NCBI GenBank assembly: GCA_035299585.1
Contig: DATGWF010000077.1
Span: 1,427-65,426 of the forward strand
Direction of reading: 5' to 3'
DNA: 64,000 nucleotides
From: Microbacteriaceae bacterium
Lineage (GTDB): Bacteria > Actinomycetota > Actinomycetes > Actinomycetales > Microbacteriaceae
The notes beneath the pieces were generated by a model, which had not been told where the DNA came from, searched no databases, and saw only the letters and a list, made by a program, of their open reading frames with translations. The translations under genes were made by a program, and so were the position numbers. Positions within the stretch are counted from its first letter, which is position 1. Each line of letters starts with the position of its first letter. Shown one piece after another: positions 1 through 64,000 of the stretch.

Positions 1-25
1 GCGCTCGAAACCGGGGTTTCCCCGA

Positions 26-1519
26 ATGCAAAGGAGCATGGTGAGCGACGCGTACACGTCAACCCGCGACGGCTGGGTGGCCAGAGAAGAACTGGCCGAA
101 CGCATGATTCCCCTCATCGGGGAGCTGTACCGCCGGCACGGCGTGGTGACCTCTATTCACGGTCGACGACTGGTGTCGCGAGGTGCCATCGACATCATCA
201 AGGCGCACCGTTTCGCCCGCTTGCTCGACGGCAGTGAGCTGCCACTCGAGACGACTCTCTCGCTCCTCGAGGCGCTCGCGAGTCTGCCGCCCCGTCCGGC
301 CTCCATTGATCTCGGCCGGCTGGCCATGGAGTGGTCGCTCGAAGCCGCCGGCACGGATCTCTCGCCCTGGCTCGCGTCCCGCCTCGAAGGCCTCGATACG
401 GGCACCTCGCGCGGCACCGATGTGGTGTTGTACGGCTTCGGCCGAATCGGACGGCTGCTCGCCCGCATTCTCATCGCTCAGCACGGCAACGGCAACGGAT
501 TGCGTTTGCGGGCCGTGGTCGTGCGCAAAGGTGCCGAAAACGACCTCGTCAAGCGCGCCAGTCTGCTTCGACGCGACTCGGTTCACGGCTCCTTTGCGGG
601 GACAATCTCGGTGGATGAGGCGAGCAACACCATCACCGCGAACGGCACTCGCATCCAGGTGATTTACTCCAACGATCCGGCCGACATCGACTACACGAGC
701 TTCGGCATTTCGGACGCCATCGTCGTCGACAACACTGGGCGCTGGCGGGATGCCGACGGTCTCGGTGAGCACTTGCGCGCAAAGGGTGTGGCCCGTGTAC
801 TGCTCACCGCGCCGGGCAAATCGCCGCTCAAGAACATCGTGTTCGGCATCAACGACGACACCATCGAGGAATCGGACCGTATCGTCTCGGCGGCGTCGTG
901 CACGACCAATGCCATCACGCCGGTGCTCAAGGCGCTTGATGACGCCTTTGGGGTGGAACGCGGCCACGTCGAGACCGTGCACTCGTTCACGAACGACCAA
1001 AACCTCATCGACAACTTCCACAAGGGAGACCGTCGTGGCCGCGCCGCGGCGCTCAACATGGTCATCACCGAGACCGGTGCCGCGAAGGCCGTTGCGAAAG
1101 CGTTGCCGCAGCTCGAGGGCAAGCTCACCGGCTCGGCGATTCGCGTCCCCACCCCGGATGTCTCAATCGCCATCCTGAACTTGCGTCTGGCGACTCCGAC
1201 GACGCGGGACGAACTGAACGCCTACCTGCGCGAGGTGTCACTGCATTCCGAACTGCGTCAACAAGTGGACTATGTCGAATCGCCCGAAGTGGTGTCTACC
1301 GACTTCGTTGGCTCGCATCGGGCCGGGATTGTTGACGGTCTCGCGACGATCGCGAACGGCCAGGATGTCGTGGTCTACGTCTGGTACGACAACGAGTTCG
1401 GCTACAGCTGCCAGGTGGTGCGCGTGCTCGAAAAGATGGCGGGCGTGCACCCGGTCGTGGTGCCACCGCGCTCCCGCGTCAGCATTGCTGACGTCCGAGC
1501 CCACCTCGCCTCTGATTGA
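26..1519 (+). CDS. gap: glyceraldehyde-3-phosphate dehydrogenase, long (about 480-500 aa) actinobacterial form
   Basis: 497-aa ORF. The Rossmann motif VVLYGFGRIGRL starts only at about aa 133. Catalytic SAASCTTNAITP and C-terminal WYDNEFGYS motifs are present. The ~130-aa N-terminal extension precedes the canonical fold. Confidence 0.9.
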   Translation: MQRSMVSDAYTSTRDGWVAREELAERMIPLIGELYRRHGVVTSIHGRRLVSRGAIDIIKAHRFARLLDGSELPLETTLSLLEALASLPPRPASIDLGRLAMEWSLEAAGTDLSPWLASRLEGLDTGTSRGTDVVLYGFGRIGRLLARILIAQHGNGNGLRLRAVVVRKGAENDLVKRASLLRRDSVHGSFAGTISVDEASNTITANGTRIQVIYSNDPADIDYTSFGISDAIVVDNTGRWRDADGLGEHLRAKGVARVLLTAPGKSPLKNIVFGINDDTIEESDRIVSAASCTTNAITPVLKALDDAFGVERGHVETVHSFTNDQNLIDNFHKGDRRGRAAALNMVITETGAAKAVAKALPQLEGKLTGSAIRVPTPDVSIAILNLRLATPTTRDELNAYLREVSLHSELRQQVDYVESPEVVSTDFVGSHRAGIVDGLATIANGQDVVVYVWYDNEFGYSCQVVRVLEKMAGVHPVVVPPRSRVSIADVRAHLASD

Positions 1520-1524
1520 AGCTA

Positions 1525-1554
1525 AACGGCCGGGCCCGCATGGACCCGGCCGTT
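1525..1554. terminator. bidirectional stem-loop between convergent gap and the surface-protein gene
   Basis: Perfect 10-bp stem AACGGCCGGG / CCCGGCCGTT (1525-1534 / 1545-1554) in the 50-bp gap between two convergent stops. No strong U-tract. Confidence 0.55.
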
Positions 1555-1569
1555 CTGGTTGTGGCGTGA

Positions 1570-2565
1570 TTATCGCTCAGCGCGCGCAGCGACTCGACGG
1601 CGCTGGCCGATGAGCACGACGGTGGCACCGAGGAGCGCGAAGCCGGCCGAGAGAGCGCCCCAAGCGGGGCCCTGTGCACCGGTCGAAGCGAGCGCTGCGG
1701 CAGATGCCGACGGGGTCGACGCGGGTTCAGCTTCCGGGAGCGCCCAGTAGTTCGTGCCGTTGACGAGCGCGCCGATGTCGTCGTTCGAGATGTTGCCGAT
1801 CTGGGTCCACGAGCCGAGCGATTCAAAATCGACCGAGACGAAACCCGACCACGAGTTTGCATAGATGGTGCCGTCAGGCAAAAACGCGGCGCCATACATC
1901 GTCTGGTTTCCGCCCGCGGCGATGTCGGTGAACGTCCCCGTCGCCGGGTCCCAGGTGTACATGTCGTCCAACTGGTGGGAGGTCTGCATATAGAAGTTGC
2001 CGTCTTGCGGCGAGACGACCATAAAGTTCATGACCGCGTTGTTCGGCATCGCCCAAAACTCTTCCATCGCACCGGTCTCGAAGTTCACCCGCACCAGGTA
2101 GGTGTTGGCTGCGGGCTGTGAACGGATGCCCATGTAGAGGGTGCCATCGGGAGCGAACACCATCGAAGTGCAGTCGCGCACAACGCTGGACGAATCGGGG
2201 AACGTGCCGTTCGGAACGACCTCGGTGTCGGTGCCGATTCCGGTCTGAGTGTCGAGCTCCCAAATCTGGCAGTTCTGGGGCTGCGAGTTGATGAAGTACA
2301 GCTTGCCGTCGACCGGGTTGATCGACGCGCCGAGGATGCTCGAGCCGGGCCCCATTCCAATCTGGTTCGGGAGCGGAGTGCCGACGCCGGTCTGAGTGTC
2401 GACGACGTATGCCTGGTCGCTTGAGTACCCGAAGGCGTAAATCTCAGTCGTGGCCGACAAGTTCGGCGCCGGTTCAGCCGATGCTGCGCCAGCCCCGACA
2501 ATCGAGAGCCCGACAAGTGAGGTTACGAGGGCAGTCAGGGTGCCAATGCGAGTGAACGTCTTCAT
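1570..2565 (-). CDS. secreted beta-propeller-like protein with C-terminal LAxTG (LASTG) cell-wall sorting signal
   Basis: Track ORF 1570..2760 trimmed to ATG 2565. This gives the signal peptide MKTFTRIGTLTALVTSLVGLSIVGAGAASA. Repeated DGxxY blade-like motifs (VDGKLYF, PDGTLYM, QDGNFYM, PDGTIYA). The C-terminus is LASTG + hydrophobic segment + RRR tail. Confidence 0.75.
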   Translation of the reverse strand: MKTFTRIGTLTALVTSLVGLSIVGAGAASAEPAPNLSATTEIYAFGYSSDQAYVVDTQTGVGTPLPNQIGMGPGSSILGASINPVDGKLYFINSQPQNCQIWELDTQTGIGTDTEVVPNGTFPDSSSVVRDCTSMVFAPDGTLYMGIRSQPAANTYLVRVNFETGAMEEFWAMPNNAVMNFMVVSPQDGNFYMQTSHQLDDMYTWDPATGTFTDIAAGGNQTMYGAAFLPDGTIYANSWSGFVSVDFESLGSWTQIGNISNDDIGALVNGTNYWALPEAEPASTPSASAAALASTGAQGPAWGALSAGFALLGATVVLIGQRRRVAARAER

Positions 2566-2620
2566 GGTCTCAAGCCTAAGTTGCGTGCGCCCTCGGCCAA
2601 AACTCTCGACACATGATGGG

Positions 2621-2974
2621 TCACCTGGCCGGTCCGATCGCGCCTCTACTGGCAGCCAGTCCGGTACCCACTGCGCTCGCCGCGGCGACGACGATTCCGT
2701 TGTTGAACCCGGGCATTGAGAGGACCGCGAGGGCAAATGCGAATGTGATACCCGCAGCAATGAGGGACTTCACGGCCGGGCGCCTGCCCTGAAGGGAGGC
2801 GACGAGGCCGCCGACCGCTCCAGCACCGAGACCAATGCCTCCCGCAACGATGAGGCCAAAACTCACGAATCCCGCGCCATTCGAAATGGCTGGAATCGTG
2901 ACGAAGAGCGCTCCAATCACTGCAGCAATGCAACCCCCGAGTGCGGCTCGGGTTATGAACGACAGTCGGGACAC
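2621..2974 (-). CDS. small Gly/Ala-rich integral membrane protein (hypothetical)
   Basis: 117-aa ORF with 3-4 hydrophobic segments (GGIGLGAGAVGGLVASL glycine-zipper-like). Same strand and immediately upstream of the 1570..2565 gene. No family recognised. Confidence 0.45.
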   Translation of the reverse strand: MSRLSFITRAALGGCIAAVIGALFVTIPAISNGAGFVSFGLIVAGGIGLGAGAVGGLVASLQGRRPAVKSLIAAGITFAFALAVLSMPGFNNGIVVAAASAVGTGLAASRGAIGPAR

Positions 2975-3122
2975 GAGCTGCCTCCGGGGATTTTCTGCAT
3001 GTCCAGGTGTTGAACGCGCTTCTCAATTAGTCGTTGGAAGTTCATCGTGTTCGGCCTCGTCGGACCGCACAGCTCTGCACACCTCTCCCCGATAGGGGGG
3101 CGGCGGAAAACGGATCCCTGAC

Positions 3123-4565
3123 TTACGGCGTCGTGTGGCGGTCGAGGAACTGGTACACCTCGGCGTCGTCAACGCCGGGGAACGTGCCACTCGGCAACGG
3201 TGACAGCACGTGCGCGTGCAACCGCGCGCTCGGCCAGGCCTGCGTTGCCCATCGTGCGGCGAGATCACTGTTGGGGCGGCGGCAGCATGACTCGTCGGGG
3301 CAGCGTGATTCTGCTCGAACCGTGGTGTCGCGTCCGCGGAACCACTTCGCCTCGTCGAACGGCACGCCGATGGTAATCGAGAACTCGTCGTCGCTCGTGT
3401 ACCCGGTCTGCGTGGCACACCAGTAGGTGCCGTTCGGGGTGTCGGTGTATTGGTAGTTCTCGGTGGTCCGGTTCGTTTCGCCGAACGCGGAGCGGGCACT
3501 CCACTTCTTGCACACCCATTGCCCCTCGACCGAACCGGTCACGTCACTCGGGAGCGGCAGGCCGTCGTTCTCGTAGGCCTTGAGGAGCGCACCGTCCCCG
3601 TTGACCCGCAGAAAATGCATGGTGAGGTCGAGGTGGGAGGTGGCAAGATTCGTCAGGCGCAGCGCCGCAGCCTCGTGCGTCACGCCGAACGCGTCGCGGA
3701 AATCTTCGACCGCGAGTCGTTTCTCTCGTTTCGCCTCGGAGAGGAACGCCACGGCCGCTTCCCGCGGCATCAGGCACGCCGCCGCGAAGTAGTTGATTTC
3801 GAGACGCTGCCAGAGGAACTCCGCATAGCTGTATGGGCGCTGGTGGTCGAGCAGTCGGTGCGCCATCGCCTGGAGGGCCATCGCACGCAGGCCGTGCCCG
3901 CCAGGAATCGACGCCGGCGGCAGGTAGATGCGGCCATTTTCGAGATCCGTGATGCTTCGCGTCGAGTGAGGCAAGTCGCTCGCATAGATGAGTTGGAAGC
4001 CGAGCTGTTCGGCCATCACGCTCACCTCGCGGTGAGTGAGTGCACCGGAGCGGTGACCGGATGCGCGCACGCGCTCCTCTGCGAGCTCCTCGAGTGCGGG
4101 CAGGTAGTTGTTCTTCGAGCGCATGAGCGCGCGCAATTCAGTGTTGGCCCGGCGAGCCTCCTCGGGGGTGGCAATCGCTTCGTTTGCCCGCCGCTCGAGC
4201 TCGCGATGCAATCCCACAATCGCCTCGAGCGTCTCATTGGGCAAGCCTTTGCTCGGCTTGATCGCCGGAAGCCCCAGAGCGGCATAGAGCGGGTTCGCTT
4301 GGGCGCGCTGCAGTTCGAGTTCGAGCGCGGCGCGAGTGTTGGGGGCCTCCGGACTGAGGAGTTCGGTGAGCGGTACGCGGAGCGCTCCCGCGATGTCGGA
4401 CAGGGTCGAAAGCTTCGGCTCCCGCTTGCCGTTTTCGATGAGCGAGAGCACACTCGGCGCGGCCCCCACCTGAGCGGCGAGCCCATCGAGTGTGAGGCCG
4501 GCGGCGGTGCGAAAGTGACGAATCCGCTGTCCGACCACCGCGACATCGAGTCCCAGACCGGCCAT
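3123..4565 (-). CDS. XRE-family HTH regulator fused to ImmA/IrrE-type metallopeptidase-like and C-terminal domain (RamB / short-chain fatty-acyl-CoA regulator type)
   Basis: Track ORF trimmed to ATG 4565 (MAGLGLDVAVVGQRIRHFRTAAGLTLDGLAAQVGAAPSVLSLIENGKREPKLS is a Cro/C1 HTH). Length about 480 aa. Divergent from pckG, as in RamB-type regulators of acetate/gluconeogenic genes. Confidence 0.8.
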   Translation of the reverse strand: MAGLGLDVAVVGQRIRHFRTAAGLTLDGLAAQVGAAPSVLSLIENGKREPKLSTLSDIAGALRVPLTELLSPEAPNTRAALELELQRAQANPLYAALGLPAIKPSKGLPNETLEAIVGLHRELERRANEAIATPEEARRANTELRALMRSKNNYLPALEELAEERVRASGHRSGALTHREVSVMAEQLGFQLIYASDLPHSTRSITDLENGRIYLPPASIPGGHGLRAMALQAMAHRLLDHQRPYSYAEFLWQRLEINYFAAACLMPREAAVAFLSEAKREKRLAVEDFRDAFGVTHEAAALRLTNLATSHLDLTMHFLRVNGDGALLKAYENDGLPLPSDVTGSVEGQWVCKKWSARSAFGETNRTTENYQYTDTPNGTYWCATQTGYTSDDEFSITIGVPFDEAKWFRGRDTTVRAESRCPDESCCRRPNSDLAARWATQAWPSARLHAHVLSPLPSGTFPGVDDAEVYQFLDRHTTP

Positions 4566-4683
4566 AACTTCTCCAAACGTAAAGAATGGCAAAAGTTTAT
4601 TCGGTTTTTCGGGCTCGGTGGGGTGAAAGTGGGCGAAAAATAGAGCTAGCGGCAACAGTTTCACTATTCGGAGGGGCGAGATC

Positions 4684-6534
4684 GTGACACTTTCACATTC
4701 CACGCACAGCACCGGCGCTGACGCTGCCCCGCAGAGTGGCACGAGCGACCCGGCCCTCCGCGCCTGGGTTTCCGAGGTCGCGGCGCTCACCCAGCCCGAC
4801 CAGATTGTCTGGTGCGATGGCTCGCTCGCCGAATCGGATCGCCTCACAAAGCAGCTCGTTGCCGACGGCACGCTCATCAAACTCAACCCGGAGTGGCGCC
4901 CGAATAGCTACCTCGCCCGCACCGACCCGAGCGACGTCGCGCGCGTTGAAGACCGCACGTTCGTATGCTCGACCTACGAAGAAGACGCCGGCCCCACCAA
5001 CAACTGGCGTGACCCGCACGAGATGCGTGGCGAGCTCTCCGGTGTGTTCGCGGGCAGCATGCGCGGCCGCACGATGTACGTCGTGCCGTTCTCGATGGGC
5101 CCGGTCGGTGGGCCGATTTCCCAGCTCGGCATCGAGATCACGGATAGCCCGTACGTGGTCCTCAGCATGGGCATCATGACCCGCATGACCGAGCAGGTCT
5201 ATCGCCTCATCGAGGCGGGCACTCCGTGGGTGCGCACGGTGCACTCGGTGGGCTTCCCGCTCGTGACCGCCGACGGCCCGCGAGCTGACGTGGCCTGGCC
5301 GTGCAACGAGACGAAGTACATCGTGCAGTTCCCCGACTCGCGCGAAGTGTGGTCCTTCGGTTCCGGATACGGCGGCAACGCCATCCTGGCAAAGAAGGCG
5401 TTCGCGTTGCGCATCGCCTCCGTGATGGGCCGCGACGAAGGCTGGATGGCCGAGCACATGCTGCTCATCAAGGTCACGTCGCCCGCCGGCAAAGCGTTCC
5501 ACATTGCGGCGGCGTTCCCGTCGGCCTGTGGCAAAACCAACCTCGCCATGCTCCGCCCCACCATTCCAGGTTGGAAGGTGGAGACACTCGGCGACGACAT
5601 CGTGTGGATGCGACCCGGCGAGGACGGGCGACTCTACGCGATCAACCCCGAAGCCGGATTCTTTGGGGTGGCGCCGGGCACCGGCGAGTCCACCAATCCG
5701 ACGGCAGTTCAGACACTCTGGGGGAACGTCATTTTCACCAACGTCGCACTCCGCGAGGATGGCGATGTGTGGTGGGAGGGGCTCACCGACGCGGTGCCCG
5801 AGCGCCTCACCGACTGGCAGGGCCAACCGTGGAGGCCGAATTCGGGCCGGCTTGCCGCGCACCCGAATTCGCGTTTCACGGTCGCGGCCGCGCAGTGTCC
5901 GCAAATCTCGGACGACTGGGAGGCGTTCGCCGGGGTGCCGGTCGATGCCATCCTGTTCGGTGGCCGCCGCGCAACCAATGTGCCATTGGTCGCACAAGCC
6001 CGCTCGTGGAAGCACGGTGTGTTTATGGGGGCGACCATCTCGAGCGAGAAGACCGCTGCGGCGGAGGGGACGGTCGGTGAACTCCGCCGGGACCCGTTCG
6101 CGATGCTGCCGTTTTGCGGCTACAACATGGCCGACTACTGGGCGCACTGGCTGAAGATGGGGCGCACGCTCGGCACGAAGGCTCCGGCCCTGTTCCAGGT
6201 GAATTGGTTCCGTCGTGGCCACGACGGCTCGTTCCTGTGGCCTGGTTTTGGCGAAAACTCGCGCGTTATCGAGTGGATTGTGGGACGGCTCGAGGGCACG
6301 GTGAGAGGCCGCGAGACCCCGATTGGCATCCTGCCGGCAGCGGACGAACTCGACGTCGAAGGCCTCGACATTGCGCCTGAAGCGCTCGCCGAGCTGTTCG
6401 AGATTGACCCGGAGAGCTGGCTCGCCGAATGCGAGCTGACCGAGGCCTACTTCGAGCAGTTCAACGGCCGTGTGCCGGCAGCTCTGAACGCCGAACTGGC
6501 AAGTTTGCGCTACCAGCTGGAACGCATGGAGTAG
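4684..6534 (+). CDS. pckG: phosphoenolpyruvate carboxykinase (GTP)
   Basis: 616-aa ORF with GTG start. Hallmark GTP-PEPCK motifs FPSACGKTN (kinase-1a), [10 protein letters not shown] and [16 protein letters not shown]. Confidence 0.95.
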
Positions 6535-6587
6535 CGAGTCTTCGATCCGGTCGCGGTGGCGTGTGCCCGGCCGGATCGAACCCCCGT

Positions 6588-6622
6588 CCGGCCCCCATCG
6601 TTGCGTGTGCGATGGGGGCCGG
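6588..6622 (+). terminator. intrinsic terminator-like hairpin after pckG
   Basis: Perfect 13-bp GC-rich stem CCGGCCCCCATCG / CGATGGGGGCCGG with a 9-nt loop, followed by ATATGTTT. A second weaker hairpin (TTCGATCCGG...CCGGATCGAA, 6541-6580) precedes it. Confidence 0.7.
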
Positions 6623-6808
6623 ATATGTTTCAGCGCGGCGCTTGCACCGATGCGCGACAGACACGGTATGTCATTTGTGCGTGCGAGACATCAGCGGCCT
6701 CGCCAGTGCTGCGCCCAATGTATGGAAGGACAGGCTTTCCGGCGCAGAGATTCAAACTGGCTGCTGTCGAGACGCATGCGCAAGTGATTGCGAGAGATGG
6801 CCGCGAGG

Positions 6809-7678
6809 TCAGGGTAGCGTGGCATCGCGGCCGGGAGGAATGTTCTGCCGAATCGTATGTGCGTCACGCTGGGCTTGGCGCTGCAGGGGAACCACCAGGG
6901 GCGAGCCGGTGACCGGATCTGGAACGACGATGCACTCGAGGTCGTAGACCGACTTGACCGTCTCTGGGGTGATGACTTCCTCAGGTGTTCCCGTCGCGAC
7001 GATGCGTCCGCCGGCGATGGCAAACAAATGGTCGGCATACCGAGATGCAAGATTGAGATCATGCAACACCATGCCGATGGTCGTTCCATGGTCGCGATTC
7101 AATTCGGCAATGAGCTCGAGCGTGTCAATTTGGTGGCGCACGTCGAGAAAGGTCGTCGGTTCGTCAAGAAGGACGATGTCGGCCCGTTGAGCAAGGGTCA
7201 TGGCGAGCCAAACACGTTGACGCTGTCCGCCCGAGAGCTCCTCGATTCGTCGCTGAGCGAGGTCCGCCACGCCTGTGGCGTCGAGCGAGGCTTTCACGAT
7301 GTCATCATCACCGTGGCTCCATCGACCGAACGCGCCGAGGTGGGGGTAGCGCCCGCGACCTACGAGATCGGCGACAATGATTCCGTCCGGGGCAATCGGA
7401 TTTTGCGGCAATAGCGCGAGTGTTTGCGCGACCTGACGCGTGGGAAGGTGCGAAATCGATTGGCCGTCGAGAGTCACGCGCCCGTCATGTGGTGCGATGA
7501 GCCGAGCGAGCGCGCGAAACAAGGTCGACTTCCCGCTGCCATTCGCTCCAACGAAGACGCTGATTTCTCCCGCTGGTAGGTGAAGGTCGACCGCGTGCAA
7601 CACCCGATGGCCGTCGAAGTTCACCGACACCTGCTCGGCATGCAGGCGACTGTCGCTCCGGGGAGCAATCACATTCAT
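6809..7678 (-). CDS. iron-siderophore ABC transporter ATP-binding protein (FepC/FecE type)
   Basis: Only the C-terminal 289 aa of track ORF 6809..8830 is kept. ATG 7678 overlaps the upstream permease stop (ATGA). Walker A GANGSGKST, signature LSGGQRQR, Walker B IVLLDEPT. Confidence 0.9.
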   Translation of the reverse strand: MNVIAPRSDSRLHAEQVSVNFDGHRVLHAVDLHLPAGEISVFVGANGSGKSTLFRALARLIAPHDGRVTLDGQSISHLPTRQVAQTLALLPQNPIAPDGIIVADLVGRGRYPHLGAFGRWSHGDDDIVKASLDATGVADLAQRRIEELSGGQRQRVWLAMTLAQRADIVLLDEPTTFLDVRHQIDTLELIAELNRDHGTTIGMVLHDLNLASRYADHLFAIAGGRIVATGTPEEVITPETVKSVYDLECIVVPDPVTGSPLVVPLQRQAQRDAHTIRQNIPPGRDATLP

Positions 7679-8700
7679 ATTGATATTCCTTGTCGGTGAG
7701 CGCGGGCGAGGAGGAACAACAGGAAGGGAGCGCCGATAAGGCCGGTGACGACACCGACGGGATAGTTCACGGGTGCGAGATGTTGACTCACGAGGTCGGC
7801 GCTGAGCACGATGATTGCCCCGGTGAGACCGGCCGTTACCAATGGAAATGACTCGCGTCGAACGAGCCGTGACGCTATTGGCCCGGCAAGAAGGGCGACA
7901 AACGCGATTGGCCCCGTCGTCGCGGTGGCTACGGCGATGAGCAGCACGGCGATAATGAGCAGTGTGGCACGAAGCCGGCGCGGCCGTACCCCCAAACCAG
8001 TTGCGACATCGTCCCCAAGCTGCAGGACGGGGACAGAACGAGCGGCGAAGAGGAGAAACGGCGCGACGAGCGCGAATCCGCTGAGCAATGGCCACAACGC
8101 CGGCCAAAACGCGCTGTTCAAACTCCCGGTCAACCATCGGAGGGCGGCCAACACATCCCATTGATTCGCTCGAGCAAGCATCCACTGGGTAACGGCGGTG
8201 AGCAGTGCCGCACAGCCAATTCCAACCAGAATGAGACGGAGCCCCAGGGTGCCGCCACGTTGGGACAGCAAGAAGATAACGGCTGCCGTCGCGAGACCGC
8301 CCATGAGCGCCAAACCGGTCAGCGCCAAACCGGTCGCTCCAAACAGCAGGATTCCGGCGACGGCACTGGCGCTCGCTCCCGCGCTGATGCCAATGATGTC
8401 GGGGCTTGCCAGCGGATTCCGCAGGAGAACTTGAAAGGTGACACCGGCGAATCCAAACGCTGCGCCGGCCACAACTGCGGTGAGCACTCGGGGTAATCGC
8501 AGTCCGGTCACGACAAATGACTGCTCCGTGGATTGGCCGATCAGAATGTTGAAGACCTGGTCCAGTGCGAGGGACTGAACGCCCAGGCAGAGTCCCAGAA
8601 CCGCAAGTGAACAGACGGTCAGCGCCAAAAGGGCGTTCACCAGCCGAGTTCGGCGCTGACGCTGTTGGCGTTTCAACCTGAGGGTCGCGGAGGAACTCAC
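7675..8700 (-). CDS. FecCD-family iron-siderophore ABC permease
   Basis: 341-aa polytopic membrane ORF with the typical FecCD C-terminal region (GPIAFVALLAGPIASRL...GLIGAPFLLFLL). 4-nt overlaps with both neighbours. Confidence 0.9.
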   Translation of the reverse strand: MSSSATLRLKRQQRQRRTRLVNALLALTVCSLAVLGLCLGVQSLALDQVFNILIGQSTEQSFVVTGLRLPRVLTAVVAGAAFGFAGVTFQVLLRNPLASPDIIGISAGASASAVAGILLFGATGLALTGLALMGGLATAAVIFLLSQRGGTLGLRLILVGIGCAALLTAVTQWMLARANQWDVLAALRWLTGSLNSAFWPALWPLLSGFALVAPFLLFAARSVPVLQLGDDVATGLGVRPRRLRATLLIIAVLLIAVATATTGPIAFVALLAGPIASRLVRRESFPLVTAGLTGAIIVLSADLVSQHLAPVNYPVGVVTGLIGAPFLLFLLARAHRQGISI

Positions 8701-9698
8701 AGTTGGGCAATCCGATTCCGGCGAGCAATTGCAATGAAGATAGGGGCGCCAATGAGACAGAGAGTAATGCCGACTTCGATCTCGCTCGGCCGCGAGAGGA
8801 TCCGTCCGAGGACATCAGCCGCGACGACAAGGATTGCTCCGAAGCCTACTGACGCGGGCAGAATCCAGCGGTAGTCACTGCCGAGTAGGAGCCGAGCGAC
8901 GTGAGGTGCGACGAGGCCAACAAAGACAATCGGTCCCGCCAATGCCGTCGCGGTGCCGGCGAGCATGACGGCACCGGTTGCGCCAACGAGGCGGGCACGT
9001 GGCACGTGGAGCCCCACCCCGGTGGCGAGTTCATCGCCGAGCGCGAGCGTGTTGAGCGCACGCATTGAACTGAGCGCGAAAACGCCCCCCACGATGAGGA
9101 ACGGAGCGGCGGCGGCGAACAGGTGGACATCCGCGCCGCCGATGCTGCCGATCTGCCAGAACCGATATTCGGTCATGATGTCGACGCGAGGCAGGAGAAC
9201 TGCGTTGGTGAGCGATGCACACACGGCGCTCACGGCCGCACCGGCAAGGGCGAGCTTGAGTGGGCTTGCCCCACCAGGTCCGGCTGAACCCAGCACAGCG
9301 GTAACGATTGCAGCGAGAGTCGCACCAGCCAGCGCCACCCACATGAGTGTCCCGGGTGCCGGTGTTCCGGCGAGAGCGAGGGCACTCACAACTGCGAATG
9401 CCGCCCCAGCGTTCACCCCACTCAGACCGGGATCGGCAAGCGGATTGCGGGTAATGCCCTGCATCACTGCGCCCGACAGCCCCAGGGCCGCCCCAACGAG
9501 GAGGCCGAGTATGGTGCGGGGAATACGCTCTCGCACGGCTGCTTCAGCGATTCCGTTCGCGGACGGATCAGTGAGTGCAGTGATGACTTCGGAGATTGCG
9601 ACGTCGCGTGATCCCCAAACTATGGAGGCCACTGACGTCAGGGCGAGCGCGGTCACACTCAGGGTGAGCGTGACCGCGAACCGCCGAGCTCGATTCAC
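8697..9698 (-). CDS. FecCD-family iron-siderophore ABC permease
   Basis: 333-aa polytopic ORF, paralogous to 7675..8700 (GPIVFVGLVAPHVARLL...LIGAPIFIAIA). Confidence 0.9.
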   Translation of the reverse strand: MNRARRFAVTLTLSVTALALTSVASIVWGSRDVAISEVITALTDPSANGIAEAAVRERIPRTILGLLVGAALGLSGAVMQGITRNPLADPGLSGVNAGAAFAVVSALALAGTPAPGTLMWVALAGATLAAIVTAVLGSAGPGGASPLKLALAGAAVSAVCASLTNAVLLPRVDIMTEYRFWQIGSIGGADVHLFAAAAPFLIVGGVFALSSMRALNTLALGDELATGVGLHVPRARLVGATGAVMLAGTATALAGPIVFVGLVAPHVARLLLGSDYRWILPASVGFGAILVVAADVLGRILSRPSEIEVGITLCLIGAPIFIAIARRNRIAQL

Positions 9699-10738
9699 TT
9701 AACCTGAATGGCCGCGGCTTGGAACAGGCCGAGGTAGCGGTCCAGCGCCCACGGAATGGACAGCACCGTGGGGCCCGACGTTGCGGCAGCGAGCGGCGTC
9801 GCATTGGGCAAGATGACAACCGAGCCGCGCTGGACGGCAGGAATCTTGCCGATCAGCGGGTGAGCCTGAAGGAGGGCCAAGGTGCTGTCGTCGCCATAGG
9901 TGACCAAAATGTCGGCATCAATGCTGTCAGCGTTTTCGGCGGCAATGGTGGCGAAGAACTCCTGAGAGTCGCCGATGATGTCCTTGAGCCGCGGAGACAG
10001 CCCCAAACCGAGGTCCTGTGTGAACTGCACCCGGGCGTCGATTGGCGTGTAGACGCTAATCGAACTCAGATCGGATGGGTTGAGGTAGGTGTACGCGACC
10101 GTTTTCCCAGCAACATCCGGGTATCGGCTCTTGGCTTCGGCAATCGTCGCGTCCACTTTCGCGACAAGCGCTTCGGCCGCCGAACGCTTGCCCAGAGCGG
10201 CACCGTTGATGAGTGCCATTTCGCGCCAATTCGTTCCCCAGGCGAGTCCGGGATATGCCACAACGTGCGGGGTAATTGCGCTCAGCGTTTGAAAGTCCTC
10301 GGCCGACAGGCCCGAGTATGCAGCGAGGACTACGTCGGGATTGACGGAGGCGACCGCTTCAAAGTTGATTCCATCGACTTCGTCGAACAGAACGGGGAGC
10401 GAAGCGCCCGTCGCGCCGAGGCCATTGAGGGCGTCAAATGTCCACGGCAGGATTCCGTCTCCGTTGTCGTCGCCCCAGGCGCCGCCGGCCATTCCGACAG
10501 GGATGATGCCGAGCGCGAGCGCCACATCTTGATTGCCCCAAGCAACGGATGCGACTCGTTGGGGGACCTCAGAGATTACCGTCTGACCGAACGCGTGGTC
10601 GATGGTTACGGGGAATGAGTCGGTTGGCACATTGGCGTTGGTGGCACCAGGGGAGCCCGTAGCACAGGCGGTGAGGGCCAAGCTCGCGGCGGCAAGGAGA
10701 GACGTTGAGACGGTTCGATACCAGGTGCGACGGGACAT
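9695..10738 (-). CDS. siderophore-binding periplasmic-type lipoprotein (ABC substrate-binding protein)
   Basis: Track ORF trimmed to ATG 10738. MSRRTWYRTVSTSLLAAASLALTAC is a lipoprotein signal with an LTAC lipobox. First gene of the binding protein-permease-permease-ATPase operon. Confidence 0.85.
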   Translation of the reverse strand: MSRRTWYRTVSTSLLAAASLALTACATGSPGATNANVPTDSFPVTIDHAFGQTVISEVPQRVASVAWGNQDVALALGIIPVGMAGGAWGDDNGDGILPWTFDALNGLGATGASLPVLFDEVDGINFEAVASVNPDVVLAAYSGLSAEDFQTLSAITPHVVAYPGLAWGTNWREMALINGAALGKRSAAEALVAKVDATIAEAKSRYPDVAGKTVAYTYLNPSDLSSISVYTPIDARVQFTQDLGLGLSPRLKDIIGDSQEFFATIAAENADSIDADILVTYGDDSTLALLQAHPLIGKIPAVQRGSVVILPNATPLAAATSGPTVLSIPWALDRYLGLFQAAAIQVK

Positions 10739-10773
10739 AAAGGCGATTCCTAACGAGTTTGCATGAACTTTCA

Positions 10774-10792
10774 TTAGGTTAGCCTTACCTAA
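10774..10792. promoter_or_regulatory. DtxR/IdeR iron box
   Basis: TTAGGTTAGCCTTACCTAA. 18/19 match to the DtxR consensus TTAGGTTAGCCTAACCTAA, recalled from memory. Lies 36-54 nt upstream of the binding-protein start codon. Confidence 0.8.
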
Positions 10793-10812
10793 TCGCCCTG
10801 TCCAATTGGATG

Positions 10813-11736
10813 TCAGAACGAACTTTGACCCATTCGCCAATACCCCATGAATGCAACACTCTGCGGTGGTACCCCGAGTTCGGATACGAGAAGGCGCCGA
10901 AGCGACTTAATTGCGGCCGACTCCCCAGCGAGCCAGGCGTACAGGCCGCCCGCATCCGTCGATTGCGCGTCGTCCTCGACGTCTGGCACCTCCCAGAGAA
11001 TCTCCGTATCGATGTCAATCTCTGATAGCTCGACAGGCGCGACCGTGGTTGCTGACGCAATGGTCATAGCCGCAGCCGCCACGGCGGGGACAAGGCGACT
11101 TCCCGGTTCGCCAGATCGGACCACCACCCGCAGGTCGATTCCGGGCGGTGCTGGGCTGAGAGCTTGCACGTCTCCCGCATGCGGCACCTCGATCACAGCG
11201 ATGCCTTGGGTGCGATTATCCATTCGTTCGAAAATCCCGGAAACAGCCGGAAGTGCCGTCTCATCGGCCGCAATCAAGACCCGCCCGACCCCGGTAGGTG
11301 GATTCCAGTCGATACCACCGTGGCGGCCAGAATATCCGCGCACTGGCACGACAACAGCAATCGTGTCACCCGGTTGTGCATCGCCCGCCCAAGCGGAAGC
11401 CGGACCGGAGCGTCCGTGCAGGACAAAATCGACGTCAAACTCGGCCGACTCGGCACGCACTTCACGGAGGGTGTACGTGCGCATGATGGGCCGATTGGCC
11501 TCGGGCGCGGCGCGCCAGGCTGCGTACCAATCGTGGTTTCCAACGAACTCTTCGAGATTGCTCGACGGAGTGGGGAGGAGCAACTTGATTCGCTGGTCAC
11601 ATCTCGTGTCGGCAATCTCTCGGACGGTTGGCCCGGTGAACGTTACACGACGGAAAGTGGGGCTCAGCATGCGGACCCGCGCAACCGATACCAGCATGGT
11701 TGCGAAGGGCGCTCCCGATTCCTCGGCTGCAGTCAT
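10813..11736 (-). CDS. siderophore-interacting protein (ViuB/SIP-type FAD-binding ferric-siderophore reductase)
   Basis: Track ORF trimmed to ATG 11736. Sequence VSVARVRMLSPTFRRVTFTG...RTYTLREV...GPASAWAGDAQPGDTIAVV is typical of the FAD_binding_9/SIP fold. Confidence 0.85.
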   Translation of the reverse strand: MTAAEESGAPFATMLVSVARVRMLSPTFRRVTFTGPTVREIADTRCDQRIKLLLPTPSSNLEEFVGNHDWYAAWRAAPEANRPIMRTYTLREVRAESAEFDVDFVLHGRSGPASAWAGDAQPGDTIAVVVPVRGYSGRHGGIDWNPPTGVGRVLIAADETALPAVSGIFERMDNRTQGIAVIEVPHAGDVQALSPAPPGIDLRVVVRSGEPGSRLVPAVAAAAMTIASATTVAPVELSEIDIDTEILWEVPDVEDDAQSTDAGGLYAWLAGESAAIKSLRRLLVSELGVPPQSVAFMGYWRMGQSSF

Positions 11737-11752
11737 TTTTGGCACCTCATCT

Positions 11753-13534
11753 TCAGGTGAGGAGCTGGGTCGCGGCGAGCTCGCGGTAGAGCGGCACCGA
11801 CTCGAGCAACTCTTCGTGTGTACCTGAGCCGAGCACGCGGCCCTGTTCGAGCACCACGATGACATCCGCGTCGACCACGGTCGAAAGTCGGTGGGCAATC
11901 ACGATGAGCGTGCGGTTCGACGACGCCGCATCGATTGCGGCACGCATGCGCTGCTCGTTCACGCCATCGAGGCTCGAGGTCGACTCGTCCAAGAGCAGCA
12001 CCTCGGGGGCTTGCAAGAGTGCCCGCGCAATCGCGAGCCGCTGGCGCTCGCCACCGGACAGCATCACGCCGTCCTCACCGACCGGCGCGTCCAAGCCGCG
12101 CTCGTCGCGGTCAAGCACCTCGCCGAGGTTCACCGTGCGGAGCACACGCTCACAGTCGTCGTCGCTCGCCTCCGGCGCCGCGAGCAAGAGGTTCTCACGC
12201 AGGGATCCGGCAAGCACCGGCGCCTCCTGCTCGACATAGCCAATCCGTGAACGCAGGTCTTTGCGCTCCAGGCCGCGAATGTCGTCGCCAAACAAGCGAA
12301 CCGCACCCGCGGTGGGGTCGTAGAAGCGCTCGATGAGGGCGAGTGAGGTCGACTTGCCCGCGCCCGAGGGACCCACCAGCGCGAGCCGTTTGCCGGCGGG
12401 TACCGCGAAGCTCACACCGTGCAGCACGTCGCTGCCACCCTCGTAGCCGAAACTCACGCCTTCGAACGCAATTGCCGGCGCGTTTGTCGGTGCGAGACCG
12501 GCCGCGAGACCCTCTGCGATGAGCGCGTCACCCGCGGTTTCGGCGGGGACGTCAAGCACTTCGGTGATGCGGCCGAGCGCCCCGAGCGCCTGATTGACCG
12601 AACTGATTGCGCCGAACGCGGTGCCCAGCGGGCCGACCATGAGGAACAGGAACATGATGAAGGCGACGAGCGAGGCGACGCTGATTGCGCCACTCGCGAC
12701 CCGGAATCCGCCAAGACCCAGCACCACCAGAAGCGAGACCTGCAGGGCCACCATTGCCACCGGTACGACGAACGCGGAGTAGCGCGCCACCTTCACACCG
12801 GCGTCATATGCACGGTCGGCCTGAGCCCGAATGGCCTCGGTTTCACGCTGCTCGGCGGTGTTCGCTCGAATCGTGCGGATGGCCGAGAGGGCGCGCTCCA
12901 CGGCCGCGGCAAGATCGCCCACCCGCTCTTGCTGTTCCCGGCTCGCCTGGCGCATCCGGCCGCCGAGGGCGACGACGAGGATGACGGCGACGAGCACCAC
13001 GAGCACGGTCGCCCCGAGCAGCACGGGGTCGAGCACACACATGGCGATGAGTGCGCCGAGGAGGACAAACGCGCCACCGAGCGAATCGATGAGGCCTTGC
13101 GTCATCACCGCGTACAGCAATGTGGTGTCCGAACCGACACGAGAGACGAGGTCGCCGGTGCGGCGAGTGTCGTACTCACGGATGGGCAGACGCAGCAGGT
13201 GGTGGGCGAGCCGAACGCGGGCCGAACGCACCACCGCGGTGCCGGCACGCTGCAACAGGTAGTGCTGGACGGCACTGATCGCCGCCGCCGTAATGACGAG
13301 GGATACCAGGAGAGCGACCAGAGCGCCGAACGGTTCCTGGCTCTGTACCTTGCCGATGACGACGGCGACAATCGTGGGCTGAGCGAGCTGGGCGAGGGCG
13401 CCAATGACGCTGAGCACGACGGCCACGGTGAGCATGGTGCGGTGCTCGGCAAGATAGGGGAGCAATTGGCGGAAGGATCCGCGCGGCCCCTCACTCATTC
13501 GGGAACCGCGTCCACCGCGACCTCGCTGCGCCAT
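11753..13534 (-). CDS. ABC transporter, fused permease/ATPase, exporter fold (half-transporter)
   Basis: Six-helix TMD followed by an NBD (GPSGAGKST, LSGGERQRLAIARAL, LLLDEST). The start is uncertain (ATG 13534 or 13498; track start 13624). Ends 17 nt upstream of the SIP gene. Confidence 0.85.
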   Translation of the reverse strand: MAQRGRGGRGSRMSEGPRGSFRQLLPYLAEHRTMLTVAVVLSVIGALAQLAQPTIVAVVIGKVQSQEPFGALVALLVSLVITAAAISAVQHYLLQRAGTAVVRSARVRLAHHLLRLPIREYDTRRTGDLVSRVGSDTTLLYAVMTQGLIDSLGGAFVLLGALIAMCVLDPVLLGATVLVVLVAVILVVALGGRMRQASREQQERVGDLAAAVERALSAIRTIRANTAEQRETEAIRAQADRAYDAGVKVARYSAFVVPVAMVALQVSLLVVLGLGGFRVASGAISVASLVAFIMFLFLMVGPLGTAFGAISSVNQALGALGRITEVLDVPAETAGDALIAEGLAAGLAPTNAPAIAFEGVSFGYEGGSDVLHGVSFAVPAGKRLALVGPSGAGKSTSLALIERFYDPTAGAVRLFGDDIRGLERKDLRSRIGYVEQEAPVLAGSLRENLLLAAPEASDDDCERVLRTVNLGEVLDRDERGLDAPVGEDGVMLSGGERQRLAIARALLQAPEVLLLDESTSSLDGVNEQRMRAAIDAASSNRTLIVIAHRLSTVVDADVIVVLEQGRVLGSGTHEELLESVPLYRELAATQLLT

Positions 13535-13608
13535 GCGCTCTCCAATCGAGTTGAAATCTTGGGCGACCCATCCGACGTCATCGGCAGAAACGGGGATACG
13601 CTGAGGCC

Positions 13609-14037
13609 ATGGAACTCTTGCCAATCCTGCACATTGCCACGGCCGTCTTCATTATCGGGCCTATGGCGCTTCTTCCGCACACCGGCATGGCCGCCCTGCG
13701 CCGCGGTGACGTGGGTTCGGTTCGCACCGTCGAGCGTTCGACGACAATCTTCGCCTTCGCTTCGCTGCTGGTATTCATGCTCGGCTTCGGCGCCCTCGGG
13801 GTGGCCGGCTCCGAGGAAGACTGGAGCTTCAGCTCGCCCTGGATTATCTGGTCGATCGTGCTCTACGTTGTCGCGCTCGGTCTCACGCTGTTCGTCGTGC
13901 TCCCCGCACTGCGCTCGGGAGCAGACGCTGTTGAAGCCGGCTCGAGCAAGACCGGGTATGGCGCGCTTGCCGCAAGCAACGGCATCGTCACCCTGCTGCT
14001 CATCGGCGTGGTCGTGCTGATGAGCTGGAAGCCCTAG
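13609..14037 (+). CDS. hypothetical 4-TM membrane protein (DUF2269-like, from memory)
   Basis: 142-aa ORF with four clear hydrophobic helices and good GC3. Divergent from the ABC gene. Its stop overlaps the ribH stop. Confidence 0.55.
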
Positions 14038-14507
14038 CTCCCGAGCAGTGCTCGAATGCTGAGCGCGGCGTGCACCGCCGCCTCAGCGGCTTCGGCGCCT
14101 TTATCCTCGCGTGAGCCGGGGAGTCCAGCCCGATCCAAGCCCTGCTGTTCGTCGTCGAGGGTGAGCACGCCGAATCCGACCGGCTTTCCCGTCGCGAGGG
14201 CGAGCTGGGTGAGGCCGTCCGTGGCCGCGTTCGACACGAACTCGAAGTGCGGCGTCCCGCCGCGGATGATGACCCCGAGGGCCACGACCGCGTCGGCCCC
14301 GGACAGCAGCGCGGCTTTACTCACGACGGGGAGCTCGAAAGCGCCCGGAACGCGCACGAGCGAGTGCTCTGCGCCGGCGGCGTCGAGGGCGCGCTGAGCG
14401 CCGGCGATGAGCCCGTCGCTGATCTCCGTGTGCCACGAGCCCGCGACGATGACGACCCGGAGGCCGTGACCGTTGAGCGCGAGTTCGGGGCGACCGGCGC
14501 CGCTCAT
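14034..14507 (-). CDS. ribH: 6,7-dimethyl-8-ribityllumazine synthase
   Basis: 157 aa. Contains [13 protein letters not shown] and GVLTLDD motifs. Last gene of the rib operon. Confidence 0.95.
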
Positions 14508-15772
14508 TCGGCGACCTCACCGACCGACTGGAGCTGCTCCGCCGTGATGAGGTGACCCATGCGGGCACCCTTGGTGGCCAGGTACTGTTCGTTGAACGCG
14601 CCGACACCGACGATGAGGGGCACCTGCTCGGTGACCGTCACCCCGTATTTCGCGAGCTGGGCCGCTTTGTCTGGATTGTTCGAGAGCAAGCGCACGCGCT
14701 CGAGCCCGAGGTCGTGCAGCATGGCCGCCGCCGCCCCGTAGTCGCGCTTGTCTGCCGGCAGACCGAGCGCAAGGTTCGCGTCGAGTGTGTCGAGGCCGTC
14801 CTCCTGCAGACGGTAGGCGCGCAACTTGTTGATGAGGCCGATTCCGCGCCCCTCTTGGCCGCGCAGATAGAGCACCACGCCACCATCACGGCTGATGGTT
14901 TCGAGGGCGGCGTCGAGCTGCGGGCCGCACTCGCACTTGAGCGAACCGAGCGCTTCGCCGGTGAGGCACTCTGAGTGCACCCGGATGAGGGCATCCTGTC
15001 CGATCTCGCCAGCGACGAGAGCGAGGTGGTCGGCTCCGGTGACCCGGTCACGGTAGGCGCGCATGCGAATCGGGCCGTGGCTCGTCGGGACGGTCGTTTC
15101 GACTTCGAAGCTCACGCGACCGAGCTCCGCCGGAGCGGTCGAGTCGAGCGCCTCGCGGTCGGCCGGATTCGCGTCGAGGTAGCGAGTGAGTTCGGCAATG
15201 GTGGTGACGAGAAGTCCCTCTCGCTCACCCATCTCGAGCAGTCCGGTGAGGCGCATCATCTCGCCATCATCCTGGACAACCTCGCCGATGATGGCCACTG
15301 GCGGCAAGCCGGCAAGTTTCATCAAATCGACCGCGGCCTCGGTGTGTCCGGCACGCTCGCGCACGCCGCCCTCAACCGCGCGAATCGGCACGAGGTGGCC
15401 GGGGCGGATGAGGTTGCTCGGGGTGGCGTTCGGGTCGGCGAGCACCCGAGCGGTGTGCGTGCGGTCGGCCGCACTGATGCCGGTCGTGATGCCCTCCGCG
15501 GCGTCCACTGTGACGGTGTATGCGGTGCGGCGGACATCCTGGTTGACCTCGGTCATCAGTGGGAGCTCAAGCCGGTCCGCGATCTCGTTTGTCAGCGGCA
15601 CGCACAGGTAGCCAGAGGTGTTGCGAATGGTCCACGCCATCCAGTGCTGCGTGGCCAGTGCGGCCGAGAAGATCACGTCGCCCTCGTTCTCGCGACCTTC
15701 GTCGTCGGCAACGAGCACCGGGCGTCCGGCGCGAAGGGCATCGAGTACTGCGGGGATACTGGCGAGACTCAT
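14504..15772 (-). CDS. ribBA: bifunctional 3,4-dihydroxy-2-butanone-4-phosphate synthase / GTP cyclohydrolase II
   Basis: 422 aa. N-terminal DHBP synthase region ([10 protein letters not shown]) and C-terminal GCHII region ([18 protein letters not shown]). Confidence 0.95.
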
Positions 15773-16437
15773 GCGCTCGCTCCATTCCGTTGAGGGCGGT
15801 TGCCCGGTTGGAGTGACGAGGGAATCTCGGCACTGTTCGTGAACTGCATCAAGCGTTGGACGTGGCGGGCAACGATGTCCGTCTCGAGGTTGACGAGGTC
15901 GCCAACGACGCGCTCGCCGAGGGTCGTCGCAATCAGGGTTTCCGGAATGAGCGACACTTCACCCCAGTGGCCCTCGGCGTCGGAACCGATCGCGCTCAAC
16001 GTGAGGGAGACTCCGTCGATGGTGATGGAGCCCTTGTCGACGACGAGCGGCGCGAGGTCGTCGGAGATGCGCACACGCAGCACCCGCCACTGCTCGGCGG
16101 GACGCACGTCAATCACCGTTCCGGTGCCGTCAACGTGGCCTTGCACGATGTGGCCACCCAGACGGTCGCCGAGTGCGGCGGCCCGCTCGAGGTTGACCTT
16201 CGTGCCGACCACGGCACCACCGAGAGCGCTCATCCGAATGGATTGCGCCATGACGTCGGCGGTGAAGCTGTCCGAGCTTTGCTCGATGACGGTAAGGCAC
16301 ACCCCGCTCACACAGATCGATGCACCGTGTTGCGCGTCGGAAACGACGAGCGGCCCGCGCACCGTCAGGCGCAGCGAATCCGCAACCGGCTCGATGGCCG
16401 TGATTTCGCCGATTTCTTCAATCAGTCCGGTGAACAT
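15769..16437 (-). CDS. ribE: riboflavin synthase (alpha chain)
   Basis: 222 aa. MFTGLIEEIGEI start and a duplicated lumazine-binding repeat (GASICVSGVCLTV / GSITIDGVSLTL). Confidence 0.95.
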   Translation of the reverse strand: MFTGLIEEIGEITAIEPVADSLRLTVRGPLVVSDAQHGASICVSGVCLTVIEQSSDSFTADVMAQSIRMSALGGAVVGTKVNLERAAALGDRLGGHIVQGHVDGTGTVIDVRPAEQWRVLRVRISDDLAPLVVDKGSITIDGVSLTLSAIGSDAEGHWGEVSLIPETLIATTLGERVVGDLVNLETDIVARHVQRLMQFTNSAEIPSSLQPGNRPQRNGASA

Positions 16438-16438
16438 G

Positions 16439-17452
16439 TCATCCTCTCCGCAATCTCAATTTCAGGTCGGCGCCCAGCTGGCTGACCTCGGTGAACGTCC
16501 AATGCTGGGCTTCGGCTAGTGTGCCGATGCCGAGATTCTCGATGGCCCGGCGCGCGCCGCCCAGCAGGAGCGGCGCCTGGTACACGAGCAACTCGTCCAC
16601 CCATCCGCCCGTGAGGAGGGATGACACGAGGGTCGGGCCTCCCTCAACGAAGAGGGTGCGTACGCCGCGGCCGGGCAGGCTCGCGAGGTCGGCTGCGAGG
16701 TCCTCGCCGCTCACGAAGATGGGCTCGTGTTGGCCGGAACGAAGCTTCGCGGTTGCCGGCACCTCGCGTCGGCCGAACACCACGGGAATGGGCTGGTCGG
16801 TATACAGTCCGTCGCCACGTCGAGCCGACAGGGCCGGGTCGTCGGCGATCACCGTGCCGGTGCCGACCGCGATGCCATCGGCCAGACTGCGCTCGAGGTG
16901 CACGTCGGCGCGAGCCTCGGGGCCGCTAATCCACTGGCTTGAGCCGTCATTGGCGGCGGCACGACCGTCGACCGATTGGGCCCACTTGACCACAATCCAC
17001 GGGCGGCCAAGCCGCGCCGCCACGAGCCATGAGCCGAGGACCACTTCGCCCTCGGTCGATCGGACACCACCGATGACCTCCACGCCGTGCTCGCGCAGGC
17101 GCTCGGCCCCACCCGCAGAGGCATCACCCGGATCGCTGACTGAGTACACCACTCGAGCGATTCCGGCTGCGAGCAAGGCTTCGGCACACGGTCCGGTCCG
17201 GCCGGTGTGGTTGCATGGCTCAAGAGACACGACCGCCGTCGTGCCTGCCGGCAGCGGGCCGTCAATCTGGCTGAGCGCGTCGACTTCCGCGTGCGGTGTG
17301 CCGGCACCGCGGTGGTGCCCCACCGCGAGCACCTCGCCACTCGCCGAGACCAGGACACATCCGACGCGCGGATTAATGCCGCGTTCCGGGCCGAGGGTGG
17401 CGGCGTCGAAGGCGCGCTGCATGAGCGCTTCCCAATCGAAATCTGTTGCCAT
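16439..17452 (-). CDS. ribD: bifunctional diaminohydroxyphosphoribosylaminopyrimidine deaminase / 5-amino-6-(5-phosphoribosylamino)uracil reductase
   Basis: Track ORF trimmed to ATG 17452. Deaminase zinc motifs HAEVDAL and LEPCNHTGRTGPC, followed by the reductase domain. Confidence 0.9.
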   Translation of the reverse strand: MATDFDWEALMQRAFDAATLGPERGINPRVGCVLVSASGEVLAVGHHRGAGTPHAEVDALSQIDGPLPAGTTAVVSLEPCNHTGRTGPCAEALLAAGIARVVYSVSDPGDASAGGAERLREHGVEVIGGVRSTEGEVVLGSWLVAARLGRPWIVVKWAQSVDGRAAANDGSSQWISGPEARADVHLERSLADGIAVGTGTVIADDPALSARRGDGLYTDQPIPVVFGRREVPATAKLRSGQHEPIFVSGEDLAADLASLPGRGVRTLFVEGGPTLVSSLLTGGWVDELLVYQAPLLLGGARRAIENLGIGTLAEAQHWTFTEVSQLGADLKLRLRRG

Positions 17453-17507
17453 CGTCCCGTCCGTTTTCTGGTTTCGGGGGTGGCAAACGGCAGGGTCGAA
17501 CCCTGCG

Positions 17508-17634
17508 CGTATTTCTCCCATCCGGACTTTGACCGTCGGCACCGGAATTTCACCGGTTCGGCCCACTCGGCCGAAGCCAAGAGGGTTCGCGGGCTTTCAC
17601 CGCCGGCTCGGATTTTCACCGACCCCGAAACACG
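17508..17634 (-). promoter_or_regulatory. FMN riboswitch (RFN element) aptamer controlling ribD-E-BA-H
   Basis: Minus-strand sequence CGTGTTTCGGGGTCGGTGAAAATCCGAGCCGGCGGTGAAAGCCCGCGA...CCGGTGAAATTCCGGTGCCGACGGTCAAAGTCCGGATGGGAGAAATACG. P1 closes CGTGTTTC with GAAATACG. The expression platform at 17453-17507 contains CCCCGAAAC, complementary to the 5' GTTTCGGGG. Confidence 0.85.
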
Positions 17635-17689
17635 TACCTCTGAAGCGTAGTCAACGCACCGGGGAAAAACCTATTCCCCTTCATGGTTC

Positions 17690-19533
<1,844 letters not shown>

Positions 19534-19542
19534 GCCGTAATC

Positions 19543-20499
19543 CTACCGAGCGGTCCGGCTCCCATCCCGCGCAGGTCGGACCCGTTCGGGAAGCGGCGTG
19601 CCCTCGTCGATGGCATGTTCGGCAATCCACGCCGCCGCGGTGAGTGTGACAATTGCGGCGAGTCGAAACCACAACAGGAGCGTGACCAGCACGACGAAGC
19701 TCGCCAGGAGCGGGTTTGGGATGCCGCCGACGATGACGTTGGACCCGACGACCTGGAGCCCGGTGAGTGTCGCCCCACCGAGGAGCACCCCTCCGGCCAC
19801 GTCTCGGACTCCCAACTCGGCCCCCGAAAGTCGGCGGAACATGACCGCGAGCACGACGGTGTCGATGACGAACACGACGCCAAGGCCGAGAGCCTGGGTG
19901 ACGAGGCCACCGAGACCGAGATCGTCGGTCACACCGAGCCATCCCAGGAGCGCACCGAACAGTCGGGTGGAGGCCGTGGTGACGACAGCCCCGGCGACGA
20001 ACATCGCACCGAAGGCGAGGGCGGCGATGACGTCGCGAATCCGCGTCCACACGAGCGACGAGTCGCTCTCGGGAAGGCCGAGCACGGCCCGGATGGCCAA
20101 CCGTGAGGTCGTAATCCACGCACTCGCAGTCCAGAGCAGCACTCCGAGCGCGAGCACGCCACTGAGTCCGAGTTCGGCGACGCGTTGTTGGGTGAGGGCG
20201 ATGAGTTGGTCCCGAGAGATGGCGCCCCCGTCGCCGATGAGTCCCGGGACGGTGGTGTTGAGCGTATCGACGAGCGGGCCCAAGCGTGATTCGTCGGCGA
20301 CGAACCAGGATCCAACCGTGACCAGACCGATGTACACGGCGGCAAAGGTGGCAAAGAGGGCTTGGTAGCTGACGCCGGCGCTGAGTAGCAGTCCGTTGCT
20401 GTCGATGACGCGGCGCCAGACTCGAGCCGGCAGTGAGTGCCAGACGCGACTCGCCATGCGCCGTGGCCACGATTGACCAGGTCGGTTCCCCTCCATCAC
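19543..20499 (-). CDS. YihY/BrkB-family membrane protein
   Basis: 318 aa. LLLSAGVSYQALFATFAAV signature with six predicted TM helices. The start may be the internal ATG at 20457. Confidence 0.8.
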   Translation of the reverse strand: MMEGNRPGQSWPRRMASRVWHSLPARVWRRVIDSNGLLLSAGVSYQALFATFAAVYIGLVTVGSWFVADESRLGPLVDTLNTTVPGLIGDGGAISRDQLIALTQQRVAELGLSGVLALGVLLWTASAWITTSRLAIRAVLGLPESDSSLVWTRIRDVIAALAFGAMFVAGAVVTTASTRLFGALLGWLGVTDDLGLGGLVTQALGLGVVFVIDTVVLAVMFRRLSGAELGVRDVAGGVLLGGATLTGLQVVGSNVIVGGIPNPLLASFVVLVTLLLWFRLAAIVTLTAAAWIAEHAIDEGTPLPERVRPARDGSRTAR

Positions 20500-20546
20500 G
20501 CGCTCAGCCTATCCGGCACCTTCTCGGACCACACCGCACAACGAGA

Positions 20547-20578
20547 AGCGGCTCGGTACCCAGGGGTACCGAGCCGCT
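20547..20578 (-). terminator. stem-loop downstream of ptsH
   Basis: Perfect 14-bp stem AGCGGCTCGGTACC / GGTACCGAGCCGCT with a 4-nt loop, 14 nt after the ptsH stop. Followed on the coding strand by TCTCGTTG (weak U-tract). Confidence 0.6.
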
Positions 20579-20591
20579 CCGCGTGACGGAT

Positions 20592-20864
20592 CTAGGCGTC
20601 GAGGTCAGATGCGAGCACAGCGGCGAGCTCATCGGCTACGCGCTCTGCGTCATCTCCCTCAACGACCAGTTCCAGCGAGTCGCCGTGGCTCACAGCGAGG
20701 GCGAGCACCGCAAGGATGCTGGCGCCGTCGGCTGAGTCGCCACTGGCTTTGCTGATGGTTACCTCGTGGCCGCTGCCGCCGACCGCCTGAACGAACAGGC
20801 TGGCCGGACGGGCGTGCAGGCCGACGCGGGAACCAACGGTCACAGAACGAGTTGCCTTAGGCAA
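20592..20864 (-). CDS. ptsH: phosphocarrier protein HPr
   Basis: Track ORF trimmed to TTG 20864, preceded by GGAGGA (20870-20875) with a 5-nt spacer. Active-site His context GLHARPAS. About 90 aa, as expected for HPr. Confidence 0.85.
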   Translation of the reverse strand: MPKATRSVTVGSRVGLHARPASLFVQAVGGSGHEVTISKASGDSADGASILAVLALAVSHGDSLELVVEGDDAERVADELAAVLASDLDA

Positions 20865-22008
20865 TCGCTTCCTCCAGCTCTTCGTCGCTTGCGGCGTTCT
20901 CGCCCTTGCCAAGACCCTTGGCAACGATGACGAGGAGCGCGGTCACGACGGTGCCGATGGCGACAGCGAGGAGCCACATGAGCGGGCTCGACACCATGCC
21001 AGCAACCCAGATGCCACCGTGCGGTGCGCGGCTGCCGACCTGGAACAGGCCGACGAGAGCACCGGTGACGCCCGAACCGATCATGATCGAGGGGATCACG
21101 CGAATCGGGTCAGCTGCAGCGAACGGAATGGCACCTTCGGTGATGAACGATGCGCCGAGCACCCAGCCAGCGTTACCGGCCTGACGCTCCGACTTCGAGA
21201 ACAGGTTCTTGCGAAGCGCGGTTGCGAGGGCGAGACCGAGCGGCGGGGTCATGCCGGCAGCCATGACGATTGCCATGATGACGAGCTTCGGGTCGTTCGG
21301 TGCAGCGTCTGCGCCAGCCTCGGTGAGGAGGGCAACAGCGGTGGTGTATGCCACCTTGTTGACCGGGCCACCCATGTCGAATGCCATCATGAGGCCGAGG
21401 AGGACACCGAGCAGAGCCAGGTTGCCACCGGTCAGGCCGGCCATCCAGGTCTTGAGCGCCTCGAGGACGGTTGCCACCGGAACACCGATGACGGTAATCA
21501 TCAGAACGGCGACGATGAACGACGACACGATCGGGATGATCAGGACCGGCATGAGCGGAGCAATGCCGCGCGGCAAGCGGAGCTTGGCGAGGTAGTGTGC
21601 AGCAGCACCGGCGAGCAGACCACCGGCGATAGCGCCGAGGAAGCCCGAGCCGTTGTTGATGGCGATGAAGCCAGCAAGGAAGCCCGGAACGAGGCCCGGA
21701 CGGTCGGCGATTGCATACGCGATGAACATGGCGAGCACGGGGACCGCGAAGGTCAGCCCGAACTTACCGAGGCTCGCGAAGAGTCGCGCCCAGCCCATTT
21801 GCGTGGTGAGGTTGACCGCTGCTTCGCCGTCGTGCCCACCGAGGTAGGCCTGCCAGCTCCAGTCCCACTTACCGAGGTCGAACCCGCCGAGTGCGAAACC
21901 GATTGCAAGGAAGATGCCGCCAGCGGCGACGATCGGGATCATGTAGGACACACCGGTCATCAGCCAAAGGCGGAGACGGGTGCCCGGTCCCATAGTTGAA
22001 CTACTCAA
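20857..22008 (-). CDS. PTS fructose-family transporter subunit IIC
   Basis: 383-aa polytopic ORF with typical PTS EIIC-fructose regions (GGPVNKVAY, ITEGAIPFA). Confidence 0.9.
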   Translation of the reverse strand: MSSSTMGPGTRLRLWLMTGVSYMIPIVAAGGIFLAIGFALGGFDLGKWDWSWQAYLGGHDGEAAVNLTTQMGWARLFASLGKFGLTFAVPVLAMFIAYAIADRPGLVPGFLAGFIAINNGSGFLGAIAGGLLAGAAAHYLAKLRLPRGIAPLMPVLIIPIVSSFIVAVLMITVIGVPVATVLEALKTWMAGLTGGNLALLGVLLGLMMAFDMGGPVNKVAYTTAVALLTEAGADAAPNDPKLVIMAIVMAAGMTPPLGLALATALRKNLFSKSERQAGNAGWVLGASFITEGAIPFAAADPIRVIPSIMIGSGVTGALVGLFQVGSRAPHGGIWVAGMVSSPLMWLLAVAIGTVVTALLVIVAKGLGKGENAASDEELEEAIA

Positions 22009-22048
22009 TTGAAGCCTCCAATGCTTCTTTGCGTTAGGGGGTGGTGCT

Positions 22049-22468
22049 TTAACCGAAGAGCTTTCCGAAGAAGCCCTTCTTTTCGCCGGCCGCAGGCTTC
22101 TCAGCCTTCGGGGCAGCTGCGGGCTGAGCCGCTTCGCCTGCTCCGACGATTTCTGCCGTACCGTCCGTTGCGGACTTCACGGCCTCAGCGACGACGTTGT
22201 CCGCGTCGCTGAGAGCTTTGGATACGCCGACGCGCAGCACGGGCTTGCCGTTGAAACGGCTGCGCTGCTTGACCTCGAGGTCGGCGGCGAAAATGACCAC
22301 GTCAGCTGCGTCAATGACGGACTGCTTGATCGGGGTCGATCCGGCCGAGCCCTGGGTCTCGACGGCGATGGTGTGGCCGGCACGCTTCGCGGCCTGCTCG
22401 AGCGCTTCGGCAGCCATGTAGGTGTGGGCGATGCCGGTGATGCAGCTGGTTACGGCGACGATGTTCAT
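22049..22468 (-). CDS. PTS fructose-family subunit IIB
   Basis: 139 aa. MNIVAVTSCITGIAHTYMAAEALE carries the active-site Cys, followed by an Ala/Pro-rich tail. Confidence 0.9.
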   Translation of the reverse strand: MNIVAVTSCITGIAHTYMAAEALEQAAKRAGHTIAVETQGSAGSTPIKQSVIDAADVVIFAADLEVKQRSRFNGKPVLRVGVSKALSDADNVVAEAVKSATDGTAEIVGAGEAAQPAAAPKAEKPAAGEKKGFFGKLFG

Positions 22469-22923
22469 GCCTGAACCTCTTTCTGGATGATGGCGGCGAT
22501 TTCGGCGCCGCTGGTGGCGTCGCGGAGCGACTGGCGGAAGTCCTCGTGCACGAGCTTGCGGGCGAGTGCGGCGAGGATTGTGAGGTGACGATCGTCGGCC
22601 CCGTCGGGAGCGGCAATCAGGAAGATCAGGTGGGCGGGGCCGTCCGGGGCGCCGAAGTCGATGCCGGCCTGCGTGGTGCCCACGGCGACGCTCGGGGTGA
22701 CGACGCCAGCCGAGCGGGCGTGGGGGATACCGATACCACCGTGCAGGCCGGTCGCCATCTGGGCTTCGCGGGCACGCACATCGGCAAGGAAGACCTCGAG
22801 GTCGCTCACGCGACCAGCGGCCTGCAGGGTGTCCGCAAGTTCGCGGATGGCGTCGTCTTTCGTCGTGGCCTGGAGGCCGACAACGACGATGTGTTCGTCG
22901 GTCAGTGCCGGTGCTGCGGTCAT
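22465..22923 (-). CDS. PTS fructose/mannitol-family subunit IIA
   Basis: Track ORF trimmed to ATG 22923 (ATGA overlap with the pfkB stop). Active-site context GIGIPHARS. Confidence 0.85.
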   Translation of the reverse strand: MTAAPALTDEHIVVVGLQATTKDDAIRELADTLQAAGRVSDLEVFLADVRAREAQMATGLHGGIGIPHARSAGVVTPSVAVGTTQAGIDFGAPDGPAHLIFLIAAPDGADDRHLTILAALARKLVHEDFRQSLRDATSGAEIAAIIQKEVQA

Positions 22924-23906
22924 GCGTGGAGCTCCTTGATTGATGTGGTCAGGGGAACGTCGGCGCGCAGCACCACCTCGCCCGGGCGGATGAGGTCCGG
23001 GGATGGCACCGTTGTCGCGGGAAGTTGAACTGCGGCCGTACCCCATGCGACGGCCGAAACCAGGCGCGCCGCAAGGGGGTCGACTTCGGCGGCACCATCG
23101 TGTCGAGCGCGGGCGTCGTCGGCGAGAAAGCCCGCGAGCGTGCAATCGCCGGCACCGACCGTGCTGTCGGGAACGACCGGCGGGTGGCCCGCCCACAGGA
23201 CGCGTTCGCGATTAACGAGAAGTGCACCATTCGCACCGAGGCTGACCAGGATGCACGCGCCGGGTCCCCCGGGGAGCGACCGGCAGAATTCAACGACCGC
23301 ACCGACCGTGTCGAGTGAGCGTTCGGCGAGATCCTCGAGTTCTTCCAGGTTGGGCTTGAGCAGGTCGGCAACACCGGCGTGAGCCACGGCTCCAAGGGCT
23401 TCGCCAGACGCGTCCACAGCGAAACGCACGTTGGCTTCGCGGGCGAGCGTGCCGAGTTGGACGTAGAAGTCACTGTCCACTCCGCCCGGGAGCGAGCCCG
23501 CCGCGACAAGCCAAGCAGGCCCGGTAGCGAGGGCTTCTCGAACGCGTTCGGTCAGAGCTTCGACTTCGGCGGGGGACAGTGTTGGTCCGGCCTGGTTGAT
23601 CTTGGTCGTTTCGCCCGAGCCGTCCACGACGGTGATGTTTTGGCGCACTTCGCCGGCAATGTGGATGCTCTGGGTCGGAACGCCCAGCTTGCCGAGTGAA
23701 TCGATAATCCAGGCACCGCCGGATCGGTCGGCCGGGAACACCGCACTCGTGACGATGCCGTTGCGCGTCAGTGCCCTCGCGACGTTGATCCCCTTGCCGG
23801 CCGGGTCTTTGCTCGTGGCAGTGGCGCGGTTCACTTCGCCGACGATGAAGCTCGGAACCTCGACCGTGATGTCGATGGAGGGGTTGGCGGTGACGGTGAC
23901 GATCAT
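22920..23906 (-). CDS. pfkB: 1-phosphofructokinase (PfkB family)
   Basis: 328 aa. MIVTVTANPSIDIT start, GKGINVAR, and C-terminal GAGDCTLAGF ribokinase-family motif. Located in the fructose PTS operon. Confidence 0.9.
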   Translation of the reverse strand: MIVTVTANPSIDITVEVPSFIVGEVNRATATSKDPAGKGINVARALTRNGIVTSAVFPADRSGGAWIIDSLGKLGVPTQSIHIAGEVRQNITVVDGSGETTKINQAGPTLSPAEVEALTERVREALATGPAWLVAAGSLPGGVDSDFYVQLGTLAREANVRFAVDASGEALGAVAHAGVADLLKPNLEELEDLAERSLDTVGAVVEFCRSLPGGPGACILVSLGANGALLVNRERVLWAGHPPVVPDSTVGAGDCTLAGFLADDARARHDGAAEVDPLAARLVSAVAWGTAAVQLPATTVPSPDLIRPGEVVLRADVPLTTSIKELHA

Positions 23907-24664
23907 GCGCGGACCACGTCCACTCCGGCCGCCTCAATCTCTGCCGCGAGTTCTGCGTCGAGTTCGTTGTCGGTGATGATGCAGTCGATGGCTGCGAGTG
24001 GCGCGACCACGCCAAAGTCTTCACGACCGAATTTGGTGTGGTCGGCGAGCACGACGGTTCGGCGAGCGGAGGCAATGAGCTGGGACTTCACCCGAGCCTC
24101 CTCAATGTCGGGGGTTGTCAGTCCGCGACTGGCCGTGATGCCGTTCGTTCCGATGAACGCAACATCGACCGCGACCTTGCGCAGCGTCTCGTTCGCCCAG
24201 GCGCCGACCGTCGCGAGCGTCAGCTGACGGACGTGCCCGCCGAGAACGTGCAGGTCAATGTTCGGGCGGGTTGCCAGCTGTGCGGCAATCGGGAGGGAGT
24301 TCGTCACAACCGTCAGGTTCGTCTCGGTGGGAAGGAGCTCAGCCAGGCGAGCGGTCGTGGTTCCAGCATCAAAGAGGACCGAGCCGTTCTCGGGAATTTC
24401 GGCGAGCGCGGCGCGGGCGATGCGTTCCTTCTCCGATGTGAGCAGGCCTTCGCGGTCTGCGACCGGGGGCTCGATGCTCAGGCGTTCCATCGGAATCGCT
24501 CCACCGTGGGCACGCTGAACGAGACCACGACGTTCCATGAGGGTAAGGTCGCGGCGGATCGTTTCCGGCGTGACGTTGAAGTCTTCGGCGAGCGAGCGCA
24601 CTTCCACCCGGCCGTCGCGGCGGGCGCGCGTCAGGATGGCCTGTTGGCGTTCCGGAGCGTACAT
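23903..24664 (-). CDS. DeoR-family transcriptional repressor (fructose operon regulator type)
   Basis: 253 aa. N-terminal wHTH (ERQQAILTRARRDGRVEVRSLAEDFNVTPETIRRDL) and C-terminal DeoR sugar-phosphate sensor domain. First gene of the operon. Confidence 0.9.
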   Translation of the reverse strand: MYAPERQQAILTRARRDGRVEVRSLAEDFNVTPETIRRDLTLMERRGLVQRAHGGAIPMERLSIEPPVADREGLLTSEKERIARAALAEIPENGSVLFDAGTTTARLAELLPTETNLTVVTNSLPIAAQLATRPNIDLHVLGGHVRQLTLATVGAWANETLRKVAVDVAFIGTNGITASRGLTTPDIEEARVKSQLIASARRTVVLADHTKFGREDFGVVAPLAAIDCIITDNELDAELAAEIEAAGVDVVRA

Positions 24665-24717
24665 GCGACCTCGTTGTCAGTCCTGGGAACCGGAGCGCAC
24701 GCGCTCAGGTGATTGCC

Positions 24718-24772
24718 AGGATAAATGTTGATTTGTCTGTTTTTACATCCGTTTGTGATTGATTGTCAAGCA
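24718..24772. promoter_or_regulatory. AT-rich divergent promoter/operator region between the fruR operon and ptsI
   Basis: Locally the lowest-GC stretch: GATAAATGTTGATTTGTCTGTTTTTACATCCGTTTGTGATTGATTGTCAAGC, with reiterated TGATTG/TTTGT motifs. Function inferred from position only. Confidence 0.35.
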
Positions 24773-24842
24773 ACTCGCGGGGTATTCTTTCCGAGCCGTT
24801 CCGTTCTCTTGCGAATGGCTCGAGTGCGAGAAGGATGGAACG

Positions 24843-26483
24843 ATGGAGCTCAGCGGAGTAGGCGTCGGTCGCGGTATTGCCGCAGGCAAGGTCGTACGGA
24901 TGCCGGAACCGCTCGCCGAGCCCGCCGACGTCACGCCCACGCAGACGCCCGACGAAGCGAAGGCCGCGGTCGCCGCAGCGGCTTCGGCGGTGAGCGAGTG
25001 GCTCGCCCACCGCGGCGCGCGAGCGGGCGGAGCCGCACAAGAGGTGCTCGACGCCCAGGCCATGATGGCCAAAGATCCGGCGCTCGCCAAAGACATCGCC
25101 AAGCGCATCGACACCGGAAAGACCGCCGAGCGTGCCGTCTTCGAAGCGTTCGCGGCCTTCCAAGCCATGCTCGAAGGCATCGGCGGATACATGGCGGAGC
25201 GTGCAGCGGACCTCGCTGACGTCTCCCAGCGGGTCATCGCCCAGTTGCGAGGAGTACCCGCACCGGGTGTCCCCGAGAGCGACGAGCCGTTCATCCTCGT
25301 CGCACGCGACCTCGCTCCGGCAGATACTGCACTGTTGAACTTCGACATCGTGCAGGCGCTCATCACCCGTGACGGCGGACCGACCTCCCACACCGCGATT
25401 CTCGCCCGCGCAAAGTCCATCCCGGCGATCGTCGGCGTTGTCGGCGCCGAGGACCTGGCCGACGGCACCAACGTCATCGTCGACGCCGCGAACGGCGTGG
25501 TCTCGGTCGACCCGGACCCGCGCGCAATCGAGGACGCCCTCGCCCGGCGCGAGGCGTGGCTGTCCGCCGCACACGCCCCGGCCACCCCGGGCGAACTCGC
25601 AGACGGCACCAAGGTGCCGCTGTTGGCCAATATCGGATCCGCAGAGGATGCGCCCGCCGCGCTCGCCGCGGGTGCCGAGGGTGTCGGTCTGTTCCGCACC
25701 GAGTTCCTGTTTCTCGACGCCAACACGGCCCCCTCGGTGGGCGCACAAACCGTCGCCTACAAGGCCGTGTTCGACGCATTCGCCGGCAAGAAGGTCGTGG
25801 TGCGCGCGCTCGACGCCGGGGCCGACAAGCCCCTCGCCTTCTTGAACGACGCGCACGAAGAGAACCCCGCCCTCGGTCTGCGCGGCTTGCGCGCGCTCCG
25901 CGTCAAGGAGAACATCCTGCGTGACCAGCTCGAAGCGCTCGTCGCCGCCGAACGTGACTCCGGCGCCGAAGTGTGGGTCATGGCCCCGATGGTGTCCGAC
26001 GCCGAAGAGACCGGGTACTTTGTCGACCTGGCCCGCGAGCTCGGGGTCAAGGTCGCCGGTGTCATGGCCGAGGTGCCATCGCTCGCACTCGTGGCGGACC
26101 AGGTGCTCGAGGCGGCCGATTTTGTCTCCATTGGAACGAACGACCTCACCCAGTACACCCTCGCCGCCGATCGCATGCTCGGCACCGTTGCGAGCTACCA
26201 GGACCCGTGGCATCCCGCAGTGCTCCGCCTGGTCAAGCAGCTCGGTGACGCCGGTGCGGCCGCGGGCAAGCCCGTCGGGGTGTGTGGCGAAGCGGCCGCC
26301 GATCCGGACCTCGCAGTGGTGCTCGTCGGCCTCGGCGTGACCACGCTCTCGATGACCGCTGCCGCGATCGCCGATGTGCGAGCCGCACTCAAGGCCGTCA
26401 CGCTCGAAGACGCGAAGGCGAAAGCCGAAGCGGCCCTCGGTGGACGCACCGCCGCAGAGGCACGTGCCCGCGCGACCGACTGA
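24843..26483 (+). CDS. ptsI: phosphoenolpyruvate-protein phosphotransferase (PTS enzyme I)
   Basis: Track ORF trimmed to ATG 24843. Phospho-His region GGPTSHTAILAR and PEP-utilising C-terminal motif SIGTNDLTQY. Confidence 0.95.
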   Translation: MELSGVGVGRGIAAGKVVRMPEPLAEPADVTPTQTPDEAKAAVAAAASAVSEWLAHRGARAGGAAQEVLDAQAMMAKDPALAKDIAKRIDTGKTAERAVFEAFAAFQAMLEGIGGYMAERAADLADVSQRVIAQLRGVPAPGVPESDEPFILVARDLAPADTALLNFDIVQALITRDGGPTSHTAILARAKSIPAIVGVVGAEDLADGTNVIVDAANGVVSVDPDPRAIEDALARREAWLSAAHAPATPGELADGTKVPLLANIGSAEDAPAALAAGAEGVGLFRTEFLFLDANTAPSVGAQTVAYKAVFDAFAGKKVVVRALDAGADKPLAFLNDAHEENPALGLRGLRALRVKENILRDQLEALVAAERDSGAEVWVMAPMVSDAEETGYFVDLARELGVKVAGVMAEVPSLALVADQVLEAADFVSIGTNDLTQYTLAADRMLGTVASYQDPWHPAVLRLVKQLGDAGAAAGKPVGVCGEAAADPDLAVVLVGLGVTTLSMTAAAIADVRAALKAVTLEDAKAKAEAALGGRTAAEARARATD

Positions 26484-26518
26484 ACCCTAGACTTGAGTCC
26501 CACGAGGTGAGGGGACCC

Positions 26519-28201
26519 ATGGCACGCGCAGAGCGCCCGAGTGTGGCACGGCTTCGTGCGCGACCTCGCGCCGACGTGCTCATCATTGGTGGCGGCATCA
26601 ACGGCATCGCCACCGCGTGGGATTTGGCGCTTCAGGGAGTCGATGTCGCGCTCGTCGAGCGCAACGATTTCGTGTCGGGCGCCTCGGCCGCATCGAGCCA
26701 CATGGTCCACGGCGGCATCCGATACCTCGAAAACGGCGAGTTCCGGCTCGTCCACGAGGCGGTCGTCGAGCGCAACGCGCTCCTCAAGACCGCTCCGCAT
26801 CTCGTCCGTCCGCTCCCGACGACCATCCCCATTTTTTCGACGTTCAGTGGCATCATCGCGGCGCCCTTCCGCCGGCTCATCAACCACGGCGCCGCCGCGC
26901 CGCGCGAGCGTGGCGCACTGCTCATCAAGATTGGCCTTGCCATCTACGACACCTTCTCGCGGGCCGGTGGCACCGTGCCTAGGCACCGCTTCCGGAACCG
27001 TTGGGAAGCGCGATCAGCCTTCCCGCAGCTCAATCGGAGCGTCCGATATACGGCCACCTATTTCGACGCCTCGATGCGCGACCCGGAACGACTCGCCCTC
27101 GACGTGCTCACCGACGCGCAGGCAGCAGGTGCTCGCTCCGCTAATTACGTGAGCGCGGTTGCAGCCGGACCCGACGGTATCCGGCTGCGAGACGAGCGCG
27201 ATGGCGGCGAGTTCGACTTCCAGGCCCGACTCGTTATCAATGCCACCGGCCCTTGGACGGACCTCACCAATGCGGCGCTCGGCACGCCGAGCCAGTTCAT
27301 GGGCGGCACCAAGGGCTCGCACATCGTCGTCAAGCATCCCGAGCTCCTGCAAGCCACCCACGGGAATGAAATCTTCTTCGAGCACTCCGATGGCCGCATC
27401 GTGCTCATCTACCCACTCAACGGGCGGGTCATCATCGGCACGACCGACATCGAAGCGGACCCCCGTGAACCGGCGGTGTGCACCGAGCAGGAAATCGCCT
27501 ACTTCTTCGACCTGGTGAAGCACGTGTTCCCGAACATCACGCTCCGTCGCGACGACATCGTGTTCAGTTTCTCGGGTATTCGACCGCTCCCGGCCCACGG
27601 CGACCTGGCCCCCGGGTTCGTTTCGCGCGACTACCGTATCGAAGCGGGCGTCGTCGCGGGCATGCCGCTGCTCAGTCTCGTCGGCGGAAAATGGACCACC
27701 TTCCGCGCCTCGGCCGAGCATCTCGCCTCTGACGCGCTCTCGGTCCTGCGCCACCGACGCCGTCGCTCGACGCAGGGGATCGCCATCGGCGGCGGCCGCG
27801 GATTCCCGATGACGCCGGGTGCGCGCTCGCGCTGGGTGGCCGCGCATCGCGGCGGGCACGACGTCGAGTTCGCCGAGCGACTGCTCGACCGCTACGGCAC
27901 GCGCGCTACCCAGCTCCTCAAGGCCATTCCTGCCGGCGAGCCCGAACTCGCCCACACGCCCGGGTACACCCCGACGGAGCTTGCCTGGCTCGCCGAAAAC
28001 GAGCAGGCCGCGACCCTCGCCGACATGGTGCTGCGTCGCACGAGTATCGCCTTCCGCGGCGGACTCACGCGCGCCGCCCTACGCGAGATTGCCGCCGCAA
28101 TCGCTCCCGTGCTGGGCTGGACAGACCGCGATTGCGCCCGCGAGACTGGAGCGACCGTCGAAGTTTTGGCGGTCCGCCACCTCGTTACCGTCGAAGGGTA
28201 G
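26519..28201 (+). CDS. glpD: FAD-dependent glycerol-3-phosphate dehydrogenase
   Basis: Track ORF trimmed to ATG 26519 (GAGGTGAGGGG upstream). FAD fold DVLIIGGGINGIATAWDLALQG and the HGGIRYLE motif. Confidence 0.9.
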   Translation: MARAERPSVARLRARPRADVLIIGGGINGIATAWDLALQGVDVALVERNDFVSGASAASSHMVHGGIRYLENGEFRLVHEAVVERNALLKTAPHLVRPLPTTIPIFSTFSGIIAAPFRRLINHGAAAPRERGALLIKIGLAIYDTFSRAGGTVPRHRFRNRWEARSAFPQLNRSVRYTATYFDASMRDPERLALDVLTDAQAAGARSANYVSAVAAGPDGIRLRDERDGGEFDFQARLVINATGPWTDLTNAALGTPSQFMGGTKGSHIVVKHPELLQATHGNEIFFEHSDGRIVLIYPLNGRVIIGTTDIEADPREPAVCTEQEIAYFFDLVKHVFPNITLRRDDIVFSFSGIRPLPAHGDLAPGFVSRDYRIEAGVVAGMPLLSLVGGKWTTFRASAEHLASDALSVLRHRRRRSTQGIAIGGGRGFPMTPGARSRWVAAHRGGHDVEFAERLLDRYGTRATQLLKAIPAGEPELAHTPGYTPTELAWLAENEQAATLADMVLRRTSIAFRGGLTRAALREIAAAIAPVLGWTDRDCARETGATVEVLAVRHLVTVEG

Positions 28202-28203
28202 CC

Positions 28204-29715
28204 ATGTCGAAGGTTGTCGTCGCACTCGACCAGGGCACGACCTCGAGTCGCGCCATCCTGTTCGACCATTCCGGAACGATTGTGTCGGTCGGGCAGAAAG
28301 AACACGCCCAACATTTCCCACAGCCCGGTTGGGTCGAGCATGACGCACGCGAAATTTGGCGCAACGTCGCCGAAGTGATTGGCAGTGCCCTCGGAAGCGC
28401 CCACCTCACCCGGCACGATGTCGTCGCCGTGGGCATCACCAACCAGCGCGAAACGACGGTCCTGTGGGACCGCTCGACGGGGGAACCCATCGGGCCAGCC
28501 ATCGTGTGGCAAGACGTCAGAACCCAACCGCTGGTCGATTCGGTGATCGCCTCTGGCCGCGCGGCTCGGATCACGGAACGCACTGGACTTCCGCTCAGCC
28601 CCTATTTTTCCGCGAGCAAGATCGCGTGGATGCTCGAGCAATTCGGCGTACGTGAGCGAGCCGAGCGCGGCGAACTTGCCTTCGGCACGATGGATAGCTG
28701 GCTCCTCTGGAACCTCACCGGCGGCCCCAGCGGTGGCGTCCACGCCACCGATGTGACGAACGCAAGCCGGACCCTCCTGATGGATGTGGGCTCTCTCGAC
28801 TGGAGCGACGAACTCCTCGAGGTGTGGCGGATTCCGCGCGCGCTCCTTCCCGACATTCGCCCCTCGGTCGGTGACTTCGGCACCATTGCCGAATCCTCGC
28901 TCTTGCGCGGCGTCCCCATTACCGGGATTCTTGGCGACCAGCAGGCGGCCCTGTTCGGCCAGGCGGGCTTCACGGCCGGCGCGAGCAAGGCGACCTACGG
29001 CACCGGCGGCTTCGTCATGGTGCAGACCGGCACCGACGTCGTTCGCTCCCGGAACGGTCTCATCACCACGGTCGCCTACCAGCGCGAGGGAGAGCCCGCA
29101 CAGTTCGCGCTCGAGGGCTCGGTGGCCGTTGCCGGTTCGCTCGTGCAATGGTTGCGCGACAATCTCGGCCTCGTCGCATCGGCGGCCGAGGCCGCAGCGC
29201 TCGCCGCGGACGTGCAGGACAATGGCGGCGTCTATTTCGTACCCGCCTTCTCTGGTCTGTTTGCCCCGTATTGGCGTCCCGACGCGCGCGGAGCCATCGT
29301 TGGGCTCACGCGCTTTGCCGACAAGCGACACCTCGCGCGTGCGGCGATCGAGTCGACAGCGTTCCAAATCGCCGACGTGCTCGAGGCGGTTGCCGCCGAT
29401 GCCGGAGCGACCCTGACCGAGCTTCGTGTGGATGGCGGCATGGCGGTGAACGGCCAGCTCATGCAGTTCCAGGCGGACCTCCTCGGCGTGCCCGTGGTGC
29501 GGCCGCGCGTTGTCGAAACCACCGCGCTCGGAGCCGCCTATGCCGCGGGCCTCGCGGTCGGCTACTGGACTGACCTTGACGACGTGCGCGCGAACTGGCA
29601 CGAGGACCAGCGTTGGCTCCCGGCCATGGCCGTTCCGGAGCGCGACCGGTTGCTGCGGCAGTGGAAGAAGGCGGTTTCGAAATCCCTCGACTGGGTGGAT
29701 GCGGATACGCTCTAG
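28204..29715 (+). CDS. glpK: glycerol kinase
   Basis: Track ORF trimmed to ATG 28204. Motifs ALDQGTTSSRAILFD, GITNQRETTVLWD, GDQQAALFGQ and TYGTGGF. Confidence 0.95.
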   Translation: MSKVVVALDQGTTSSRAILFDHSGTIVSVGQKEHAQHFPQPGWVEHDAREIWRNVAEVIGSALGSAHLTRHDVVAVGITNQRETTVLWDRSTGEPIGPAIVWQDVRTQPLVDSVIASGRAARITERTGLPLSPYFSASKIAWMLEQFGVRERAERGELAFGTMDSWLLWNLTGGPSGGVHATDVTNASRTLLMDVGSLDWSDELLEVWRIPRALLPDIRPSVGDFGTIAESSLLRGVPITGILGDQQAALFGQAGFTAGASKATYGTGGFVMVQTGTDVVRSRNGLITTVAYQREGEPAQFALEGSVAVAGSLVQWLRDNLGLVASAAEAAALAADVQDNGGVYFVPAFSGLFAPYWRPDARGAIVGLTRFADKRHLARAAIESTAFQIADVLEAVAADAGATLTELRVDGGMAVNGQLMQFQADLLGVPVVRPRVVETTALGAAYAAGLAVGYWTDLDDVRANWHEDQRWLPAMAVPERDRLLRQWKKAVSKSLDWVDADTL

Positions 29716-29717
29716 CC

Positions 29718-30071
29718 ATGGCAGCGAAACCCACCACGATCGAGGAGTACCTCGACTCGCTCGGCGATGTGCGCGCGGAGACCACGCGGGCAATCATCGA
29801 GTCCGTCCTCTCCGATTTCCCCACCGCCACCGTGAAGATCGCCTGGAACTTCCCGCAAATTCAAGTCGACGGACAGTACGTCCTCGGCATCTCCGCCGCG
29901 AAGAGTTGGCTCATGCTCGCGAGTTGGAGCGACGGGTTTATGGAGCGCTTCGCCGAACGGCTCTCCGGCTACGAAATCAACAAGCGCACCTTCCGGGTGC
30001 CCGTCGACTGGACCCCCGACCGTGCGCTGCTGCACGACCTCGTCGCCGACCGTCTCACCGAACTGAGCTGA
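29718..30071 (+). CDS. small DUF1801/YdhG-like protein
   Basis: Track ORF trimmed to ATG 29718, 3 nt after the glpK stop. 117 aa, KIAWNFPQIQVDGQYVLGISAAKSWLMLA. Family name recalled from memory. Confidence 0.65.
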   Translation: MAAKPTTIEEYLDSLGDVRAETTRAIIESVLSDFPTATVKIAWNFPQIQVDGQYVLGISAAKSWLMLASWSDGFMERFAERLSGYEINKRTFRVPVDWTPDRALLHDLVADRLTELS

Positions 30072-30142
30072 ATCGCCTCACCGAACTCGGCTGAATCGCC
30101 TCACCGAACTCGGCTGAATCGCCTCGCGGAACTCGGCTGAAT
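30051..30142. repeat. 4 x 23-bp tandem repeat spanning the 3' end of the 29718..30071 gene
   Basis: Copies at 30051, 30074, 30097 and 30120. Copies 2 and 3 are identical (CGCCTCACCGAACTCGGCTGAAT). Copies 1 and 4 differ at 3 positions each. Copy 1 encodes the last residues and the stop codon. Confidence 0.9.
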
Positions 30143-30210
30143 TGCCATCCGCGGGATCAAAGCGGACTCGACCCGTCCGGATGCGCACTGAGCATCCCTC
30201 CCAGACATAC

Positions 30211-30244
30211 GATGATGGGCCCGCCAAGTGGCGGGCCCATCATC
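30211..30244. terminator. bidirectional stem-loop between the DUF1801-like gene and sdhB
   Basis: Perfect 15-bp stem GATGATGGGCCCGCC / GGCGGGCCCATCATC with a 4-nt loop, 21 nt after the sdhB stop. Confidence 0.65.
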
Positions 30245-30264
30245 CTGTGAGCGAGAGTTGCGAG

Positions 30265-31017
30265 CTAGCGACCGCGGATGACGGCCTGCTTGACCTCGGC
30301 GATCGCCTTGGTGACCTCGATGCCACGCGGGCAGGCCTCTGAGCAGTTGAAGGTGGTGCGGCAGCGCCACACACCCTCTTTGTCGTTGAGGATGTCGAGA
30401 CGCACCTGCGAGGCCTCGTCACGCGAGTCAAAAATGAAGCGGTGGGCGTTGACGATGGCGGCCGGGCCGAAGTACTGTCCGTCGGTCCAGAACACCGGGC
30501 AGCTCGAGGTGCAGGCGGCACAGAGGATGCACTTCGTGGTGTCGTCAAAGCGCTCGCGGTCGTCGATCGACTGGATGCGCTCCTTGCCCGGCTCGGGCGC
30601 GGTCGACGAGATGAGGAACGGCTGGATCTCACGGTAGGCCGCGAAGAACGGCTCCATGTCGACGATGAGGTCCTTCTCGAGCGGCAGACCCTTGATGGCC
30701 TCGACCGTGATCGGCTTCGAAATATCGAGGTCCTTGATGAGGGTCTTGCAGGCCAGGCGGTTACGGCCGTTGATGCGCATCGCATCCGAGCCACAAATAC
30801 CGTGCGCGCAGGAGCGACGGAACGTCAGCGTGCCGTCCTGCTCCCACTTGATCTTGTGCAGGCCGTCGAGCACGCGGTCGGTCGCGTACATTTCAACGTC
30901 GAAGTCTTCCCAACGCGGCTCACTGTCGACCTCCGGGTCGAAGCGGCGCACCAGGAACGTGACCGTGAACGACTGGTGGGTCGTCTCGGGCTGGGCCTCG
31001 GCTACAGCGGTGCTCAT
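30265..31017 (-). CDS. sdhB: succinate dehydrogenase iron-sulfur subunit
   Basis: Track ORF trimmed to ATG 31017. Cys clusters CAHGICGSDAMRINGRNRLAC, CILCAACTSSCP and CRTTFNCSEACP. Confidence 0.95.
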   Translation of the reverse strand: MSTAVAEAQPETTHQSFTVTFLVRRFDPEVDSEPRWEDFDVEMYATDRVLDGLHKIKWEQDGTLTFRRSCAHGICGSDAMRINGRNRLACKTLIKDLDISKPITVEAIKGLPLEKDLIVDMEPFFAAYREIQPFLISSTAPEPGKERIQSIDDRERFDDTTKCILCAACTSSCPVFWTDGQYFGPAAIVNAHRFIFDSRDEASQVRLDILNDKEGVWRCRTTFNCSEACPRGIEVTKAIAEVKQAVIRGR

Positions 31018-31019
31018 CC

Positions 31020-32861
31020 CTAGTACTTCCTCTCCATCGGCTGGTAGCGGGTAATGGTGACCGGCTTCCAATCAATCTTGATGTGGTCCTCAACCACGGA
31101 GGAGTGCGGGTCCCCGGTCAAATAGGCCATGGTGTGCACCAAGAACTTCTCGTCGTCGCGCTTCGGGAAGTCGTCGCGCATGTGGCCGCCGCGGCTTTCT
31201 TCGCGGTTGGCGGCCGAGGCGACAACGACCTCGGCGAGGTCGAGCAGGAAGCCCAGCTCGATGGCCTCGAGGAGATCGGTGTTGAAGCGGCTGCCCTTGT
31301 CGGCAACGGCAATGTTCTTGTAGCGCTCACGCAGGTTCGCAATGACGCCCGCCACGTGGGCGAGGGACTCCTTGGTGCGGAACACCTGGGCGCCCTTATC
31401 CATCTCTTCCTGCAGCTCCTTGCGGATCGCGGCGATCCGCTCGGTGCCGTTCGCGTTCCGCATCGACTCGATGAGGTCGCGCACCGGCCCGGCCGGGTCT
31501 TCCGGAAGCGGCACGAACTCGGCGGTCTTGGCGTACTCGGCCGCGTTGCGACCCGAGCGCTTCCCGAACACGTTGATGTCGAGCAGCGAGTTGGTGCCGA
31601 GGCGGTTCGAACCGTGCACCGATACGCAGGCACATTCGCCGGCGGCGTACAGGCCCGGGACCACCGTGGTGTTGTCGCTGAGGACCTCGGCGTTCACGTT
31701 GGTCGGGATGCCACCCATGGCGTAGTGCGCGGTCGGCATGACCGGAACCGGCTCGACCACCGGGTCGACGCCCAAGTAGGTGCGGGCGAACTCCGTGATG
31801 TCCGGGAGCTTGGTCTCGAGCACCTCGGCACCCAGGTGGGTGCAGTCGAGGAGCACGTAGTCCTTGTTCGGACCGGCACCGCGACCTTCCTGCACCTCTT
31901 GCACCATGCAGCGGGCGATGATGTCACGCGGTGCGAGGTCCTTGATGGTGGGGGCGTACCGTTCCATGAAGCGCTCGCCGGAGGCGTTGCGCAGGATGGC
32001 GCCCTCACCGCGGGCGCCCTCGGTGAGGAGGATGCCAAGACCTGCAAGGCCGGTCGGGTGGAACTGGAAGAATTCCATGTCCTCGAGCGGAAGTCCCTTG
32101 CGCCAGACAATGCCGACGCCGTCACCGGTGAGGGTGTGGGCGTTCGAGGTGGTCTTGTAGATCTTGCCGAAACCACCGGTCGCGAAGATGATCGACTTGG
32201 CCTGGAAGACGTGCAGCTCACCGGTCGAGAGCTCGTAGGCAACGACGGCCGAGGGACGCTGAACGGTCTTCTTGCCCTCCTTGACCTCGGTCATGACCAG
32301 GTCGAGCACGTAGAACTCGTTGAAGAAGTTGATGCCGAGCTTGACGCAGTTCTGGAACAGCGTCTGCAGAATCATGTGTCCGGTGCGGTCTGCCGCGTAG
32401 CACGAGCGACGCACGGGCGCCTTGCCGTGGTCGCGCGTGTGGCCACCGAAACGGCGCTGGTCGATTTTGCCGTCCGGCGTGCGGTTGAACGGGAGGCCCA
32501 TGTTCTCGAGGTCAATGACCGCGTCGATGGCTTCCTTGGCGAGGATTTCCGCTGCGTCCTGGTCGACGAGGTAGTCGCCACCCTTGACGGTGTCGAACGT
32601 GTGCCACTCCCACGAGTCTTCCTCGACGTTCGCGAGCGCGGCCGCCATGCCACCCTGAGCCGCACCGGTGTGCGAGCGGGTCGGGTAGAGCTTCGAGATG
32701 ACAGCGGTACGAGCGCGCGGGCCGGCCTCGATGGCGGCACGCATACCGGCGCCACCGGCGCCCACAATTACGACGTCGTACTGGTGGTAGTGCACGCCGT
32801 TTTCGATGCGCTCTTCGGCGTCAGCGTTCCAGGGGCTGGGGGTTTCAGTGCGGTAGGTCAC
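31020..32861 (-). CDS. sdhA: succinate dehydrogenase flavoprotein subunit
   Basis: 613 aa. FAD fold [15 protein letters not shown], covalent-FAD His context [10 protein letters not shown], and HPTG / HGSNRLG motifs. Confidence 0.95.
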
Positions 32862-32871
32862 GATTCTCCAG

Positions 32872-33300
32872 TTAGAGCGTCGAACAGAACGACGGCAGCA
32901 GGTCGGCCGGCGAAGACGGTGGGCAGGGGTCGAAGGTGAAAATCACGAGCGTGCCGAGCACGATCAGAATCGCGACAACCGACCAGATTGAGATGCTCAA
33001 AATGCGGGCTGTGCGCGGACGGGTGTAGTCGTTCGCAATCGTGCGCATGCCGTTGCCGCCATGGATGAGCGCGAGCCACAGCAGCAGCAGGTCCCAGACC
33101 TGCCAGAACGGGTGCGCCCACTTGCCGGCAACAAAGGCGAAGTCGATCTGCTTCACGCCCTCACCGCCAACCATGTTGACGTAGAGGTGGGTGAAGATGA
33201 GCACCACGAGCAGCACGCCGGATGCACGCATGTACATCCAGCCCCACTTCTCCCAGTTGGTGCGGCGAACAGGCGTGCGAGGAGCGTCAATTGTCGTCAT
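32872..33300 (-). CDS. sdhD: succinate dehydrogenase hydrophobic membrane anchor subunit
   Basis: 142-aa 3-TM ORF between sdhC and sdhA. Confidence 0.8.
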
Positions 33301-33309
33301 CGTGCTCTC

Positions 33310-33729
33310 CTAGTAGCTGAAGATGTGCATGAGCTGACGGGGGATAAAGCCGGCCATCGTGATCGCCCAGAGCACGAGCACCACATAGAACATGGCCTTT
33401 TGGTAGCGCGTGCCCTTCGACCAGAAGTCGACCAGGATGATGCGCAGACCGTTGAACGCGTGGAACACGATTGCGCCCACCAGGGCGATTTCGCCGAGGC
33501 CCATGATCACGGTCTGGTAGGTGCCAATCACCGCGTTGTAGGCGGCCGGGCTCACCCGCACGAGCGACGTGTCCAGAATGTGCACGAGCAAGAAGAAGAA
33601 AATGGCGACGCCGGTGATGCGGTGCAACACCCACGACCACATGCCTTCGTTTCCGCGGTACAGGGTGCCGCCGGGCTTCGTGGATTGTGGGACGTCGGTG
33701 GGGACTACTGTTCCTGCCTGCTTTGGCAT
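33310..33729 (-). CDS. sdhC: succinate dehydrogenase cytochrome b subunit
   Basis: Track ORF trimmed to ATG 33729. 3-TM protein with the HRITGV haem-ligand context. First gene of sdhCDAB. Confidence 0.8.
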   Translation of the reverse strand: MPKQAGTVVPTDVPQSTKPGGTLYRGNEGMWSWVLHRITGVAIFFFLLVHILDTSLVRVSPAAYNAVIGTYQTVIMGLGEIALVGAIVFHAFNGLRIILVDFWSKGTRYQKAMFYVVLVLWAITMAGFIPRQLMHIFSY

Positions 33730-33870
33730 GAACTCTCCTTGTGGGTTCGTCAAGGCGTGAAGCAATTGCCAATTGTTGAGTGTAGTCCGCTCTCGACGCA
33801 GTGTCGTACACGGCACGTTGAGCGGGACTGTTCACGGGCCGAGCGGCGGTCCGCTCGCTAGTCTGGAGGG

Positions 33871-35019
33871 GTGAATCGCACGGCAACCGGGTCCATCCCG
33901 ACCATGACGCAACCCATCGAGGGCTTCTATGCCGTCATTCCCGCTGGCGGAATTGGCTCCCGCCTGTGGCCACTGTCCCGCTCGGACGCCCCCAAGTTTT
34001 TGCACGACCTCACCGGCTCAGGGCGCACTCTTTTGCGTGCCACCTGGGATCGCCTTGCGCCGCTGGCCGGCGCAGACCGAGTGATGGTGGTGACCGGTCG
34101 GGCGCACCGCGCAGCGGTCGAGGAACAGCTCACCGGGCTCGCCGACGCCAACGTCGTGCTGGAGAGCGAGCCACGTGACTCCTCCGCCGCAATCGGTCTG
34201 GCCGCGGCAATACTCAACCGTCGCGAGCCCGGGGTTGTCATTGGTTCGTTCGCCGCTGATCACGTCATTCGCGGAGAGCGGCTGTTCCGCCGCGCGGTCA
34301 CCGAGGCCGTTGCCGCGGCCCGCGACGGCATGGTCGTGACCATCGGTATCGCGCCGACCGAGCCCGCGGTCGGCTTCGGGTACATCGAGTGCGGCGCCGA
34401 GGCCGAGATTGCCGGTGCGCCAAGCGCGTTGCACATCGCCTCGTTCGTCGAGAAGCCCGACCTGGCAACCGCCAAGCGCTACGTCGATGACGGTCGTTTC
34501 CTCTGGAACGCCGGCATGTTTATCGCCCGCGCCGATGTGCTGCTCGAGGAAATGCGCAAGACGCAGCCTGAGCTCGTGGCGGGAATCGAAGAGCTTGCCG
34601 AAGCGTGGGACGAACCGGCCCTGCGCGGACCCGCGGTGGATCGCATTTGGCCCAAGCTCGCGAAGATTGCCATTGACTATTCCGTGGCCGAGCCGGCCGC
34701 GGCTGCGGGCCGCATGGTGGTCATTCCGGCCGAGTTCGACTGGGACGACGTGGGCGATTTCGCTTCGCTCGCGAAGCTCAACACCGACGGCCGACCGAGT
34801 GACCTCGCCATTCTGGGGGAGCACGCTCGGGTGCTCGCCGACGCCTCGAGTGGAATTGTCGTGAGCCAATCCGACCGGGTCATCAGCCTCATCGGGGTCA
34901 AGGACATCGTGGTGGTCGACACCCCCGATGCGTTGCTGGTGACGACCACAGAACACGCGCAACGGGTCAAAAGTGTCGTGGACGCCTTGAAGGTTTCGGG
35001 CTCGACAGACGTCCTGTAA
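33871..35019 (+). CDS. mannose-1-phosphate guanylyltransferase-like nucleotidyltransferase
   Basis: 382 aa (alternative ATG at 33904). NTP-transferase motif VIPAGGIGSRLWPLSR and GYIE motif. Confidence 0.85.
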   Translation: MNRTATGSIPTMTQPIEGFYAVIPAGGIGSRLWPLSRSDAPKFLHDLTGSGRTLLRATWDRLAPLAGADRVMVVTGRAHRAAVEEQLTGLADANVVLESEPRDSSAAIGLAAAILNRREPGVVIGSFAADHVIRGERLFRRAVTEAVAAARDGMVVTIGIAPTEPAVGFGYIECGAEAEIAGAPSALHIASFVEKPDLATAKRYVDDGRFLWNAGMFIARADVLLEEMRKTQPELVAGIEELAEAWDEPALRGPAVDRIWPKLAKIAIDYSVAEPAAAAGRMVVIPAEFDWDDVGDFASLAKLNTDGRPSDLAILGEHARVLADASSGIVVSQSDRVISLIGVKDIVVVDTPDALLVTTTEHAQRVKSVVDALKVSGSTDVL

Positions 35020-35079
35020 CTGCTCATTTGAGCAAGATTTCACCGTTTGATAACTGTTCCTTGTGTTTTCGCGTCGTCC

Positions 35080-35105
35080 AGCGGGCCGTGCCCACACGGG
35101 CCGCT
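35080..35105 (+). terminator. stem-loop after the manC-like gene
   Basis: AGCGGGCCGTG-CCCA-CACGGGCCGCT (10 of 11 positions paired), followed by AGTTTAAG. Confidence 0.45.
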
Positions 35106-35161
35106 AGTTTAAGAAGAACCGGGGTGTCGGCTCGGCGCCCCTTCCCTTATGGAGGACAACT

Positions 35162-36247
35162 GTGATTACTCGTACCCGCAAGGTCGCAATGAGCGGCCTC
35201 GCGCTCGTGTCGTCGGTAGCACTTCTTGCTGCCTGCTCGAGCGCTCCGTCGGACTCGAAGCCGTCGGCATCGAGCGACTTCAAGCCCTGCATGGTTTCGG
35301 ACTCGGGTGGATTCGACGACAAGTCGTTCAACCAGCTCGGTTTCGAAGGTCTGCAGAAGGCTTCCTCGGCTCTCGGCGCAACGCCGATCACCGTCGAGTC
35401 GAACGCCGAGACCGACTTCGGTCCGAACCTGCAGAGCCTTGCTGACCAGGGCTGCGAGCTCATTGTCTCCGTCGGCTTCGCTCTCTCGGCTCCGACCGTT
35501 GAGGCTGCGCTGAAGAACCCGGGCATCAACTACGTGCTCATCGACGACGCTGCTGACAACGACTACAACGGCGAGACCGACGCTCCGAACATCGAGCCGC
35601 TGCTCTTCGACACCGCCCAGGCTGCCTTCCTCGTTGGTTACGCTTCGGCTGCAACCACCCAGAGTGGCGTCGTTGGCACCTTCGGTGGCATGAACTTCCC
35701 GACCGTCGCCATCTTCATGGACGGCTTCAAGCAGGGTGTCGAGTACTACAACTCGCAGAACGGCAAGTCGGTCAAGGTCCTCGGTTGGGACGGCAAGGAC
35801 GGCTCGTTCACCGGTGGCTTCGAGGCCAACGACACCGCACGCCAGATCGCTCAGAGCCTGATCGACCAGGGCGCGGACATCATCCTCCCCGTTGGTGGAC
35901 CGATCTACCAGAGTGCCGCAGCCGCCATCAAGAGCTCGGGCAAGGAGATCGCCCTCATCGGTGTTGACGCCGACATCACCAAGACCGACCCGAGCGTTGC
36001 TGACATCGTTCTGACCTCGGTCCTCAAGAAGATCGACGTTGCTGTGAACGAGTCGGTCACCGCTGCTGGTGAAGGCAAGTTCGCCCCCAAGGCCTACGTT
36101 GGCAACCTCGCCAACGACGGTGTTGGCATGGCGCCGCTCACCAACTTCAGCTCGTGGATTCCGGCTGACCTGCAGAAGAAGGTTGACGAGCTCAAGGCTC
36201 AGATCATCGACGGCAAGGTCAAGGTCACTTCGTACCTCTCGAAGTAA
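35162..36247 (+). CDS. BMP-family (PnrA/Med-like) nucleoside-binding ABC lipoprotein
   Basis: 361 aa. Signal with LLAACSS lipobox, and the typical BMP core (DSGGFDDKSFNQ...GFALS). Confidence 0.9.
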   Translation: MITRTRKVAMSGLALVSSVALLAACSSAPSDSKPSASSDFKPCMVSDSGGFDDKSFNQLGFEGLQKASSALGATPITVESNAETDFGPNLQSLADQGCELIVSVGFALSAPTVEAALKNPGINYVLIDDAADNDYNGETDAPNIEPLLFDTAQAAFLVGYASAATTQSGVVGTFGGMNFPTVAIFMDGFKQGVEYYNSQNGKSVKVLGWDGKDGSFTGGFEANDTARQIAQSLIDQGADIILPVGGPIYQSAAAAIKSSGKEIALIGVDADITKTDPSVADIVLTSVLKKIDVAVNESVTAAGEGKFAPKAYVGNLANDGVGMAPLTNFSSWIPADLQKKVDELKAQIIDGKVKVTSYLSK

Positions 36248-36364
36248 TCTCACTTCTCGTGCCAAGGGGAGGCTTCGGCCTCCCCTTGGTCGTTCCCGGC
36301 GCGCGCGCATGCTCATTTGCGCAGTGGCGTGCCCTTCTGCGCACTCGCTCTTAGGATGATTTCC

Positions 36365-37870
36365 ATGAAGCTCGAACTCCGTGACATCACGAAGCGCTTC
36401 GGTTCCCTGGTTGCCAACGACCACATCTCCATCACGGTCGAACCCGGTGAGATTCACTGTTTGCTCGGTGAAAACGGTGCCGGTAAGTCGACGTTGATGA
36501 ACGTGCTCTATGGCTTGTACCAGGCCGACGAAGGCGAAATTTTGCTCGATGGTGAGCAGCAGCGGTTCTCCGGCCCGGGTGACGCCATGCGCGCCGGCAT
36601 CGGCATGGTGCACCAGCACTTCATGCTCATCCCGGTGTTCACAGTTGCCGAGAACGTCATGCTCGGACACGAGGAGACCAAGGCCGGTGGCCGGCTCGAT
36701 CTCGACGCTGCCCGGGCGCGCGTGCGGGAGATTTCGGACCGATTCGGCTTCGACCTCGACCCGGACGCGATGGTGGGCGACCTCCCCGTCGGTGTGCAGC
36801 AGCGGGTCGAGATCATCAAGGCGCTCTCTCGTGACGCCAACGTGCTCGTGTTCGACGAGCCCACCGCCGTACTGACCCCGGCCGAGACCGACGAACTCAT
36901 GGCCATGATGCGTCAGCTCAAGGCGGCCGGTACCTCTATCGTCTTCATCACGCACAAGCTCCGCGAGGTGCGCGAGGTCGCCGACCGCATCACCGTCATC
37001 CGGCTCGGCAAAGTCGTCGGCGAAGCCTCACCGACCGCCTCGAACGCCGAACTTGCAGCGATGATGGTCGGCCGTGCGGTCGAGCTCACCGTCGACAAGG
37101 CACCCGCTCAGCCGGGTGACGTCGCGCTCGAGGTTCGTGACCTGAGTGTCATCGACCACCTCGGTCAATTCGTCGTGAATCACATTGACTTTGACGTGCG
37201 CGCCGGCGAAATCATGGCCGTCGCGGGCGTCCAGGGGAACGGGCAGACGGAACTCACCGAGGCGCTTCTGGGCCTGCACGACAAGGTGACCGGCACGGTT
37301 GCCCTCAAGGGTGAGGACATCTCAAGCCACACCGTCCGTTCGCGCATCGAAGCGGGAATCGGCTTTGTTCCCGAAGACCGCACCCACGACGGTCTCGTTG
37401 GAGACTTCACCATCGCCGAGAACCTCATCCTCGACCGCATCACCGGTGAACCGTTCGTCAAGGCTGGTTCGCTGCAGCTCGGTGCGATTCGCGCCTTCGC
37501 CACCGAGAAGGTCGAAGAGTTCGACGTGCGCACCACCGGCATCGACCAGCACGCCGGACAGCTCTCGGGCGGCAACCAGCAGAAAGTCGTCATCGCGCGC
37601 GAACTCAGCCGCGAACTTCATCTTCTCGTCGCGGCGCAACCCACGCGTGGCGTTGACGTCGGATCGATTGAGTTCATTCACCAACAAATCGTTGCCGCGC
37701 GCGACGCCGGCGTCGCCGTGCTCGTCGTCTCGACCGAGCTTGACGAGGTTGCCGCGCTGGCGGACCGCATCATGGTGATGTACCGCGGTCGCATTGTTGG
37801 CATCGTCCCGGGTGACACCCCGCGCGACGTACTGGGACTCATGATGGCCGGAGAGCAGGTGACCGCATGA
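36365..37870 (+). CDS. ABC transporter ATP-binding protein with duplicated NBDs (nucleoside/sugar importer type)
   Basis: Start set at ATG 36365 (AGGA 8 nt upstream; alternative 36356). Two NBDs: GENGAGKST...LPVGVQQRVEI and a second with LSGGNQQKV. Confidence 0.9.
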   Translation: MKLELRDITKRFGSLVANDHISITVEPGEIHCLLGENGAGKSTLMNVLYGLYQADEGEILLDGEQQRFSGPGDAMRAGIGMVHQHFMLIPVFTVAENVMLGHEETKAGGRLDLDAARARVREISDRFGFDLDPDAMVGDLPVGVQQRVEIIKALSRDANVLVFDEPTAVLTPAETDELMAMMRQLKAAGTSIVFITHKLREVREVADRITVIRLGKVVGEASPTASNAELAAMMVGRAVELTVDKAPAQPGDVALEVRDLSVIDHLGQFVVNHIDFDVRAGEIMAVAGVQGNGQTELTEALLGLHDKVTGTVALKGEDISSHTVRSRIEAGIGFVPEDRTHDGLVGDFTIAENLILDRITGEPFVKAGSLQLGAIRAFATEKVEEFDVRTTGIDQHAGQLSGGNQQKVVIARELSRELHLLVAAQPTRGVDVGSIEFIHQQIVAARDAGVAVLVVSTELDEVAALADRIMVMYRGRIVGIVPGDTPRDVLGLMMAGEQVTA

Positions 37871-39075
37871 CCGAAAACGAATCGCGCTGGCATGCCGCGT
37901 GGCAAAAGGTGACGACCGGGAACGCAATCATCTCGGTGTTCGCCCTGCTCCTGGCGATGCTCGTCGGCTCCATCATGATTGTCGCGACCGACGTCAAGGT
38001 GCTCGACGCCTTCGGGTACTTCTTCGCCCGACCGGGAGACACCTTCCGAGCCATCGGTGAAGCCGTGGGCGGCGCGTACTCCTCGCTGTTCCAAGGCTCC
38101 ATCTACAACTTCCGCGTCGACAGCTTCGAGAAGGGCATTCGCCCGCTCACGGAAACGCTCAACTTCGCGACTCCGCTCATCGCTGCCGGACTCGGTGTCG
38201 GTCTCGCCTTCCGGGTGGGCATGTTCAACATCGGCGGTCGCGGTCAGATGCTCGTGGCGGCTTCCGCCGCGGGATGGGTGTCGTGGAGCTTCCCGATGCC
38301 CGCCGGACTGCACCTGCTGTTCGCAGTCCTCGCGGGAATGCTCGCCGGCGCGCTCTGGGCCGGAATCGCCGGCTTCCTGAAGGCGCGCACCGGAGCACAC
38401 GAGGTCATCGTGACCATCATGCTCAACTACATCGGCTACTACCTGATCTCGTGGATGCTCGCCACCCCGGGCCTGTTGCAGGCACCCGGCTCGAACAACC
38501 CGAAGACGCCGGCCGCGCTCGAGAGCGCCCAGTTCCCGAAGCTCCTCGGCCCGAACTACAACGTGCACCTCGGCTTGCTGGTCGCCCTGCTCGCCGTGGT
38601 CGTGGTGTGGTGGCTGCTCAATCGCTCGCAATTGGGCTTCCAGATGCGCGCCGTTGGCCAGAACCCGAGCGCCGCGAAGGTTGCCGGCATCAACGTCTCC
38701 CGGATGTACCTCTACGGCATGCTCATTGCCGGCGCGCTCGTGGGTCTCGCCGGCGTGAGCCAGGTGCTCGGGACGGTGACGAGCGGATTCGGTTCCGGCA
38801 TTGACGCCGGCGTCGGCTTCGACGCCATCACCGTCGCGCTGCTCGGCCGCTCCAACCCGGTCGGCATTCTGCTCGCCGCCCTGCTGTTCGGCGCCCTGAA
38901 GGCCGGCGGCTTCGCCATGCAGGCCGCCAACGGCATCCCCATCGACATCGTTCTCGTCGTGCAGTCCCTCATCGTGCTCTTCATCGCGGCTCCGCCGCTC
39001 ATCCGCACCCTGTTCCGACTGCCCGACCCCGAGCGCGCGCGCTCGCGTGCCGCACAGGCGGAGGTAAGCAAATGA
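37867..39075 (+). CDS. ABC transporter permease (BMP-type importer)
   Basis: 402-aa polytopic ORF. 4-nt overlaps with both neighbours. Confidence 0.9.
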   Translation: MTENESRWHAAWQKVTTGNAIISVFALLLAMLVGSIMIVATDVKVLDAFGYFFARPGDTFRAIGEAVGGAYSSLFQGSIYNFRVDSFEKGIRPLTETLNFATPLIAAGLGVGLAFRVGMFNIGGRGQMLVAASAAGWVSWSFPMPAGLHLLFAVLAGMLAGALWAGIAGFLKARTGAHEVIVTIMLNYIGYYLISWMLATPGLLQAPGSNNPKTPAALESAQFPKLLGPNYNVHLGLLVALLAVVVVWWLLNRSQLGFQMRAVGQNPSAAKVAGINVSRMYLYGMLIAGALVGLAGVSQVLGTVTSGFGSGIDAGVGFDAITVALLGRSNPVGILLAALLFGALKAGGFAMQAANGIPIDIVLVVQSLIVLFIAAPPLIRTLFRLPDPERARSRAAQAEVSK

Positions 39076-40343
39076 GCACGGCCAAGATTGAACTCGAGTC
39101 GACGACCCTCGTGTCCTGGAAGTCGGCGATCGCATTCATCGTGATTACCGTGGTGTCCGCCGCGCTGCTGCTCGGCGCACCCAACCCGGGCGAAGTCACC
39201 TACAAGCTGAGCCAGAGCGATGACAACTTCCAACTCGCTCCGCTCGAGCTCACCGGCGCGGTTGTCACGGTCGTGACGCTCGTCGTGCTCGCGCTCCTCA
39301 GCGTGGCCGCAGTGCTCCTCACCCGGGCACAGCGGCGTGTCCCCATCTGGGTTGCCGCGCTGTTCGGAGCGGTCGCCTTCTTCGGCTTCCTCACCTGGGC
39401 CGCGGCCGGGTCGACCACGCCGGTCGTTCCGCTTCCCGGCTTGCTCGCCGGTGGCGTGTCACTCGCCGTGCCGCTCATCTTTGGCGCCATGACCGGCGTG
39501 ATCGGTGAGCGATCTGGTGTCGTGAACATCGCCATCGAAGGTCAGCTGCTCGCGGGTGCTTTCACCTCGGCAATGGTCGCCACTCTCACCCACAACCCGT
39601 GGGCTGGCCTCATCGCCGCCATGGTCGCCGGTGTGCTTGTGTCGCTGCTGCTCTCGCTTTTTGCGATTCGATACTGGGTCGAACAGGTCATCGTCGGTGT
39701 CGTGCTGAACGTGCTCGTCATCGGTCTCACCAACTTCCTGTTCTCAGAGGTGATGGCGTCGAACGCGGCCACGCTCAACCAACCGCCGCGATTCGACCGA
39801 CTGCCGATTCCGTTCCTCGCCGATATCCCGCTCATTGGGCCGATGTTCTTCCGCCAGACGGTCATCGTGTACGTCATGTACATCACGGTTGCCGTGGTTG
39901 CCTTCACGCTCGCAAAGACCCGCTGGGGTCTGCGCACCCGCGCCGTGGGTGAGCACCCGACCGCGGCGGACACCGTCGGCATTCGGGTGAACCGTCTGCG
40001 CTTCATCAATATCCTCATCGCGGGAGCCATCGCCGGTTTCGGTGGCGCGTTCTTCACCCTCGGTGCGGTCGGCGCATTCAACAAGGAAATGACCGCCGGT
40101 GCCGGATACATCGCCCTCGCGGCGGTGATTTTCGGTCAGTGGGACCCCATCAAGGCCACGCTCGCCGCCCTGCTCTTCGGCTTCGCGTCGAACATTCAAA
40201 ACACCCTCGGTGTGATGGGTTCACCCGTGCCGAGTCAGTTCATGCTCATGCTGCCCTACCTCGCCACCATCTTCGCGGTGGCCGGTCTCGTCGGTCGTTC
40301 TCGTCCGCCGGCTGCAGACGGCATTCCCTACAAGAAGGCCTAA
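39072..40343 (+). CDS. ABC transporter permease (BMP-type importer)
   Basis: 423-aa polytopic ORF, paralogous in organisation to 37867..39075. Confidence 0.9.
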   Translation: MSTAKIELESTTLVSWKSAIAFIVITVVSAALLLGAPNPGEVTYKLSQSDDNFQLAPLELTGAVVTVVTLVVLALLSVAAVLLTRAQRRVPIWVAALFGAVAFFGFLTWAAAGSTTPVVPLPGLLAGGVSLAVPLIFGAMTGVIGERSGVVNIAIEGQLLAGAFTSAMVATLTHNPWAGLIAAMVAGVLVSLLLSLFAIRYWVEQVIVGVVLNVLVIGLTNFLFSEVMASNAATLNQPPRFDRLPIPFLADIPLIGPMFFRQTVIVYVMYITVAVVAFTLAKTRWGLRTRAVGEHPTAADTVGIRVNRLRFINILIAGAIAGFGGAFFTLGAVGAFNKEMTAGAGYIALAAVIFGQWDPIKATLAALLFGFASNIQNTLGVMGSPVPSQFMLMLPYLATIFAVAGLVGRSRPPAADGIPYKKA

Positions 40344-40345
40344 CC

Positions 40346-40759
40346 ATGACAATCGATTGGGATGAGCTGCGTGCCGCAGCGGTCGTGGCGTCACGGCACG
40401 CCTACGTGCCCTACTCCAAGTTCCCGGTGGGCGTCGCCGCCATCGTGACCGACGGTCGGATCGTCACGGGAGCAAACATCGAAAACGCCTCCTACGGTGT
40501 CACGCTGTGCGCCGAGTGCTCACTCGTGAGTGACCTGATCATGGGTGGCGGGGGCAAGCTCGTGGCCTTCAGCTGCGTCGACGGCAACGGCGACGTGCTG
40601 ATGCCGTGTGGCCGATGCCGACAACTGCTGTTTGAACACGCCGCACCGGGCATGCTGCTCGAGACGGTGTCGGGGGTCAAGACCATCAACGAGGTGCTGC
40701 CCGATGCGTTCGGACCGCAGCAGCTCGACGACTACCAGACAGGAACCCACAGTGGTTGA
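40346..40759 (+). CDS. cdd: cytidine deaminase
   Basis: Track ORF trimmed to ATG 40346. Zinc motifs CAECS and PCGRCRQ. Confidence 0.9.
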   Translation: MTIDWDELRAAAVVASRHAYVPYSKFPVGVAAIVTDGRIVTGANIENASYGVTLCAECSLVSDLIMGGGGKLVAFSCVDGNGDVLMPCGRCRQLLFEHAAPGMLLETVSGVKTINEVLPDAFGPQQLDDYQTGTHSG

Positions 40760-42044
40760 AGCTTTTGACGCCGTAGATCTCATTCGCACCAAGCGTGATC
40801 GCGGTGAGCTCAGCACCGAACAGATCCGATGGCTCGTCGACGCCTACACCCGTGGCTACGTCGCCAACGAGCAAATGTCGGCGATGACGATGGCCATCTT
40901 CCTCAACGGCATGAACCGCCGCGAAATCCGCGACCTCACCATGGCGATGATCGACACCGGCGAGCGGATGGACTTCAGCGCGCTCGGCAAGCCCACGTCG
41001 GACAAGCACTCCACCGGTGGCGTCGGCGACAAGATCACCCTTCCGCTCATGCCCCTCGTGGCCACCTTCGGCGTCGCGGTGCCGCAGCTGTCGGGCCGTG
41101 GCTTGGGGCACACCGGTGGCACGCTCGACAAGTTGGAATCGATTCCGGGCTGGCGTGCCAACCTCACCCCGCAGGAAATGTTCGACCAGATGGCGGCCGT
41201 CAACGGCGTCATTTGCGCCGCAGGGTCCGGTCTCGCTCCCGCTGACGGTCGACTCTACGCACTCCGCGACGTGACCGGCACGGTCGAAGCGATCCCGCTG
41301 ATCGCCTCGTCAATCATGTCGAAGAAGCTCGCCGAAGGTACCGGCGCGCTCGTCCTCGACGTCAAGTTCGGTTCGGGAGCATTCCTCCAAGACATCGAAC
41401 GCGGTCGCGAACTCGCTCGCACCATGGTGGAACTGGGCACCGACGCTGGTGTGGCCACGTCGGCCCTCCTCACCAATATGAACGTGCCGCTCGGCCTCGC
41501 AATTGGCAACGCCAACGAGGTTCGCGAGTCGGTTGAGGTCTTGCAGGGCGGAGGGCCAGCGGACATCCGCGAGCTCACCGTCGAACTCGCTCGCGAAATG
41601 CTCCGCCTGGTCGGACAGACCGACGTGGACGTGGAGGCGGCCCTCGACGACGGTCGCGCCTACGACACCTGGCGCAAAGTCATTCGCGCCCAGGATGGCG
41701 ACCCGGACGCCCCGATGGCGACCCCGCGTGAAACCCACGTCGTCCGTGCGGAACGCGACGGCGTGCTCGTGCGGCAAGAGGCGTTGCCGTTCGGTATCTC
41801 CGCGTGGCGCCTCGGTGCCGGCCGTGCTCGCCAGGGTGACCCGGTCATGCACGCGGCCGGCATCGACCTCAAGGTCAAGCCGGGCGACACGGTTCGCGCC
41901 GGCGACGTCCTGTGGGAGCTCCACACCGACGAACCCGAACGATTCGACCGCGCACTCGAAGCACTCGAGGGCACATGGGAGATTGCCGAGCCCGGTACTC
42001 CTGTTCACACCGGTGGCCCGCTCATCGCGGACCGCATCTCCTAA
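40752..42044 (+). CDS. deoA: thymidine (pyrimidine-nucleoside) phosphorylase
   Basis: Track ORF trimmed to GTG 40752 (8-nt overlap with cdd). Motifs DKHSTGGVGDK and SGRGLGHTGGTLDKLE. Confidence 0.9.
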   Translation: MVEAFDAVDLIRTKRDRGELSTEQIRWLVDAYTRGYVANEQMSAMTMAIFLNGMNRREIRDLTMAMIDTGERMDFSALGKPTSDKHSTGGVGDKITLPLMPLVATFGVAVPQLSGRGLGHTGGTLDKLESIPGWRANLTPQEMFDQMAAVNGVICAAGSGLAPADGRLYALRDVTGTVEAIPLIASSIMSKKLAEGTGALVLDVKFGSGAFLQDIERGRELARTMVELGTDAGVATSALLTNMNVPLGLAIGNANEVRESVEVLQGGGPADIRELTVELAREMLRLVGQTDVDVEAALDDGRAYDTWRKVIRAQDGDPDAPMATPRETHVVRAERDGVLVRQEALPFGISAWRLGAGRARQGDPVMHAAGIDLKVKPGDTVRAGDVLWELHTDEPERFDRALEALEGTWEIAEPGTPVHTGGPLIADRIS

Positions 42045-42053
42045 GGATTCACC

Positions 42054-43160
42054 ATGTCAGAACTCAAAATCGACGGCATCGACGTTCGCGCCCTGCCGAA
42101 GGTGTCGCTCCATGACCACCTCGACGGTGGCCTCCGCCCGCAAACCATCATTGAGCTCGCCGCCACAATCGGCCTCGACCTTCCAGCAACCACTGCCGAT
42201 GATCTCGGCGCCTGGTTCGCCGAGAAATCGAACTCGGGTTCGCTCGTCGAATACTTGAAGACCTTCGACATCACCACAGCGGTCATGCAGACCCGCGAAG
42301 GCCTCGAGCGTGTCGCGCGCGAGGCCGTCGTCGACCTTGCCGCCGACGGCGTCATTTGGGCGGAACTGCGCTGGGCTCCCGAGCAACACCTGCAGCGGGG
42401 GCTCTCCCTCGATGAGGTCGTCGAAGCCGTCCAAGCCGGCATCGACGCCGGCATCGACGAGGCGGCCGAGGCCGGGAACGCGATCGGTGTCGGCCAGCTC
42501 GTGACCGCAATGCGTCACGCCGATCGCGGCATGGAAATCGCTCAGCTCGCCGTGCGCCACCGCGACAACGGTGTGGTCGGGTTCGACCTCGCCGGGGCCG
42601 AGGCCGGGTTCCCGCCCAGCGCATTCCGCGACGCCTTCGACTATCTCGCCCGCGAAATGTTCCCCATCACGGTGCACGCAGGTGAGGCGGACGGCCTCGA
42701 ATCCATCTCCTCTGCAATCGTCGACGGCCGCGCACTGCGTCTCGGTCACGGCGTTCGCCTCGCGGAAGACATCGCGATTGCGCGCGAGGATGACGAGCAC
42801 ACCTTCGTCACGCTCGGAGCCATTGCCGAATGGGTCCGCGACCGCGAGATTGTCCTCGAGACGAGCCCGAGCTCGAACCTGCAGACCGGCGCGATTGCCG
42901 CGTGGGGCGACGACATGGTCGACCACCCATTCGACCTGCTCTACCAGCTTGGATTCGCGGTGACGGTCAACACGGACAACCGACTCATGAGCGGAACCAG
43001 CCTGAGCAAGGAACTGTGGCTCTTGGCCGACGCGTTCGGCTACGACCTCGACGATGTCGAGCAGTTCCAGCTGAACGCCGCAGCGGCTGCGTTCTGTCCG
43101 CTCGACGAGCGCGATGCGCTCGCGGCGACCATTCGCTCCGCGTTTGATGCACTGCGGTAG
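42054..43160 (+). CDS. add: adenosine deaminase
   Basis: 368 aa. LPKVSLHDHLDG, HAGE and SVNTDN-like (TVNTDNRLMSGT) metal/catalytic motifs. Confidence 0.9.
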   Translation: MSELKIDGIDVRALPKVSLHDHLDGGLRPQTIIELAATIGLDLPATTADDLGAWFAEKSNSGSLVEYLKTFDITTAVMQTREGLERVAREAVVDLAADGVIWAELRWAPEQHLQRGLSLDEVVEAVQAGIDAGIDEAAEAGNAIGVGQLVTAMRHADRGMEIAQLAVRHRDNGVVGFDLAGAEAGFPPSAFRDAFDYLAREMFPITVHAGEADGLESISSAIVDGRALRLGHGVRLAEDIAIAREDDEHTFVTLGAIAEWVRDREIVLETSPSSNLQTGAIAAWGDDMVDHPFDLLYQLGFAVTVNTDNRLMSGTSLSKELWLLADAFGYDLDDVEQFQLNAAAAAFCPLDERDALAATIRSAFDALR

Positions 43161-43211
43161 TCGCCGAGTTGTGTAGCCTGGAGGGCTGCGCTTCTCGAGG
43201 AAAGGTCGACC

Positions 43212-45002
43212 ATGGCTGAACAGTCAACCATGCGGTCATTGCTGCGTTTGTGGCCGATTCTCGGCCGCGAGCGGTGGATGCTTCTCGGCTCCTTCATCGT
43301 CGCGCTCGTCGCGATGGGGCTCAGCTTGGCCATTCCGCAAGCGCTCGGTTGGATGATTGACGGCCCAATCGCCTCGAACGATCCGCAGCAGATTTGGATT
43401 GCGGCGGGAATCATTTTGGGTCTCGGCGTGCTCGAGTCGTGTGCCTGGATTGTGCGACGCATTGTGTTTTCGTTGCCTCCGGCGTCGGCCATCGAGACAC
43501 GACTGCGTACCCGTCTGTATGCGCGACTGCAGGACCTGCCGGTCGGTTTCCACGACCGTTGGCCGAGCGGCCAGTTGCTCTCGCGTGCGCTCAGCGACAT
43601 CGGCACGATCCGGCGCTGGACCGCCTTCGGTGTGGTGTTCTTCGCCGTGAACGTCGTGGTCATCATCGTTGCCACGGGGATTCTGGTCTGGATGTCGCCC
43701 CTACTCGGTCTGCTCTTCCTCGCCGTGTCTTCGCCCATCTGGGTGCTCGGCTACCGATTCGAGAAGAAGTATTCGGTGTCGTCCCGGCTCAGCCAAGACC
43801 AGGCGGGAAACCTCGCGACCGCGGTTGAAGAATCGGTGCACGGAATCCGCATTCTGAAGGCGTTCGGCCGTGCCGACTATTCGCTCGGTCAGTTCACCCA
43901 GCGGGCGCGCGAATTGCGCCGGACGGAACTCGAAAAGGCCCGGCTCGACGCCGGCATCTGGTTTTGGCTCACCCTGTTGCCTGCGCTCGCACTCGGACTC
44001 ATCCTGCTTGTCGGGGTCATGCAGGTGGCTGCCGGCACGCTCGAGATCGGCACGCTTGTCGCCTTCTTTGCGACCGCGGTATCGCTGCGCTGGCCGGTCG
44101 AATCAATCGGCTTCCTCTACGCATTTACCGTCGATACTCGGACGGCGGTCGACCGCATTTTCGAGATTCTTGATGAACCCAACCCGATTCGTGAACCCGA
44201 CGAGCCGGCCCGCCTTGACGCACCCGAGGGTCGGGTTCGGTTCGAAGACGTCGTGTTCCGGTATCCGGACGCTCCCGCCTCGAGCACGCCACTGCTCGAC
44301 GGAGTGTCGCTCGAGCTGGCACCCGGCGAAACGGTGGCTCTCGTCGGCCTGACCGGATCGGGCAAGTCGACCGTCACCTCGCTCATGATCCGATTGTTCG
44401 ACGTCACGAGCGGACGAATCACGATTGACGGTGTTGATCTGCGCGCCCTCTCGCGCGGGGAGCTTCGCCGCCATGTCGCGATTGCATTTGAGGAGCCGAC
44501 GCTCTTCTCGGCTTCGGTTCGGGACAACGTGCTGCTCGGCCGGCCGGATCTCGTCCCCGGCAGCGACGAAGCCGAGCGCGTGCTCGAAACCGCGCTTCGG
44601 GTCGCGCAGGCGGAATTTGTCAGCAGGCTCCCGGACGGCCTCGACACCGTCATTGGTGAAGAGGGCCACAGCCTGTCGGGTGGGCAGCGCCAGCGCCTCG
44701 CGCTTGCGCGAGCAATTGCCGCAAACCCGACCGTCCTCGTTCTTGACGACCCGCTCTCGGCGCTCGATGTCGAGACGGAGGAGCGGGCACAGCGCGCGCT
44801 CGGTGAGACCCTGCAGCGCACCACGACCCTCGTGGTTGCACACCGCCCCTCGACGGTCTTGCTCGCCGATCGCGTCGCCCTCCTCGAAAAGGGACGCATC
44901 GTGGCGGTCGGCCCACACACGGAGTTGCTCGCGAACGATGCCCGATACCGGCACGTCCTGTCGAGCTTCGAAACCGAGGAGGTGAGCACGAATGAGCGTT
45001 GA
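43212..45002 (+). CDS. ABC transporter fused permease/ATPase (exporter fold), subunit 1 of a pair
   Basis: 596 aa. TMD followed by NBD ([31 protein letters not shown]). Confidence 0.85.
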
Positions 45003-46797
45003 TGGCGTATCGGGCGAAGAGCGGACCGACTACACCCGCGAAGAATCACGCATTATTCGCCGTCGTTCGGCGAACCTGTTACGCGAGGTGTTGCGACCCT
45101 CGGGTCGCCGGTTGGCGTGGTCGATTGCCCTCATCGTTCTCGGCACGATGGCGCAAGTGGCCGGGCCGGCGCTCATTGCAATCGGTATCGACACCGGCAT
45201 TCCTGCCGCGCAAGCGGGGGACTGGCACGTCATCGTGTGGGTCAGTATCGGGTTTTTTGCCAGCGCCCTGTTTTCTGCCAGTGCGGTGTACGGCTACGTT
45301 CGCGGTTTTACCGCAGTCGGCCAGAACGCCATGCTCGACTTGCGCACCCGGCTGTATCGCCACACCCAGCGCCTGAGCCTCGAGTTTCACGAGTCGTACA
45401 CGTCCGGCCGCATTATTGCCCGCCAGACGAGCGACCTCGACTCCATCCGGGAGTTCCTGGGCGAGAGCTTGAACTCGGTCATTGCGGGTCTGTTGTTCAT
45501 GATCTTCACGGCCGGGGCCCTGCTCCTCGTCGACGGGCCGAGCGGTCTCGTGCTGCTCGCCGCCCTCATTCCGATCAGCTTCATCGTGAACTGGTACCAG
45601 AAGCGTTCGGAGCGCGTGTTTCGGGCCTCTCGCGTCGCTTCCGCTCGACTCATTGTGAAGTTCGTCGAGACGATGACGGGCATGCGTGCGGTGCAGGCGT
45701 TCCGCGCCGAGGAGCGCAATCAGGAACGTTTTAACGAACTCAACCGCACCTACGTCGGGTTCAACAACCAGTCGATGCGTCTGTTCGGCATTTTCGCGCC
45801 CTCACTCAACATCGTTGCGGCGTTCACGCTCGCGGTCGTTCTGCTGCTCGGTGGGTTCCGGGTTCTGCAGGACGGCATGGAAATCGGTGTGTTGCTCGCG
45901 GTGCTCCTCTACGTGCGGCAGTTCTTCCAGCCGATTGATGAAGTCGCGGCCTTCTACAACGGCTACCAGTCGGCTTCAGCAGCACTCGAAAAGATTTCCG
46001 GTGTGCTCGCCGAGGACCCGAGCGTTCCTGAGCCCACGCGACCGGTTCCGCTCCCGCAAGCGACGGGTGCCGTGCGTTTCGACCGGGTGGTCTTCGAGTA
46101 TTTGAGCGGACGCACTGTTCTGCCCGAGTTCACCCTCGATGTTCCTGCCGGGCAGACCATTGCGCTCGTCGGCGCGACCGGTGCGGGCAAGACCACCCTC
46201 GCAAAGCTGCTGGCCCGGTTCTACGACCCGAGCCACGGCGAGGTACAGCTCGACGGGGTGTCCTTGCGAAAGATTTCGGGCGAGGATCTGCGTCGCGCGA
46301 TCGTCATGGTCACGCAGGATGCGTATCTGTTTTCCGGAAGTGTGGCCGAGAACATCGCGCTCGGCAAGCCCGGTGCGAGCCGCGACGAGATCATCGCGGC
46401 GGCGACCGCGGTTGGCGCGCACGAGTTCATCACGGCGCTCCCCGAGGGATACGACACCGACGTCAACAAGCGCGGCGGGCGCGTCAGTGCTGGCCAGCGT
46501 CAGCTCATTTCATTCGCCAGGGCGTTCATCGCCGACCCGGCAGTCCTCATTCTCGACGAGGCCACGAGCTCCCTCGACATTCCCAGCGAGCGGCTCGTGC
46601 AGCACGCCCTGCAAACCCTGCTGGCGGACCGTACGGCGCTCATCATCGCGCACCGCCTATCGACCGTCGCCATTGCCGACCGGGTGCTGGTGATGGACGC
46701 GGGTCACATCGTCGAAGACGGCACCCCCGAGCAGCTCATTGCCGGTACCGGACGTTTTGCCGCGCTCCACGCGGCGTGGCGTGACTCGTTGGTCTAA
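44992..46797 (+). CDS. ABC transporter fused permease/ATPase (exporter fold), subunit 2 of a pair
   Basis: 601 aa. TMD followed by NBD ([31 protein letters not shown]). 11-nt overlap with subunit 1. Confidence 0.85.
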
Positions 46798-47114
46798 CGC
46801 CAGGGTCGGTAGCGGGCGCGAGCGAAGTCGACGCGATACCCGCACTCGGTGTCGGTGGTGATGAGAGGCGTGCCTTCGGCTACGTAGAACTCCCGGGCGC
46901 GATCTTCGAGCCCGCGTGGCGGGTGCCCGCCAGCACGCAGTACTCGCCACCACGGCGAACCCTGTCCGTAGTAGGCCATCACCTGACCGACGGCTCGTGC
47001 GGCGCGCGAGCCGAGCGCTGCGGCCACGTCGCCGTAGCTCATCACCTGACCGCTGGGGATCTCATCGACGACGGCAAGTACCGCTTCGGCGAAGCCGCGA
47101 TCGGGTGCGGGCAT
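46794..47114 (-). CDS. alkyltransferase-like (ATL) MGMT-family DNA-binding protein lacking the acceptor cysteine
   Basis: Track ORF trimmed to ATG 47114. 106 aa. MGMT HTH region ([21 protein letters not shown]), but the PCHRV site reads PWWRV. Confidence 0.8.
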
Positions 47115-47116
47115 CG

Positions 47117-47569
47117 CTAGACCGCGAGGGAACCGATGATGTCTCCGTATGCGGTTTCGCCCACGTCGGTGAAGCCAATGCGGTGGAAGAACTGTCCTGG
47201 TCCGGCATCGCCCGGCTCCCACATGACGGTGATCCGGTCGAAGCCACGGCGACGTGCCTCGTCGAGAACGGCCTGCACCGCAAAGCGTCCGACGCCCTTG
47301 CCCTGCACGTCGGCGTCGACGTTGATGCGCCAAATGCAGGCGCGGAGCTCGTCGCGAGTCTCTTCGGGATCAAAGTTGGCTTGGACAAAGGCAACGACCG
47401 TGCCGTCAAGGACGACAACGCGCTGCCAGGTCGTGGCCGGATTCAGCACGGTGGCCTCGGCGGCATAGGTGACTGGCGCGATGAACTGTGCCTGGCCCGG
47501 CTTGAGCGTGAGGCTATTGGCCGCAACGATGTTCGACGCCGACAGTTCTTCGCAACGCAGTTCGCTCAT
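47117..47569 (-). CDS. GNAT-family N-acetyltransferase
   Basis: 150 aa. Acetyl-CoA binding motif QGKGVGRFAVQAVLDEARRRG. Confidence 0.8.
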   Translation of the reverse strand: MSELRCEELSASNIVAANSLTLKPGQAQFIAPVTYAAEATVLNPATTWQRVVVLDGTVVAFVQANFDPEETRDELRACIWRINVDADVQGKGVGRFAVQAVLDEARRRGFDRITVMWEPGDAGPGQFFHRIGFTDVGETAYGDIIGSLAV

Positions 47570-47668
47570 ATCGCCAGCGTAACCCGTCAGGTCATTTCGG
47601 GGAGTGATTTTTTGCGACGCGCACGCTCGCCGGTGTCGTTCCCGCGACGGACGAATCGGTGCCGTGGC

Positions 47669-48034
47669 TTAGCGGTCGGCGAGGTCGGCGCGTCCGCCGA
47701 ACACGCCCGCAATCGCCGTGACCGCGATGAGCGCGAGCGCTGCCCACCAGGCGGCGCCGGTTCCCAGCAGTGCGAGCGCCCCCGCCGTCGACAAGCCAAT
47801 CTCGACGAGAGCGCGGCCGAACACATCGACCCGGACGACCGACCGGGGCGAGAGGAAGAGTGCCCAGACGAGCACCGCCCCGACAACGGCTCCCGCGGCT
47901 ACGAGCAGTCCGGGGAACGGGAGCGCGAACCGCACGACACCCCACGCACCGAGCGCGAACGTTGCGGCGAGGGCGGTGAGTGCACGCACGACCTCAAGAA
48001 CGGCACGAGCGCGGGTCGGGGCGGCGGAAGTCAC
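47669..48034 (-). CDS. hypothetical 4-TM membrane protein (DUF2568-like, from memory)
   Basis: Hydrophobic ORF. Start uncertain: GTG 48034 chosen, track start is TTG 48079. Confidence 0.5.
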   Translation of the reverse strand: MTSAAPTRARAVLEVVRALTALAATFALGAWGVVRFALPFPGLLVAAGAVVGAVLVWALFLSPRSVVRVDVFGRALVEIGLSTAGALALLGTGAAWWAALALIAVTAIAGVFGGRADLADR

Positions 48035-48128
48035 CCCTCGAGTGTATCGTCGGCGTGACGGTGAGCAGTCCCAGCGCAACGCAAGTTCCGCCTCCTAGAC
48101 TGACCAAAACTGAAGGGCGGAGCGGGGA

Positions 48129-48509
48129 GTGAACACGGTACCGGGCAACGGTCAACACGAGTGTGTCGTCATTCCTTCCTCCTCGGACGAGGAGTTCACC
48201 GCCTCGATGTACGCGCTCGTCCCGAAGCTTCGCGCGGGCCTCGTCGTGCTCGGCCGCGGTCCCGTGAGTCCCGCTCTCGCTCGTGATGCGCAGCAGGCGC
48301 TCCGGAGTGAGCGGGTCACCCTGGTCTGGCTGGCACAACCGCAGCCGACCGAGTTCCACCTGGGCATTCCCGATGGGCTCGCCGAGGACGAGCTGGAAGC
48401 CGTGTACGCCTCGCTCGAAGCGGCACTCCCGGAGCTGTTACATCGCGACGTTCGGGTCACGGTGGCGCCGCTCCCGCAAGTGCTCGCACTCAGCCTTAGC
48501 GGAAGATAA
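48129..48509 (+). CDS. hypothetical protein
   Basis: 126-aa ORF with GTG start. GC3-rich codons and non-repetitive composition. No recognised family. Its 3' end overlaps the purU 3' end by 14 nt. Confidence 0.4.
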   Translation: MNTVPGNGQHECVVIPSSSDEEFTASMYALVPKLRAGLVVLGRGPVSPALARDAQQALRSERVTLVWLAQPQPTEFHLGIPDGLAEDELEAVYASLEAALPELLHRDVRVTVAPLPQVLALSLSGR

Positions 48510-49353
48510 TCGTCCGCTCGCCATCGAGCAGAATCCGGTCCTCGGCGAACCAACGCACCGCCTGAGAGAGGGTGCGACTCTCTTCATCTTGACCGATGGC
48601 AACGAGTTCGGAAACCCGTCGTGAATGGTCGACTCGAACCACGTTCTGTTCGATGATCGGGCCTTCATCGAGGTCGCTCGTCACGAAGTGCGCGGTCGCG
48701 CCAATCAGCTTGACGCCGCGCTGATGTGCCTGCTTGTACGGGTTGGCGCCCTTGAACCCGGGGAGGAACGAGTGGTGGATGTTGATGATGCGGCCACTCA
48801 GCGCCTCGCACAGGTCCGGCGAGAGGATCTGCATGTAGCGGGCGAGTACGACGAGTTCAATGTCGAATTGTTCGACTGCTTCGAGGACGCGTTGCTCGAA
48901 CGCGGCCTTACTCGCGGCATCCGAAACGGGCCGTGTTTCGAACGGCACGCCGTAGAAATCCACGAGGTCGTGGAGCGTGCCGTGGTTTGACAGCACGAGC
49001 GGAATCTCAATGGGGAGCTGGCCGGCGCGCTGGCGAAAGAGCAGATCGTTGACGCAGTGCCCAGCCGTGGACGCGAGCACCAGAGTGCGGAGCGGGCGGC
49101 CAACCCGGTCGAGCTTGAACGACATTTCGAACTGGGAGATGACCGGAGCGAGCGCCTCCTCGACGGCCGAGCGGTCGGACGCCGTCTCGATTTGGAGGCG
49201 CATGAAGAACCTGCCGGTGTCCTCACTCGTGAATTGCTGGCTCTCGGTGATGTTGCCCCGGGCCGCGACGACCGCTCCCGATACGGCGTGGACAATACCC
49301 GGCCCATCGGCGCAAACCAGGGTCAACACCCAGTGGTGCAGTGCCTCATTCAT
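48496..49353 (-). CDS. purU: formyltetrahydrofolate deformylase
   Basis: 285 aa. N-terminal ACT domain (LTLVCADGPGIVHAVSG) and formyltransferase core (IINIHHSFLPGFKGANPY). Confidence 0.95.
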   Translation of the reverse strand: MNEALHHWVLTLVCADGPGIVHAVSGAVVAARGNITESQQFTSEDTGRFFMRLQIETASDRSAVEEALAPVISQFEMSFKLDRVGRPLRTLVLASTAGHCVNDLLFRQRAGQLPIEIPLVLSNHGTLHDLVDFYGVPFETRPVSDAASKAAFEQRVLEAVEQFDIELVVLARYMQILSPDLCEALSGRIINIHHSFLPGFKGANPYKQAHQRGVKLIGATAHFVTSDLDEGPIIEQNVVRVDHSRRVSELVAIGQDEESRTLSQAVRWFAEDRILLDGERTIIFR

Positions 49354-49373
49354 CCGCCCAGCCTATACACTGA

Positions 49374-49449
49374 ACTCGGTCGCGACTGGCGTTTGGATGG
49401 TCACCATCGGGAAGCGACGAGCACGGATCCGACCGCGCGCCTGGGCCGG
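49374..49449 (+). promoter_or_regulatory. ZTP (pfl-motif) riboswitch aptamer upstream of glyA-folD
   Basis: GGTCGCGACTGGCGTTTGGATGGTCACCATCGGGAAGCGAC ... CCGCGCGCCTGGGCC. This matches the conserved GUCGxGACUGGCG, P2 stem, GGGxAGCGAC 5' subdomain and the CGCCUGGGC 3' pseudoknot element. Downstream genes are classic ZTP-regulon members. Confidence 0.8.
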
Positions 49450-49458
49450 ACTGAACCG

Positions 49459-49482
49459 CCTCAGCGCGCCGTGCTGAGGTTT
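49459..49482 (+). terminator. candidate expression-platform hairpin of the ZTP riboswitch
   Basis: CCTCAGC-GCGCCGT-GCTGAGG followed by TTT, 26 nt upstream of the glyA ATG. The U-tract is short, so termination versus RBS occlusion is unresolved. Confidence 0.45.
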
Positions 49483-49507
49483 CAGAACAACACGAGGAAC
49501 CCACCAC

Positions 49508-50782
49508 ATGACCGATTCGTTCTTCAACCAGCCCCTCGCCGAGGTCGACCCGGAAATCGCCGAGGTCCTTGACCGCGAGTTGAACCGCCAGCGCTCCTAC
49601 CTGGAAATGATCGCCTCCGAGAACTTCGTCCCGGTGTCGGTCCTGCAGTCTCAGGGTTCCGTACTCACCAACAAGTACGCCGAGGGCTACCCCGGCAAGC
49701 GCTACTACGGCGGGTGCGAGGAAGTCGACGTTGCCGAAGAGCTCGCAATCGCTCGCGCCAAGGAACTGTTCGGGGCGAAGTTCGCGAACGTCCAGCCGCA
49801 CTCGGGTGCGACGGCGAACGCGGCCGTGCTCCACGCGATCGCTCGCCCGGGAGACACCCTGCTCGGTCTCTCGCTCGACCAGGGTGGCCACCTCACCCAC
49901 GGAATGAAGATCAACTTCTCCGGCCGGCTGTACAACATCGTCGCCTACGGCGTCGACCCGGAGACCTCGCTCATCGACATGGCAGAGGTGCGTCGACTCG
50001 CCCTCGAGCACCAACCCAAGGTCATCATCGCCGGCTGGTCGGCGTACCCGCGCCACCTCGACTTTGCCGAGTTTCGGGCCATCGCCGACGAGGTCGGCGC
50101 GACCCTGTGGGTCGACATGGCGCACTTTGCCGGCCTGGTGGCCGCCGGACTGCACCCCTCACCGGTGCCCTACGCCGATGTCGTGTCGACGACCGTCCAC
50201 AAGACCCTTTCCGGCCCGCGTTCCGGCCTCATTCTGAGCAACGACGAGGAAATCGCCAAGAAGATCAACTCGGCGGTGTTCCCCGGCCAGCAGGGCGGGC
50301 CACTCATGCACGTGATTGCCGCCAAGGCGACCGCGTTCAAGCTCGCGATGACCCCGGAGTTCAAGGACCGTCAGGCCCGCACCCTCTCCGGTGCGAAGTT
50401 GCTCGCCGAGCGGCTGACCCAGCAGGATGTCGTCGACGCCGGCATCTCGATCCGCTCGGGCGGCACCGACGTGCACCTCGTGCTCGTCGACCTGCGGAAT
50501 GCGGCCATTGACGGCAAGCAGGCCGAAGACCTCCTGCACGAGATTCACATCACCGTCAACCGCAACTCGGTTCCCAACGACCCGCGTCCGCCGATGATTA
50601 CCTCGGGCCTGCGCATCGGTACACCGGCCCTCGCCTCGCGCGGCTTCGGTGACACCGAGTTCGCGGAGGTGGCCGACATCATCGCGCTCGCGCTCCTGCC
50701 GGGCGCCGACGTGCCCGCGCTTCGCGCCCGAGTCGCCAAGCTCACCGAGGCGTTCCCGCTTTACCCCGGTTTGCAGCAGTAA
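49508..50782 (+). CDS. glyA: serine hydroxymethyltransferase
   Basis: 424 aa. PLP-lysine context [13 protein letters not shown] and the N-terminal [17 protein letters not shown] motif. Confidence 0.95.
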
Positions 50783-51672
50783 TGCCGGCAATCCGACTCG
50801 ACGGCGTCGCAACCGCGGCGGCGATTCAGGCGGAACTTGCCGACCGAGTGGCGGCGTTGCAGGAGCGGGGGGTCACCCCCGGCATCGCGACCGTGCTCGT
50901 GGGTGCCGATCCGGCGTCTCAGCTCTACGTGGGCATGAAGCATCGGAAGTCTGAGGCGATCGGGATGAACTCCATTCAGGTGGAGCTTCCGGCCGACGCA
51001 ACTCAAGCCGATGTCGAGGCGGCTATCGATTCGCTCAACGCCGATCCGACCTGCCATGGGTTCATCGTGCAATTGCCGCTCCCGAAGCACCTCGACACCG
51101 ACGCGATTCTGGAACGGATCGATCCGGCAAAAGACGCCGACGGACTGCACCCGACGAACCTGGGTCGTCTCGTTTTGAACGTGAACGAGCCGATTACCAC
51201 GCCGCTTCCGTGCACACCTCGAGCGGTCATTGAACTGCTCCGACGGAACGGCTTCGAACTCGCCGGGAAACACGTCGTGGTTGTCGGCCGTGGGGTCACC
51301 ATCGGCCGGTCGATCGGTTTGTTGCTCGCGCGCCGGGATGTGAACGCCACCGTGACCCAGATTCACACCGGAACACCAAACCCTGGCGACTACCTGCGGC
51401 AAGCGGATGTCATCGTCGCCGCGGCCGGAGTGAAGCATCTCGTGCAACCGGGAGACGTGAAGCCCGGTGCCGCCGTCCTCGATGTGGGTGTCACTCGTGA
51501 GGAGAATCCCACGGGTGGCAAGCCGCTCGTGTTTGGCGACGTCAATCCCGCGGTTGCCGATGTTGCCGGCTGGCTTTCGCCGAACCCCGGCGGGGTCGGC
51601 CCGATGACAGTCGCGCTGCTCATGACCAACGTCGTCGAGGCGGCCGAGCGAGCCGTCCTCCGCGCGATCTAA
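50782..51672 (+). CDS. folD: bifunctional methylenetetrahydrofolate dehydrogenase / methenyltetrahydrofolate cyclohydrolase
   Basis: 296 aa. [27 protein letters not shown] and [12 protein letters not shown] motifs. TAATG overlap with glyA. Confidence 0.95.
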
Positions 51673-51917
51673 CCCTCCTCGGAGCGCCCGCCCTTCGCAG
51701 AAGGGTGTCGTCGGTATCGAGCAAGAGAGAAGGTCGTACCGGTCAGAAACAGGAGTGCTGGGATTGCCCAAACAAGCGGCCCAGATTCGAGACTTGACAT
51801 TCCGACGAAGACGATGACCGCGGCGCCTGCAACGCTGGCCAGCTCAATTAGCAGGCTTCGTTGGTGACGTTCCATAAGGCTATGCCTCCAGTCCAGGGTA
51901 CGTTCAGCTGTGCACAT
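51669..51917 (-). CDS. small 2-TM membrane protein (DUF3017-like, from memory)
   Basis: 82-aa ORF with two hydrophobic helices. Its stop overlaps the folD stop. The start may be the internal ATG (MERHQRS). Confidence 0.45.
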
Positions 51918-52122
51918 CGGCCGTCTCGGGCCGCATCTTCGGGGGGCTCTCGCAAGAACCGCAGGTTACAAGGCCTTGACTGGGGGCAGAACCCGGTTGA
52001 CAAGGTTGTGAATGGGTGGCAGGACATTCCGGGCCTTTCGCGCGGCTACTGGTTCTCGCCGCTGGGCGGGAGCGGGAGCGGGTCGTGGCCGAACGCTCAG
52101 GTCAACCCCTAAACTCAGAGCT

Positions 52123-53181
52123 GTGCCGCACCGGTCCAAACGCCCAGCGACGCGCGCCGATGTCGCGCGTCTCGCCGGCGTGAGTGAAAGCACCGTGTCA
52201 TACGCGCTCTCGGGGGTTCGATCCATCGCGGACGACACGCGCGAACGCATTCTTGCCGCCATGGAGCAGCTCGGATACACCCCAAATGTGATGGCGCAAG
52301 GCCTGGCCGGAAAACGTACCGGGCTCCTGGCGCTGCTTTTCCCGGTCGCCGACCGCGGTTTCGCGACAACCGACTTTGAGTATGTCTCCGCCGCGTCTCG
52401 CGTGGCGCAGGCGAGTGGCCGGCAGGTTCTCATGTGGCCGAACCCGGTCGATGACCTCGACGCGCTCAGGCTTGTTGCCTCACAGCGCCTCGTCGACGGA
52501 TTCATCCTCATGGAGGTGCGCAGTTCCGACCCCCGAGTCGCCGTACTGCAGGAGTATCGACTTCCGTTCGTGTTGATCGGTCGAACCGCGAGCGAGCACG
52601 GCATGAGCTGGGTTGATGCCGACTTCAGCAAGTGGGGCCCCATGGCGATAGACGCCCTCGTCAGCCACGGGCACAGCGACGTCGTGTTCCTGACTCAGCC
52701 GGAATCGTTGTTCCAAGCCGGATACGGTCCGCTCGTTCGCACCGAACGAGACCTCGTTCGCTATGCCGCATCGCAGGGCGTCAACCTCCACGTGATTCGA
52801 GCCGAAGCCACCATTCGCGCCGGCCGCGACGCTTTCGCGCGCATGCTCGCAGAACGACCGAATGTGACCGCCATTCTCGGGTTCAACGAAATCGCCATGA
52901 TCGGCGTGCTCGAGGGAATCAGTGCGTCGGGACGAAGCGTGCCCGCGAACTATTCGGTCCTGCAGTTCGGTATCGGTCCAGCCGCCGCCGAGTACACCAG
53001 CCCGCCTCAAGACACGATTGGCGTTGACGGAGCGATTCTCGGGGCACAGGCGGCCGAGTTTCTATTGCGGCACCTCGATGGACTGGTGGAGGAGCCGCAG
53101 CAGTACCTGGCCGACCCGGTTCGGGTCGATCGCGGCAGCGTCGCGGACGCTCCAAAGCGGACCGGTTCGCCAAAACGCTAG
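52123..53181 (+). CDS. LacI-family transcriptional regulator
   Basis: Track ORF trimmed to GTG 52123. HTH TRADVARLAGVSESTVSYALSG followed by a periplasmic-binding-protein-like sugar sensor domain. Confidence 0.85.
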   Translation: MPHRSKRPATRADVARLAGVSESTVSYALSGVRSIADDTRERILAAMEQLGYTPNVMAQGLAGKRTGLLALLFPVADRGFATTDFEYVSAASRVAQASGRQVLMWPNPVDDLDALRLVASQRLVDGFILMEVRSSDPRVAVLQEYRLPFVLIGRTASEHGMSWVDADFSKWGPMAIDALVSHGHSDVVFLTQPESLFQAGYGPLVRTERDLVRYAASQGVNLHVIRAEATIRAGRDAFARMLAERPNVTAILGFNEIAMIGVLEGISASGRSVPANYSVLQFGIGPAAAEYTSPPQDTIGVDGAILGAQAAEFLLRHLDGLVEEPQQYLADPVRVDRGSVADAPKRTGSPKR

Positions 53182-53242
53182 GCGAACAACGCAGCTCCCC
53201 ATAGGCTGACACCAACGGTGCATGGTCTCGTTGGGGGTGTGA

Positions 53243-54358
53243 ATGGATTCTTCGATTCCCTTTTCTGCGGCAATGTTCGAAGCCATCGGGGAACCGATCG
53301 CGATCGGTCGGCCGGTCTCGATCGAGGGCGAAATCGTCGACGTCGAAATCGTCTGGATGAGTGCCTCGCTCCGAGAGCTCGCCATTGCCGCGAACATCAC
53401 GAGCATGCGGCTCTCCGAGGTCTACCCGGAGATGGTCGACAGCGGCTGGCTCGAAGAGCTCGTTATCGCGCGAGCGACCGGCCGACCGTCGACCCGCTTC
53501 CGGCCCCGACAGCTCGAAGGCCAAGTGCTCGAAGTCATCGAAATCACTGCTCGGTGGGCGGGAGACTGGCTCGTCGCAACCGTGCATAATCTCAGCACGC
53601 GCGCGAGTTCAAACGCCGACATGATTCGAGCCGCGGCCATGGTCACCGAAATGATGGCAGCGAACCCGGTGTTCGCGCGCATCCTCCTGCCGAACCAGAC
53701 CCTCGAGTTTTCGACTCGTGCGTGGCTCGAGGGACGCAGTGGAATCGCGGCAACATTCGACGAGATGGTCCTCGAGGAGGAGCGCGAACGCGTCGAGACC
53801 TGGCAGGCGACGCCGGTCCACGAGCGCGAACCCGTTCTCATGTTTCGCGCGCACCATGGAAACGGGCAGGTGCGTTGGTATTCCGTCCATGCCGAGGTCA
53901 TCGCCGAGACCGGCATCGAGGTGCAGGTGGTCTCGGATGTCGACCACTATCTCCGGGAGACCCGAGCGTCTGAGCGGCTCGCACGCGACCTGCACGGCCA
54001 GCTGGAGGTGCTCACGAGCGCGCTCGATGCATCGACCGACGGTTTTGCGATCTGGCGCGCTCAACGAAACGAACGCGGCGAGATTATGACCTTCATGCTC
54101 GAATTCATGAATACGGTCGGGGCGGCGCCAACGGGGCTCTCGCCCGACCTCCTCGTCAATCGAACGATTGAATCGGTCGTCGGACCGGAGCAGAGCGAAG
54201 GCCTCAAGGCGGCGTTCGCCCTGGTGATTCAGCGCAACGAACCCCAGGTTCGACGGGTCACGGTCGACAGTCCTGCTGGATGGGTTGGCACGTTTGAAAA
54301 CCGTGTCGCCCCCATCGGCCACGATTGCGTCGTGGCCTCGTTCCGCCTCGTCCCTTAG
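53243..54358 (+). CDS. cytoplasmic protein made of three PAS-like domains with no output domain
   Basis: 371 aa. Three ~115-aa segments each show PAS-like topology (for example FEAIGEPIAIGRPV...VDVEIVWMS...ARWAGDWLVATVHNLS, ...GQVRWYSVHAEVI..., and LDASTDGFAIWRAQRNERGEIMTFMLEFMN...). No kinase, GGDEF, HTH or TM region. Confidence 0.65.
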   Translation: MDSSIPFSAAMFEAIGEPIAIGRPVSIEGEIVDVEIVWMSASLRELAIAANITSMRLSEVYPEMVDSGWLEELVIARATGRPSTRFRPRQLEGQVLEVIEITARWAGDWLVATVHNLSTRASSNADMIRAAAMVTEMMAANPVFARILLPNQTLEFSTRAWLEGRSGIAATFDEMVLEEERERVETWQATPVHEREPVLMFRAHHGNGQVRWYSVHAEVIAETGIEVQVVSDVDHYLRETRASERLARDLHGQLEVLTSALDASTDGFAIWRAQRNERGEIMTFMLEFMNTVGAAPTGLSPDLLVNRTIESVVGPEQSEGLKAAFALVIQRNEPQVRRVTVDSPAGWVGTFENRVAPIGHDCVVASFRLVP

Positions 54359-54723
54359 CTGAGAAGCGCCCCGGCCAGCGCGACAAAAATGCCGACGAAG
54401 ATGGCTGGCGTCAGAAACATCGGGACCCACAACCAACGAGCGTGCGACCGAGTGGCTCGAGCGCTCGCCGAGGTGGCGTTCACCGATGCGAGGTCCTCGG
54501 CGATGGCTTTCGCGTCGGCGGCCGCCCCAAACTCGGCAAGCGCGCCAAGAATGCCCGAGGCGAGCAGAATTCCGAGGGTTGCCCACACGGCGAATGTGCC
54601 CGTCGCCCGAATCTCGTCGATGATGCCGACCGTTGTGATGAGCAGAAATGTCGGGGCCAGTTGGGCCACGATGAGTTGGTTCCGGGCGCGCGCCCAGGAA
54701 GCGAGCAACTCGTTCTCGGTCAT
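54355..54723 (-). CDS. hypothetical 3-4 TM membrane protein
   Basis: Track ORF trimmed to ATG 54723. Hydrophobic helices. No family recognised. Confidence 0.5.
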   Translation of the reverse strand: MTENELLASWARARNQLIVAQLAPTFLLITTVGIIDEIRATGTFAVWATLGILLASGILGALAEFGAAADAKAIAEDLASVNATSASARATRSHARWLWVPMFLTPAIFVGIFVALAGALLS

Positions 54724-54767
54724 GTCACTCCTCTCTGCAAAGCGGTGCGCAACGAGCGTAGCAAGCG

Positions 54768-55316
54768 TCACTCGGTTTCGAGACGACGGCCGGCCTTCCA
54801 AGCCTCGACGGTCGTCTCAAAGATGAGTTCGGGGCCGTCCTCCTCGTCAATTTGGACCCCGATTTCCGGAACGTCAAGCCGGTGAATCAACGCGATGGAG
54901 GGTGCGTTCGTTGGTGAAACCGTGTAGCGCAATCGGCGCACCCCCTCTTGCGTGCTCGCCCAGTCCCACATCGCCCGGACGGCTTCTCCAGCGAATCCTT
55001 TGCCTCGTTCCGCTTCGGCAACCCCAAGCCCAATCTCGGCCATTCCGCTCGCGTCCGGAGCGGCGTGGAAGGAGATGCTTCCGACCGCCAGATTACGTGC
55101 GCGGTCGACCATGATCCGGTAGTACCACGAGATGTGCGTCGGGTTGGAGGCGACGTCTGCGGCACGGTTCGCCCGCGGTAGTGGCTCGTTCGAGTACACC
55201 CCGTGCGGGTTCGCAAATGGCCGGTCCTCGAGCGTTCCGGTCTTGAGCTCGCGTTCGGTGACGAGCACGAGGTCGAGTCGAGCGGATCGGATCATTGTCA
55301 TCGGTTCGTGAGGCAT
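54768..55316 (-). CDS. GNAT-family (RimJ/RimL-like) N-acetyltransferase
   Basis: 182 aa. Motif RGKGFAGEAVRAMWDWA and the typical beta-alpha GNAT core. Confidence 0.8.
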   Translation of the reverse strand: MPHEPMTMIRSARLDLVLVTERELKTGTLEDRPFANPHGVYSNEPLPRANRAADVASNPTHISWYYRIMVDRARNLAVGSISFHAAPDASGMAEIGLGVAEAERGKGFAGEAVRAMWDWASTQEGVRRLRYTVSPTNAPSIALIHRLDVPEIGVQIDEEDGPELIFETTVEAWKAGRRLETE

Positions 55317-55442
55317 AGGTTCAGGCTAGGGCCCACCGCGACGATTCCCGCTCCGGGTGGCTCAAGGCAAACACATCGAACGTCGAACTTCGGGGTTTCC
55401 TCACGGGAAATCCTGAAGAGTCTCGAATCGTTCACAAACGCC

Positions 55443-55477
55443 GAAAGCTGGCCCACCGCACGGGCAGGCCAGCTTTC
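55443..55477 (-). terminator. stem-loop after the LAxTG surface-protein gene
   Basis: 11-bp stem GAAAGCTGGCC / GGCCAGCTTTC with a 13-nt loop, 14 nt downstream of the stop at 55491. Confidence 0.5.
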
Positions 55478-55490
55478 GAGGTTCGCGCGA

Positions 55491-56585
55491 CTAGGCCGCG
55501 CGGCGGCGTGCGAGCATCAGGCCCGCGACGGCGATGAGGGACAGCGCAATCGCGCCGGCCGCGGTCATTGCCGAAGCGTCCACACCGGTCGATGCCAGAG
55601 CTACCGGGGTCGGGGTCGGCGTCGGGATCGGGGCCGAAGACGTCCAGTTGATGACGTTCGCGTTCTCGAGACCCACGTTCAGGCGGCCGCTGAAGGTATC
55701 GAACTCAACCGAATTGGCGGCGACTCCATCGGCCCAGGTGATCTGGTCCGCGCTGACGCAGTCGTCGTTGTTGTAGTTCGCAGCGAACAGGGTGTCCGGG
55801 TCCCACAGGATGAATGCGACGACAGTCGCAGAGGCGCCCGGTTCGATGGTGACGTCGTCGATGTGGACGTACCACGAGTCGCCCGACATTTCCGAGACCG
55901 TGGCGCTGTATTCGGCTCCGGCGTCGCCCCATGCCATTGTTCCGGGAGCGTCACACTCGTCGCCGTGGGTGGCCCACATGGCGCTGGCATCGTTGAGAGC
56001 GGCCATAGCGTCCTCGTCCTCATCGACCGGCAGATCCAGCGAGCTCGTGGCGGAGTTCTGGAACGCGCGCAGGCCGCCGCCGTCGACGGTGGAGCTGCTG
56101 CTGCCCCAGTCAGTGTAGAAGCCGAGGTCGACCGTGATGGCCTCGGTGCCGACATTCGTGTACGTCACGGCGTGACGAAACAGGTCACCTTCGACGTAGT
56201 AACGCTGCTCGGACACAGCCGAGAGGTTGTTGTCGGCCAGTACCGAGTTCGACGCAGTGCCGGTCAGGGTGACATCGCCGTTATCGGCTACAACCCGGTC
56301 AAGATCGGCGTCGACGTTAGTGGCGAGCGAGTCGTAGCTGCTCCAGTCGTCGAAGCTGATCTGCGCTTCGAGGCCCGTGTCGAGCACGTCGGTGTACTCG
56401 TCGAAACCGTCACCAATGAGGTCGGCGTCGTTGGCGTTGAGATAATCCGATTCGGCATCCCAGCTCGAGTGGCCGACCTCGACGGTCGAACCGTCCCAAG
56501 GTGCTGCATGTGCGGCCATTGCCGGAACGATGGTGAGCGCTGCGGCTGCTGAAACAGCAGTCAGGCGCACGAGTGTTTTCTTCAT
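55491..56585 (-). CDS. acidic secreted protein with C-terminal LAxTG (LASTG) cell-wall sorting signal
   Basis: 364 aa. Signal peptide MKKTLVRLTAVSAAAALTIVPAMAAHA, a very Asp/Glu-rich body, a TPTPTPTP linker, then LASTG + hydrophobic segment + RRR. GAAGGGG lies upstream of the ATG. Confidence 0.8.
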   Translation of the reverse strand: MKKTLVRLTAVSAAAALTIVPAMAAHAAPWDGSTVEVGHSSWDAESDYLNANDADLIGDGFDEYTDVLDTGLEAQISFDDWSSYDSLATNVDADLDRVVADNGDVTLTGTASNSVLADNNLSAVSEQRYYVEGDLFRHAVTYTNVGTEAITVDLGFYTDWGSSSSTVDGGGLRAFQNSATSSLDLPVDEDEDAMAALNDASAMWATHGDECDAPGTMAWGDAGAEYSATVSEMSGDSWYVHIDDVTIEPGASATVVAFILWDPDTLFAANYNNDDCVSADQITWADGVAANSVEFDTFSGRLNVGLENANVINWTSSAPIPTPTPTPVALASTGVDASAMTAAGAIALSLIAVAGLMLARRRAA

Positions 56586-56767
56586 TGAGTTGCCCCTTCG
56601 TGGACACGAATCGGCGGGTATGCTCCGCCATCGTTAGCGTAGCAGCGGGTCTCTCTCGGACCGAACGCGTTCGCGACTCGAGGTGGGCAGGCGGCGAGTG
56701 GAGAAACAGTGCGGGCCCGAACAGTCCACAGTTCGCCTGTGGCGCCGCTCCTCACGAGCGGATACGG

Positions 56768-56840
<73 letters not shown>

Positions 56841-56970
56841 ATGCCCAAAGGCACGGCTCCAGTGTACGACGTTGTCGGTATGGCAAAAACCAGCGGGAAA
56901 CCCCAAAAAAAAGCATGAAACTGGCACGAAATTGGCGTCGCGCTATATAGAGGCACAATACCCTTGAAAC

Positions 56971-59900
56971 ATGCGGTGGTTGACAGCAACCGCGGTGTCC
57001 GCGCGCCTTCGCGCCGGTGCCGCGGCTGTGGCGACCCTTGCGCTCGTGGCCTCTGGTCTCGTTGTGGAATCCGGGGTCGATGCCGACGGCGCCTGGGGCG
57101 CTCCCACGCGTGTCGCATCGAACCTGCTCATCAACCTCGACGGCAACGACACCACGAGCCTCGCCGCGAGCTCGCCGACGAGCTGGAACAGCATCGCTCC
57201 AGCGTCGTCGCTCGTGTCGAGCACGCTCCGCAACGTGACTCGGTACAACTCCGGTGGCATCGGCGGTCTGACACTTCCAGCGGCTGGCCAAGCTGCCGGA
57301 GGCGCGGCATTCGTGGCGGGAACCGGGGCCGTCGCGGGAGCACAGTCGGCCGACATGTGGATCAACCCCTCGAACCTCAACACCGGCTGGAACATCATCG
57401 CTTCCCGATGGTTTTCCGATAGCGCGGGTTCTTCAGCTGCCGTCCAAGACTGGCACTTCGCCATTTTCGTGAGCGGTTCCACCGGTCTGCTTCGCCTCGA
57501 CACCACCTCCCGCACCGGCAGCAACCCGATCTACGGCTCCCAGACATTCCCGACCACGGGCGCGAATGTGTGGTACCACGTCGGGTTCACCATCGATGCC
57601 AGTGGAAACGCTCAGCTGTACGTCAACGGTCGAGCCGACGGAAGCGCGACGGTTGCAAACGCAATCACGGGAAGCTCGTCTGCGCAACTCTGGGTCGGCG
57701 ACCAACGCGGCGGTATGGGTTCGTTCCCGGGCGTCATCAGCAAATTCCGGATCTACAACACCGCGCTGACCGCCGCCCAAATGCAGCAGAACTATCAGGC
57801 GGAAGGCTCGCTCTACGGCTACCCCGTGGTGACGTTCAAATCGAACTACAGCGGCGGTCCGGCTGACACCTTCCAGAACGTCGGCTACAACGTGGCGACC
57901 GCCCTGACCGGGAACACCTTCACCCGCACCGGATACAGCTTTGCCGGTTGGGCGACGAACGCCAACGGCACGGGCACGACATATGCCAACGGCGCAAACA
58001 TCACGACAACGTCGACGAGCGGCGTGGACCTCTACGCGCAATGGGCGCTCAACCCGGTGAGCCCGACCGTGAGCGGCACTCCTCGGGTCGGTCAAGCACT
58101 CACCGGCACCGCGGGTGTCTCAACAGCCCCGAGCGTCACGTCGAGCTATCAATGGCAGCGATCCGTCGACGGCTCGACCGGTTGGACCGATATTGCCGGT
58201 GCGACCGCCATCAGCTACACGGCCGTGACGGCCGATGCGGGCAACTTCCTCCGTTTGCGCCAGACCATCACCGACGGCACCGTGAGCGCGAGTGGGACGA
58301 GTACCAACACGACGGTCGTGCTCTCGGCCAACAGTGCGGCAGCCACGGCTGGCGTGAACAACGCGGTGACCGATCTCATCCCGGCCGTGCCCAATGACAG
58401 CAACGTGGTGAACGTCACGATTGTGTCCTCGAACCTCAGCACCGGACGGCTGAAGTGGAACGCGACCCCGGCGAACCTCACCGGGGTACTCGGTGCCGAC
58501 CCGAACACCACCGGCTGGATTCCGAAAGAGACGCATTCGAGCACATGGGCGACCGCGGGATTCCCGATTCTCAGTTTCCGCGGAACCGGTGCCGACGTTC
58601 GCACCGCGATGGCGACACTGAACTACACCTCGACGACGGTGCAAACCGACACGCTGCGCATCTATGTGAACTCCGGGAGCAGTCAAGACGCGCACGCTCT
58701 GAACTACATTCCGATCGTCGACAACGGCAACCAGCTCACCTTCCACTACTACGCCTTCCAGACCCAGACCGCGCGAATCTGGACCGACACCCAGGCATAC
58801 CTTCAGGGGCTCACCGACATCGGCACCGGAGTGGTTTCGCCGAACAAGTGGCACCTCATGACACCGCGGTACTGGATTGAAGACAGCCGCGGTTGGGGAC
58901 TCAGCGCCTGGGCCGGCAGGCCTGCCGCAAACAACGTGCTGCTCGGGGGCACGGCAAACGCTGGCTCATCGAGCTGGTACTACCCGGCCGGCACGGACGG
59001 GTACACGAGCCAATCCATTTTCTCGGTCAACGCAACCGCGCAAACCGGCTTCTACGGAGCCACGTGGTACCCGCAAGACGCCGGCACGTCTGTCAGCCGC
59101 GGCATGGAGTACTGGTGCAACAGCTGCACGATGTCGAACGGAAACATCTCGGGGACGGGAACGTTCTTTGCCTGGGATGACATTCCTCGTGACACCACCG
59201 CCATCGGCGCGTACATTGCGGAGACCTGGTCGAGCACTCCGCTCGCCACCTCGACAAGCTCGACCGCCGCGCAAACCGTTCGGACCGTTGTCGGCCCGGA
59301 CGCTCCGACCGGACTCTCCGCGACACCGAGCACATCGACAAGTGTCACCCTGAACTGGACCGCTCCCGCGAGCACGGGCACGGACCCCGTCACCGACTAC
59401 ACGATTCAGACCTCCAGCGACCAGTCCACTTGGACGACCTTTGCCGACGGAGTCTCGAGCGCGACGACCGCGACCGTCACCGGATTGATGACCGGGCAAA
59501 CCTATTGGTTCCGAGTTGCGGCGGTGACGAGCACCGGCGGTGCGTATTCGACGACGGCTTCGGCGTTCACGACGCTGACCGGGAATACCAACGCGCTCGG
59601 TGGATACTCCGTGCCCTCGAACCTCACCGGAACAATTCGGGTACTGCTCTGGTCGAGTAACCCGAACGGCAAGCTCTCTGTCACCTCGGCGACCAACATC
59701 GACGGCGGCATCCGGAACACCGCGAACTATCCCGACACGAACGCCTACACCCCGATCAACGGATTCAACCCGGCGACCATTCTGAGCGCGGGCCGCATGA
59801 TCGGTCTCGTCGACACCAGTGCGAGCGAACTCAACGCAGCGCTCGCAACGCTGAAGTATTCCTCCGCGACCGCCTCGACCGACACCATCCGAATGTGGGT

Positions 59901-62900
59901 GTCGAACGGAACCGAGTACATCCCCATTGCGAACGGATCGAACGTTGAGTTCCACTACTACGGATACGTCGGTTCGAGCCAGACCTGGGCAAACGCACGC
60001 AACACGAGCAACGCCGGTGCCGCACGTACCATCGACGGCGAATCATTGGCGGCGGGCACGTCGTTCTTGGCAACGGCGCGCTATCGCGCCGAAGACCTGT
60101 ATCTGAAGTCGCTCAATTCGAGCTCGGCCTGGTTGAGCGCGGCCGACTTCAGCACGGTCGATGGGAGCAATGCGGAAGGCTCCTGGAAGTGGTACGGCGC
60201 CGACGCGAACGGCAACACGGGCGTGCAGTTCTGGTCCGGCGGGCAGGCGGGGTCGTCGGTCGGTGGCGAATACCAGAACTGGGTTGCGTCGGCTGCGACC
60301 ACCCTGCTCGAACCCAACGGAGGCACCGGCGAGAACTGCCTCGGCTACAACGGTGGCGGCACGTTCAACACCGCGCCGACCTCGGGAGTGGCCTGGAACG
60401 ACTTTGGCTGCACGGGAACCACGACCGGGTATTACTGGGAAGCATTCAAGACGGGTGCGCCGTATGGGTCGAACACCTCGAACCCCGGCGCGAGCAACTA
60501 TGCCGCACCCGCGGTGTCGTCCACCATTTCCGTCGCGGCTCCCGTCGCCGCACCGACCGGCCTCACGGCAACGAGTGCGACCGCCGGTCAGATCGACCTG
60601 AGCTGGACAGCCCCCGCCGGTGTGAACGGCATCACCAGCTATTCGATTCAAACCACGACCGACGGCTCCACCTGGACGGAGACCCGCACCACCGCATCGA
60701 CGGCGACGACCCACACCCTGACGGGACTCACGAGCGGCACCTATTACCACATCCGTGTCGCCGCAATCACGGCGAACGGCACGGGCTCGTACGCCTCGAC
60801 GTACTTCACGCCCAACGGCGGGAACCGCATCAGTGCGACGACCAACACGGCGAAGACCATCACTACGATGCAGGTGGATACCGCCATCGGTTCGACGCGC
60901 TACGTGCGCGTCGTGCTTCGCGCCACGAACGCCGGTGCCACCCTCAAACTCGCCGGATCGACCGCAAACATCGGCGCCCAGCGAGGAACCGCGAACGCGG
61001 CAAGCCTCAGCGCCGCCGGGCAGATGATCGGTCTGACCGGAACCGTCGCGAACGTCAACCTCGCACTCCAGGGTCTCAGCTACACCGGACCGGGTTCCGC
61101 GACGACGGACTCGATTGCGATGTGGGTCTCCGCGGGAACGACCGCGAGTACCCCGCGGGATTTCGTGCCCGTCGTGAACAGCCGAGGCGAGGTGGAATTC
61201 CACTACTTCGGATTCACCAACAGCACCCTCACATGGCAGGGGGCATTCAACGCGGCCGCCGCCGACTCCACCCAGATCAACGGCGTCAATGCTCCGGGCA
61301 AGTTCCTCGCCACGCTCGAGAGCCTCGATCAGCAGGTCGCCGCCATGCAGTACTACACCAATGGCGCCTGGCTCGGCGGCGGTGACTACACGGCCGTGAA
61401 CTCGGCGAACGCGGACGGCGCATGGTACTGGCTCGGCCCTGACACGGGCGTGACCCAGTTCTACAGCGGAAGCAACGCGAGCGGCACTGGCGGCATCGTG
61501 GGCGGATCGTTTGTCGCCTGGGGCGCGAGCAACTCGACAACACAGCAGGAGCCCAACAACGGCGTCCAGCAAAACTGTCTGGCGACAATCGCCACCCCGA
61601 ACGCCCTCACCAACTCTGGATTCGTTGCGGTCTCGGCCGTTGGCGGTTACGCCTGGGACGACGGCTCGTGTACCAGCACCCAATCGTCATATGTCTGGGA
61701 ATACGTCTCGAACGAACCCGTCGGTGGCGCGACCCCGGGCGACAACTACGCGACCATGACGGCGCAGGCCGTTGTGGTCAACCCCAATGCCGATGCGCCC
61801 ACCGCCGTCACCGCGAACGCTGCCGGGTCGACGGCCGTCGCGGTCGGCTGGACAAGCCCGACCGTCTACGACTCCAACCCGCTCACCGGCTACACCGTCC
61901 AGTATTCGACGAGCTCGAGCTTCACTTCGCCATCGTCATTCGCAACGGGCTCGACCTCGCCGTTCGCACTCGTGACCGGGCTCACCGCGAACACGACCTA
62001 CTATTTCCGCGTCTTCGCGACCGGTTCCGGTTGGACGGGCCTCACCAGCGCCGCGACCGGGGCCGTCACCACCCCATCGAGCGCAACCAGCATCACCATT
62101 GTCAGCTCGGGCGGTGCCGCCGCGAGCGCGTACAGCCTGACCGGTGGCATTGTGACCGTGAAGACCGGCACGAGCGTGAGCATCAATGCGGCGGACGTGG
62201 TCACGCAGCTTGGCGCCCGTGATGTGCAGATTGCCGCGGACTCCGTCACGATCAACGCTGCCCTCGCGTGGACTGCCAACACCCGACTCACTCTCGGCTT
62301 GTCGAGCGCCTCGACGGTGAACGTCAATGCCGATATCTCGTCGGGCTCCGCGACCGCCGGAGTCGCCATCTTGCCGGCGGCCTGTGCGTTCAGTTCCGCT
62401 GGTAGCTACTCGGGCTGTTACTCGCTCGATGTCAAGAGCGGTGCCAACATTGCCCTCAGTGGAGCGACGCCCACACTCGCAATCGGCGGCCAGGCGTACA
62501 CCGTGCTGAATACGGCCGCGCAGGTTCGGGCACTCAGCAGTAACGCGGGCACTGGCCTGTATGCAGTGACGAACGACGTCGACCTGTCCGGTACGACGGC
62601 AACGACATCAATCGCGTTTGCCAGCGGGTTCTCGGGCACGTTCGACGGTCTCGGTAACACCGTTCGCGGCATTACCTCGAGCGGAAGTTCGTCGTTCGGG
62701 TTCATGCAGTCGATCCAGTCGCCGGGTGTGGTGCGGAACCTCGGCGTGAACGCAAACATCACCCTGACGGCTCCGGGCGCGACTGCAGCCATTGTCGGCG
62801 GCGGTCTGGCCGGGTTCGTGGGCACGGCGGGAAACACCACGATTGACCAGGTGTGGACGACCGGTTCGATTCAAACCGGAAGCGGCTCGTACGGGGCCAT

Positions 62901-64000
62901 CTCGGCCGGTGGTCTCGTGGGAAACGCCTGGGGAAGCTCGCTCAGGATAACGCGCTCGTGGTCGAGCATGAACATCGATACGAGCGCCACGCCCACCTTC
63001 AGCAACGTCGCGCTATCGGGCGGCGGAAGCCAAGCGACCGGCCCGTGTCTTGGCATCGGCGGCCTCGTCGGAACGAACACCGGATCGTTCTGCACGAGCA
63101 GCGCCGGGGCGAACATCTCCGTTGAGCAGGTCTACAGCACGGGCTCGCTCAAGCGGGGAGCCGCTCCGACGTGGCACGGCGTCGGCGGCCTGTTCGGTGT
63201 GGTCACGACGGGTTCTACGGTGTCAGCTACTGACGCGTTCACGTGGGGCCGATACAGCTCGACCGACAGCTTGGCAAGTGTCGGCGGCATGACCGGCTTT
63301 GGAACCGCAAGCTACACCCGGACGTACACCTCGCACTCGGCATGTGCGGCGAACACGACGGCAACCGGGTGTACCTCCAGTGTGCGGCCCGGAACGACCG
63401 GCACCTATTCGACCGCGGCCTGGACCTCGACCAACGGCACCACCCTCGCGAACCTCGCATCCCCGACCATCGCCCTGTTTGTCCGGCCCACCGCCCCGAG
63501 CGACGGGAGCGCGGCAACGGTCGGATACTCGGTGACCGACGCGGCTGGCAACGACTACAAGTCTCTGATGGGTACGACCGGATACCCGACGCTCTCGGGG
63601 GCACCCACCTGGGACACCATCACCACCAGTTCGGGAATCGGGTCGTACAGCGTGACCTATGCCTCGGGGCTGTCACTCACCGGTTCCGGCTCGAGCGCGT
63701 ACACCTTGAATGCGGCGCCGACGGGCACGACCATTGCCATCACCAAGGTGGCCCAAACCATCACCTGGTCTCCGACCACCGCGCTCGTTCGCACCGACAG
63801 CGGCACCGTGCTTCCCGCGGCAACGACCGACGGCGCTGGCGCCATCAGTTACGCGGTGAGCGCGGGAACGGCCTCGTGTGCCTTCAACGCGACGACTCGC
63901 GCACTGACCTTCACTGCGAGCGGAACCTGTGACATCACGGTCACGGCCGCCGCCACGAGCACCAACCTCCAAGCGACCCTCACCCGAACCTTCACCATCG
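56971..64000 (+). CDS. giant secreted multidomain surface protein, 3'-partial (at least 2,343 codons; LamG, InlB-B-repeat, Ig, 3x[unknown domain + C-type-lectin-like + FN3], beta-helix/GLUG, MBG, Ig)
   Basis: Not in the supplied track. Frame +1 was hand-translated from ATG 56971 (preceded by in-frame TGA 56965) to 64000 without a stop. All listed + ORFs in this span lie in the other two frames. N-terminal signal peptide MRWLTATAVSARLRAGAAAVATLALVASGLVV. Domain motifs are listed in the findings. Confidence 0.9.
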   Translation, partial: MRWLTATAVSARLRAGAAAVATLALVASGLVVESGVDADGAWGAPTRVASNLLINLDGNDTTSLAASSPTSWNSIAPASSLVSSTLRNVTRYNSGGIGGLTLPAAGQAAGGAAFVAGTGAVAGAQSADMWINPSNLNTGWNIIASRWFSDSAGSSAAVQDWHFAIFVSGSTGLLRLDTTSRTGSNPIYGSQTFPTTGANVWYHVGFTIDASGNAQLYVNGRADGSATVANAITGSSSAQLWVGDQRGGMGSFPGVISKFRIYNTALTAAQMQQNYQAEGSLYGYPVVTFKSNYSGGPADTFQNVGYNVATALTGNTFTRTGYSFAGWATNANGTGTTYANGANITTTSTSGVDLYAQWALNPVSPTVSGTPRVGQALTGTAGVSTAPSVTSSYQWQRSVDGSTGWTDIAGATAISYTAVTADAGNFLRLRQTITDGTVSASGTSTNTTVVLSANSAAATAGVNNAVTDLIPAVPNDSNVVNVTIVSSNLSTGRLKWNATPANLTGVLGADPNTTGWIPKETHSSTWATAGFPILSFRGTGADVRTAMATLNYTSTTVQTDTLRIYVNSGSSQDAHALNYIPIVDNGNQLTFHYYAFQTQTARIWTDTQAYLQGLTDIGTGVVSPNKWHLMTPRYWIEDSRGWGLSAWAGRPAANNVLLGGTANAGSSSWYYPAGTDGYTSQSIFSVNATAQTGFYGATWYPQDAGTSVSRGMEYWCNSCTMSNGNISGTGTFFAWDDIPRDTTAIGAYIAETWSSTPLATSTSSTAAQTVRTVVGPDAPTGLSATPSTSTSVTLNWTAPASTGTDPVTDYTIQTSSDQSTWTTFADGVSSATTATVTGLMTGQTYWFRVAAVTSTGGAYSTTASAFTTLTGNTNALGGYSVPSNLTGTIRVLLWSSNPNGKLSVTSATNIDGGIRNTANYPDTNAYTPINGFNPATILSAGRMIGLVDTSASELNAALATLKYSSATASTDTIRMWVSNGTEYIPIANGSNVEFHYYGYVGSSQTWANARNTSNAGAARTIDGESLAAGTSFLATARYRAEDLYLKSLNSSSAWLSAADFSTVDGSNAEGSWKWYGADANGNTGVQFWSGGQAGSSVGGEYQNWVASAATTLLEPNGGTGENCLGYNGGGTFNTAPTSGVAWNDFGCTGTTTGYYWEAFKTGAPYGSNTSNPGASNYAAPAVSSTISVAAPVAAPTGLTATSATAGQIDLSWTAPAGVNGITSYSIQTTTDGSTWTETRTTASTATTHTLTGLTSGTYYHIRVAAITANGTGSYASTYFTPNGGNRISATTNTAKTITTMQVDTAIGSTRYVRVVLRATNAGATLKLAGSTANIGAQRGTANAASLSAAGQMIGLTGTVANVNLALQGLSYTGPGSATTDSIAMWVSAGTTASTPRDFVPVVNSRGEVEFHYFGFTNSTLTWQGAFNAAAADSTQINGVNAPGKFLATLESLDQQVAAMQYYTNGAWLGGGDYTAVNSANADGAWYWLGPDTGVTQFYSGSNASGTGGIVGGSFVAWGASNSTTQQEPNNGVQQNCLATIATPNALTNSGFVAVSAVGGYAWDDGSCTSTQSSYVWEYVSNEPVGGATPGDNYATMTAQAVVVNPNADAPTAVTANAAGSTAVAVGWTSPTVYDSNPLTGYTVQYSTSSSFTSPSSFATGSTSPFALVTGLTANTTYYFRVFATGSGWTGLTSAATGAVTTPSSATSITIVSSGGAAASAYSLTGGIVTVKTGTSVSINAADVVTQLGARDVQIAADSVTINAALAWTANTRLTLGLSSASTVNVNADISSGSATAGVAILPAACAFSSAGSYSGCYSLDVKSGANIALSGATPTLAIGGQAYTVLNTAAQVRALSSNAGTGLYAVTNDVDLSGTTATTSIAFASGFSGTFDGLGNTVRGITSSGSSSFGFMQSIQSPGVVRNLGVNANITLTAPGATAAIVGGGLAGFVGTAGNTTIDQVWTTGSIQTGSGSYGAISAGGLVGNAWGSSLRITRSWSSMNIDTSATPTFSNVALSGGGSQATGPCLGIGGLVGTNTGSFCTSSAGANISVEQVYSTGSLKRGAAPTWHGVGGLFGVVTTGSTVSATDAFTWGRYSSTDSLASVGGMTGFGTASYTRTYTSHSACAANTTATGCTSSVRPGTTGTYSTAAWTSTNGTTLANLASPTIALFVRPTAPSDGSAATVGYSVTDAAGNDYKSLMGTTGYPTLSGAPTWDTITTSSGIGSYSVTYASGLSLTGSGSSAYTLNAAPTGTTIAITKVAQTITWSPTTALVRTDSGTVLPAATTDGAGAISYAVSAGTASCAFNATTRALTFTASGTCDITVTAAATSTNLQATLTRTFTI
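58321..59574 (+). repeat. supermodule copy 1 of the giant protein (unknown domain + degenerate CTLD + FN3)
   Basis: Anchors: ...AMATLNYTS..TDTLRIYVNSG...LTFHYYAF (58735-), ...FFAWDDIPRD..., FN3 at 59296-59574 (PTGLSATPSTSTSVTLNWTAP...YWFRVAAVTSTG). Confidence 0.7.
59575..60813 (+). repeat. supermodule copy 2 (unknown domain + CTLD with EPN/WND + FN3)
   Basis: Anchors: ...ALATLKYSS..TDTIRMWVSNG...VEFHYYGY (59944-), EPN at 60310-60318, WND at 60394-60402, FN3 at 60541-60813. Confidence 0.75.
60814..62076 (+). repeat. supermodule copy 3 (unknown domain + CTLD with EPN/WDD + FN3)
   Basis: Anchors: ...ALQGLSYTG..TDSIAMWVSAG...VEFHYFGF (61192-), EPN at 61549-61557, WDD at 61654-61662, FN3 at 61789-62076. 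Confidence 0.75.

Follow-up and report, generated by a model that had tools for sequence, protein, structure and literature searches.

SasG, Aap, SraP, and CshA are examples of fibrillar adhesins and fibrillar adhesin-like proteins in the definition of Monzon et al. [quoted passage not shown] The protein described here, whose gene runs off the 3′ edge of the 64,000-nucleotide stretch of DNA analyzed (the window), shares the general organization of Gram-positive fibrillar adhesins, i.e., a predicted signal peptide, N-terminal adhesive and lectin-type domains, an Ig/FN3 rod, and a predicted C-terminal attachment, all on a single polypeptide. In contrast to SasG, Aap, SraP, and CshA, it is far larger, with at least 5,432 residues (∼6,640 in an orthologue). 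Its head strings together at least seven modules of binding type rather than one, its lectin modules belong to the C-type and are neither legume-like nor L-type, and the anchor of its relatives is a transmembrane helix with a basic tail that lacks LPXTG. The terms "C-type lectin" and "Lectin_C" are absent from the main text of two fibrillar-adhesin surveys, PMC8286594 included. The open frame is the 5′ part of a giant gene of a soil Microbacteriaceae that likely encodes a fibrillar adhesin with a putative glycan-binding head on a long stalk, and as such an unusually large case of a known kind of bacterial adhesin that leaves current understanding intact.

Periscope proteins (Whelan et al. 2021, PMC8201768) similarly use a tandem-repeat stalk to project an N-terminal binding region from the Gram-positive surface, and their near-identical repeats recombine, varying protein length. 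In contrast, protein-level identity among the stalk repeats of the present protein is only 30 to 60%, too low for fast changes of length to be expected, and the window part of the gene is free of DNA repeats of at least 40 nt. The giant TIGR02543 proteins ("InlB B-repeat-containing") known from soil and freshwater Actinomycetota (for example, P0021, P0022, and P0057 from Rhodoluna-like MAGs) share with it a LamG plus Flg_new cassette, at 38 to 47% identity, as well as FN3 domains. Flg_new repeats, in their dozens, and Gly-rich modules make up most of these proteins, whereas the present one contains a single Flg_new repeat, together with CTLD cassettes, a GLUG module, and an FN3/Ig stalk. The usual targets of diversity-generating retroelements (DGRs) are C-type-lectin folds of bacterial proteins (PMC11661182).

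An open frame of 2,343 codons at the window edge

The gene occupies the 3′ end of the window as follows.

56971..64000, + strand: predicted giant surface protein gene, 5′ 43% of the CDS (codons 1–2343 of at least 5,432), running off the window edge; open frame, frame statistics, and 100% identity to HLP23575.1

Translation of 56965–64000 yielded TGA at 56965, then Asn, and then Met at 56971, from which frame +1 continues for 2,343 sense codons to base 64000. No stop occurs in this frame, as compared to 57, 18, 100, 10, and 61 in the other five over 56971–64000; even if stops arose as seldom as in the frame with 10, the chance of an equally long open run would be ∼e^-10. GC3 ranged from 0.76 to 0.84 in all 600-nt blocks of frame +1, and the 2,343 residues of the product include 359 Thr, 328 Ala, 277 Gly, 275 Ser, and 14 Cys. 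Codon-position GC of the sense frame is atypical (GC1 of 0.51, below GC2 of 0.62) because the product is rich in Thr, Ser, Ala, Gly, and Asn, and the antisense frame sharing its third positions (0.62/0.51/0.81) is nearer to a normal gene of the window. The frame therefore cannot be chosen from GC statistics alone, and frame-specific GC or codon statistics, suggested in an earlier note on this DNA as a test of the frame, were not decisive, with the antisense frame looking the more gene-like. What does identify frame +1 is its freedom from stops (0, as against 61 in that antisense frame) and the Pfam matches in its product, i.e., fn3 (E = 1e-36), Laminin_G_3 (5e-19), and Flg_new (1.7e-7). Nucleotides 56971–64000 are confirmed as part of a genuine gene.

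The earlier note had described an open frame at 56971–64000, read it as a genuine gene, the largest of the window and cut by its edge, with a Thr/Ser/Gly/Asn/Ala-rich, Cys-poor product, and proposed an actinobacterial origin; the codon and residue counts above, the frame statistics, and the public record agree on each point. It had also observed that no listed + strand ORF after 56971 lies in frame +1, and all eight (56964, 57948, 58455, 58877, 60161, 60189, 61668, and 63243) do fall in the other two frames. The giant frame is absent from the ORF track because the track omits ORFs running off an end, and the minus-strand ORFs fit the frame statistics as shadows of the gene, as had been suggested. 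Its designation as a missing gene is correct for the window ORF track and incorrect for GenBank, where a partial CDS is already annotated. The ORF track thus hid the largest gene of the window, which calls for a partial-gene-aware caller; the GenBank pipeline had called it.

In the public record, the product is 100% identical to residues 1–2,343 of P0093 (GenBank HLP23575.1), a 5,432-residue entry of a Microbacteriaceae MAG titled "fibronectin type III domain-containing protein, partial", which is likewise annotated from ATG 56971 and itself ends mid-domain at a contig end. This entry was recovered by an exhaustive profile search, a word-indexed protein search having missed it. The window neighbours and the giant product together match HLP23567–HLP23575 exactly. 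The source organism is known as a metagenome-assembled genome, and all functional claims made here are based on sequences and models. Searched against GTDB genomes, the N-terminal 510 residues retrieved distant Ig-domain matches only, in many genomes. A Pfam scan of the neighbouring genes covered 43212–56585. The idea of a genomic island, suggested by the adjacent tRNA-Lys, was rejected: the GC content of the gene (0.648) equals that of the window (0.647), and the tRNA and giant gene are kept together in a syntenic locus, L033.

Domain architecture of the window part

The window part of the product comprises the following features.

56971..57084, + strand: putative Sec-type signal peptide, ∼aa 1–38, with cleavage after VDA or after AWG; hydrophobic aa 15–37 after Arg residues
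57337..57780, + strand: LamG/concanavalin A-like jelly roll, Pfam core aa 123–270; Laminin_G_3
57829..58041, + strand: Listeria-Bacteroides (Flg_new) repeat, aa 287–357; PF09479, above gathering score
58051..58296, + strand: Ig-like domain of AIR9/SCAB type with "YQWQ" motif, aa 361–442; IG_AIR9, E = 0.016, a weak match
58318..59298, + strand: cassette 1, aa 450–776, beta-sandwich and degenerate C-type lectin-like domain; self-similarity, family profile, motif alignment
59299..59553, + strand: FN3 domain 1, aa 777–861; best Pfam fn3 stretch, local HMM
59563..60543, + strand: cassette 2, aa 865–1191, beta-sandwich and C-type lectin domain with complete predicted Ca2+/sugar site; model, Foldseek, profile, motifs
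60550..60798, + strand: FN3 domain 2, aa 1194–1276; Pfam fn3, local HMM
60808..61800, + strand: cassette 3, aa 1280–1610, beta-sandwich and C-type lectin-like domain with partly substituted site; self-similarity, family profile, motif alignment
61795..62049, + strand: FN3 domain 3, aa 1609–1693; Pfam fn3, local HMM
62053..62562, + strand: short beta-helical stem at module start, ∼aa 1695–1864; homologues P0089–P0092, AlphaFold2 model with pLDDT 86.2
62620..63342, + strand: GLUG-type beta-helix with repeated GGLVG-like turns and no protease domain, ∼aa 1884–2124; Foldseek, family Pfam matches
63460..63999, + strand: two beta-sandwiches, YDG/MBG-like (∼aa 2164–2259) and Ig-like (∼aa 2264–2343); model and Foldseek, a weak assignment

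Residues 15 to 37 form the sole strongly hydrophobic stretch of the 5,432 recorded residues; Arg residues precede them, the N-termini of relatives P0099 and P0103 are alike, and all 14 Cys sit in close pairs within the head. The signal peptide proposed in the earlier note is consistent with this segment, and three further units that it had named were recovered: the jelly roll, by a Laminin_G_3 match within the range given for it; the Listeria-Bacteroides repeat, with agreeing coordinates; and the Ig-like unit, by the weak IG_AIR9 match. Domains of this Ig type occur in 17 copies in P0093, where they alternate with FN3 in the stalk, and homologues carry PF23197/PF16709. The LamG core lies in a conserved cassette (∼aa 45–285) common to P0021, P0022, P0028, P0029, and others.

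Self-similarity delineated three cassettes of ∼410 residues, each composed of a beta-sandwich, a divergent C-type lectin domain, and an FN3 domain. The lectin copies of the window have no Pfam match even at E = 10, and segments without assignment returned nothing in direct Pfam and NCBIfam scans at the same threshold or in sequence searches of the PDB. Among members of the lectin family, 12 of 26 match Pfam Lectin_C (best 2.8e-12), and the family profile matched 131 solved CTLDs in the PDB (best E = 2.6e-12). An AlphaFold2 model of cassette 2 (pLDDT 78.9, pTM 0.82) retrieved CD23, CEL-I, MBP, the mannose receptor, and CLEC-2 in Foldseek searches with probability 1.0 and target TM of 0.6 to 0.78. 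The family profile and predicted structure, on which the lectin assignment in the window rests, identify the modeled fold as a CTLD.

Characterized C-type lectins with an EPN motif are selective for sugars whose 3- and 4-OH groups are equatorial, i.e., mannose, glucose, GlcNAc, and fucose. Cassette 2 contains the EPN...E-x-C...WND...C residues through which animal C-type lectin CRDs (mannose-binding protein, CD23, CLEC4D, and langerin; PF00059) bind Ca2+ and sugar, namely EPN at aa 1114–1116 (nt 60310–60318), Glu1121, WND at aa 1142–1144 (nt 60394–60402), and the flanking pair Cys1123–Cys1147. It is the only one of the three cassettes with the full EPN...E...WND site. Cassette 3 has EPN, Gln in place of Glu, WDD, and Cys1536–Cys1567, and cassette 1 has lost EPN and the Cys pair and retained WDD, so that one protein contains a series of intact, partly substituted, and degenerate lectin sites. 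In contrast to the animal proteins, with which the predicted model shares its fold, the domains are 13 to 19% identical to solved structures, the window copies falling below Pfam detection; long insertions separate EPN from WND, every domain has a beta-sandwich fused before it and an FN3 domain after it, and the site is partly or wholly gone from cassettes 1 and 3. Standard domain searches miss a cassette whose predicted C-type lectin sugar site is fully canonical, and close members of the cassette family likewise go undetected by Pfam.

The window part closes with a 650-residue module containing a GLUG-type beta-helix, which resembles the N-domain of M26 IgA1 proteases. Foldseek searches with the module model retrieved 3n6z (E = 2.2e-5) and the IgA1 proteases 6xja, 7uvl, 6xjb, and 7uvk (probability 1.0), and, of the 13 family members, two match Pfam Glug (PF07581; 1.8e-20) and one matches Peptidase_M26_N. 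As in the IgA1 metalloproteases (6xja and 7uvl) and Bacteroides BACOVA_03286 (3n6z), the predicted right-handed beta-helix is built with G-G-L-x-G turns, aligns over ∼330 columns, and would be extracellular; in contrast to the metalloproteases, it is placed mid-adhesin, is accompanied by no metalloprotease domain, and is followed by the YDG/MBG-like and Ig-like domains. These closing beta-sandwiches matched the cadherin-like modules of SraP (4m03/4m00) in Foldseek searches, and one family member matches YDG (E = 0.005). The stem preceding the helix aligns to the region after the TPS domain in the haemagglutinin-like proteins P0089–P0092, so that similarity starts past their TPS domain; PF05860, as found in TpsA/filamentous haemagglutinin, is absent here. 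In relatives P0001, P0094, and P0095, the whole GLUG module is repeated two to three times.

Stalk and predicted C-terminal attachment

Beyond the window, a local HMM detected 16 alternating FN3 and Ig pairs at aa 2350–5432 of P0093. With respect to the features of fibrillar adhesins, the protein thus has an apparent tandem-domain stalk; binding-type domains extend over its N-terminal 2,343 residues as a putative terminal adhesive region, and export is suggested by the N-terminal basic and hydrophobic segment, which is conserved in relatives, and by the paired Cys. No anchor was seen in the 5,432 recorded residues, the record lacking the 3′ end, and none of the hydrophobic segments within aa 1–5432 has an LPXTG-like motif nearby. 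The syntenic orthologue P0168, from locus L033 (LacI, neighbours 49%, 72%, and 56% identical, tRNA-Lys, giant gene), is 52 to 55% identical to the giant gene, and its C-terminal part runs from a Pro-rich linker through an Ig-like domain to a Trp-rich transmembrane helix, with an Arg/Lys tail (RRRARS) at the very end. P0094, P0008, P0100, P0105, P0108, and P0113 likewise end in a transmembrane helix and basic tail. In the orthologue and these six relatives, the terminal 19-residue hydrophobic segments have Kyte-Doolittle values of 2.1 to 3.3 and precede the Arg/Lys tail. From orthologues ∼52% identical, we infer that the protein's own anchor is a transmembrane helix with a basic tail.

A released, soluble or matrix-forming glycan-binding scaffold (of a biofilm matrix, a sheath, or an S-layer-like assembly) would agree with 5,432 residues devoid of an anchor and with the absence of Pfam SLH and LysM matches in the window product, and a recognizable anchor is absent in many predicted fibrillar adhesins (PMC8286594). 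This is unlikely in view of the hydrophobic segments and basic tails that end the orthologue and six complete relatives, and of the N-terminal head and C-terminal stalk, the layout of anchored Gram-positive proteins (PMC8286594).

Cell-wall attachment by sortase, implied by the LPXTG/LAxTG ending that the earlier note had expected, has a distinctly low probability. The closest relatives do not support it, since the pentapeptide is absent from the last 60 residues of P0168, P0094, P0008, P0100, and P0105, which have the whole architecture and end in the transmembrane helix and Arg/Lys tail. P0086 and P0087, the two stand-alone proteins most closely related to the GLUG module, do carry LPNTG and LSRTG, respectively, followed by a hydrophobic helix and basic tail, and sortase anchoring is the commonest anchor among Gram-positive fibrillar adhesins (PMC8286594). 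The Pfam model Gram_pos_anchor has no match; anchor calls were based on motif and hydropathy checks because this model also misses the visible LPNTG of P0086. On the evidence of these relatives, the fibres of this lineage appear to be anchored by a transmembrane helix rather than by sortase.

Proposed function as a fibrillar adhesin

As a membrane-anchored fibrillar adhesin, the protein would be exported by its Sec signal peptide, and its C-terminus would be held in the cytoplasmic membrane by a helix and Arg/Lys tail like those of the orthologues. The rod of at least 16 alternating FN3/Ig pairs, with an estimated length of ∼100 nm or more at ∼3.5 to 4 nm per domain, would carry the N-terminal head through the wall. 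The head, i.e., the window part, would present a battery of binding modules comprising LamG, Flg_new, Ig, three lectin cassettes, and the GLUG module. Ca2+-dependent binding of mannose/glucose/GlcNAc/fucose-type glycans is predicted for cassette 2 because it keeps every residue of the canonical EPN site; candidate targets are glycans on other cells, on the surfaces of fungi or plants, or on particles of polysaccharide. Cassettes 1 and 3 have diverged from this site; they may recognize different ligands or serve as spacers.

Some features would suit an enzyme or effector (a protease of the M26 type, a glycanase, or a haemagglutinin-like fibre bearing a contact-dependent toxin): the GLUG beta-helix, known best from IgA1 metalloproteases, the TPS haemagglutination domain of distant homologues, and the membership of LamG in the "lectin/glucanase" superfamily. 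The 5,432 residues contain no HExxH or other catalytic motif, and Pfam searches of the protein found no Peptidase_M26 catalytic domain (Peptidase_M26_C), TPS domain (PF05860), or toxin domain. The orthologue's C-terminus is an anchor rather than a toxin, and two-partner secretion is a Gram-negative outer-membrane system, a misfit for an actinobacterium. A catalytic or toxic function is thus very improbable, and a protease was rejected on the missing HExxH and catalytic domain.

It is hardly more credible that the frame is a decaying or unexpressed relic. A scan of 56500–57100 returned no promoter or terminator sites, no Shine-Dalgarno-like signal was recognized upstream, and a frameshift breaks the L033 orthologue. 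This frameshift could be a sign that such genes decay but is probably an error, the contig having a coverage of 2.6x. Neutral decay is incompatible with 16.3 kb free of stops, and the Cys pairs and lectin-site residues are conserved. The 52 to 55% identity of the giant gene to its orthologue is similar to that of the flanking genes (49–72%) and therefore indicates ordinary purifying selection. The C-type lectin folds as DGR variable regions of a hypervariable receptor, a reading prompted by the usual bacterial target fold, can be all but dismissed as far as the window goes: no direct repeat of 40 nt or more touches the gene within the 64 kb, whose only repeat families lie at 30051–30142 and 22380/35219, DGR variable regions are located at protein C-termini whereas these lectin domains are internal, and the sites are canonical animal-type EPN/WND.

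As a fibrillar adhesin, the protein would add a very large, well-resolved example to those of environmental Actinomycetota, on which, to our knowledge, almost nothing has been tested. Tentatively, and with less confidence than attaches to the adhesin itself, the beta-sandwich and C-type lectin cassette may represent an undescribed bacterial adhesive family, by which soil and freshwater Actinomycetota would capture mannose/glucose-type glycans through an animal-type Ca2+-dependent EPN site at the tip of a membrane-anchored fibre of more than 100 nm, with sites that duplicate and then decay within one protein. A literature search found no paper on the cassette family, which is rare: a set of 1.84 billion proteins yielded 76 representatives at E ≤ 1e-3, of which 14 reach E ≤ 1e-30.

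Reading frame and public record

Translation of frame +1 across 56965–64000 yielded a TGA, one Asn codon, a Met at 56971 and 2,343 sense codons up to the window edge with no stop, bearing out the open frame described in the earlier note; the remaining five frames contain 57, 18, 100, 10, and 61 stops over the same 7 kb. None of the plus-strand ORFs past 56971 in the window ORF list shares this frame, because the ORF tool omits ORFs running off an end. The gene called "missing" in that note is thus absent from the track as an artefact, but not from the public record, where it is already annotated.

GC3 of the giant gene is 0.81 overall and 0.76 to 0.84 in every 600-nt block. GC1 (0.51) is lower than GC2 (0.62), the reverse of other window genes, because Thr, Ser, Ala, Gly, and Asn are so abundant in the protein. 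The antisense frame with common third positions (0.62/0.51/0.81) therefore mimics a normal gene and appears more "gene-like" by composition. Only 10 stops interrupt the antisense frame whose first positions are GC-rich, which leaves shadow ORFs as long as 546 aa (60043–61683). Gene callers that rely on GC frame could go astray at 56971–64000. Codon statistics, offered earlier as a possible refutation, do not decide the frame; it is fixed as the sense frame by stop counts together with domain matches. The original observation is correct and its interpretation largely so.

Five neighboring proteins have exact GenBank matches (HLP23567, HLP23568, HLP23569, HLP23571, and HLP23574) in a third-party-annotated Microbacteriaceae metagenome-assembled genome (locus tags VK139_059xx; contig of 74,691 bp). 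P0093, a product of 5,432 aa, came out of an exhaustive profile search in which the repeated unit was the query. It and the window translation are 100% identical across all 2,343 residues and share the Met start. The GenBank accession of P0093 is HLP23575.1, under the name "fibronectin type III domain-containing protein, partial", and the giant gene had therefore already been called publicly; 43% of this known product is encoded in the window. The record breaks off mid Ig domain ("...SYQWQLDAGAGWRDIAGATS") and so stops at the contig end. If it reaches the last codon of the contig, the window would start near contig position 1,426, and past base 64000 would lie ∼9.3 kb of the giant gene and nothing else.

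Cassettes with C-type lectin-like domains and a GLUG-type module

The encoded head is organized as follows (residues of the product).

aa 123–270: Laminin_G_3 (Pfam)
aa 287–357: Flg_new (Pfam)
aa 361–442: Ig-like domain (weak match)
aa 450–861: cassette 1 (self-comparison)
aa 865–1276: cassette 2 (self-comparison)
aa 1280–1693: cassette 3 (self-comparison)
aa 1695–2343: GLUG module

The profile-HMM check thus recovered the jelly-roll and Listeria-Bacteroides-type repeat of the earlier note as Laminin_G_3 and Flg_new, together with three FN3 domains in the window part. Its Ig-like unit was matched only weakly (IG_AIR9, E = 0.016), yet this domain type occurs in 17 copies across full P0093. Each cassette spans ∼410 aa with FN3 at its end, and the ∼330 aa ahead of each FN3 had no match in Pfam, NCBIfam, or PDB sequences, lax thresholds included. 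The cassette family is small: among 1.84 billion representatives its profile matched 76 proteins at E ≤ 1e-3, 14 of them at ≤ 1e-30. A C-type lectin signature is plain in its remoter members: of 26 aligned members, 12 individually matched Pfam Lectin_C (best 2.8e-12), and the family profile matched 131 C-type lectin domains among solved structures, the best being CLEC4D (2.6e-12). Cassette 2, modelled with AlphaFold2 (pLDDT 78.9, pTM 0.82), matched, as a predicted structure, the C-type lectin-like domains of CD23, CEL-I, mannose-binding protein, and mannose receptor with probability 1.0. Sugar-site residues were read from the alignment.

Cassette 1: EPN lost; Glu lost; WDD; Cys pair lost
Cassette 2: E1114-P-N1116; Glu E1121; W1142-N-D1144; Cys C1123/C1147
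Cassette 3: EPN kept; Q in place of Glu; WDD; Cys C1536/C1567

By sequence, the complete EPN/Glu/WND/Cys constellation is kept in cassette 2, and cassettes 1 and 3 have drifted to differing degrees. Because its EPN site is intact, cassette 2 is predicted from established C-type lectin knowledge to bind mannose/glucose-type sugars in a Ca2+-dependent manner. The N-terminal half of every cassette is a beta-sandwich, whose core segment occurs in 8 to 15 copies in proteins whose annotation names bacterial cadherin-like/Big_9 domains, a name we apply tentatively.

The last 650 window residues form a module without a Pfam match. Its nearest relatives are P0087 (919 aa) and P0086 (1,018 aa), both complete, with remoter resemblance to proteins containing TPS and GLUG domains. 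The AlphaFold2 model of aa 1695–2343 is all-beta (pLDDT 86.2, pTM 0.81). For its central ∼330 residues, structural matches were to BACOVA_03286 from Bacteroides, in its GLUG-type beta-helix (3n6z; E = 2.2e-5), and to IgA1 metalloproteases from streptococci and Gemella, in their N-terminal domain (probability 1.0). More distally, the model is similar to cadherin-like modules found in SraP, an adhesin. Within the module family, 2 of 13 members matched Glug (1.8e-20), 1 of 13 Peptidase_M26_N, and 1 of 13 YDG.

Stalk, probable anchor, and proposed protein class

Residues 2350 to 5432 of P0093 comprise 16 alternating FN3/Ig pairs of 30 to 60% mutual identity. The stalk contains no cysteines; the 14 in the protein form seven close pairs, all in the head. 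Among relatives, the complete P0094 (5,986 aa) combines three cassettes with two GLUG modules; P0001 and P0008 have one cassette each, accompanied by 2.5 GLUG modules in the former and a long stalk in the latter. The LamG/Flg_new combination is common to the giant protein and "InlB B-repeat" giants of freshwater and soil Actinomycetota.

A syntenic locus (L033; ENA, 183-kb contig) carries LacI, orthologues of the window 371-aa (49% identity), 148-aa (72%), and GNAT (56%) proteins, tRNA-Lys(UUU) on the same strand, and the giant gene (52–55%), followed by ordinary metabolic genes. A frameshift within cassette 2 splits that giant gene into calls of 920 + 5,716 aa (∼6,640 codons when read through); this is probably an assembly error rather than a true pseudogene, since contig coverage is 2.6x. 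At the split site (L033 9900–10100), "...NTANYPDTNAYTPLNGYNPATLLSAGRMIGLVDSS..." reads through in another frame. Its 3′ end is complete: final FN3, Pro-rich linker, Ig-like domain, "EAWLWWAIFGALVMLMLLAIIALRRRARS", and stop. The orthologue P0168 extends ∼750 residues past the point aligned with the P0093 end, so by this comparison the giant gene is probably about 6,000 to 6,200 codons long.

From this syntenic orthologue we infer a C-terminal membrane anchor, and P0094, P0008, P0100, P0105, P0108, and P0113 end like it, their last 60 residues lacking any sortase-type pentapeptide. Among relatives compared, such a motif is limited to the small GLUG-module proteins P0086 (LPNTG) and P0087 (LSRTG). 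Sortase anchoring of the giant protein is less probable, as is its release from the cell. The sole hydrophobic segment in the 5,432-aa P0093 sequence is N-terminal. P0086, a stand-alone GLUG-module protein, lies at ∼9524–12580 of L031 (Logan SRR22388182); around it are two Flg_new proteins, one TIG-domain protein, and two response-regulator/histidine-kinase pairs, suggesting that the organism has a surface-protein cluster under regulation.

Fibrillar adhesins have a published definition and a typical Gram-positive polarity (PMC8286594). Like these, the giant protein appears exported, with N-terminal binding-type domains, a long tandem Ig/FN3 rod, and, by orthology, a probable C-terminal membrane anchor. 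As this layout fits both definition and polarity, we read the gene as encoding a giant fibrillar adhesin and its window part as a multi-lectin head. The repeats are too divergent for a strictly defined Periscope protein; lack of a TPS domain rules out a TpsA protein, and lack of a catalytic domain an IgA1 protease; neither HExxH nor another catalytic motif was found across the 5,432 residues of P0093. A DGR target was rejected from a repeat comparison across the 64 kb, in which the gene took part in no repeat ≥ 40 nt. The protein is a very large addition to a known kind, encoded by a gene already annotated publicly; new here are the domain-level reading, chiefly the hidden C-type lectin cassettes and GLUG module, the full-size estimate, and the inferred anchor type.

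Genomic neighborhood and other window features

The surroundings are chromosomal housekeeping genes (ABC exporter pair, GNAT, purU, ZTP riboswitch, glyA, folD, and LacI), and the GC content of the giant gene equals that of the window.

53243–54358, plus strand: uncharacterised protein (49% identity to L033 gene; weak PAS-fold matches, PAS_4 E = 6e-5)
54355–54801, minus strand: uncharacterised protein (72% identity to L033 gene)
56766–56840, minus strand: tRNA-Lys (anticodon UUU), 130 nt upstream of the giant-gene ATG, on the opposite strand

The tRNA-Lys also lies upstream of the L033 giant gene (L033 5050–5123), there with three small genes in between; with both the tRNA and the giant gene conserved, nothing points to an origin as an island or prophage. 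Among the L033 genes that precede the giant gene, ORF 55491–56585 (minus strand) had no BLASTP match at E ≤ 1e-5. By eye, the A-rich 130-nt spacer shows no clear Shine-Dalgarno sequence, and a scan of 56500–57100 detected no promoter-like or terminator-like sites. The two uncharacterised proteins are conserved beside the giant gene in both genomes, and a regulatory link to it is possible.

Three further features were recorded.

17506–17636, minus strand: FMN riboswitch (101 bits)
30051–30142: ∼four tandem copies of a 23-nt unit (CGCCTCACCGAACTCGGCTGAAT)
49372–49453, plus strand: ZMP/ZTP riboswitch (45.1 bits; gathering score 39)

The ZMP/ZTP riboswitch lies directly upstream of glyA (49508–50782) and folD (50782–51672) and divergent from purU (48496–49353, minus strand), a classic one-carbon-metabolism arrangement. 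The FMN riboswitch is upstream of a minus-strand ORF run (16439–17566 and further), presumed to encode riboflavin biosynthesis or transport. The tandem repeat is apparently intergenic, between ORFs 29613–30071 (plus strand) and 30265–31071 (minus strand).

Follow-up and report, generated by a model that had tools for sequence, protein, structure and literature searches.

At the end of the 64,000-nucleotide stretch of Microbacteriaceae DNA analyzed here (the window), a giant open reading frame encodes a threefold repeat whose middle domains had been read, in a preliminary description, as C-type lectin-like domains (CTLDs) bearing EPN and WND sugar/calcium motifs. The question is whether these domains are true relatives of the animal lectins and, if so, whether they could bind sugars.

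The visible 2343 aa match residues 1-2343 of HLP23575.1 without a difference. This 5432-aa protein comes from a Microbacteriaceae metagenome-assembled genome (MAG), and its annotation says no more than "fibronectin type III domain-containing"; as this record is partial and its C terminus is missing, the full protein is at least 5432 aa long. The host thus belongs to the Micrococcales, as had been implied. It is putatively a bacterium of freshwater type. The protein comprises, in order, a putative signal peptide, a concanavalin A-like LamG domain, a Flg_new repeat, an Ig-like domain, three X-CTLD-FN3 supermodules, a region of ~640 aa, and a stalk in which Pfam finds fn3 and IG_AIR9 (E=4.6e-7 for the stalk copies) in alternation, making up about 15 FN3/A9-type Ig pairs (Table 1). 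Searches of Pfam, NCBIfam, and PDB with the ~640-aa region found no match. In complete relatives, the C terminus consists of one transmembrane (TM) helix followed by a basic tail, an arrangement that would hold the head far from the cell, and no LPXTG motif was seen in them. The gene neighborhood (tRNA-Lys, folate genes, LacI, and GNAT) gave no pointer to function.

Table 1. Features of the giant protein gene within the window
Feature	Position	Strand	Basis or remark
Giant ORF, 5' part	56971..64000	+	ATG at 56971; open to window end; 2343 aa visible
Signal peptide, Sec, putative	56971..57090	+	Read from sequence (MRWLTATAVSARLRAGAAAVATLALVASGLVV...); N termini of relatives similar
Laminin_G_3 / concanavalin A-like lectin-glucanase domain	57334..57780	+	Pfam E=1.4e-19
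Listeria-Bacteroides repeat (Flg_new)	57829..58041	+	Pfam E=2.1e-8
Ig-like "YQWQ" domain, stalk-repeat type	58069..58320	+	Weak IG_AIR9 match, E=0.12
X1, ~130 aa, before CTLD1	58321..58707	+	Copy alignment
CTLD1, degenerate C-type lectin-like domain	58708..59232	+	hhalign 97.0%, E=1e-10, to canonical bacterial CTLD profile
FN3-1	59299..59553	+	Pfam fn3 E=3e-14
X2	59575..59919	+	Copy alignment
CTLD2, complete mannose-type Ca2+-site-2 ligand set	59920..60450	+	Profiles, predicted fold, MBP-A alignment
CTLD2 E1114-P-N1116-GGTG-E1121-N-C1123	60310..60339	+	Aligned to MBP-A E185-P-N187...E193-D-C195
CTLD2 W1142-N1143-D1144-F-G-C1147	60394..60411	+	Aligned to MBP-A W204-N205-D206-I-S-C209
FN3-2	60550..60792	+	Pfam fn3 E=4e-14
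X3	60814..61164	+	Copy alignment
CTLD3, EPN with Q at E193 and D at N205 position	61165..61710	+	Sequence alignment
CTLD3 E1527-P-N1529-NGVQ-Q1534-N-C1536	61549..61578	+	Sequence alignment
CTLD3 W1562-D1563-D1564-G-S-C1567	61654..61671	+	Sequence alignment
FN3-3	61792..62037	+	Pfam fn3 E=1.4e-11
Gly/Thr/Ser-rich region, ~640 aa, between lectin head and FN3/Ig stalk	62077..63990	+	No family assigned

The frame and coordinates of the preliminary description proved correct, and all its quoted peptide strings occur in the translation. The supermodules span 58321-59574, 59575-60813, and 60814-62076 (418, 413, and 421 aa; aa 451-868, 869-1281, and 1282-1702), and the threefold repeat is real, with copies alignable end to end at 37% and 26% identity to copy 1 and with an FN3 domain in each, as had been described. 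With FN3 left out, copies 2 and 3 match at E=7e-42 and 36% identity by BLASTP, and the match between copies 2 and 1 (E=5e-11) is limited to X and the beginning of the CTLD; the copy 1 CTLD is tied in by comparing profiles of copy-1-type and canonical bacterial CTLDs. The X domains belong to no assigned family, and X1 had no match in Pfam or PDB. Repeats at the DNA level are absent, so the triplication is old.

A Pfam Lectin_C search of the window sequences, proposed earlier as a check, returned nothing at E<1, and NCBIfam likewise did not recognize the middle domains, so that a family profile is needed. A hidden Markov model built from the three X+CTLD copies of the window and one relative retrieved 151 of 1.84 billion proteins (E<=1e-3), and Pfam Lectin_C (best E=1.9e-15) is present in 54 of the 65 retrieved proteins scanned. 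In PDB, a profile made from the 17 closest CTLD segments matched CLEC4D (8.5e-7), SP-D (6.7e-4), and MBP (2.7e-3), with only CTLDs among the matches down to E~0.25, and a 53-sequence alignment matched the carbohydrate recognition domain (CRD) of rat MBP-A, its sequence checked against 1msb/2msb, with an hhalign probability of 97.9% (E=5.6e-13). An alignment-based AlphaFold2 model of CTLD2 reached a pLDDT of 85.9 and a pTM of 0.85, with moderate confidence in the EPN loop (pLDDT 74-87 by block). The top 50 Foldseek matches of this model in PDB were animal CTLDs throughout, including Mincle, Dectin-2, CD23, MGL, CEL-I, and MBP-A (TM-target up to 0.74, probability 1.00). Transitive homology, profile homology, and predicted fold thus establish both fold and family membership, in agreement with the first reading, and sequence comparison and modeling give solid support to viewing the middle domains as the form that the animal C-type lectin fold takes in bacteria.

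The correspondence extends to single residues, as EPN, the downstream acid, WND, and the inner cysteines align column by column with rat MBP-A E185-P-N187, E193, W204-N205-D206, and C195/C209 by hhalign. In CTLD2, none of the five Ca2+-site-2 ligands is lost and the cis-Pro position is retained, whereas Ca2+ site 1 is kept only in part (D, E, G, and N versus D161, E165, N188, and D194). CTLD3 shows a paired E193Q/N205D swap relative to MBP-A. In CTLD1, YPQD replaces EPN and WDD is retained; the inner Cys pair is missing, and there is an additional CNSC motif at 59110-59130. Its description as a degenerate CTLD without EPN therefore holds, as does the absence of the outer Cys pair, which is missing from all three copies. 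The full canonical ligand set is thus confined to copy 2, and with Q and D in copy 3 for E193 and N205, the "multivalent" lectin competence suggested earlier would extend to two of the three copies at best.

Among 88 bacterial CTLD segments, EPN/E/WND is present in 43 and QPD/E/WND in 8. E193 is paired with N205 without exception (55 cases) and a non-E residue at 193 with D205 without exception (16 cases), with no mixed cases, and the inner Cys pair is all or none (both in 32, neither in 46). Such a pattern would be expected of residues that build a single site and a single disulfide. Half of domain X precedes the bacterial CTLD in 101 of 115 matches. Because canonical EPN/WND CTLDs are common in bacteria, the window protein belongs to a domain family that is already known, if barely studied; what stands of the novelty first claimed is a Microbacteriaceae clade that is divergent and unannotated, together with the way its supermodules are arranged.

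The reading that we favor, and consider probable, is that the CTLDs belong to the "head" at the N terminus of a giant fibrillar adhesin (>5432 aa) on the cell surface and are putatively sugar binding. In fibrillar adhesins of Actinobacteria, the adhesive domains are N-terminal and the stalk is C-terminal (PMC8286594), a layout that the domain order of the window protein matches. We infer an adhesin role in which CTLD2 would bind Ca2+ via E1114, N1116, E1121, N1143, and D1144 (MBP-A E185, N187, E193, N205, and D206), and this Ca2+, as in the EPN-type lectins of animals, would ligate vicinal equatorial hydroxyls of mannose/glucose/GlcNAc/fucose-type sugars. The paired E-to-Q and N-to-D swap on the opposite side of the site in CTLD3, otherwise like CTLD2 in architecture, would probably retain Ca2+ and alter the hydrogen-bond pattern, and with it the specificity. 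CTLD1, its site lost, is probably structural or a binder of something else. Likely ligands would be environmental polysaccharides or the glycans of other cells (algal, cyanobacterial, or bacterial).

Alternatively, the domains could be CTLDs by fold and not lectins, serving as structural spacers or protein-binding modules like those of intimin/invasin or many animal CTLDs, with the EPN/WND residues binding Ca2+ for stability alone or binding nothing. We regard this as unlikely. In its favor, the site is lost in CTLD1, site 1 is incomplete in CTLD2, and the CTLDs known from bacterial adhesins (Intimin_C) are for the most part not lectins (PMC8286594). Moreover, the homologue in Aurantimicrobium minutum, the closest cultured relative, has RPV...KHC...WHN at the site positions, replacing all five ligands with R/V/K/H/N; this replacement by basic residues indicates that Ca-dependent lectin activity is not constant across the clade. 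However, the intact site 2 and cis-Pro position of CTLD2, the same ligand set in the orthologous copies of relatives P0006 and P0007 and in the 43 bacterial segments, and the perfect covariation at positions 193 and 205 speak against it, the covariation arguing for selection on a functional site.

It is far less probable that the Ca2+ site serves a non-glycan ligand such as ice, mineral, or another hydroxyl-rich surface; the protein would in that case attach a bacterium of cold fresh water to ice or particles. The sequence and fold matches include type II antifreeze proteins (2py2, 6jk4, and 6jk5), and other bacteria have giant repeat adhesins with ice-binding heads (MpIBP background, PMC8092209). 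Nevertheless, the antifreeze matches are no better than the lectin matches, the MAG carries no habitat information, and EPN with the full ligand set is a signature of sugar binding. CLec folds are the usual target scaffold of diversity-generating retroelements, but it is highly improbable that the CTLDs are variable-protein targets of this kind, as the 64-kb window contains neither a pair of template and variable repeats nor a DNA repeat of >=40 nt in which the gene takes part, and the domains fall in the Ca-site-bearing Lectin_C clade, not among FGE/DUF1566-type CLec. Finally, a chance EPN...WND motif in a low-complexity Thr/Ser/Gly/Ala-rich repeat protein might fit the empty Lectin_C search, a single-sequence PDB search that reached only E=0.26, and an unfolded single-sequence AlphaFold2 model (pLDDT 32), but this is refuted, as profile searches and profile-profile comparison agree with the Pfam domains of homologues and with the alignment-based model in pointing to a CTLD.

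Compared with animal mannose-type CRDs (rat MBP-A 2msb/1kwu, Mincle, Dectin-2, CD23, and SP-D), CTLD2 has the same predicted fold (Foldseek probability 1.00, TM-target 0.6-0.74) and shares EPN, the E193 equivalent, WND, the inner C195-C209 cysteines, the WIGL-like "AWLSAAD," and the C-terminal "..WE" strand. It differs in size (177 aa versus ~115-130), with ~19 additional residues ("GVQFWSGGQAGSSVGGEY") ahead of the "NW" strand and other insertions; the window CTLDs also lack the outer (C1-C4) disulfide, conserve site 1 in part, include the E193Q/N205D pair of copy 3, and reside in a bacterial giant repeat protein instead of a collectin or receptor. The Ca2+-dependent type II antifreeze proteins of herring and smelt (2py2 and 6jk4) are homologous to CTLDs and employ the same Ca2+ site, but they carry QPD and bind ice.

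Among bacterial adhesins, intimin/invasin likewise has a CTLD-superfamily domain (Intimin_C) at the tip of an Ig-like stalk (PMC8286594), but this domain has no Ca2+/sugar site, binds a protein (Tir) or integrins, is found in Proteobacteria only, and has no detectable sequence relation to the window CTLDs. MpIBP presents a Ca2+-dependent binder of monosaccharide vicinal diols, a PA14 domain, on a very long repeat stalk (PMC8092209), as we infer for the window protein, whose domain order agrees with the Gram-positive fibrillar-adhesin layout; the two differ in lectin fold (PA14 versus CTLD) and in secretion and anchoring (T1SS RTX versus Sec plus a C-terminal TM tail, the latter seen in relatives).

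The direct homologues are bacterial Lectin_C (PF00059) surface proteins, in which the domain is partnered with PEP-CTERM, Big_5, PG_binding_1, Glug, and fn3. To our knowledge, and in the literature searched, none of these domains has been characterized biochemically. The homologues share with the window copies the pattern "GHYYE...TW..A," "YLATITS," "W.WV.GPE.GTQFWSG," "EPN," "WND," and "YVVEY." Like the window copies, they have no outer disulfide, and in most cases half of domain X precedes the CTLD. Unlike them, the Microbacteriaceae copies are too diverged for Pfam and form three paralogous subtypes within X-CTLD-FN3 supermodules, subtype 1 without the inner disulfide and subtype 3 with the Q/D swap. 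Taken together, this makes the window protein a new, hard-to-detect member of a known bacterial CTLD family.

The giant ORF lies on the plus strand, begins with an ATG at position 56971, and is visible for 2343 aa up to the end of the window. By exact look-up, these are residues 1-2343 of HLP23575.1, a 5432-aa protein that ends at the contig end, belongs to a 'Microbacteriaceae bacterium' metagenome-assembled genome (MAG; 74.7-kb contig), and has 'fibronectin type III domain-containing protein, partial' as its sole annotation. The threefold repeat reported in the preliminary description is correct as written: its intervals are in frame, and all quoted peptides occur in the translation, which places copies 1, 2, and 3 (418, 413, and 421 aa) at protein residues 451-868, 869-1281, and 1282-1702. 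Each copy consists of a domain X, a middle domain (CTLD1, CTLD2, or CTLD3, for C-type lectin-like domain), and an FN3 domain, and all three copies align end to end. With the FN3 part left out, copies 2 and 3 match by BLASTP at E=7e-42 with 36% identity; the match of copy 2 to copy 1 (E=5e-11) is confined to domain X and the first strand of the middle domain. At the DNA level the three copies show no repeat, and the triplication is therefore ancient.

The middle domain had been read as a C-type lectin fold that searches with the Lectin_C and fn3 profiles should reveal. Pfam did identify one FN3 domain per copy (E=3e-14, 4e-14, and 1.4e-11), but no direct match to Lectin_C appeared even at E<1, whether the query was the full protein, any of the three supermodules, or the domains in isolation. 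The NCBIfam search of the window sequences gave no CTLD match, single-sequence phmmer against the PDB returned CD23 as its sole match (E=0.26), and a word-indexed homologue search found two metagenomic fragments only, probably because low-complexity words saturated its candidate list. We then built a profile from the three X plus middle-domain copies and one metagenomic relative and searched 1.84 billion representative proteins exhaustively. This retrieved 151 proteins at E<=1e-3, and Pfam finds Lectin_C in 54 of the 65 that were scanned (best E=1.9e-15), in company with other surface-protein modules (Big_5, PG_binding_1, PEP-CTERM, Glug, and fn3). A close-family profile of the 17 nearest domains, none of which Pfam recognizes, matched human CLEC4D (E=8.5e-7), SP-D (6.7e-4), and MBP (2.7e-3) in the PDB, and all of its matches down to E~0.25 are CTLDs. 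By hhalign, a 53-sequence alignment headed by copy 2 matched the carbohydrate recognition domain of rat mannose-binding protein (MBP-A) with 97.9% probability and E=5.6e-13; the MBP-A sequence used agrees with 1msb/2msb at 256 bits. CTLD1 has no BLAST link to the other copies, and the link is supplied by profile-profile comparison of a 10-sequence copy-1-type alignment with an 18-sequence canonical bacterial alignment (97.0%, E=1e-10, 132 columns).

The predicted fold agrees with the family-level profiles in making the middle domain a CTLD. From a single sequence, AlphaFold2 returned an unfolded model (pLDDT 32), and for copy 2 on the 53-sequence alignment it gave a mean pLDDT of 85.9 and a pTM of 0.85, with the elements in the expected order, beta1-alpha1-alpha2-beta2...beta5. 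All of the best 50 PDB structures that Foldseek matched to this model are animal CTLDs, at a probability of 1.00 and with TM-scores normalized to the target of 0.6-0.74. They include Mincle, Dectin-2, CD23, MGL, CEL-I, tetranectin, and MBP-A itself, so that the anticipated similarity of fold was found for the CTLD2 model. As modeled, CTLD2 has the double-loop alpha/beta fold of CTLDs, and at the family level the sequence profiles make membership of the CTLD family unambiguous.

The same hhalign alignment places E1114-P-N1116 of copy 2 opposite E185-P-N187 of MBP-A, E1121-N-C1123 opposite E193-D-C195, W1142-N1143-D1144-F-G-C1147 opposite W204-N205-D206-I-S-C209, and the terminal YYWE opposite VCEF. 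The five Ca2+-site-2 ligand positions of CTLD2 are thus identical to those of MBP-A, with the Pro kept between the first two; by the established ligand set of MBP-A, copy 2 has all five principal (site 2) Ca2+ ligands and the inner disulfide. Site 1 is partly kept (D, E, G, and N versus D161, E165, N188, and D194). CTLD3 reads E, P, N, Q1534 (equivalent to E193), D1563 (equivalent to N205), and D, so that three of five ligands are identical and the variant is a paired amide/carboxylate swap, E193Q/N205D. The aligned columns bear out the description of EPN, W-N/D-D, and inner cysteines as preserved in copies 2 and 3 (C1123/C1147 and C1536/C1567), as well as the loss of EPN from copy 1. There, YPQD / S / WDD does not supply the site 2 ligand set, and the inner cysteines are absent. 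The outer cysteine pair (C1-C4; alpha1 to beta5), already described as missing, is indeed lacking from all three copies and also from the bacterial clade consensus, where 'YVVEY' replaces 'VCEF'; its absence is a clade trait and no argument against homology. Copy-1-type CTLDs, which lack the inner disulfide and whose long loop has C-N-S/G-C as a conserved motif, are a distinct subtype. At the EPN position, their sister sequences have EPN (P0001 and P0009), QPD (P0008 and P0012), or NPD (P0005), followed by D/G/A-R...WDD (P numbers denote homologous proteins).

Features of the giant gene, its surroundings, and its cultured homologue (window coordinates unless a locus is named)
Feature	Position	Strand	Remarks
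MsbA/CydDC-like ABC half-transporter pair, then folate/one-carbon cluster	43212-46797 and 48496-51672		
tRNA-Lys(UUU) gene	56766-56840	minus	130 nt upstream of giant ORF start
Domain X, ~115-135 aa	58321-58707, 59575-59919, 60814-61164		before each CTLD
C-N-S/G-C motif, long loop of CTLD1	59110-59130		also in copy-1-type relatives P0010, P0011, P0013
E193/N205 equivalents, CTLD2	60331-60333 / 60397-60399		
E193/N205 equivalents, CTLD3	61570-61572 / 61657-61659		
Gly/Thr/Ser-rich region, ~640 aa	62077-63990		aa 1703-2340, after third supermodule
Aurantimicrobium minutum MWH-Tana7 homologue	L001 (A. minutum locus) 3001-3540		NZ_JARXXV010000001.1

Site columns were tabulated over 88 bacterial CTLD segments from proteins P0001-P0151. 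EPN/E/WND occurs in 43 of the 88 and QPD/E/WND in 8. Positions 193 and 205 covary strictly, with E+N in 55 segments, non-E+D in 16, and mixed pairs in none (Fisher p~3e-16, uncorrected for relatedness); among distant sequences only, the counts are 51 versus 3, again with no mixed pair. The inner cysteines behave as all or none, both being present in 32 and neither in 46 of 78 bacterial segments. Both patterns are as expected if these residues make up a single disulfide and a single functional site for metal and sugar, and the MBP-A alignment, the fold match, and the covariation lend indirect support to a putative convergence of the five ligands on one metal site.

Upstream of the supermodules, the protein has a putative signal peptide (read by eye), and Pfam matches there are to Laminin_G_3, which is ConA-like (E=1.4e-19), to the Listeria-Bacteroides repeat (E=2.1e-8), and, weakly, to an Ig domain of the A9 type. 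Searches of Pfam, NCBIfam, and the PDB found nothing for the Gly/Thr/Ser-rich region downstream. GG(L/M)xG-like motifs recur in it; Pfam Glug motifs are present in six more distant homologues, and the region may therefore be of the GLUG or beta-helix type in diverged form. Beyond it, FN3 and IG_AIR9-like domains alternate in a stalk of ~3000 aa. At the C terminus of complete relatives, which are 950-7000 aa long, a conserved beta-rich segment is followed by a hydrophobic helix and then a basic tail, without LPXTG. In P0004, P0005, P0152, P0011, P0014, P0154, and P0017, the motif '...(L/I)Q(I/V)NG(V/M)D..G.VVS..YG(I/V)..' precedes the transmembrane helix and an RRR-type tail, which suggests that complete family members are anchored by a membrane tail rather than by sortase attachment. 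Fibrillar adhesins have been defined as long secreted proteins with N-terminal adhesive domain(s), a tandem stalk, and a cell anchor, and those of Gram-positive bacteria have their adhesive domains at the N terminus, with stalk and anchor toward the C terminus (Monzon et al. 2021; PMC8286594). As predicted from its domains, the giant protein would have this Gram-positive layout, the end being seen in complete relatives only.

Domain X had no match in Pfam or the PDB, even as an 18-sequence profile. Of the 115 complete CTLD matches (94 proteins), 101 have a profile match that reaches into its C-terminal half, with the consensus 'G..I.F.GT....N.ALA.L.Y.....TDTI...V'; bacterial CTLD proteins thus share X-CTLD as a conserved didomain. 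This half also occurs in tandem repeats of Cadherin_4/Big_9-containing proteins, its overlap with those models not being established. Most probably X serves as a spacer with a beta-sandwich fold, and from its sequence distribution it looks like an undescribed, widespread companion module.

The close family is represented by ~15 clusters from metagenomes and MAGs, among them an Aurantimicrobium sp. MAG (MEG2886557.1), and its proteins have FN3/Ig stalks that bear between one and three X-CTLD-FN3 units. In the genome collection, one genome per GTDB species, exact peptides of the window protein had no match. A pattern scan of this collection with a 4-sequence subtype-2 alignment gave the cultured Aurantimicrobium minutum MWH-Tana7 and one weak Omnitrophota match. 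In the A. minutum homologue, a signal peptide leads directly into a single X-CTLD-FN3 unit and a stalk of the same FN3/Ig kind. The homologue matches copy 2 at 42% identity (E=2e-31) and at the site reads RPV...KHC...WHN against EPN...ENC...WND, all five Ca2+-site residues being replaced, mostly by basic residues. It appears to be a metal-free variant, and the calcium site is accordingly not constant within the clade, some members having basic residues in its place. In A. minutum the gene follows gyrA and a TetR-like gene, a context different from that in the window; the giant gene thus lacks synteny, and its position may be variable or resemble an island. In the window, its neighbors include purU (a purU-like formyltransferase on the minus strand), glyA, and folD of the folate/one-carbon cluster, a LacI regulator, GNAT, and two ABC exporters, an ordinary housekeeping context in which no neighbor points to a functional link with the giant gene. 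A tandem array of ~4 copies of the 23-nt unit CGCCTCACCGAACTCGGCTGAAT lies at 30051-30142, apparently between ORFs.

In the mechanism we propose, the giant protein would be exported by Sec and held at its C terminus by a membrane anchor, with the FN3/Ig stalk projecting the lectin head. CTLD2, and probably CTLD3, would bind Ca2+ at site 2 and ligate the vicinal equatorial hydroxyls that sugars of the Man/Glc/GlcNAc/Fuc type present on polysaccharides in the environment or at cell surfaces, and avidity would come from several lectin-type modules (LamG, CTLD2, and CTLD3) within one head. We consider lectin function, as judged from residues, somewhat better than an even bet at most, mainly because A. 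minutum-type members replace the calcium site. The replaced site also favors the first rival, that the CTLDs are structural and not lectins; the ligand set of CTLD2 and the 193/205 covariation speak for a functional site. A second, unlikely rival keeps such a site and gives it ice or a mineral as ligand. Chance resemblance to CTLD motifs is refuted by the profile and fold matches. A role as target of a diversity-generating retroelement, whose variable proteins usually have the CLec fold, was considered and rejected, since within the 64-kb window the gene takes part in no DNA repeat of 40 nt or longer.

A bolder extension of lectin function is that the three subtypes form a built-in panel of different Ca2+-dependent specificities, which we think improbable. 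Subtype 2 is the classical EPN/E/WND, and subtype 3 has the paired E193Q/N205D, which might exchange hydrogen-bond donors and acceptors at the second hydroxyl and create a specificity class undescribed in animal lectins. Relatives of subtype 1 have EPN, QPD, or NPD and lack the disulfide. If this panel were real, planktonic Microbacteriaceae would attach to phytoplankton or particle polysaccharides by a giant multi-specific C-type lectin array, and the CTLD family as a whole would gain a new specificity rule in the strict 193/205 covariation.

Bacterial CTLDs are listed in databases, and one distant homologue bears the JGI label 'lectin-like protein'; standard annotation misses the present clade completely. 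Lectin-competent CTLDs in this arrangement had been described as uncharacterized in Actinobacteria. This holds insofar as the searchable literature on characterized canonical bacterial CTLDs yielded animal lectin papers only, with no biochemical study, but the occurrence of Lectin_C in bacteria was already known. The 'Bacterial C-type lectin' of one paper is LecB, which is no CTLD (PMC8092209). The locus would offer a concrete model for glycan attachment by small-genome planktonic actinobacteria, with one copy, CTLD2, predicted to have each residue needed for Ca2+-dependent mannose-type sugar binding, and with A. minutum as a cultured relative in which the family could be studied. By our own arithmetic, these bacteria presumably spend about 1% of the genome on this one gene. 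The E193/N205 covariation also provides a testable rule on how the CTLD sugar site evolves in its second half.

In textbooks, C-type lectins are receptors of animal immunity and adhesion, and the change from EPN to QPD is their famous specificity switch. What is known of CTLD fold and mechanism is left unchanged by the covariation or the locus. Because the fold, the motif logic, and bacterial Lectin_C were already known, and half of the recovered bacterial segments share the EPN/E/WND set, the system is not new in kind. Its new elements are a Microbacteriaceae CTLD clade that neither Pfam nor NCBIfam detects, the arrangement of the clade's three paralogous subtypes in X-CTLD-FN3 supermodules of a giant putative adhesin, and the paired E193Q/N205D variant of CTLD3, which mirrors the animal EPN-to-QPD swap across the Ca2+ site, on the opposite side.
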